A stretch of 24,000 nt of DNA from an uncultured Opitutaceae bacterium (lineage in GTDB: Bacteria > Verrucomicrobiota > Verrucomicrobiia > Opitutales > Opitutaceae): the NCBI GenBank assembly GCA_964471615.1, contig CAYYGV010000007.1:33473-57472 (forward strand), given 5' to 3'. Position 1 is the stretch's first letter, and every line of letters starts with the position of its first letter. The position numbers were made by a program, and so were the translations under genes. The notes under the pieces were generated by a model. It was given only the letters and a program-made list of their open reading frames with translations, ran no database searches and was not told the origin of the DNA. This document shows, one piece after another, positions 1-24,000 of this stretch.

Positions 1-7045: not shown

Positions 7046-7054
7046 CAAACGACG

Positions 7055-7606
7055 ATGGAAGCCGTCCATTTCCAAAGTCTGGTCGATCAGTGGTATGACC
7101 CGCTCTACCGCTTCGCGCTGAGCCTTTCCCGGAACGGAGACAGTGCGCTCGACCTCACACAGCAGACGTTCGCCCGGTGGGCGGAAAAGGGCAGCGGCTT
7201 GCGGGACGCCTCTAAGGCGAAGTCCTGGCTTTTTACCGTCCTCTACCGGGAGTTTCTCAATACACAGCGCCGGCAACGCCGCGAGGGGCCGCCAGACTCA
7301 GAGGACTTCTTTGAGTCCGTCCCGGCGGAGGAAACCAGCTCGTCGCGGTCCGTCGATGGGCACCAGGCGATGGCCGCATTGCAGGAGATCGATGAGGTGT
7401 TCCGCGCTCCGTTGATCCTCTTTTACCTCGAAAACCATTCCTACAGGGAGATCGCTGAGATTCTCGACGTTCCCGTCGGGACCGTGATGTCCCGCATCTC
7501 GCGTGGCAAGGAACAGCTGCGCCGCAAACTGCGTGATGGCACTGCCGGCAAACCCGGCAAAATCGTTCCAATGACTCCTCCCACGAAAGGAGCGCACCAT
7601 GGATAA
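7055..7606 (+). CDS. ECF (sigma-70 family, group 4) RNA polymerase sigma factor, copy 2
   Basis: 183 aa. Region 2 reads YDPLYRFALSLSRNGDSALDLTQQTFARW...KSWLFTVLYREFLN. Region 4 reads FRAPLILFYLENHSYREIAEILDVPVGTVMSRISRGKEQLRRKL. Confidence 0.9.
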   Translation: MEAVHFQSLVDQWYDPLYRFALSLSRNGDSALDLTQQTFARWAEKGSGLRDASKAKSWLFTVLYREFLNTQRRQRREGPPDSEDFFESVPAEETSSSRSVDGHQAMAALQEIDEVFRAPLILFYLENHSYREIAEILDVPVGTVMSRISRGKEQLRRKLRDGTAGKPGKIVPMTPPTKGAHHG

Positions 7607-8351
7607 CAAACACGCCAAAATTGTCCTGAGCGTCTATCGGCCCCACGGCCAGGATGCCAATGATCCCGATTTCGCCGAAGCTTTGAAGCAGGTCGAGCGC
7701 GACCCGTCGATGGCCACATGGTTCCGGGAGCAGCAGCAATTCGATTCCGACTTCGCCGCGGCCCTGAATTCGGTCGCAGGGCCTGCGGAGGCCAAGACTA
7801 TGATCAAGGCGACAATGGGGGCGTCAGCCGGGTCGCGCCGCCGGTGGTGGCCGCTCGCGCTCGTCGCCAGCCTGGCCCTGGTATTCGCGACCTCGTGGGT
7901 ATTGTTGCGAAACCGTCCCGCTGGACTGCCGCTGCCGGAAAACGCCACGCTCGCCCAGCTCGCGACGAACCTCTCTGAGCATCATGCCTCCATCGGATTC
8001 ATGTCCGGTGATCTAGGCCGCATTCGGCAATGGCTCCTTGAACGGCGCGGTCCGGCGCCGGATGACCTGCCGGCGAAGCTGGCGGGCATGAAGATACTGG
8101 GCTGCGAAACCTGGAAGACAACCCGCGGCAAAGTCTCGCTCATTTGCTTTGTCAACGACGGCATGCAGATGGCGCACCTCTACATCTTCGAAAACGCCGC
8201 CGACTTCCCCGGCTTGCCGCCGCGCGCCGAACCGCGGCTGGCCCGCGAGGGCAATTGGTCCTTGGCGCTCTGGCAGGACGACGGCCACGCCTACGTGCTG
8301 GGTTCCCCGACAAATAGCGGCATCTCCGTCGAATCGCTCGTCCGCTCGTAA
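7599..8351 (+). CDS. Putative anti-sigma factor (single-pass membrane protein with an extracytoplasmic domain)
   Basis: 250 aa. The start overlaps the end of the sigma gene by 8 nt and is preceded by AAGGAG. The N-terminal region is MDNKHAKIVLSVYRPHGQDANDPDFAEALKQVERDPSMATWFREQQQFD. One TM helix (WWPLALVASLALVFATSWVLL) is followed by a C-terminal domain of about 140 aa. Confidence 0.75.
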   Translation: MDNKHAKIVLSVYRPHGQDANDPDFAEALKQVERDPSMATWFREQQQFDSDFAAALNSVAGPAEAKTMIKATMGASAGSRRRWWPLALVASLALVFATSWVLLRNRPAGLPLPENATLAQLATNLSEHHASIGFMSGDLGRIRQWLLERRGPAPDDLPAKLAGMKILGCETWKTTRGKVSLICFVNDGMQMAHLYIFENAADFPGLPPRAEPRLAREGNWSLALWQDDGHAYVLGSPTNSGISVESLVRS

Positions 8352-8371
8352 TTCAAAATCTCATTCCGATC

Positions 8372-9526
8372 ATGATCGCTGAAACCGCTGTTCGCGAACG
8401 TTACAGTGGCGCCGCCCGTCAGGCGGAAGCCGCCCTGTGCTGTCCCGTCAACTATGACCCCAAATACCTGAAGGTCATCCCCGCCGAAGTAATCGAGCGT
8501 GACTACGGTTGCGGCGACCCTTCCCGCTGGGTGCGGGAAGGAGACACCGTGCTCGATCTCGGATCAGGCACGGGCAAAATCTGCTTTATCGCCGCCCAAG
8601 TCGTCGGTTCCAAGGGCCGCGTGATCGGCGTGGACATGACCGACGACATGCTTGAGGTCGCGCGGCGCAACGCACCAATCGTGGCTGAGCGCATCGGCTA
8701 CGCCAACGTCGAGTTTCGCAAGGGTCGCATCCAGGACATGGGCCTCGACCTAGCCCTGTTTGACCGGCACCTCCGTGAATGCCCGCTCGCCGGCGCCGAA
8801 GGCTGGTTGGAGGCGGAGCGCCTAGCGGATGATCTCCGGCGAAATCATCCCCTCGTGGCCGACCAGAGCGTGGACGTGGTCGTCTCCAACTGCGTGCTCA
8901 ACCTGGTGGACTCCGCGACCAAGCCGCGCTTGTTTCAGGAAATCCACCGCGTGCTCCGGCTCGGCGGCCGGGCGGTCATCTCCGACATCGTAAGCGACGA
9001 GGTGGTGCCCGAGCGGCTGCAGCGCGATCCCGAACTATGGAGCGGCTGCATTTCGGGGGCGCTGACGGAAATAGGATTCATCGAGGCGTTCGAGCGCGCC
9101 GGCTTCTACGGCATCGAGGTCGTCAAGCGCGACGAACAGCCGTGGCGCACGGTGGAAGGCATCGAATTCCGGTCTGTCACGATCCGCGCCTACAAGGGCA
9201 AGGAGGGGCCGTGCTTCGAACGCAATCAGGCGGTGATCTACAAAGGGCCGTTCAAAGAAGTCCTCGACGATGATGGCCACCGTTTGAAGCGCGGGGTGCG
9301 TCACGCGGTATGCGACAAAACCTTTCAGCTCTATCGAAAGGAACCGTATCGCGGGCATTTCGATTTCGTCGAGCCCCACACGGCGATTCCTCCGGAGAAC
9401 GCGCAGGCGTTCGATTGTCGGCGCGCGGCGCCACGGCATCCCCGCGAAACCAAGGGGCAGGACTACAAGATAACCACTGATGCGTCCGTGTGCTGCGATG
9501 GCGGCAACGGTGGCGCCTGCTGCTGA
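8372..9526 (+). CDS. arsM: Arsenite S-adenosylmethionine methyltransferase (ArsM-like)
   Basis: 384 aa. The SAM motif I is VLDLGSGTGKICF. Conserved cysteine contexts of ArsM-type enzymes are present: ALCCPVNYD, DYGCGDP, VVSNCVLNLV, WSGCISGA. It also has RVLRLGGRAVISDI and ends in a cysteine cluster, SVCCDGGNGGACC. It starts 20 nt after the anti-sigma stop. Confidence 0.85.
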   Translation: MIAETAVRERYSGAARQAEAALCCPVNYDPKYLKVIPAEVIERDYGCGDPSRWVREGDTVLDLGSGTGKICFIAAQVVGSKGRVIGVDMTDDMLEVARRNAPIVAERIGYANVEFRKGRIQDMGLDLALFDRHLRECPLAGAEGWLEAERLADDLRRNHPLVADQSVDVVVSNCVLNLVDSATKPRLFQEIHRVLRLGGRAVISDIVSDEVVPERLQRDPELWSGCISGALTEIGFIEAFERAGFYGIEVVKRDEQPWRTVEGIEFRSVTIRAYKGKEGPCFERNQAVIYKGPFKEVLDDDGHRLKRGVRHAVCDKTFQLYRKEPYRGHFDFVEPHTAIPPENAQAFDCRRAAPRHPRETKGQDYKITTDASVCCDGGNGGACC

Positions 9527-10629
9527 TGATCGCGATCCTCGTCATCGTCGCGACGCTGGCCGTCGGATACTTCAACGGCGCCAACGACGTCTCCAAGGCC
9601 ATCGCCACCCTCGTCGGGAGCGGGGTGACCCAGTATCGCACGGCGGTGCTGTGGGGTAGCATCTGGACATTCGCCGGCGCCGCCACCGCGGCCGTCGCGG
9701 CACAAGGCCTCGTCGCGGCGTTCAGCGGCAAAGGCCTTTTGGCGACGACCCCGGAAGGATTCGGTTTGATTCTGGCGGTTGCCGTTGGCGCGCTCGCATG
9801 GATATGGCTGGCCACCCGAACCGGGATGCCCGTTTCGACGACCCATGCCATTACCGGCGGTTTGATCGGAGCGGGGCTGGTCGCCGCTGGTGCCGGAGGT
9901 ATTCACTGGCATTTCCTGCTCGAAAAGTTCGCGCTTCCCCTGGCGGCGAGCCCGTTCATGTCGCTGCTGCTGGTGTTTGCCATATTCCCGGTGGCCCGGT
10001 GGGGACTCCGGCGCTGGGACGGTTACTGCGTTTGCGTCCAGCAGCCCGCCCCGGTCGTATGCGGCGAGGGCACGGCGGTTGCGATGAGCACGACGGAGAG
10101 TATCGTCGTGGACAAAACCGCAGCCTGCGAGCGGTCGCCCGTGACGGTAGCCGGTGTTACCGTGGTCGATGGGCTGCACTGGTTCAGCGCCGGAGCCACG
10201 GCGTTCGCCCGGGGACTGAATGATGCGCCCAAGGTGCTTGGCTTGGGTGTGCTCGCGGGCGCGAGCCTGAGCCTGCCGCTCACATGGTCGTTCCTACTGG
10301 TGGCGTTGGTGATGGCCGCTGGCAGCGTGCTGCGCGGCCTCAGAGTAACCGAGACGCTGGCAGAGAAGGTGACGCCGATGAGTCCGATGGAGGGATTTGT
10401 CGCCAACTTGGTGACGTCCATCCTGGTGATATTTGCTTCCCGGATGGCCCTGCCGGTCTCGACCACCCATGTGAGCAGCGGTGCCATCATCGGTCTCGGA
10501 CTGAGGCGGGATGCCCGTCAGGTTCGCTGGCGCACCGTCGCCGAGATGATTCTGGCCTGGATAGTCACCCTGCCCGGCGCCGGGGCGATTGCGGCTGCCA
10601 CCTATTTCCTGATCGGAGGCCGGGTATGA
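9526..10629 (+). CDS. PiT-family (PHO4) inorganic anion transporter, putative phosphate/arsenate permease
   Basis: The ATG at 9526 shares one base with the arsM stop (TGATG) and gives MIAILVIVATLAVGYFNGANDVSKAIATLVGSG. The two PiT half-repeats are GANDVSKA and GLNDAPKV, and VSTTH occurs twice. A Cys-containing central loop reads CVCVQQPAPVVCGEG...AACE. 367 aa. Confidence 0.8.
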   Translation: MIAILVIVATLAVGYFNGANDVSKAIATLVGSGVTQYRTAVLWGSIWTFAGAATAAVAAQGLVAAFSGKGLLATTPEGFGLILAVAVGALAWIWLATRTGMPVSTTHAITGGLIGAGLVAAGAGGIHWHFLLEKFALPLAASPFMSLLLVFAIFPVARWGLRRWDGYCVCVQQPAPVVCGEGTAVAMSTTESIVVDKTAACERSPVTVAGVTVVDGLHWFSAGATAFARGLNDAPKVLGLGVLAGASLSLPLTWSFLLVALVMAAGSVLRGLRVTETLAEKVTPMSPMEGFVANLVTSILVIFASRMALPVSTTHVSSGAIIGLGLRRDARQVRWRTVAEMILAWIVTLPGAGAIAAATYFLIGGRV

Positions 10630-11606
10630 ACGATTTCATTGCCACCCTGCACCGCCACAATCTCGCATTGCGCCGCGTGCATCCTCGCGTGCTGCAAATC
10701 AACGTGGGGAAGCTCTGCAACCTGACATGCATGCACTGCCATGTGAACGCCGGTCCCGGCCGTAAGGAAGTCATGGCACGGGAAACGGTGGACCGCATCC
10801 TCTCTTGGGAGGAAAAGGCGCGTTTGCCGGTCATCGATCTGACCGGCGGGGCGCCGGAAATGATTCCGGACTTTCGCTATCTCGTGCAGCAGCTGCGCGC
10901 GTTGCCCGCGGTCGAAAAGATCATCGATCGCTGCAATCTCACCATCCTGCTCCAGCCCGGCTACGGGGATCTGGTGGAGTTTCTGGCGAAGCACCGGGTC
11001 GAGATCGTCGCGTCGATGCCGTGCTACTCGCCGGAAAACGTGAATGCGCAGCGGGGCGAAGGCGTTTTCGACGCCAGCATCGAAGCCTTGCGGCAGCTCA
11101 ACGCCATCGGCTACGGCATCAATCCCGACCTGCCGCTGCACCTCGTCTTCAATCCCAACGGGGCCAAGCTCCCGGGGCTGCAGGAGGAACTCGAAGCGGA
11201 CTACAAGCGGGAGCTGCATTCGCATTTTGGCATCGTCTTTAATCGACTCTATACCATCACCAACCTGCCCGTCGCCCGCTTCGCCTCCTGGCTGCGACAC
11301 AACGGCAAATACGAGGAGTATCTCGCGTTGCTGACTCGGTCCTTCAACCCGGCGACCGTCGATGGCCTAATGTGCCGTGAGACAATTAACGTAAGCTGGC
11401 AGGGCGAGGTATTTGACTGCGACTTCAATCAGATGATGAAGATGCCGATGGCCGGAACCCAGGGGCGTTATCTCTGGGATCTCGATCCTTCGGCCCTTGA
11501 AGGCGCACCCATTGCCACGGCCGCGCATTGCTTCGGTTGCACCGCCGGCGCCGGCTCCAGTTGCGGCGGCGCCATCGAGAAGGTCGCCGAACCTGTGTCG
11601 GCCTGA
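10626..11606 (+). CDS. arsS: Radical SAM / Cys-rich-domain protein, ArsS-like (arsenosugar biosynthesis)
   Basis: The ATG at 10626 overlaps the PiT stop (ATGA); 326 aa. The radical SAM cluster motif is GKLCNLTCMHCHV. The C-terminal Cys-rich tail is CRETINVSWQGEVFDCDFN...AAHCFGCTAGAGSSCGG, as I remember for the TIGR04167/ArsS family. The tail codon is Cys (TGC), not an in-frame TGA. Confidence 0.85.
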   Translation: MNDFIATLHRHNLALRRVHPRVLQINVGKLCNLTCMHCHVNAGPGRKEVMARETVDRILSWEEKARLPVIDLTGGAPEMIPDFRYLVQQLRALPAVEKIIDRCNLTILLQPGYGDLVEFLAKHRVEIVASMPCYSPENVNAQRGEGVFDASIEALRQLNAIGYGINPDLPLHLVFNPNGAKLPGLQEELEADYKRELHSHFGIVFNRLYTITNLPVARFASWLRHNGKYEEYLALLTRSFNPATVDGLMCRETINVSWQGEVFDCDFNQMMKMPMAGTQGRYLWDLDPSALEGAPIATAAHCFGCTAGAGSSCGGAIEKVAEPVSA

Positions 11607-11626
11607 AACCGGACGCATCCAAACTC

Positions 11627-12433
11627 ATGACAATTCTGCGAAAGGTTCTGACCGCCATTTGTTTTCTCGCCGTCGAGGTGATGGCTTCCGCCGCCACGGT
11701 CGACGTTCCGGCCGGGATTGATCCGGCGCCGTGGGACGCCCTGCTGAAGAAATACGTGAACGACCGGGGACTCGTCGCCTACCAGGCATGGAAAGCGGAC
11801 GCCGCCGACCTGAGAAAGCTCGATGACTTCATCGCGGCCTACGCCAGAGCCGGCGGCGCGCCGGCGGCCGGCGCCGAGCAGATTGCGGCGCTGATCAACG
11901 CCTACAACGCGTTCACGATCCGCTGGATTCTCCAGAACTATCCGACGGAGAGCATTCGTGAGCTGGACGATTCGTGGACCAAGGCGCGTTGGACGATTGG
12001 CGGTCGCGTCGTCTCGCTCGATGAAATCGAGAACAAGAACCTGCGCCCTCTTTATAGCTGGAAGGTTCATGCGACGATCGTTTGCGCGGCCCGAAGCTGC
12101 CCGCCCTTGCAGGCGGAGGCCTACACCGCCGCCAATCTGGAGGCGCTGACGGAGCGCGCCTATCGCGCTTGGCTCGCCCGCAACGATCTCAACCAGTTCG
12201 ATGAGGCGGCCGGGGTCGCGCGCGTTTCGCCCATCTTCAAATGGTTCAAATCCGATTTTACGGGCGACGGCGAACTGGCGGCCGTGCTGGAAAGACTCGC
12301 CCCGACCCGGGACCGCGTGTTCCTGGTGGGTCGAAACTACAAGGTCGACTACCTCGACTACCGCTGGGGCCTCAATGACCAGAGCGGTCGGGGAACGGAC
12401 TACAGCCCCAGCCTCTTCAAACGTCTGTTTTGA
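11627..12433 (+). CDS. DUF547 domain protein with signal peptide
   Basis: The internal ATG at 11627 gives MTILRKVLTAICFLAVEVMASAA; 268 aa. DUF547 hallmarks are AALINAYNAFTI, VSLDEIEN..LR, HATIVCAARSCPPL and SPIFKWFKSDF. Confidence 0.8.
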   Translation: MTILRKVLTAICFLAVEVMASAATVDVPAGIDPAPWDALLKKYVNDRGLVAYQAWKADAADLRKLDDFIAAYARAGGAPAAGAEQIAALINAYNAFTIRWILQNYPTESIRELDDSWTKARWTIGGRVVSLDEIENKNLRPLYSWKVHATIVCAARSCPPLQAEAYTAANLEALTERAYRAWLARNDLNQFDEAAGVARVSPIFKWFKSDFTGDGELAAVLERLAPTRDRVFLVGRNYKVDYLDYRWGLNDQSGRGTDYSPSLFKRLF

Positions 12434-12453
12434 GTGCCGAGGAAGTGGTATCC

Positions 12454-13092
12454 ATGACGACGCTGGTAATGGTCTTTCTCAAGGCACCCCGTCCGGGCAC
12501 GGTGAAGACGCGGCTGGGGCGGGACATTGGGCATCCGCGAGCGACGGCCATGTATCGGGCGCTTGCCGAGCAACAGCTGGACCGGATCCCCGCAGAGTTC
12601 CGCACCGAAATCCACTATGCACCGCGCGGTGCTCGCATGGAAATGCGCCAATGGCTCGGCCGTCGGCATCTCTTTCGAGCGCAGAACGGCCGCGATCTCG
12701 GGGAGCGAATGAGCCGGGCCTTTGTCCAGGGATTCCTTCGCGGTTTCAAGCGGATCATCGCCATCGGGTCGGATTGCCCCGAACTCGATCAAGATTGCTT
12801 GCGTCGGGCGGACGCGGAACTTCGTCGCGCCGATGTGGTGCTAGGTCCGGCGACCGACGGGGGATACTACCTAATCGGGTTGCGCCGGCCCCAACCAGCC
12901 TTGTTCAAGGACATTGCGTGGAGCACAGAAACAGTGCTGGCGGAAACCCTGGTCCGTATCCGGGGAAACGAGCTCACTCATCGGCTGCTCGAAGAGAAGG
13001 AGGACATCGACGATCTGGCCGGTTGGCAGCGGCATCAGGCAAAGAACTCGGCGCGGCTTGCCCCAGCCGTGACTTCCGTCGTCCCCGTTTGA
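12454..13092 (+). CDS. DUF2064 / TIGR04282-like transferase (the family NCBI names as an arsenosugar-biosynthesis glycosyltransferase)
   Basis: The ATG at 12454 is preceded by GAGGAAG; 212 aa. Family hallmarks are LVMVFLKAPRPGTVKTRL, IIAIGSDCPELD, DVVLGPATDGGYYLIGLRRP and LFKDIAWSTETVLAETL. The family name is recalled from memory. Confidence 0.75.
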   Translation: MTTLVMVFLKAPRPGTVKTRLGRDIGHPRATAMYRALAEQQLDRIPAEFRTEIHYAPRGARMEMRQWLGRRHLFRAQNGRDLGERMSRAFVQGFLRGFKRIIAIGSDCPELDQDCLRRADAELRRADVVLGPATDGGYYLIGLRRPQPALFKDIAWSTETVLAETLVRIRGNELTHRLLEEKEDIDDLAGWQRHQAKNSARLAPAVTSVVPV

Positions 13093-13096
13093 AATC

Positions 13097-13573
13097 ATGG
13101 ATGCCGCCACTGCGATGCGACGCTCCCAAAGTGATCGCGCCTCATTGCCCGTTGTGGGTTATCTGGCGTCGCTGGACGCCCGCAGGACCGTTCTGTGGAG
13201 CGCATTTCTCTGGTATCTGGCCATGGCGGTCCGCTACGGCGAATTCGAGCCGTCCGTCTGGCAGCACTCCATTGGAATCGCGGTGGTTGTGGGTGTGATT
13301 CTGACTCTCAATGCCGCTCCGCCCCAGGGGCGCGTCCGTGACCTCGGGTTCTGGCCGGTGCTGCGCTTCTTTCTCATTCCCTTTTGCGTCGCGAGTTTCT
13401 CCGCCTTTGCCCGAGGACGCGCCTTCGTGCTCATTTTTCCAGCCAAGGCGGCGGAGAACGTTGTCGCGGGCGGCCTGATCGCATTGTTCTGCCTGCTGGT
13501 CTGGCTGGCGAAGCGCGGCCGGGCAGGCCGCGCTCCCTTACCAACCTCCACCGCGAATCCCGGCTCCCCATGA
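13097..13573 (+). CDS. Hypothetical integral membrane protein (about 4 TM)
   Basis: 158 aa. It starts 4 nt after the upstream stop. Hydrophobic helices are VLWSAFLWYLAMAV, IGIAVVVGVILTL, FWPVLRFFLIPFCVASFSAF and VVAGGLIALFCLLVWL. I recognise no family. Confidence 0.55.
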   Translation: MDAATAMRRSQSDRASLPVVGYLASLDARRTVLWSAFLWYLAMAVRYGEFEPSVWQHSIGIAVVVGVILTLNAAPPQGRVRDLGFWPVLRFFLIPFCVASFSAFARGRAFVLIFPAKAAENVVAGGLIALFCLLVWLAKRGRAGRAPLPTSTANPGSP

Positions 13574-14157
13574 AATCGCTGCTCAATCGCCTTCGCCGTC
13601 CCGGCCGCTCTTCCGCCGGCGTCTTCTTGCTCTTTATCGGCGCCTGGCTCGCGGTCGCGGCCCGCGCCGAGACGCCCAAAGTCGGCGAACTCGCGCCGAA
13701 CTTCACGCTGCGCACGCTCGACGATCAGTCCATCGAGTTGGCCCAGCTCGCCGCGGAGCACCCGGTTTTGCTGATCGTGCTGCGCGGTTGGCCGGGTTAC
13801 CAGTGCCCGATTTGCGCGCGGCAGGTGCATGATTTCGTAAGCCACGCAGCGGAATTCGTGAAACGGGATGTGCAGATTCTCATGGTTTATCCCGGTCCGG
13901 CCGAACAATTGAAAACCCATGCGCGCGAGTTTCTGGAGGACAAGCAGTGGCCGCGGAAATTCTTCTTCGTGATCGATCCTGATTTCGCCTTCACGAACGC
14001 TTACGGCCTGCGTTGGTCGGCACCCAGGGAAACGGCTTCCCCGTCGACCTTCCTGATCAACCAGGAGAGGCGGGTCCAGTTCGCCCACGTCAGCGAATCG
14101 CATGGCGATCGCGTCGGCGCGACCGCGGCGCTGGCCGCGATTGACGCGACGCGTTGA
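13570..14157 (+). CDS. Exported thioredoxin-fold protein, AhpC/TSA (peroxiredoxin-like) family with a CxxC motif
   Basis: The ATG at 13570 overlaps the upstream stop (ATGA); 195 aa. The signal/anchor segment is SSAGVFLLFIGAWLAVAARA. It then reads GELAPNFTLRTLDDQSIELAQL..HPVLLIVLRGWPGYQCPICARQV and STFLINQERRVQFAHV. Confidence 0.7.
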   Translation: MKSLLNRLRRPGRSSAGVFLLFIGAWLAVAARAETPKVGELAPNFTLRTLDDQSIELAQLAAEHPVLLIVLRGWPGYQCPICARQVHDFVSHAAEFVKRDVQILMVYPGPAEQLKTHAREFLEDKQWPRKFFFVIDPDFAFTNAYGLRWSAPRETASPSTFLINQERRVQFAHVSESHGDRVGATAALAAIDATR

Positions 14158-14190
14158 AGGTGGCGTGTGCCGTTTCGATATTGTCGGGGT

Positions 14191-15648
14191 TCAGGCCTGA
14201 ACCACCGCAACCCCCGCGCTGTCGATGGCCGGCAGTCGAAACTGAAAGCACGCTCCTTCGCCGGTCGCGGAGGCCAGGATCTCCAATGAGCCGCCGTGGG
14301 CTTCGACAAAGCGCTTGCACAGGGAGAGTCCGAGGCCGGTGCCGTCGGACTTGGTGGTGACAAAGGAATCGAAGATTCGCTCGCGCAGTTCAGCGGGGAC
14401 GCCGGGTCCGTTGTCCCGCACCGATACGGCCACCCAGATTCCGTCGGTGAAGGCGCGCACCGAAATGCGCCGCGCTCCCGGCTGGGACGCGAGCGCCTGG
14501 GCCGCATTGCGCACGAGATTGATGAACACCTGCTCGATCTGTTGGGCGTCCATCATGACTTGCGGGAGTTCCGTCGAAATGGATGCCTCGAAAACAACCC
14601 CGGCTTGCCGCAGTTCGGCGGCGATGAGTTCCTCCGCTTTTCGCAACACTTCGGCCAGCGATCCCGGCACACGCTGCACAGGATGATTGCGGGCAAAGTC
14701 GAGGAGGTTGCGCACGATCGAGGCTACGCGCCTGGTTTGCTGGGAGATGATGGCACCGGCCTTTTTCGTATCGTTGGCGTGGCCCTGCGCCAGAAGTTCC
14801 GAGTAGCCGCTGATCGCGGCGAGCGGGTTGTTGATCTCATGGGCGATGCCGGCCATCAGTTCGCCCAGCAGGTGCATCTTTTCCCCCTGCAAGAGCCGCT
14901 CATGGGCGGTCTGCAATTCCTCCAGCGCACGGCGCAGTTCCGCGGTGCGCTCTCGCACCCGGATCTCCAGCATGGCGTTCTTTTCGGCCAGCTCGGCCTC
15001 AAAGCGCGCACCCAGGGAGCGGGCGAGTCCTACGCCGATCACGGAGATCAGCAGCAATGTGGGGATCGCGGTGCCGAAGAGCTTCCAGCGCAGGGCGGCG
15101 AACTCCCGGGCGATGGCCGCGGTATTCTTGTGGACGGCGATGGTCCAGGGTTCCCGCTCCACCGGCTGATAATAGACCAGCTGCGGCGGCTCGTCGGCCT
15201 CGTGTTGCGTGCCCGCCGCCGGACGGCCGCTGAGCAGCACGCTCGAGATGGGCCGCGATTGATCCGAACCGAGGGGCGTCATGTCCATCTCGCCCCAGCG
15301 CATGCCGATCATGGCGGGGTCGGGATGACTGAGCACCCGGCCGTCCTTGTCGAGCAGGCAGAGGAAATCCGCCTGCGAGCCGGAGCCGCGGAGGACGTTT
15401 TGGACGCGACCGATGGTCTGATTCGGGGTGGCCCCCTCGGAGAGGTCGCGGTCCACGAACCGCGCAATAATCGCGGCCTCGCGCCCGGCGGCCTGCACTT
15501 GATTCGCCAGCAACTGCCGTTCAACCCGCTGCAGCACAATGAAGCTGCCGGTCAGTCCGACGGCAAGGACGGCCAGCGACACCAGCAGCAGCGTAACCGC
15601 GAAGCGACGAACCGCCCCTCTTCGCACGATCTGGAATTTCAGGGGCAT
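14191..15648 (-). CDS. Sensor histidine kinase with a periplasmic Cache-like domain (no response regulator in the window)
   Basis: The start is placed at ATG 15648 (MPLKFQIVRRGAVRRFAVTLLLVSLAVLAVGL...); 485 aa. The H-box is HEINNPLAAISGYSELL, the N-box FINLVRNAAQAL, G1 VRDNGPGVP and G2 GTGLGLSL. The loop between the two TM helices contains DFLCLLDKDGRVLSHPDPAMIG...YYQPVEREPWTIAVH. The longer track ORF (to 15774) would swallow motif P6. Confidence 0.85.
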   Translation of the reverse strand: MPLKFQIVRRGAVRRFAVTLLLVSLAVLAVGLTGSFIVLQRVERQLLANQVQAAGREAAIIARFVDRDLSEGATPNQTIGRVQNVLRGSGSQADFLCLLDKDGRVLSHPDPAMIGMRWGEMDMTPLGSDQSRPISSVLLSGRPAAGTQHEADEPPQLVYYQPVEREPWTIAVHKNTAAIAREFAALRWKLFGTAIPTLLLISVIGVGLARSLGARFEAELAEKNAMLEIRVRERTAELRRALEELQTAHERLLQGEKMHLLGELMAGIAHEINNPLAAISGYSELLAQGHANDTKKAGAIISQQTRRVASIVRNLLDFARNHPVQRVPGSLAEVLRKAEELIAAELRQAGVVFEASISTELPQVMMDAQQIEQVFINLVRNAAQALASQPGARRISVRAFTDGIWVAVSVRDNGPGVPAELRERIFDSFVTTKSDGTGLGLSLCKRFVEAHGGSLEILASATGEGACFQFRLPAIDSAGVAVVQA

Positions 15649-15700
15649 GGCTTCGGGTGGAACGATTTCCCGCCACAGGGGTTCACGGGCACAAAGGTGG

Positions 15701-15726
15701 GACGGACTTGCCCGCAAGTTATTCCC
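15701..15726 (-). promoter_or_regulatory. ECF-type promoter motif P6 (GGGAAT-N16-CGTC) upstream of the histidine kinase
   Basis: The minus strand reads GGGAAT AACTTGCGGGCAAGTC CGTC. The spacer itself holds a perfect palindrome, ACTTGC-GG-GCAAGT. The kinase ATG lies 56 nt downstream of the CGTC. Confidence 0.55.
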
Positions 15727-15783
15727 TCCACCTGGTCGCGAATCCGCTTGCGGACCGGAGACGCTTCGACCCACCCGAAGTCG

Positions 15784-16227
15784 TCACGAAGCGTGGTCGC
15801 GTCCGAGATGGTTTTCGAGCCGGGCCTGCATCAGGCTGATCAAGCCGGCAACGCCGCCGACCGAGCGGATTTCATCGGCCCCGATCAGCGTTTCGCAATG
15901 CCCGGCCTCTTCGATCAGGATCGCCGGCAGCGCGGTCTCTGCGAGAGCCGGATAACTGGCGCGGAATTGGTCGCGGTGAAGAAAACGCCGCTGGCAAGGG
16001 AGCCTCTCCAAGAAGGTGCGCCACGGCACCAACATGCCGGTGAGGCCAAAAGTAGCGCGACAGAGTGCGCATTGAAACGAACCCGGCTGAAATGCCTTGT
16101 GCGCCCAGCCGCTGACCGCGTTGAAGAGACCGCTGTCTTCGTTGTAAACGAGGATGATCCGGTCGGCGCGCACGGAGGGGAAGACAACGCCACGCTCAGG
16201 CCGGGAGCGGCGTCCAGGCCCGTCCAT
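15784..16227 (-). CDS. Hypothetical protein with a CxxC motif
   Basis: 147 aa (…IILVYNEDSGLFNAVSGWAHKAFQPGSFQCALCRATFGLTGMLVPWRTFLERLPC...). The start overlaps the 3' end of the upstream CMD gene by 32 nt. I recognise no family; a thioredoxin-like fold is only a guess. Confidence 0.45.
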   Translation of the reverse strand: MDGPGRRSRPERGVVFPSVRADRIILVYNEDSGLFNAVSGWAHKAFQPGSFQCALCRATFGLTGMLVPWRTFLERLPCQRRFLHRDQFRASYPALAETALPAILIEEAGHCETLIGADEIRSVGGVAGLISLMQARLENHLGRDHAS

Positions 16228-16774
16228 TGAACACCTCGTCCACCGGCGTTACGAAGACGTGATTGGCGTAGTTGCTGAAAGTTTTTACCCCGATAGCCAG
16301 GATGATAGCGAGGACTTGGTGCTCGCTGAAACCGGCCGCGAGAAAGGCGCGTGCCGCTTCGGTGGTCGGCCGCCCGCGAGTGCGCACCATGTGCCGGGTA
16401 AAATCCGCGAGCGCCGCCAGTTTCGGTTCGGAAGGCAAACGGCCGGCGCGCAGGGCCTCGGTCGCGTCGATTGGCACCTTGGACATCTTGTCGGCGAGAA
16501 AACTGTGCGCCGCCATGCAATAGTCGCAGCCGTTCTCAAAACTGATGGCCAGGAACACCACCTCCTGTTCCGCCGGAGTGAAGCCGGAGCCGGTGCGGAA
16601 GCGTTCATAGCCGAGCTGGTAGGTCTCCAGCAGGCCGGGCGAATTCACCATCGCTCCATACATGTTGGGCACGAACCCGAGTTTCTTCTGGGCGGTTTCG
16701 AGCAGCGGCGCGCCCTGGGCGGACGCTGAAGCGACAGTGAGGAGGGGAAGGTTGATTTTACAGGCTTCGTTCAT
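16196..16774 (-). CDS. Carboxymuconolactone decarboxylase (CMD) / AhpD-like family protein
   Basis: 192 aa. FVPNMYGAMVNSPGLLETY, EQEVVFLAISFENGCDYCMAAHS and HQVLAILAIGVKTFSNYANH are typical of the AhpD-like CMD family with its CxxC redox motif. Confidence 0.8.
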   Translation of the reverse strand: MNEACKINLPLLTVASASAQGAPLLETAQKKLGFVPNMYGAMVNSPGLLETYQLGYERFRTGSGFTPAEQEVVFLAISFENGCDYCMAAHSFLADKMSKVPIDATEALRAGRLPSEPKLAALADFTRHMVRTRGRPTTEAARAFLAAGFSEHQVLAIILAIGVKTFSNYANHVFVTPVDEVFNGRAWTPLPA

Positions 16775-16860
16775 GATGAAAGTCGGTCAGGCGGTTTGTT
16801 TCGGCTGCGTAGCCGGTCAGGGCGTAAAATGACGGTCGAGTTGATTGCGGTAGCGGACGG

Positions 16861-17229
16861 TTATTGCCCGCTGCTTGCCGTGGGCGAAACCTCGACGACA
16901 CAGTTGCACCAGCCCCAGGGGTTCGGTTTGTAAGCGCAGGCGTGGGGATCGTCGCTCCAGACGCCATCAGCGATGAAGCGGTATTCGTGGTGCCCGGGAG
17001 CGAGAGGCAAACGTAAGCGCCAGTTTCCCTCGGCATCGCGCTGCATGAGCAGGCTCTCGGGATTCCAATCGTTGAAACTGCCGGCGAGAAAGACCTGCCG
17101 GGCGTTGGGAGCGTGATAACAGAATTCGGTTTCCGGAGGCGGACCTCCTTCGGCTGGAGCGGGCTTGGCCTTGCGCGGCCGGTGGCGGTGAGAGCGCGCC
17201 GCACCGGCGGGCGCAAGTTGGTCGTTCAT
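16861..17229 (-). CDS. Stand-alone CBM48 / AMPK-beta glycogen-binding-domain-like (E-set) protein
   Basis: 122 aa. FCYHAPNARQVFLAGSFNDWNPESLLMQRDAEGNWRLRLPLAPGHHEYRFIADGVWSDDPHA is the classic CBM48 / isoamylase N-terminal pattern. The N-terminal 35 aa are basic and Pro-rich. Confidence 0.75.
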   Translation of the reverse strand: MNDQLAPAGAARSHRHRPRKAKPAPAEGGPPPETEFCYHAPNARQVFLAGSFNDWNPESLLMQRDAEGNWRLRLPLAPGHHEYRFIADGVWSDDPHACAYKPNPWGWCNCVVEVSPTASSGQ

Positions 17230-17237
17230 GCCATTGA

Positions 17238-17263
17238 GACGGCGACACGCGGCATCTATTCCC
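17238..17263 (-). promoter_or_regulatory. ECF-type promoter motif P7 (GGGAAT-N16-CGTC) upstream of the CBM48 gene
   Basis: The minus strand reads ccGGGAAT AGATGCCGCGTGTCGC CGTC TCAATGGC ATG. The ATG (17229) begins 12 nt after the first base of CGTC. The motif fills the 43-nt gap after the CopZ-like gene. Confidence 0.6.
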
Positions 17264-17272
17264 GGCGGATTA

Positions 17273-17821
17273 TCAGCCGGCTGAAGCGCCGGCCGGTTTT
17301 CCGGATGGCGATCGGCCGATTTCCTGGAGGTGCGCGCCGGATTTGGAGGCCGCCGCCAGCTCGCGTTTGACCGCGGAGGTGACGTTGGCCATGCAACAGG
17401 AGCCTTGCGGATTGCGAATTTCGCAGGCGCAGCGATCCGCCTTCATTTCGGCCGCGATGCGCTGCGGGATCGTGCAACCGCCGGTAGCCGCGATTTCCTC
17501 CCGCACCATCGCCGTGTCGAAGCCGAAGCAATAACACAACCGGGGATTGGCGTGGTTCTTCACCGTCGGCACCTGTCGCACGTCGTCCAAGGTCAGGGTC
17601 TTGCCGGCCGCGTTGAAATAAACCACCGGGCATTCGGGTGAGCGGCAGAAGGCAAACGGGCCGGACTCGACAGCCGTCAGGTGGGCCGGCTTCACCTGAT
17701 GCTTCAGAGTGAGCAGCGAGACGGTTTTGCCGGGCTGACTGCATCGCGGGCAAGGTGCGGGGGTCGAAGCGCGAGGCGGCACAGGAACGGTTGCGGGAGA
17801 GGGAGAGCAACAATCAGACAT
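17273..17821 (-). CDS. Cys-rich metallochaperone-like protein resembling the CopZ N-terminal Zn/[2Fe-2S] domain
   Basis: The internal ATG at 17821 gives MSDCCSPSP...; 182 aa. CPRCSQPGKTVSLLTLKH......FAFCRSPECPVVYFN is followed by RLCYCFGFDTAMVREEIAATGGCTIPQRIAAEMKADRCACEIRNPQGSCC. This matches my memory of the Cys pattern of the archaeal CopZ N-terminal domain and the bacterial 'putative iron-sulfur cluster-binding metallochaperone' proteins. It starts 8 nt after the merT::HMA stop. Confidence 0.65.
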   Translation of the reverse strand: MSDCCSPSPATVPVPPRASTPAPCPRCSQPGKTVSLLTLKHQVKPAHLTAVESGPFAFCRSPECPVVYFNAAGKTLTLDDVRQVPTVKNHANPRLCYCFGFDTAMVREEIAATGGCTIPQRIAAEMKADRCACEIRNPQGSCCMANVTSAVKRELAAASKSGAHLQEIGRSPSGKPAGASAG

Positions 17822-17829
17822 CGTTGGGA

Positions 17830-18417
17830 TTAGTTGATGGTGGAGCGGTCGGCCGGGAAGCCGCTGGCGTCGATGAGCGCGAGCAGTTTCTCGCGGCTGG
17901 TAATCGACGGATCGTAAACCAGAACCGCTTCCTTGGAACCATAGTCCACTGCCGCCTGCTTCACGCCCGGGGCGTGGCGAAGGGAAGCCTCGATGCCCGC
18001 CGCGCACGGTGGGCAATCCATCGACGGGATGAGCACGGTGAGCCTGGCGTCACTGGCGGCGACCGTCGCCACGTTGATCCTGTGATTCGCGACAGGCAGC
18101 GACGGATAGATGGCCGCCGCGAGTGCCACCATCGTGCCCAGCCAGAGCCCGATGCGCGCGGCTTTGCCAGGCGGCCGGGCGCAGGAGCCGTCCTCGCAGC
18201 CCGCTTTCGGCCGGCGGTAGGTGAGAAACCAAGCCAGCCCGAGAAACACGAGCGTCGCGCCGAGCAGGACTGGCCGCCACGTGGCGAACCACGCCGACGC
18301 GGCGAAGCTGCCGAGCCCGAGGCTGAGCGACAGCAGAGGCCCGATGCAGCACACGGAGGCGGCAATGCCGGCGACGACACCGCCGGCGAGAGTCCAGGAG
18401 CAACCGGGCTTTTTCAT
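17830..18417 (-). CDS. merT: MerT-like mercuric ion transporter fused to a C-terminal heavy-metal-associated (MerP-like) domain
   Basis: 195 aa. TM1 carries the vicinal cysteine pair (AGIAASVCCIGPLLSLSLG). The loop cysteine pair is GCEDGSC. The C-terminal HMA fold reads ARLTVLIPSMDCPPCAAGIEASLRHAPGVKQAAVDYGSKEAVLVYD. Its metal site is MDCPPC rather than the canonical GMTCxxC. Confidence 0.8.
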   Translation of the reverse strand: MKKPGCSWTLAGGVVAGIAASVCCIGPLLSLSLGLGSFAASAWFATWRPVLLGATLVFLGLAWFLTYRRPKAGCEDGSCARPPGKAARIGLWLGTMVALAAAIYPSLPVANHRINVATVAASDARLTVLIPSMDCPPCAAGIEASLRHAPGVKQAAVDYGSKEAVLVYDPSITSREKLLALIDASGFPADRSTIN

Positions 18418-18423
18418 GGCGGG

Positions 18424-18455
18424 AGGCTACACCCTGTAGTATGGTATAAGGTCAA
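18424..18455. promoter_or_regulatory. Divergent merR / merT promoter-operator region
   Basis: The minus strand has TTGACC (18455-18450), a 20-nt spacer and TAGCCT (18429-18424). That over-long spacer is typical of MerR-family promoters and puts the transcription start at about the merT ATG (18417). Dyads in or overlapping the spacer are a perfect CTACA-N3-TGTAG (18427-18439) and an imperfect 8-6-8 ACCTTATA/TACAGGGT (18431-18452). The plus strand has an extended -10-like TGGTATAAG (18442-18450) upstream of merR. Confidence 0.45.
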
Positions 18456-18465
18456 GAAACCGCTC

Positions 18466-18858
18466 ATGACTATAGGAGAACTTGCCCGCCGCGCCGGAGT
18501 AAACGCGCAGACCGTCCGCTACTACGAGCGTGAGGGCCTGCTGCCCGAGCCTCATCGTTGGCCGGATTCGGGCTATCGCGATTTCGACGACGAGGCGGTC
18601 CAACGCCTGCGGTTCATCCGCTCCGCCAAAGACCTCGGGTTCACGCTCCGGGAGATCAAGGACCTGCTCGAAATGCGCGTCCTGCCGGGGGAGTCGTGCG
18701 CTGAGGTCCGCCATCTGATCGGTGCCAAGCTCGCCGATCTCGACCGGCGGGTGAAGGAAATGCGCCGGTTGCGCCGGGCGTTGGTCAAAATGGACGAGGC
18801 GTGCCGACGGCGCGCCGACCCCCGAAGCTGTCCAGCGCTGTGGGCGCTCGAACGGTAA
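18466..18858 (+). CDS. merR: MerR-family Hg(II)-type metalloregulator
   Basis: The internal ATG at 18466; 130 aa. The HTH is MTIGELARRAGVNAQTVRYYEREGLLPEP. The three cysteines are placed as in Tn501 MerR (from memory): GESCAEV, then C-x8-C in EACRRRADPRSCPAL (compare CHARKGNVSCP). The 367-aa track ORF is an artefactual upstream extension antisense to merT. Confidence 0.85.
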   Translation: MTIGELARRAGVNAQTVRYYEREGLLPEPHRWPDSGYRDFDDEAVQRLRFIRSAKDLGFTLREIKDLLEMRVLPGESCAEVRHLIGAKLADLDRRVKEMRRLRRALVKMDEACRRRADPRSCPALWALER

Positions 18859-18972
18859 TCGGGCCGGCGGGTGGACGTGGTATCGTTCTAGGTCGGCCGC
18901 AGGTAGATGGTCGCCGCGTCCGCAGTTCCTGGTCGATCCAGATGGCCGCGGACGAAGCGTAGCAAGAAACCG

Positions 18973-18998
18973 TGGAATATCTCAGCGCGCCCGGTGTC
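18973..18998 (+). promoter_or_regulatory. Near-match to the recurrent ECF promoter motif (P8): tGGAAT-N16-TGTC
   Basis: The sequence is tggaat atctcagcgcgcccgg tgtc ccatgactg ATG. The ATG of the small ORF (19008) begins exactly 13 nt after the first base of the -10 element, the same offset as at P1 and P2. Confidence 0.4.
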
Positions 18999-19007
18999 CC
19001 ATGACTG

Positions 19008-19163
19008 ATGGGATCACAACTCCAGACCTATGTCGCGCTGGCCATCGTCCTGCTGGCTGCGGTGGGGTTGATTCGCCGTTTTTGGGGCGGCGGAAAAAAG
19101 CCTGGATGTGGCGGCGGCTGTGGCTGTTCCGCCGACGAATTCAAGAAGAAGTTGAGAAGTTGA
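19008..19163 (+). CDS. Small Cys-rich membrane peptide (FeoB-associated Cys-rich / 'p12'-like), absent from the ORF track
   Basis: My own translation gives MGSQLQTYVALAIVLLAAVGLIRRFWGGGKKPGCGGGCGCSADEFKKKLRS (51 aa). It has one TM helix, a basic stretch, then a CGGGCGC cluster, which is the layout I remember for FeoB-associated Cys-rich membrane proteins. GC3 is moderately high. The stop lies 5 nt from the convergent AhpD-like stop. Confidence 0.5.
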   Translation: MGSQLQTYVALAIVLLAAVGLIRRFWGGGKKPGCGGGCGCSADEFKKKLRS

Positions 19164-19168
19164 CCGCG

Positions 19169-19738
19169 TTAGCCCGCAGCCGGTGGCGGCGGGTGGCGCA
19201 GGATGTCGGCCAGCGCGCCGTATCCAGCCTCGGAAGCCAGCCGTTGCGACGAGATTTGATAGTAATCCGGCGAGGCGGAAATGCCCAGGCCATCGACAAT
19301 GCGGTTCATGCAATTGAACAGGGCGCAGATGACGACGGCATCGTGCAAGGCGCGTTCGTCCCAGCCGGCGGCGAAAACCTCGGCCGCGTCCGCCTCGGTC
19401 ATCCGGGCGGGCGATTCGGTCAATTTGCGCGCGTAACGGAATACCGGTTTCAGTTTCTCCGGCACCGGCGCGGCCGGAAGATTATCCAGCAGTTGCGAGA
19501 GGGTTGATTCCTCAACGCCGAACCGACGGGCCGTGGCCTGGTGGACGCCGGCGCAATAGCGACATGAATTCACGCCCGACACATAGGCGGCGAGCAGTTC
19601 GCGCTCGGCTACCGTGAAGGGCGAGTCTCCGCGCAGCAGTTGCTGATGAAATTCGATCAGCGGCGCGTAGAGCCGGGGATAATGCTGGAAAACCTCCAGC
19701 AGGCGCGCCGCGCCGGGCAGGTCTTTGCAGTAGGCCAT
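19169..19738 (-). CDS. AhpD-like 'peroxidase-related' CMD-domain protein (candidate arsenosugar-associated peroxidase-like protein)
   Basis: 189 aa. ERELLAAYVSGVNSCRYCAGVHQATA carries the CxxC. KLKPVFRYARKLTESPARMTEADAAEVFAAGWDERALHDAVVICALFNCMNRIVDGLG is typical of the peroxidase-related enzyme subfamily. Confidence 0.75.
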   Translation of the reverse strand: MAYCKDLPGAARLLEVFQHYPRLYAPLIEFHQQLLRGDSPFTVAERELLAAYVSGVNSCRYCAGVHQATARRFGVEESTLSQLLDNLPAAPVPEKLKPVFRYARKLTESPARMTEADAAEVFAAGWDERALHDAVVICALFNCMNRIVDGLGISASPDYYQISSQRLASEAGYGALADILRHPPPPAAG

Positions 19739-19782
19739 GCAAGCGTTTTGAGACGGACGTCGCGGGGTCGCAACCTTGGCGC

Positions 19783-20292
19783 TCAGAGCAGCGGTTTGAT
19801 GGCGCGCTCGAACTCCTCCTTCTCGGTGTAGCCAACATGCGTGGCGACGAGTCGTCCGTGACGATCGACGATGAACGTCGAGGGCACGGCCTCGATGCCG
19901 CCAAAGGCCCGGGCAACGGCCTCGTCGCCCATCACGACCGGGTAGTTCATGCCGAACCGCCGCATGAATTCCCTAACCGGTCCGGTGCCGCCCTGGTCCA
20001 GCGAAACCCCGACAACGACCAGACCCCGGTCGCCGTAGGCCTTCTGCAGTTCGACGAACCCGGGAATTTCCGCCCGGCAGGGTGGGCACCACGTGGCCCA
20101 GAAATCGAGGATCACCACTTTGCCGGCATACTGGCTGGACGAAACTGTCCGGCCATCCAGATCCTTCAGCTCCCAGGCAGGGGCCGGGCTGGCGGTCTGT
20201 GCCGGACTGTCGTTGGAAGGATTTGCGCGGGCGAAAAGGGCGATGGCGGCGATGGCCGCACCGGCAAGAAGGAATGAGGCGTATTTCCACAT
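19783..20292 (-). CDS. TlpA-family periplasmic thiol:disulfide oxidoreductase
   Basis: The internal ATG at 20292 gives MWKYASFLLAGAAIAAIALFARA (signal/anchor); 169 aa. GKVVILDFWATWCPPCRAEIPGF and VVGVSLD are thioredoxin-fold TlpA/ResA hallmarks. The 397-aa track ORF is an artefactual extension antisense to the GT2 gene. Confidence 0.85.
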   Translation of the reverse strand: MWKYASFLLAGAAIAAIALFARANPSNDSPAQTASPAPAWELKDLDGRTVSSSQYAGKVVILDFWATWCPPCRAEIPGFVELQKAYGDRGLVVVGVSLDQGGTGPVREFMRRFGMNYPVVMGDEAVARAFGGIEAVPSTFIVDRHGRLVATHVGYTEKEEFERAIKPLL

Positions 20293-20302
20293 AATGTGTT
20301 TC

Positions 20303-20328
20303 GACGGCGCTGGCGGGTTCTTATTCCC
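20303..20328 (-). promoter_or_regulatory. ECF-type promoter motif P4 (GGGAAT-N16-CGTC) upstream of the tlpA-like gene
   Basis: The minus strand reads ccGGGAAT AAGAACCCGCCAGCGC CGTC GAAAC ACATT ATG. The ATG (20292) begins 14 nt after the first base of CGTC. Confidence 0.6.
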
Positions 20329-20359
20329 GGCGGGGAATTGAAGGTTGTGATATTCGAAC

Positions 20360-20385
20360 GGGAATTTATACAGCCGATGGGCGTC
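20360..20385 (+). promoter_or_regulatory. ECF-type promoter motif P3 (GGGAAT-N16-CGTC) upstream of the GT2 gene
   Basis: The sequence is gggaat ttatacagccgatggg cgtc acaac. The GT2 ATG (20408) lies 26 nt after the first base of CGTC. A weaker upstream copy, GGAAT (20334-20338)-N16-CGAA, sits back-to-back with the -35 element of P4 and creates the ATTCCC-GGCG-GGGAAT inverted repeat at 20323-20338. Confidence 0.55.
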
Positions 20386-20407
20386 ACAACAAGACCCCAC
20401 CGATTGC

Positions 20408-21160
20408 ATGGCATCCGTTAACGACCGTTCCCATCCTCCTGTGACCTGTGTGTCCGTCATTGTGCCGACGTGGAACGAGGAACGGGGCCTGGCAGAGTGC
20501 CTGCGGTCGGTCGGGGCTGATCGACCCGGCGTGGAGGTGATTGTTGTCGATAGCGGCAGCACGGATCGCACTGCGGAAATCGCGGCTGGCTTTGGTGTGC
20601 GCCTGATCGCCTCTCCACTCAGGCAGCGTGCCGCGCAGCTCGACTTGGGGGTGCAGTCGGCTCGCGGCGAGGTTCTGCTTTTTCTGCATGCCGATACGTT
20701 GCTGCCCCGTGGCTGGGATGAGGCGCTTCGGCGGATGCTCGATGCCGATCCCGACACCCTTGGTGGCGCGTTTCGGCGGCGGTTCGACCATCCCTCCCTG
20801 TGGCTGCGCTGCACCTGCGCGCTGGCCGATTGGCGCGGCCGGATCTGGGGCTGTTTTCTTGGCGACCAGGCCATGTTCATCCGCACGGCGACGTTCTGGT
20901 CGCTGGGCGGTTTCCGGCCCCTCGATCGGTGCGAGGACCTCGACCTGTCGCTGCGGATGGCCCGGGCGGGGCGCACGCGAATGGTTGCCTCGCCGGTGGT
21001 GTCCTCCGGCCGGCGATTCCTGGCGCGCGGTCCATTTCGTCAGACCTGGGTGGATTTCGCGACCGCCTGGCGGTTTATCCGCCACCAGCCCGCCGCGGTA
21101 GTTCCCGTGGCGTCTCCTCCGGTTTCGGCGCCGCGCCACGAGTCCGCGCCCGTGGCGTGA
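20408..21160 (+). CDS. Family-2 glycosyltransferase, TIGR04283-like (partner family of TIGR04282 in ArsS-type clusters)
   Basis: 250 aa. VSVIVPTWNEERGLAECLRSV, VEVIVVDSGSTDRTAEIA, LLFLHADTLLP and CEDLDLSLRM form a GT-A fold with a DxD-like motif. The family assignment is from memory of TIGRFAM naming. Confidence 0.75.
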   Translation: MASVNDRSHPPVTCVSVIVPTWNEERGLAECLRSVGADRPGVEVIVVDSGSTDRTAEIAAGFGVRLIASPLRQRAAQLDLGVQSARGEVLLFLHADTLLPRGWDEALRRMLDADPDTLGGAFRRRFDHPSLWLRCTCALADWRGRIWGCFLGDQAMFIRTATFWSLGGFRPLDRCEDLDLSLRMARAGRTRMVASPVVSSGRRFLARGPFRQTWVDFATAWRFIRHQPAAVVPVASPPVSAPRHESAPVA

Positions 21161-21183
21161 CCCGACCAAGACCAAGCTCCCTT

Positions 21184-21954
21184 ATGATTGGCTACCTCGT
21201 TGGTTCAGGATTCTACGATCAACCCGGCTTCGCACCCTCGGAGGTCGAGACCCGCCACGGTCGCGTTACGGTCTGGCGCGGTCAGGTCGGCGGACCGGTC
21301 GCGCTTATCTCCCGGCATGGCGCGGGACACGCGCGTCTTTCCCACCAGGTCAACCACCGGGCGAATCTGCTTGCGTTGAAACAGCTGGGGGCGAGCGCCG
21401 TGGTCTCGTGTTCCGTCTGCGGTGTCGTTCGGAACGATTGGCCCATCGGCGGACCATTGCTGGCGTCGGAAATGTATTTTCCGTCCAACCGGCTGCCCGG
21501 CGGCGAACTCTGCACCGTATTTGACCAGCCCGGCGAAACGGGCCGGGGCCATCTGATCGCCGGCTCCTTGATCGATGGCGCTCTGAGTGCCGCAATCGAG
21601 CAGGTCTGGCGCCGTCAGGGCTTGGCTCCGCAGATCGGCACCTACGGGCATGTGGACGGACCGCGTCTCAACACCAAATCGGAAATCAAGGCCCTGCGCG
21701 CCGCCGGCGTCGACTTCATCTCCCAAACCTGCGGTCCGGAGGCGGTCCTGGCCAACGAGCTGGAACTGCCCTACGCGCTCGCGGCTTTTGGCGTCGATCA
21801 TGCCAACGGCGTGGTGACGCCGCCGACTCCGTCGGAAGTGCTCAAAAACAATCTGACCGCCGCCACGCAGGCCTTTAGATCGTTGATCGAAGCGCTGGCC
21901 GAGCCGGCGGGAGGATTCCAGTTCGCCAATTTCGTCTACCGCTTCGGACCCTGA
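21184..21954 (+). CDS. MTAP-family (PNP/UDP_1 fold) nucleoside phosphorylase
   Basis: The internal ATG at 21184; 256 aa. MIGYLVGSGFY, ALISRHGAGHARLSHQVNHRANLLALKQLGASAVVSCSVCG, YGHVDGPRLNTKSEIKALRAAGVDFISQTCGPEAVLANELELPYA and DHANG match the methylthioadenosine phosphorylase family pattern. Confidence 0.8.
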   Translation: MIGYLVGSGFYDQPGFAPSEVETRHGRVTVWRGQVGGPVALISRHGAGHARLSHQVNHRANLLALKQLGASAVVSCSVCGVVRNDWPIGGPLLASEMYFPSNRLPGGELCTVFDQPGETGRGHLIAGSLIDGALSAAIEQVWRRQGLAPQIGTYGHVDGPRLNTKSEIKALRAAGVDFISQTCGPEAVLANELELPYALAAFGVDHANGVVTPPTPSEVLKNNLTAATQAFRSLIEALAEPAGGFQFANFVYRFGP

Positions 21955-21998
21955 AGCCAGTTCCGGGGTTCGTTATTTGCGCCATTCGCATGAGTAGC

Positions 21999-22024
21999 GG
22001 GAAGAAATCGCGGCTTCGCCCGTC
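21999..22024 (+). promoter_or_regulatory. Near-match to the recurrent ECF promoter motif (P2): GGGAAG-N16-CGTC
   Basis: The sequence is gggaag aaatcgcggcttcgcc cgtc caaac acca ATG. The -10-proximal 9-mer CGTCCAAAC is identical to P1, and the ATG at 22034 has the same 13-nt offset as the sigma ATG at P1. Confidence 0.5.
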
Positions 22025-22033
22025 CAAACACCA

Positions 22034-22117
22034 ATGCACAGGAAATTGCTCCACTCCAACCCAAGTTCTGCGGCCGCAAGTCAACTGCGCTCTTTTCCGG
22101 CAAGATTGATTTCATGA
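22034..22117 (+). CDS. Possible 27-aa upstream ORF translationally coupled to the TVP38 gene
   Basis: My own translation gives MHRKLLHSNPSSAAASQLRSFPARLIS. The ATG sits at the predicted leaderless position of P2. The stop overlaps the TVP38 ATG (ATGA at 22114-22117). There is no family support, so this is speculative. Confidence 0.25.
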   Translation: MHRKLLHSNPSSAAASQLRSFPARLIS

Positions 22118-22821
22118 CACAGAGAGCAAACCCAGAGGCCCGGCCGGCATCGCCCCTGAAGTGGCTGCTCTATGCCGGCGTGGCGGCCGGCCTGATCGTC
22201 GCCGCCAGGCTTCTGCATGCGCAGGAGCTGCTCCAACAAGCTCTCGCCTGGGTGGCGCAGCTCGGGCCTTGGGGACCGGTCATTTTCGTCGCGCTCTATG
22301 TTGTCGCGACCGTGCTCTTCATCCCCGGATCGGTTCTGACTCTCGGCGCAGGCGCCGTCTTCGGTGTCGTGTGGGGTTCGGTCTACGTGTCCGTTGCCTC
22401 AACACTTGGCGCGACGTGTGCCTTTCTCGTCGGGCGGTATCTCGCACGCAACGCTGTTGCCCGAAAAATCGAGGGCAACGAACCCTTCGCCGCGATAGAC
22501 AGGGCCGTGGCAAACGAGGGCTGGAAGATCGTTGGCCTGACCCGGCTCTCGCCGGTCTTCCCCTTCACCTTGTTGAACTATGCGTTCGGCCTGACGAGGG
22601 TATCGCTTCGCGCCTACGTGCTCGCTTCGTGGATCGGCATGATGCCGGGCACGGTGATGTATGTCTATCTGGGGTCGCTGGCGAAAGCGGCATCGGGAGA
22701 ACGAATCCGCACTCCTGGCGAGTGGGCGCTCTATGTCGTCGGTCTCGTCGCCACCGTGGCCGTCACGGTGTTTGTCACGCGCATCGCGAAGCGGGCCTTG
22801 GCGGAAAAGATCACCTCCTGA
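22114..22821 (+). CDS. TVP38/TMEM64 (DedA-related, SNARE-associated) family membrane protein
   Basis: 235 aa. LGPWGPVIFVALYVVATVLFIPGSVLTLGAGAVFGVVWGSVYVSVASTLGATCAFLVGRYLAR and RLSPVFPFTLLNYAFGLT are family hallmarks. Confidence 0.85.
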   Translation: MTQRANPEARPASPLKWLLYAGVAAGLIVAARLLHAQELLQQALAWVAQLGPWGPVIFVALYVVATVLFIPGSVLTLGAGAVFGVVWGSVYVSVASTLGATCAFLVGRYLARNAVARKIEGNEPFAAIDRAVANEGWKIVGLTRLSPVFPFTLLNYAFGLTRVSLRAYVLASWIGMMPGTVMYVYLGSLAKAASGERIRTPGEWALYVVGLVATVAVTVFVTRIAKRALAEKITS

Positions 22822-22844
22822 ACGCCTCTCGATTTCGATTCAAC

Positions 22845-24000
22845 ATGAGCAAGACAATCCAGCCCCCCGTCCTTCCATGGGACACCCACAACCAGGCGCT
22901 CGTCTCCAATGTGCAACCGCCGGAGTGGACCAACCCGACCCCCGCGGCGCGTTACAATCTGGTGGTGATTGGCGGCGGGACGGCCGGACTGGTCACTGCG
23001 GCCGGAGCGGCCGGTTTGGGCGCCAAGGTTGCGTTGGTGGAAAAGCATTTCTTGGGCGGCGACTGCCTCAATGTCGGCTGCGTGCCGTCCAAGGCGATCA
23101 TCCGCGCCGCGCGCGCGGCGGCCGGGGTTCGCGACAGTGCGGCGTTCGGGATGCGGGTTCCGGCCGGCACGACGGTGGATTTCGGCGCGGTCATGGAGCG
23201 GATGCGCCGGCTGCGGGCCGGCATCAGTCCGCATGATTCCGCCCGCCGCTTCAGCGAAATCGGCGTGGACGTGTTTTTGGGCGGCGGACGGTTCACCGGG
23301 TCGGATGCGGTCGAGGTGGGCGGCCAGACCCTGCGTTTCAGCAAGGCGGTCATCGCCACGGGCGCGCGGGCTTCCGCCCCGCCGATTCCGGGGCTCAAGG
23401 ACGTGCCTTTCCTAACCAACGAGACCTTGTTTTCGCTGACCGAGTTGCCGCGAAGGCTCGGCATCATCGGCGCCGGCCCGATCGGATGCGAAATGGTCCA
23501 GAGTTTCGCCCGCTTCGGTGCGGAGGTTTTTCTGGTCGAGGCGGAGCACGGCATTCTGCCGCGCGAAGACCGGGATGCGGCGGGGATCGTGCAGGAGGCC
23601 CTCGCCCGCGATGGGGTGAAACTGCTCTGCTGCGGCAAGGATCTCAAGCTCGCCAAAGACCCCAACGGCGTTCGTCTGCAAGTCGAGTCGCACGGCCGCG
23701 GTTACGACCTCGTGGTCGATCAGTTGCTGGTGGCCGTCGGTCGCGCGCCCAACATTGAAAACCTCGGACTGGAGGTCGTCGGGGTCGAATTTGACCGCAA
23801 GGGAGTCAAGGTGAACGACCGGCTGCAGACCGCCAACCCGCGCATCTTCGCCTGCGGCGACATCTGTTCGCCGTATCAGTTCACGCACGCCGCCGACTTC
23901 ATGGCGCGCATCGTGATCCAGAACGCGCTGTTCCTGGGGCGGGCGAAGGCCAGTGCCCTCACCATTCCTTGGGCGACCTACACCTCGCCGGAAATCGCCC
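22845..24000 (+). CDS. FAD-dependent pyridine nucleotide-disulfide oxidoreductase, class I ('mercuric reductase-like' / dihydrolipoamide dehydrogenase-like), 3' end outside the window
   Basis: This ORF is not in the track because it has no stop in the window. My own translation from ATG 22845 gives MSKTIQPPVLPWD...YNLVVIGGGTAGLVTAAGAAGLGAKVALVEKHFLGGDCLNVGCVPSKAII (FAD motif plus redox CxxxxC). It continues ...LGIIGAGPIGCEMVQSFARFGAEVFLVE (NAD(P)H motif) and ...IFACGDI. There is no N-terminal HMA (NmerA) domain. Confidence 0.85.
   Translation, partial: MSKTIQPPVLPWDTHNQALVSNVQPPEWTNPTPAARYNLVVIGGGTAGLVTAAGAAGLGAKVALVEKHFLGGDCLNVGCVPSKAIIRAARAAAGVRDSAAFGMRVPAGTTVDFGAVMERMRRLRAGISPHDSARRFSEIGVDVFLGGGRFTGSDAVEVGGQTLRFSKAVIATGARASAPPIPGLKDVPFLTNETLFSLTELPRRLGIIGAGPIGCEMVQSFARFGAEVFLVEAEHGILPREDRDAAGIVQEALARDGVKLLCCGKDLKLAKDPNGVRLQVESHGRGYDLVVDQLLVAVGRAPNIENLGLEVVGVEFDRKGVKVNDRLQTANPRIFACGDICSPYQFTHAADFMARIVIQNALFLGRAKASALTIPWATYTSPEIA

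Follow-up and report, generated by a model that had tools for sequence, protein, structure and literature searches.

An arsM-arsS operon of a verrucomicrobium, apparently controlled by its own ECF sigma factor, as a putative arsenosugar-type biosynthesis cluster

Arsenic islands, for example aio-pst/pho, carry pst/pit phosphate transport genes beside genes of arsenic metabolism. Arsenosugar genes of the arsM-arsS type are known from cyanobacteria, and SsArsM and SsArsS of Synechocystis sp. PCC 6803 are the case treated in the accounts given in PMC8552651 and PMC12159101 (Xue et al., 2019; Cheng et al., 2021). The product of ArsS is DDMAA, and its adenine "can then be removed" (bioRxiv 10.64898/2026.04.29.721666; PMC12159101). 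Members of the ArsS family, TIGR04167, are often selenoproteins (PMC13188914). Phosphate transporters admit As(V) to cells, and aquaglyceroporins admit As(III) (PMC9582695).

We analyzed a window of 24,000 nucleotides (the whole stretch of DNA under study) from a verrucomicrobial, Opitutales-like host; the initial annotation had correctly judged the context to be non-cyanobacterial. The window contains an operon of a soil-type verrucomicrobium that combines the first two arsenic-sugar enzymes with a putative dedicated phosphate/arsenate transporter and candidates for later steps, apparently under the control of its own sigma factor. The locus is of a known kind: ArsS (TIGR04167), TIGR04282, and TIGR04283 are already named by NCBI as arsenosugar biosynthesis proteins. 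From sequence comparison, we consider it fairly probable that the locus is an arsenosugar-type organoarsenical biosynthesis cluster organized as an ECF sigma regulon. The operon has the following features:

7021-7045, plus strand: ECF-type promoter motif, GGAATAAAGTGCGAGGCTCCCCGTC, ending 9 nt before the ATG of the sigma gene
7055-7606, plus strand: ECF sigma factor, 183 aa; TIGR02937 69.3 bits (cut-off 42.9), Sigma70_r2 and Sigma70_r4_2 domains
7599-8351, plus strand: anti-sigma factor, 250 aa, overlapping the sigma gene by 8 nt; weak DUF3379 match, 28.6 bits (cut-off 33.2)
8372-9526, plus strand: ArsM-type As(III) SAM methyltransferase, 384 aa, with a Cys-rich C-terminus; NF040538 346 bits
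9526-10629, plus strand: PiT-family anion permease of an ArsM-linked clade, 367 aa; PF01384 235.7 bits
10626-11606, plus strand: ArsS radical SAM enzyme, 326 aa; TIGR04167 432 bits (cut-off 300), DUF3641 183.6 bits
11627-12433, plus strand: exported DUF547 protein, 268 aa, with an invariant H...VCAARSCPP motif; PF04784 64.4 bits
12454-13092, plus strand: TIGR04282/DUF2064 nucleotide-diphospho-sugar-transferase-like protein, 212 aa; TIGR04282 194 bits (cut-off 134)
13097-13573, plus strand: small membrane protein with 3-4 TM segments (4-TM protein), 158 aa; no family
13570-14157, plus strand: exported thioredoxin-fold CPIC (CxxC) redoxin, 195 aa; PF08534 76.8 bits

All nine plus-strand open reading frames were present at 7055-14157 with ATG starts, and their eight junctions measured, from 5' to 3', -8, +20, -1 (TGATG), -4 (ATGA), +20, +20, +4, and -4 (ATGA) nt. 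The tiny or negative gaps were identical to those given in the initial annotation, whose gene family assignments all held in profile searches of NCBIfam and Pfam. The GC3 of the nine frames was 0.70-0.79, and terminator-like hairpins were not enriched within the block (7 vs. 7.8 expected from shuffles). The order arsM-PiT-arsS-DUF547-TIGR04282-...-4TM-...-redoxin recurs in the relative L085 with protein identities of 57-88%; because the identical order is kept there, the operon order is beyond chance. The architecture had been presented as unusual. It is not unique to the window but one version of a widespread cluster, to which NCBI assigns TIGR04282 and TIGR04283 under arsenosugar biosynthesis. 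In our sample of 80 verrucomicrobial arsS loci, arsM lay near arsS on the same strand in 45, TIGR04283 was found in 23-27, DUF547 in 16, TIGR04282 in 13-16, TVP38 in 11-14, and sigma/anti-sigma in 7-10.

Three of the conserved cysteines of ArsM (YGCG, SNCV, GC(I/L)xGAL) align directly with those of the solved CmArsM. The protein clears no NCBIfam equivalog cut-off: its best match, the arsinothricin-type ArsM model NF040538, stays below the cut-off of 500, and this model is nearer than that of the cyanobacterial arsenosugar ArsM ('AsSugarArsM', 131 bits, cut-off 400). ArsS shows the CX3CX2C motif as CNLTCMHC and is of the Cys rather than the Sec form.

The permease encoded between arsM and arsS, its gene overlapping both, was singled out in the initial annotation. 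Its presence is no accident, since its clade is tightly linked to ArsM across phyla. The order arsM-PiT-arsS occurs in 13 of the 80 loci, with PiT directly after ArsM, and six of six distant PiT homologues, picked solely on how long their contigs were, directly follow ArsM or an rSAM-ArsM fusion. In other relatives, an MIP channel or a pstSCAB system adjoins arsS instead of PiT. These MIP channels score closer to aquaporin Z than to aquaglyceroporins, which weakens for them the argument that they occupy an equivalent slot.

The anti-sigma factor has a single TM segment (residues 83-104, TM scan) and a periplasmic C-terminal domain. An alignment of 10 orthologues showed invariant GC...C, HL, W, and Y; two of the invariant residues are cysteines in the periplasmic domain, which suggests thiol-reactive trivalent arsenic as a possible signal. 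The promoter motif GGAAT-N16-CGTC, which was defined post hoc from these same sequences, has five exact copies in the window against 0.40 expected, a number reached by none of 100 shuffles. All five are intergenic, correctly oriented, and just upstream of gene starts, namely those of sigma, a histidine kinase, a CBM48 gene, tlpA, and TIGR04283. A copy with one mismatch precedes TVP38 (22000-22024). The units outside the operon are:

14191-15648, minus strand: sensor histidine kinase (HisKA and HATPase_c), with a motif copy before the gene at 15725-15701
15784-17262, minus strand: motif (17262-17238), CBM48-like gene (17229-16861), AhpD/CMD-like gene (16774-16196), and 147-aa orphan (16227-15784)
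19169-20327, minus strand: motif (20327-20303), TlpA-like exported thioredoxin (~20292-19783), and AhpD-like peroxidase-related gene (19738-19169)
20361-21954, plus strand: motif (20361-20385), TIGR04283 GT2 glycosyltransferase (20408-21160), and MTAP-like phosphorylase (~21184-21954)
22114-24000, plus strand: TVP38/DedA-type membrane protein (22114-22821) and pyridine nucleotide-disulfide oxidoreductase (PNDR; 22845 to the window end)

Motif copies also lie upstream of the sigma orthologues in L063 and L083, at orthologous positions in L083, L085, and L087, and, in other loci, in front of arsM, arsS, sigma, and the PNDR gene. The motif precedes the histidine kinase in L085, and the CBM48-AhpD-like unit has orthologues with the motif in L085 and L083; its first gene contains AMPK1_CBM and CBM_48 domains, and the second matches TIGR01926 with 63 bits. 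L087 also has a divergent motif pair like that of the tlpA and TIGR04283 units. The proposed connection of the sigma/anti-sigma pair with the arsenic genes recurs in relatives and is supported by the common promoter motif. With motif copies at both loci and at orthologous positions, the operon and the second (tlpA/TIGR04283) locus probably form one ECF regulon. The cognate sigma factor of the motif might in principle also be that of the other ECF pair in the window, on the minus strand at 1128-2590.

The operon's less familiar genes had been proposed as candidates for the later steps. This proposal stands for DUF547 and TIGR04282, and is weaker for the redoxin and the 4-TM protein. NCBI names TIGR04282 an arsenosugar biosynthesis glycosyltransferase, and the protein matches PDB 3cgx (E = 1e-34). 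At the second locus, the TIGR04283 protein scored 198 bits against a cut-off of 182; in the relative L091 this protein carries a fused LPG_synthase_TM domain, and in the relative L085 a GT87-like one. The MTAP-like protein matched TIGR01694 with 116 bits (cut-off 275) and MTA phosphorylases of the PDB with E = 1e-21. Its gene adjoins TIGR04283 in L086 and L087 and arsS in L091, and was present within 10 kb of arsS in 0 of the 80 verrucomicrobial loci. We consider this phosphorylase a candidate for stripping adenine from the ArsS product. An MTR-kinase-like gene follows DUF547-TIGR04282 in L083, and the PNDR-TVP38 pair lies upstream of arsM in L020, L023, L032, L048, and L050.

Export of DUF547, the redoxin, and TlpA, as first suggested, agrees with signal-peptide-like N-termini in 41 of 43 DUF547 homologues and with hydrophobic N-terminal segments in the redoxin (residues 13-34) and TlpA. 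The AF2 model of DUF547 (pLDDT 91.5) had no PDB fold match in Foldseek; with no solved relative of the fold, the role of this protein is a guess. The 4-TM protein, described as family-less, had no Pfam or NCBIfam match and is a real conserved gene of a narrowly distributed family. Its 22 homologues (48-99% identity) share an invariant LGFWPxxRFFLIPFCVxSFS motif and are all either unannotated or named Opitutaceae; the gene is syntenic in L085 and L083/L084, not in L082. The redoxin has an orthologue in L085 (64% identity) and likewise recurs in close relatives only, so that these two are weaker core candidates than DUF547, TIGR04282, TIGR04283, the MTAP-like protein, and TVP38. They are apparently lineage-specific additions.

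In the model that we propose, the membrane anti-sigma factor would sense a periplasmic signal and release the sigma factor, which would then transcribe its own nine-gene operon and the satellite units. PiT would import arsenate along with phosphate, an enzyme encoded outside the window would reduce it, and ArsM would methylate As(III) to dimethylarsenite. ArsS would then transfer the 5'-deoxyadenosyl moiety of SAM to dimethylarsenite and so form 5'-deoxy-5'-dimethylarsinoyl-adenosine. Removal of adenine by the MTAP-like phosphorylase would yield 5-arseno-ribose 1-phosphate, which the MTR-kinase-like enzyme of the relative could reach too. TIGR04282, with its nucleotidyl-transferase-like fold, may activate this compound, and the GT2 enzyme TIGR04283, whose copies in relatives are often fused to polytopic membrane domains, may transfer the activated sugar to a membrane or glycerol-type acceptor. 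TVP38/DedA might move the lipid-linked product or carrier across the membrane, and the exported DUF547 (with an invariant CX4C), redoxin, TlpA, and AhpD-like proteins might act on the product or shield periplasmic thiols. We know of no arsenosugar reported from Verrucomicrobiota. The functional reading of the initial annotation is supported by these in silico results, which strengthened rather than overturned it.

The locus might instead serve detoxification only, as an arsenic-stress operon that ends in a harmless methylated or adenosylated arsenical. PiT or Pst would then maintain the phosphate supply against competing arsenate rather than feed in arsenic, and the exported thiol proteins would repair periplasmic thiols damaged by As(III). 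The window is indeed a metal-resistance island, which also holds a P-type ATPase, DUF302, ArsR, a CDF fragment, MerTP, a CopZ-like protein, and MerR; envelope-stress responses are typically under ECF control; and the pstSCAB system beside arsS in relatives is of a bona fide phosphate importer type. The arsenate reductase gene arsC is absent from the window, which fits this explanation and leaves the route from arsenate import to methylation incomplete here. However, two glycosyltransferase-like genes, the MTAP-like gene, TVP38, and DUF547 are kept beside arsS and would be superfluous for a pure dead end, and across phyla the clade of PiT has a specific link to ArsM and lies outside general phosphate regulons. 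We regard detoxification alone as rather unlikely.

It is still less probable that PiT carries another anion, either exporting or re-importing a methylated oxyanion such as dimethylarsinate, or moving sulfate or selenate for an ArsS-family system that acts on selenium or another metalloid. In NCBIfam it matched CysP, a sulfate permease, best (72 bits) and PitA less well (54 bits), but both scores are far under the cut-offs (400 and 800). The best match of the redoxin, a SelL-related redox protein (53 bits, cut-off 120), and the frequent selenoproteins of TIGR04167 (PMC13188914) point in the same direction; against them stand the Cys form of this ArsS, the As(III)-binding cysteines retained in ArsM, and the position next to arsS, in relatives, of pstSCAB, which imports phosphate-like anions. 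Incidental packing of resistance-island neighbors without a shared pathway or common regulation, which could account for the absence of the redoxin and 4-TM genes from most of the 80 loci and for one 4-TM homologue located among sulfatases, is hardly credible and already contradicted by the comparative data, given the overlapping stop/start codons at four junctions, the gene order conserved in L085, the co-occurrence across the 80 loci and other phyla, and the common promoter motif.

An arsenosugar-type cluster, our preferred reading, resembles the cyanobacterial arsM-arsS genes in that ArsM adjoins a TIGR04167 radical SAM enzyme with a C-terminal DUF3641, and in that DDMAA is expected to form in both from dimethylarsenite and a 5'-deoxyadenosyl group. 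It differs in its verrucomicrobial host, in an ArsM outside the 'AsSugarArsM' clade (131 bits vs. 400), in the PiT gene between both genes, and in a nine-gene operon headed by ECF sigma/anti-sigma and containing exported thiol-redox proteins. The 'rSAM/selenodomain-associated' set of NCBIfam/TIGRFAMs is represented by TIGR04167, TIGR04282, and TIGR04283, all above their curated cut-offs and co-occurring in relatives. Unlike that set, the members in the window are split over two loci that are separated by ~7 kb (the operon end and the TIGR04283 promoter motif lie about 6.2 kb from each other) and joined by the shared motif, and ArsS is the Cys and not the Sec form. In the literature searched, we found no description of PiT, DUF547, the MTAP-like protein, TVP38-PNDR, or ECF sigma/anti-sigma as partners of the set.

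The arsQML arsinothricin cluster of Burkholderia gladioli (PMC8552651) likewise has its ArsM in one operon with a dedicated membrane permease and with a radical SAM enzyme that makes a C-As bond, and the ArsM of the window scores highest on the arsinothricin ArsM model (346 bits). In contrast, the window has as its radical SAM enzyme ArsS, which transfers 5'-deoxyadenosyl, and not ArsL, which transfers 3-amino-3-carboxypropyl, the permease is PiT and not a GntP-type ArsQ exporter, and glycosyltransferase-like genes are present. As in the aio-pst/pho islands, genes for phosphate/arsenate transport are co-located with arsenic metabolism genes, but in the window the transporter gene overlaps both arsM and arsS, between which it lies, and its clade is one that specifically follows ArsM.

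The nine genes that run from the sigma factor to the redoxin are packed as tightly as the initial annotation had claimed, with junctions of -8, +20, -1 (TGATG), -4 (ATGA), +20, +20, +4 and -4 (ATGA) nt. All start with ATG:

7055-7606, + strand, sigma factor
7599-8351, + strand, anti-sigma factor
8372-9526, + strand, arsM
9526-10629, + strand, PiT transporter
10626-11606, + strand, arsS
11627-12433, + strand, DUF547 protein
12454-13092, + strand, TIGR04282 protein
13097-13573, + strand, 158-aa membrane protein (4-TM protein)
13570-14157, + strand, redoxin

The nine reading frames had a GC3 excess like that of real genes (the genome is 62-64% GC). Terminator-like hairpins within the block were at chance level (7 vs. 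7.8 expected). The scan for sigma-70 promoter-like sites returned 0 and was uninformative on internal transcription signals, and the Rfam scan of the window gave no riboswitch, RNA gene or other family match. A histidine kinase gene convergent with the operon ends 33 nt past the last operon stop codon.

The families assigned earlier from the sequence held up in HMM searches: TIGR04167, TIGR04282, PF04784 and PHO4 (PF01384) were all matched, and ArsM was the weakest call. ArsS scored 432 bits with TIGR04167 (cut-off 300) in a match that spans positions 2-303 of the model's 303, and 183.6 bits with DUF3641 (PF12345). Its translation carries the CX3CX2C radical SAM motif CNLTCMHC at residues ~34-41 and a C-terminal tail of the Cys/Sec-rich type, CFGCTAGAGSSCGG. 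ArsM stayed below every NCBIfam cut-off (given in parentheses): NF040538 346 (500), NF008823 204 (263) and NF038099 131 (400). It is closest to the arsinothricin-type ArsM model (346 bits), and the cyanobacterial arsenosugar ArsM model gave just 131 bits. ArsM aligned to the solved CmArsM (4fr0/4kw7) with E = 1.5e-36, has a class I methyltransferase fold, and keeps the CmArsM cysteines that serve the As(III) site and the disulfide cascade, in YGCG, SNCV and GC(I/L)xGAL, with a CC pair close to the N-terminus. It has been published that ArsM yields dimethylarsenite and ArsS yields DDMAA (5'-deoxy-5'-dimethylarsinoyl-adenosine), from which adenine is then to be removed (bioRxiv 10.64898/2026.04.29.721666; PMC12159101).

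The comparison set consisted of the best 80 ArsS matches among GTDB species genomes, whose loci were analyzed by tblastn and ORF clustering. Nearly all were from Verrucomicrobiota, and the top match (77% identity) was from a Didemnitutus MAG.

Genes near arsS in the 80 related loci
arsM, 45/80
TIGR04283, 23-27/80
DUF547, 16/80
TIGR04282, 13-16/80
PiT, 13/80
TVP38, 11-14/80
sigma/anti-sigma pair, 7-10/80

Within 10 kb of arsS, the 80 loci were essentially devoid of genes for the redoxin, the 4-TM protein and the MTAP-like enzyme. A separate recurrent architecture was seen in the Udaeobacter-type loci (L025, L027, L028, L040, L042, L045, L052, L071), where fatty-acid-hydroxylase-family and transglutaminase-like genes precede arsS, TIGR04283 is divergent and arsM is often not nearby.

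The position of PiT between arsM and arsS, singled out as unusual in the initial annotation, is found in 13 of the 80 loci, with PiT proteins ~40% identical. The window's PiT matched PF01384 with 235.7 bits (gathering threshold 33.7) over domain positions 1-350 of 350. It failed the equivalog cut-offs for PitA (54 bits; 800) and CysP (72 bits; 400), and no substrate-specific equivalog was passed. We also sampled six PiT homologues with 53-60% identity, chosen solely for their long contigs; the named sources were Limisphaerales, and further matches of similar identity bear the names Thermoanaerobaculia or Acidobacteriota. Directly upstream of PiT, all six encoded ArsM or a radical SAM-ArsM fusion, and their other neighbours were ArsS, DUF2064, VTT, DUF547, GT2, thioredoxins or an ECF pair. 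PiT follows ArsM in six of six homologues and in the 13 loci, which makes it a core partner of ArsM rather than a chance insertion.

Other loci have other transporters in this place. A MIP-family channel lies immediately 5' of arsS in ~8 of the 80 loci (together with PiT in two), and a complete pstSCAB lies between arsM and arsS in five of the 80 and abuts arsS in four others. As(V) is taken into cells by phosphate transporters, As(III) by aquaglyceroporins (PMC9582695). The predicted function shared by PiT, MIP and pstSCAB is the entry of inorganic arsenic or phosphate, but the MIP channels score closer to aquaporin Z than to aquaglyceroporins, which weakens the argument in their case.

The radical SAM-ArsM fusions directly upstream of distant PiT homologues are proteins of 823-833 aa (L093 3539-6010, L094 3521-6001, L095 3498-5999, L098 4487-6988). 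They were considered as ArsS-ArsM fusions and rejected, as their radical SAM part has just 27-28% identity to ArsS over the core and no DUF3641 is listed. That part could represent another kind of enzyme that forms C-As bonds.

The DUF547 protein (PF04784, 64 bits) has 2506 homologues with an invariant H...VCAARSCPP motif. The signal peptide proposed for it is supported by signal-peptide-like N-termini in 41 of the 43 homologues sampled. Its AF2 model is confident, and no solved structural relative of it was found. The 4-TM gene, described initially as family-less, had no Pfam or NCBIfam family in the HMM scans and is real: 22 homologues with 48-99% identity share an invariant LGFWPxxRFFLIPFCVxSFS. 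It occurs in close relatives only. One related locus (L085) has the operon arsM-PiT-arsS-DUF547-TIGR04282-GT2-[GT87-like + TIGR04283]-4TM-FA_hydroxylase-redoxin; in L083/L084 the 4-TM gene belongs to a neighbourhood headed by sigma-antisigma-DUF547-TIGR04282 with an MTR-kinase-like gene; and in L082 it is surrounded by sulfatases. The redoxin matched Redoxin (76.8 bits) and AhpC-TSA (71.9 bits), with every NCBIfam equivalog under its cut-off, and its active site CPIC (CxxC) resembles that of thiol-disulfide oxidoreductases.

Candidates for the later steps are found in the operon and in a second locus (about 19169-21954 of the window). In the operon with arsS, the TIGR04282 protein (DUF2064) scored 194 bits (cut-off 134) and matched the solved structure 3cgx with E = 1e-34; NCBI names this family 'arsenosugar biosynthesis glycosyltransferase'. 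The second locus and the genes that follow it are:

19169-19738, - strand, AhpD-like protein
~19783-20292, - strand, TlpA-like protein
20408-21160, + strand, TIGR04283 (GT2 glycosyltransferase, also named by NCBI for arsenosugar biosynthesis), 198 bits, cut-off 182
~21184-21954, + strand, MTAP-like phosphorylase, TIGR01694 116 bits, below the cut-off of 275
22114-22821, TVP38/DedA protein, downstream of the MTAP-like gene
after TVP38 and extending past the window end, MerA-like pyridine nucleotide-disulfide oxidoreductase (PNDR)

The MTAP-like protein belongs to the PNP_UDP_1 fold family, matched solved MTAPs at E = 1e-21 and is best treated as a putative diverged sibling of MTAP. Its gene follows TIGR04283 in L086 and L087, and comes directly after arsS in a distant genome (L091), with the order [LPG_synthase_TM + TIGR04283]-TIGR04282-VTT-arsS-MTAP.

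TIGR04283 is fused to polytopic membrane domains in two of these relatives, GT87/MptA_B-like in L085 (6191-8209) and LPG_synthase_TM in L091 (5632-7290), and the L085 operon also encodes an OlsE-like lipid hydroxylase. The membrane fusions and the hydroxylase hint at a lipid-linked product. In L083, an APH-family kinase gene (2984-4033) comes after DUF547-TIGR04282 in the sigma/anti-sigma operon. The best NCBIfam match of this kinase was S-methyl-5-thioribose kinase (93 bits, cut-off 275), and it might offer a two-step substitute for the window's MTAP-like phosphorylase.

The sigma factor at the head of the operon matched TIGR02937 with 69.3 bits (cut-off 42.9) and has sigma-70 regions 2 and 4; its gene overlaps that of the anti-sigma factor by 8 nt. 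The sole family match of the anti-sigma factor was DUF3379 with 28.6 bits, under the gathering score of 33.2. It has one TM segment, and two cysteines in its periplasmic domain are invariant across ten orthologues. The regions upstream of the sigma orthologues share GGAATA, ~16 nt and C(G/T)TC. The motif GGAAT-N16-CGTC, which was derived post hoc, has five copies in the window vs. 0.40 expected, a count not reached in any of 100 shuffles. All five are intergenic and aimed at a start codon 9-60 nt downstream; they are listed here together with a one-mismatch copy:

7021-7045, + strand, before sigma
15725-15701, - strand, before the histidine kinase
17262-17238, - strand, before the CBM48 gene
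20327-20303, - strand, before tlpA
20361-20385, + strand, before TIGR04283
22000-22024, copy with one mismatch, before TVP38

Orthologous copies precede sigma in L083, lie upstream of both the kinase and CMD genes in L085 and, in L087, form a divergent pair ahead of tlpA and TIGR04283. Related copies precede arsM (L020, L033, L043, L048), arsS (L004, L058, L066), sigma (L063) and the PNDR gene (L020, L063). With all loci pooled, a loose pattern gave 29 matches vs. ~12 expected and a strict pattern 42 vs. ~15. Because copies of the motif are common to both, the operon and the second locus probably form one ECF regulon. From the position of the motif before the sigma gene, we infer that the operon sigma factor would be its cognate.

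Two other patterns were discarded. GGAAC...CGTC upstream of sigma has a spacer of 25 nt and was dropped for GGAAT-N16-CGTC; the loose motif GGAAT-N15-18-CKTCY was too degenerate (62 matches in 1.2 Mb, mostly intragenic). At sigma, the CBM48 gene and tlpA (7046-7057, 17229-17237, 20292-20302), just 7-10 nt separate the end of CGTC from the ATG, so that the transcripts would have little or no leader. The - strand of the window encodes a second ECF pair, the sigma gene at 2021-2590 and, overlapping it, a DUF5667 anti-sigma-like gene at 1128-2024, and GGAAT-N16-CGTC was not found upstream of this pair (1128-2590).

Upstream of the operon are a P-type ATPase C-terminus, DUF302, the second ECF pair, ArsR, an MtrA-like protein and a CDF fragment. 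The ORF at 18-422 (+) resembles a heavy-metal P-type ATPase C-terminus, with no Pfam match for the fragment. The region 3379-4997 (+) opens with the gene of an ArsR-family regulator (3379-3837); next comes that of a 387-aa protein with Cys-rich ends, which scored 488 bits (cut-off 568) with tetrahydromethanopterin S-methyltransferase subunit A (NF002128). This MtrA-like protein, here part of a bacterial metal island, presumably binds a corrinoid. A 145-aa ORF (6320-6757, +) matches Cation_efflux positions 75-190 only and may be a truncated CDF gene.

Between the operon and the second locus are the histidine kinase, a 147-aa orphan, and AhpD/CMD-like, CBM48-like, CopZ-N-like 2Fe-2S, MerTP and MerR proteins. 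The CBM48 gene (16861-17229, -), directly behind an ECF motif and with orthologues in L083 and L085, encodes 122 aa, hardly more than a CBM48/AMPK1_CBM glycogen-binding module. A mercury-type module (17273-18858) comprises a CopZ-N-terminal-like 2Fe-2S metallochaperone (NF047645, 135 bits), a MerTP fusion (17830-18417, -) and a divergent MerR (~18466-18858, +); the trio is also near the cluster in L083/L084. An arsenate reductase (arsC) was sought across the window and was not found.

Arsenosugars and arsenolipids make up much of seafood arsenic. To our knowledge, the conversion of the ArsS product to these compounds has been an open question ever since their discovery in algae. The operon structure, family memberships, conserved neighbourhoods and shared motif are in silico observations, and a pathway can be proposed on them. 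DDMAA is an analogue of methylthioadenosine, and the MTAP-like enzyme would phosphorolyse it; in L083, the MTR-kinase-like enzyme could yield an identical 5-substituted ribose 1-phosphate. TIGR04282 would then activate the sugar phosphate, TIGR04283, often with polytopic membrane fusions, would pass it on to an acceptor of the membrane or glycerol type, and TVP38/DedA might handle the lipid. The exported DUF547, redoxin, TlpA and AhpD-like proteins would act in the periplasm, PiT would supply arsenate or phosphate, and the anti-sigma cysteines would possibly sense trivalent arsenic. Taken as a whole, we consider it rather unlikely that this locus combines dedicated arsenate import (by the ArsM-linked PiT, or MIP/Pst in relatives) and deliberate arsenic acquisition with a membrane-anchored arsenosugar (arsenosugar lipid) made via MTAP-like/TIGR04282/TIGR04283/TVP38, in a regulon switched on by an As(III)-sensing two-Cys ECF anti-sigma factor.

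The results provide a short, testable list of conserved later-step candidates: the MTAP-like or MTR-kinase-like enzyme, TIGR04282, TIGR04283, TVP38/DedA and DUF547. Taken together, the ArsM-linked transporter clade and the apparent ECF control suggest that the abundant Verrucomicrobiota of soils may make complex organoarsenicals without having been recognised as producers, and that arsenic uptake is wired into the pathway and not incidental. No description of the extended cluster was found in the literature searched, where the following also appear to be undescribed: the ArsM-bound PiT clade, with MIP or pstSCAB beside arsS in other relatives; the putative ECF regulon with a recognisable promoter motif; the MTAP-like and MTR-kinase-like alternatives; and the exported DUF547 and thiol-redox set. 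The locus belongs to the ArsS/TIGR04282/TIGR04283 arsenosugar-type cluster, a type already recognised in NCBI family names, and hence does not represent a new kind of system; its two unexpected features are a transporter clade tied to ArsM across phyla and the apparent regulation by an ECF sigma factor whose promoter is recognisable.

Follow-up and report, generated by a model that had tools for sequence, protein, structure and literature searches.

The window analysed here, a stretch of 24,000 nucleotides, carries an arsenosugar gene cluster that includes an MTAP-fold nucleoside phosphorylase, hereafter MTAPl. The source of the cluster is a soil-type verrucomicrobial genome (4.35 Mb, 80% complete). 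A preliminary description of this DNA placed four genes, a divergent spacer of 115 bp, two copies of the motif GGAAT-N16-CGTC and an inverted repeat in the right-hand part of the window, and all of them were found at the positions given (Table 1). The product of the first plus-strand gene exceeds the curated cut-off of TIGR04283 (198 bits against 182) and matches Glycos_transf_2 (87.7 bits); its PDB relatives are GT2/GT-A enzymes without exception. The genes for ArsS and the TIGR04282 protein lie 8-10 kb upstream of MTAPl, and ArsM (NF040538, 346 bits) is also encoded in the window, where both ArsM and ArsS stand under the promoter motif. A second ECF sigma factor is encoded at 2021-2779. With the cyanobacterial ArsM-ArsS pathway and its NCBIfam set (TIGR04167, TIGR04282, TIGR04283 and TIGR04169) the window has ArsM, ArsS, TIGR04282 and TIGR04283 in common; cut-offs are exceeded by ArsS, TIGR04282 and TIGR04283. 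Beyond these it encodes a PHO4 transporter, an ECF sigma factor with an anti-sigma factor, the TlpA/AhpD pair and the DedA/FAD reductase pair. The ArsS-associated model TIGR04169 had no match anywhere in the genome, AhpD-like proteins included.

Table 1. Genes and regulatory features of the window (positions counted from its first nucleotide).
Feature	Position	Strand	Remarks
P1, GGAAT-N16-CGTC motif	7021-7045	+	9 nt ahead of the ATG of the ECF sigma gene
ECF sigma gene of the cluster	7055-7606		preceded by P1
ArsS radical SAM enzyme	10668-11606	+	TIGR04167 430.8 bits, cut-off 300
TIGR04282/DUF2064 protein	12430-13092	+	TIGR04282 193.8 bits, cut-off 134
AhpD/CMD-like peroxidase-related protein, 189 aa	19169-19738	-	second gene of the P4 unit; CRYC motif
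TlpA/ResA-type thiol-disulfide oxidoreductase, exported or anchored, 169 aa	19783-20292	-	WCPPC motif
Divergent spacer between TlpA and GT2 genes	20293-20407	.	115 bp exactly
P4, ECF-type promoter GGAATAAGAACCCGCCAGCGCCGTC	20303-20327	-	GGAAT-N16-CGTC; its end lies 10 nt from the TlpA ATG
Inverted repeat ATTCCC-GGCG-GGGAAT	20323-20338	.	P4 -35 element plus an extra GGAAT copy without a -10
P3, ECF-type promoter GGAATTTATACAGCCGATGGGCGTC	20361-20385	+	GGAAT-N16-CGTC; ends 22 nt before the GT2 ATG
TIGR04283-family GT2 glycosyltransferase, 250 aa	20408-21160	+	first gene of the P3 unit
MTAPl, MTAP-fold nucleoside phosphorylase, 256 aa	21184-21954	+	starts 23 nt past the GT2 stop
One-mismatch motif copy GGAAG-N16-CGTC	22000-22024	+	followed by a short ORF and the DedA gene
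DedA/VTT-domain membrane protein	22114-22821	+	VTT_dom 109 bits
Class-I FAD pyridine-nucleotide disulfide oxidoreductase	22863-24000	+	cut by the window end; NF004991 615.6 bits, Pyr_redox_2 193.6 bits

The window holds five exact copies of GGAAT-N16-CGTC, each with a spacer of 16 nt, against 1.36 in shuffled sequence; the whole genome (4.35 Mb) has 44, so that about 0.24 would be expected per 24 kb. The tighter form GGAATA-N15-CGTC occurs eight times in the genome, four of these inside the window. Among verrucomicrobial relatives, the motif lies upstream of the genes for ArsS, DedA, DUF547, GT2, TlpA, TIGR04282 and the phosphorylase; in loci L009-L032 it is conserved before cluster genes, at a distance from the start codon that is often 8-12 nt. 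Exact copies precede DedA in L011, L012, L013 and L024, and a copy stands ahead of the sigma gene, as P1 does, in L013, L022 and L024. The two closest relatives, L009 and L010, have TlpA orthologues behind the same motif and keep P4 11 nt before the ATG; P3 is kept in L010 with a gap of 21 nt and is also present in L009. In the complete genome of a relative (G194), 5 of 12 motif matches fall inside an 11-kb arsenosugar cluster, and matches in two ArsS-negative relatives are scattered only. By its enrichment, its copy at the sigma gene and its positional conservation, GGAAT-N16-CGTC is a real, conserved ECF-type promoter, and P1 would be its autoregulatory copy. The comparative evidence supports the earlier proposal of back-to-back promoters, P3 and P4, with ECF-type behaviour; a search for sigma-70-like sites between 19000 and 22200 found none. 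Since P4 ends so close to the start codon, the TlpA mRNA would be leaderless or nearly so. We infer that the sigma factor encoded behind P1 is the one that pairs with P3 and P4. Of 301 genomes, however, 52 have homologues of this factor at 50-60% identity, and the majority of the 52 are ArsS-negative; the ECF sigma family is therefore not specific to ArsS. The second ECF sigma factor of the window is a further point against this pairing.

The inverted repeat in the divergent spacer fares less well than the promoters. Its sequence and position are as first described, but it is at chance level and is not conserved: perfect repeats with 6-nt arms and spacers of 0-10 nt number 128 in the window, at least one of them turns up in 18.6% of cases when the 115-bp spacer is shuffled, and the extra GGAAT copy that completes the repeat is absent in L009 and L010. 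We take the repeat for a probable relic, or an accident, and not for an operator.

The minus-strand unit encodes two putative redox proteins. The first has a hydrophobic N-terminal anchor and Cys69/Cys72 in the WCPPC motif, and matches AhpC-TSA (93.4 bits) and Redoxin (90.6 bits) but stays below the cut-offs for ResA (NF002854, 103.5 against 170) and TlpA (NF047696, 77.2 against 230); as an anchored thioredoxin-fold redoxin it is thus TlpA-like in kind only. The second, whose gene starts 44 nt past the TlpA stop, exceeds the TIGR01926 cut-off (92.5 against 81.8 bits), matches Pfam CMD (35.8 bits) and has its CRYC (CxxC) at residues 59-62; an orthologue occupies the same position in L010 (344 bits). 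Thiol chemistry supplied by these two proteins had been suggested to be integral to the pathway. At a strict score, however, 5 of the best 80 loci have TlpA near MTAPl and 2 have AhpD, so that the claim is unsupported for these two genes, which are lineage-specific accessories of the nearest relatives only. The recurrent redox partners of the cluster are instead DedA and the FAD disulfide reductase, which 24 and 12 of the same 80 loci, respectively, carry no more than 10 kb from MTAPl.

MTAPl belongs to the MTAP branch of the phosphorylases without being a canonical MTAP. Against the MTAP equivalog TIGR01694 (EC 2.4.2.28) it scores 116.1 bits, short of the cut-off of 274.85, whereas canonical MTAPs of other genomes reach 280-304 bits; its match to PNP_UDP_1 is 87 bits. 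The AF2 model (pLDDT 91.3, pTM 0.91) shows the MTAP/PNP alpha-beta fold, and the best 50 PDB fold matches are all MTAP or MTIP (TM 0.75-0.81). Canonical enzymes such as the human (1CB0), Sulfolobus (2A8Y) and Aeropyrum (1WTA) MTAPs share this fold (TM ~0.8) at 22-30% identity, but the genomic context of MTAPl is arsenosugar genes, not methionine salvage. The MTAPl clade, defined by alignment A1, the tree, the signatures SQT, (V/T)DYANG, NRL..G..C, RGH and a C-terminal Y-R-F, and a profile score above ~270 bits, separates with support of 100/98 and a stem length of 1.19. All of these signatures are present in the window protein, which departs from them slightly at Leu162 and His206; its score with the A1 profile is 411.6 bits, although the protein is one of the sequences in that alignment.

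The residues for phosphate binding and catalysis (S/T8, R44, H45, H49, S/T77, T182 and D205) are kept in 77-81 of 81 clade members. From motif alignment with the human sequence, we take these to be the counterparts of human Thr18, Arg60, His61, His65, Thr93, Thr197 and Asp220; the phosphate loop and the equivalents of Arg60/His61/His65, Thr197 and Asp220 are common to MTAPl and canonical MTAP. By contrast, Gln181 replaces Met196 in all 81 members, the position being Met in 8 of 8 canonical MTAPs, Ala207 replaces Asp222 in 80 of 81 (Asp in 8 of 8 canonical enzymes), and Asn163 replaces Ser178 in 78 of 81. MTAPl therefore lacks Met196, which makes the 5'-alkylthio pocket hydrophobic, as well as Asp222, the second acid that binds adenine, and has gained the clade-specific loop NRL..G..C..RGH together with the C-terminal Y-R-F motif. 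Fold and retained residues suggest that the enzyme is probably active, and the exchanges that remodel its 5' pocket, Gln for Met196 and Ala for Asp222, point to a changed specificity. The Schistosoma enzyme is known to take polar 5' groups by virtue of a polar residue at that pocket (PMC5147791).

The gene neighbourhood argues for a link to arsenosugars. In 58 of the best 80 loci, spread over more than ten phyla, MTAPl has a core marker (ArsS, TIGR04282, TIGR04283, DUF547 or ArsM) no further than 10 kb away, and in 51 such a marker is its immediate neighbour. The commonest immediate neighbour is TIGR04282 (34 of the 80), ArsS standing directly beside MTAPl in 7; in L004 and L006 the MTAPl and DUF2064 frames overlap by 4-8 nt. 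In a sample of 301 Verrucomicrobiota genomes, MTAPl was confined to ArsS-positive ones (4 of 4, against a base rate of 5%). Synteny and co-occurrence with ArsS thus support a tie between MTAPl and the arsenosugar pathway. The enzyme is, however, not universal to the pathway: 11 of the 15 ArsS-positive Verrucomicrobiota are without MTAPl, four of these 11 having no MTAP or MtnN at all. Photosynthetic cyanobacteria, proven producers of arsenosugars, are absent from the best 80 MTAPl loci, and among the 35 loci with adequate flanking sequence, 8 lack a marker gene in the vicinity. In G085 a canonical-type MTAP occupies the same operon slot, and in three genomes MTAPl and a canonical MTAP occur together.

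The preliminary description had treated the TIGR04282 and TIGR04283 proteins as two transferases. The TIGR04282 family profile, however, matches the guanylyltransferases of F420 biosynthesis, CofC (6BWG, 1.6e-6) and FbiD (7P97, 3e-6), its best characterised PDB relatives, and also 2I5E (1.9e-5). At this remote level of homology (E ~1e-6) TIGR04282 looks like a CofC/FbiD-type nucleotidyltransferase rather than a second glycosyltransferase, so the two proteins would work in series, not in parallel. Its consensus shares with CofC/FbiD the N-terminal motifs of the K..P.PG.VKTRL and D.P type. All 15 ArsS-positive Verrucomicrobiota of the sample also have TIGR04282, and it is fused to TIGR04283 in G194, G085 and G228. 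The substrates of CofC and FbiD are phospho-acids with three carbons, whereas a sugar-1-phosphate is proposed here for TIGR04282, which could alternatively activate the acceptor rather than the sugar.

The product of ArsS is established as 5'-deoxy-5'-dimethylarsinoyl-adenosine (DDMAA), formed by adenosylation of dimethylarsenite (PMC13598754). From this published step onwards, MTAPl would phosphorolyse DDMAA to adenine and alpha-5-deoxy-5-dimethylarsinoyl-ribose-1-phosphate; TIGR04282 would join the sugar phosphate to an NMP, giving an NDP-arsenoribose; and the inverting GT2 would transfer the sugar to an acceptor, yielding a beta-riboside as in natural arsenosugars. Phosphorolysis of DDMAA, followed by nucleotidyl activation and GT2 transfer, is the most likely pathway role of MTAPl, judged from sequence and from analogy with related enzymes. 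In genomes that lack it, the adenine would have to be removed by a different enzyme, such as a canonical MTAP. The genes would form a regulon in which two back-to-back ECF-type promoters answer to a sigma factor encoded in the cluster, P4 driving the leaderless redox pair and P3 the GT2 together with the specialised phosphorylase. We regard this reading as a whole, regulon and pathway together, as reasonably probable. Our literature search found no paper proposing phosphorolysis of the ArsS product by MTAPl, and no curated model or paper that gives the arsenosugar pathway a phosphorylase.

Two other roles can be envisioned for the enzyme. Under the first, MTAPl, TIGR04282 and GT2 would form a general cassette that turns whatever 5'-modified adenosine a radical SAM adenosyl transferase produces into an activated 5-substituted ribose, arsenic being one of several possible cargoes; in place of DDMAA, the cargo here could then be some other arsenical (trivalent, thio- or modified in another way) or no arsenical. 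Streptomyces and other actinomycetes have MTAPl, TIGR04282 and GT2 with no ArsS above cut-off, their clusters contain other radical SAM proteins, and ArsM is missing from some loci; in such ArsS-less actinomycetes the substrate may indeed not be an arsenical. Against this stand the ArsM (346 bits) and ArsS (431 bits) encoded in the window under the same motif, and the restriction of MTAPl to ArsS-positive genomes within Verrucomicrobiota, and we consider such a general role unlikely.

Under the second, MTAPl would clear by-products, namely MTA or the 5'-deoxyadenosine that ArsS releases when SAM cleavage is abortive, and would not act on the arsenical, thereby keeping the radical SAM and methyltransferase steps free of inhibition. 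Enzymes of the MTAP family accept 5'-deoxy and 5'-substituted adenosines (PMC5147791), and ArsS does directly adjoin MTAPl in the few loci counted above. In addition, neither a canonical MTAP nor an MtnN above the family cut-off was found in the four MTAPl-positive Verrucomicrobiota, two of which have weak sub-threshold MtnN matches, so that a housekeeping role is possible there. However, 5'-deoxyadenosine and MTA are hydrophobic at the 5' end, and the invariant exchange of Met196 for Gln and the new polar loops are therefore unexpected in a scavenger. Moreover, a canonical MTAP coexists with MTAPl in three genomes, TIGR04282 is preferred over ArsS as neighbour (34 loci against 7), and productive ArsS turnover uses up the adenosyl group and releases none (PMC13598754). 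Taken together, these points make by-product clearance quite unlikely. An ordinary housekeeping MTAP merely lying beside a transferase gene, with motif matches arising by chance, is highly improbable: NCBI sources label the homologues only 'MTAP family purine nucleoside phosphorylase', and in a genome that is 80% complete a canonical MTAP could have been missed, but the idea is contradicted by the TIGR01694 score (116 bits against 275), the separate clade, synteny across more than ten phyla, and a motif that is enriched, conserved in position and clustered in G194.

Phosphorolysis of an ArsS-made nucleoside has a parallel in the biosynthesis of the bacteriohopanepolyol side chain, in which the radical SAM enzyme HpnH adds the 5'-deoxyadenosyl group of SAM to its substrate and the PNP homologue HpnG then takes off the adenine (PMC13459092). 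The two-step logic, a radical SAM enzyme followed by an enzyme of the PNP_UDP_1 superfamily, is the same as that proposed for ArsS and MTAPl, and the window ArsS itself matches the HpnH model TIGR03470 weakly (2.3e-7). The likeness between HpnG and MTAPl is one of pathway logic only: MTAPl sits on the MTAP branch, and the HpnG model is not among the 11 NCBIfam families matching at E <= 1e-3. The systems also diverge in cargo and outcome, a triterpene followed by ring opening in the hopanoid pathway, and here an arsenical with proposed nucleotidyl activation and glycosyl transfer. As MTAPl recurs beside arsenosugar genes in more than ten phyla, it is the best candidate for the missing step of this pathway, the removal of adenine from an arsenic-bearing nucleoside.

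The four genes and the divergent spacer of the preliminary description all lie where it had placed them (see the table), so that its observation itself is confirmed, and its reading of the region as the second half of an arsenosugar pathway is supported in part. The window (C7:33473-57472) comes from a 4.35-Mb metagenome-assembled genome of 67% G+C and 80.5% completeness, and the closest homologues of its proteins are found in Opitutaceae and other Verrucomicrobiota. The ArsS frame runs without a stop for about 128 codons ahead of its domain, overlapping the end of the PHO4 gene (window 10284-11606 versus 9490-10629); the ArsS start was taken as 10668, the true start being uncertain.

Features of the window and TIGR04282-TIGR04283 fusions in other genomes (window positions unless a locus is named)
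Feature	Position	Strand	Details
ECF sigma, then its anti-sigma	sigma 7055-7606	+	upstream of the four-gene region
ArsM, PHO4 transporter, ArsS	upstream part of window	+	ArsS: TIGR04167, 431 bits
DUF547, TIGR04282, redoxin	upstream part of window	+	TIGR04282: 194 bits
Histidine kinase; CBM48/AhpD-like unit; small mer-like module	between ArsS operon and four-gene region
AhpD-like gene	19169-19738	-	TIGR01926 92.5 bits (cut-off 81.8); CRYC motif
TlpA/ResA-like redoxin	19783-20292	-	AhpC-TSA 93 bits; N-terminal anchor; WCPPC motif
Divergent spacer	20293-20407		115 bp
Predicted promoter P4	20303-20327	-	GGAAT-N16-CGTC
Inverted repeat	20323-20338		ATTCCC-GGCG-GGGAAT
Predicted promoter P3	20361-20385	+	GGAAT-N16-CGTC
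TIGR04283 GT2	20408-21160	+	198 bits (cut-off 182)
MTAP-family protein (MTAPl)	21184-21954	+
DedA/VTT protein and class-I FAD disulfide reductase	downstream of phosphorylase gene
TIGR04282-TIGR04283 fusion	L104:7947-9188		genome G194
TIGR04282-TIGR04283 fusion	L103:6655-7878		genome G085
TIGR04282-TIGR04283 fusion	L112:7676-8911		genome G228

The phosphorylase belongs to a distinct MTAP subfamily, here named MTAPl. It scores 116 bits against TIGR01694 (cut-off 275), no NCBIfam model claims it, and its predicted structure (pLDDT 91.3) matches MTAP and MTIP structures only (TM about 0.8). In an alignment that joined 81 relatives to eight canonical MTAPs and to two copies of another paralogue type, the clade retains the phosphate and catalytic residues, while Met196 is replaced by Gln in all 81 members, Asp222 by Ala in 80 and Ser178 by Asn in 78; an NRL..G..C..RGH loop and a C-terminal Y-R-F are nearly invariant. 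The 81 relatives form a single clade in the tree (support 100/98, stem length 1.19), and a clade profile gives its members 278-409 bits, canonical MTAPs 109-132 bits and the second paralogue of the host genome 83 bits. Of 6,511 relatives at 50% clustering, a few dozen represent the clade. Alignment with MTAP, the sole basis for placing them, would put Gln181 and the clade's own loops in the 5' pocket, which is hydrophobic in canonical MTAP; a Gln there allows the Schistosoma enzyme to bind a polar 5' group (PMC5147791). The second MTAP-family gene of the host genome (G000:C252:1365-2060, locus L007, minus strand) encodes 232 aa and reaches 159 bits against TIGR01694, below the cut-off; it keeps Met196 and has an IDNYANG motif. 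The same paralogue type occurs in G194, a complete genome of the same family, and the pair forms its own long branch in the tree.

Gene neighbourhoods tie this subfamily to arsenosugar genes, and this locus is a genuine instance of an arsenosugar-type cluster of wide distribution. ArsS, ArsM, DUF547, DUF2064, GT2 or VTT genes surround each of three distant homologues inspected one by one, the first from a Kiritimatiellota genome and the others from assemblies of Actinobacteria and Verrucomicrobiota. Across the best 80 MTAPl loci, which span over ten phyla and include archaeal ones, a core marker (ArsS, TIGR04282, TIGR04283, DUF547 or ArsM) lies within 10 kb of MTAPl in 58 and directly adjoins it in 51, and TIGR04282 adjoins it in 34; of the 35 loci flanked by 5 kb or more on each side, 27 have a core marker. 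In two loci (L004 and L006), the MTAPl gene shares 4-8 nt with the DUF2064 gene. The TlpA-like and AhpD-like genes, by contrast with their proposed standing as conserved members of the cluster, accompany it only in the nearest relatives, and the assignment of the AhpD-like proteins to TIGR04169, the ArsS-associated model, was rejected because that model has no match in the host genome.

Within the phylum, MTAPl is an accessory rather than a universal component of the arsenosugar pathway. ArsS is present in 15 of 301 sampled Verrucomicrobiota genomes, and MTAPl occurs in four of these 15 and in none of the ArsS-negative genomes; an obligatory partnership with ArsS was therefore rejected, whereas TIGR04282 is encoded in all 15. 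The 11 ArsS-positive genomes that lack MTAPl carry canonical MTAP in five cases, MtnN in one and neither in four, compared with canonical MTAP in none of the four MTAPl-positive genomes, numbers too small to judge displacement by MTAPl. Outside the phylum, Streptomyces regalis, Streptomyces dysideae and one Aminicenantes genome hold both enzymes. In verrucomicrobial genome G085, an MTAP scoring 279.7 bits against TIGR01694 comes first in an operon of MTAP, DUF547, DedA, FAD reductase, TIGR04282 and GT2 (L103:6655-11480); a canonical-scoring enzyme in the slot that MTAPl fills elsewhere means that a second, independent MTAP branch was recruited to it.

In actinomycete genomes, radical SAM enzymes other than ArsS accompany the cassette, ArsS itself is missing, and the cargo may differ. 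One such cluster, in Streptomyces regalis (L047:5368-15915), comprises ArsM, FAD reductase, a weakly matching radical SAM protein (517 aa), MTAPl, TIGR04282 and GT2, along with a Metallophos/radical SAM fusion (Rv1681-like, 272 bits); no ArsS scored above the cut-off in that genome. On an Aminicenantes chromosome, the last 80 ArsS residues alone are matched (G003:C1:574400-574639), within an 85-aa open frame that could be an arsS either broken or interrupted by a selenocysteine codon (TGA).

The two partner proteins appear to act in succession. Profile comparison of TIGR04282 returned CofC (6BWG, 1.6e-6), FbiD (7P97, 3e-6) and 2I5E (1.9e-5), with weaker matches to KdsB and GlmU; every one of these is a nucleotidyltransferase, which suggests that databases may mislabel TIGR04282 as a glycosyltransferase. 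Three verrucomicrobial genomes encode TIGR04282 and TIGR04283 as a single frame (441-824 aa), and this fusion argues for consecutive steps.

The GGAAT-N16-CGTC motif proposed to drive both sides of the divergent spacer stands above chance, as judged from its enrichment in the window and its positional conservation in relatives. Five exact copies occur in the window, every one with a 16-nt spacer, against 1.36 in shuffled sequence and 0.24 expected per 24 kb from the 44 copies genome-wide; of eight copies of the stricter GGAATA-N15-CGTC in the genome, four are in the window. One copy ends 9 nt upstream of the sigma gene's own ATG. Among relatives in the Verrucomicrobiota, at 55-77% protein identity, the motif immediately precedes sigma, ArsS, DedA, DUF547, GT2, TlpA, TIGR04282 and FAD reductase genes, and at one homologous locus (L020) the phosphorylase gene. 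In relatives it often ends 8-12 nt from the start codon, and three copies in the window, those of the sigma, CBM48 and TlpA genes (7045-7057, 17227-17238 and 20290-20303), stop 8-10 nt short of an ATG; this spacing implies leaderless mRNAs in the regulon. The short leader from P3 to the GT2 start keeps CCACCGAYYGCATG both in the window (20386-20410) and in L010 (5278-5302); it has no Shine-Dalgarno-like sequence. A further copy (15701-15725, minus strand) falls inside the long histidine kinase ORF (14191-15774, minus strand), 52 nt before an internal ATG, suggesting that the regulon also takes in the kinase, which would be about 485 aa long from this ATG. No sigma-70-like site was found in window 19000-22200.

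The divergent TlpA/GT2 promoter pair is kept in the two closest relatives, L009 and L010, with changed spacing: the -35 boxes are 27 and 139 nt apart, respectively, and 34 nt apart in the window. The inverted repeat in the spacer of the window is present as described, at a frequency no greater than chance; a role as operator was rejected on that ground and because the extra GGAAT copy is missing in both relatives. Between DUF547 and a minus-strand gene, G194 has a further back-to-back pair of motif copies of the P3/P4 kind (L104:11161-11189), in which only 4 nt separate the -35 boxes.

Clustering of the motif is specific to arsenosugar clusters: G194 has five of its 12 matches inside its 11-kb arsenosugar cluster, and in two ArsS-negative relatives the matches are merely scattered. 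The sigma family is not itself specific to the pathway, since 52 of the 301 Verrucomicrobiota genomes in the sample have homologues (50-60% identity) and most of those 52 lack ArsS; the notion of an ArsS-specific ECF regulator was accordingly rejected as stated. A second ECF sigma is also encoded in the window.

In marine algae and seafood, organic arsenic occurs mainly as arsenosugars. Removal of adenine from an arsenic-bearing nucleoside was reportedly proposed by Edmonds and Francesconi in the 1980s, and to our knowledge only ArsM and ArsS have been demonstrated experimentally so far. Our literature search found no paper linking a phosphorylase to arsenosugar synthesis. We tentatively propose, as a possibility somewhat short of an even chance, that MTAPl, TIGR04282 and TIGR04283 make up the missing second half of the pathway, as phosphorylase, NDP-arsenoribose pyrophosphorylase and inverting GT2. 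ArsS adenosylates dimethylarsenite to 5'-deoxy-5'-dimethylarsinoyl-adenosine (DDMAA; PMC13598754). MTAPl would phosphorolyse DDMAA to adenine and alpha-arsenoribose-1-phosphate with inversion at C1', TIGR04282 would convert the latter into an NDP-sugar, and TIGR04283 would produce the beta-riboside. All natural arsenosugars known to us have the beta-riboside configuration, and the scheme is stereochemically consistent. HpnH and HpnG of hopanoid synthesis (PMC13459092) offer a precedent for the ArsS/MTAPl pair.

Three concrete candidate enzymes for the remaining arsenosugar steps are named by this locus and its relatives, with a direct assay for each step, and the placement of the phosphorylase in a distinct MTAP subfamily makes the late steps directly testable. 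In actinomycetes, these three enzymes may together serve further pathways of radical SAM adenosylation; should MTAPl prove not to be arsenical-specific, the cassette would still define a general way of turning the products of radical SAM adenosylation into activated 5-substituted riboses. The pathway genes occur under predicted stress-sigma control in non-photosynthetic soil and sediment bacteria and in some archaea, and their presence in such organisms bears on the source of environmental organoarsenicals.
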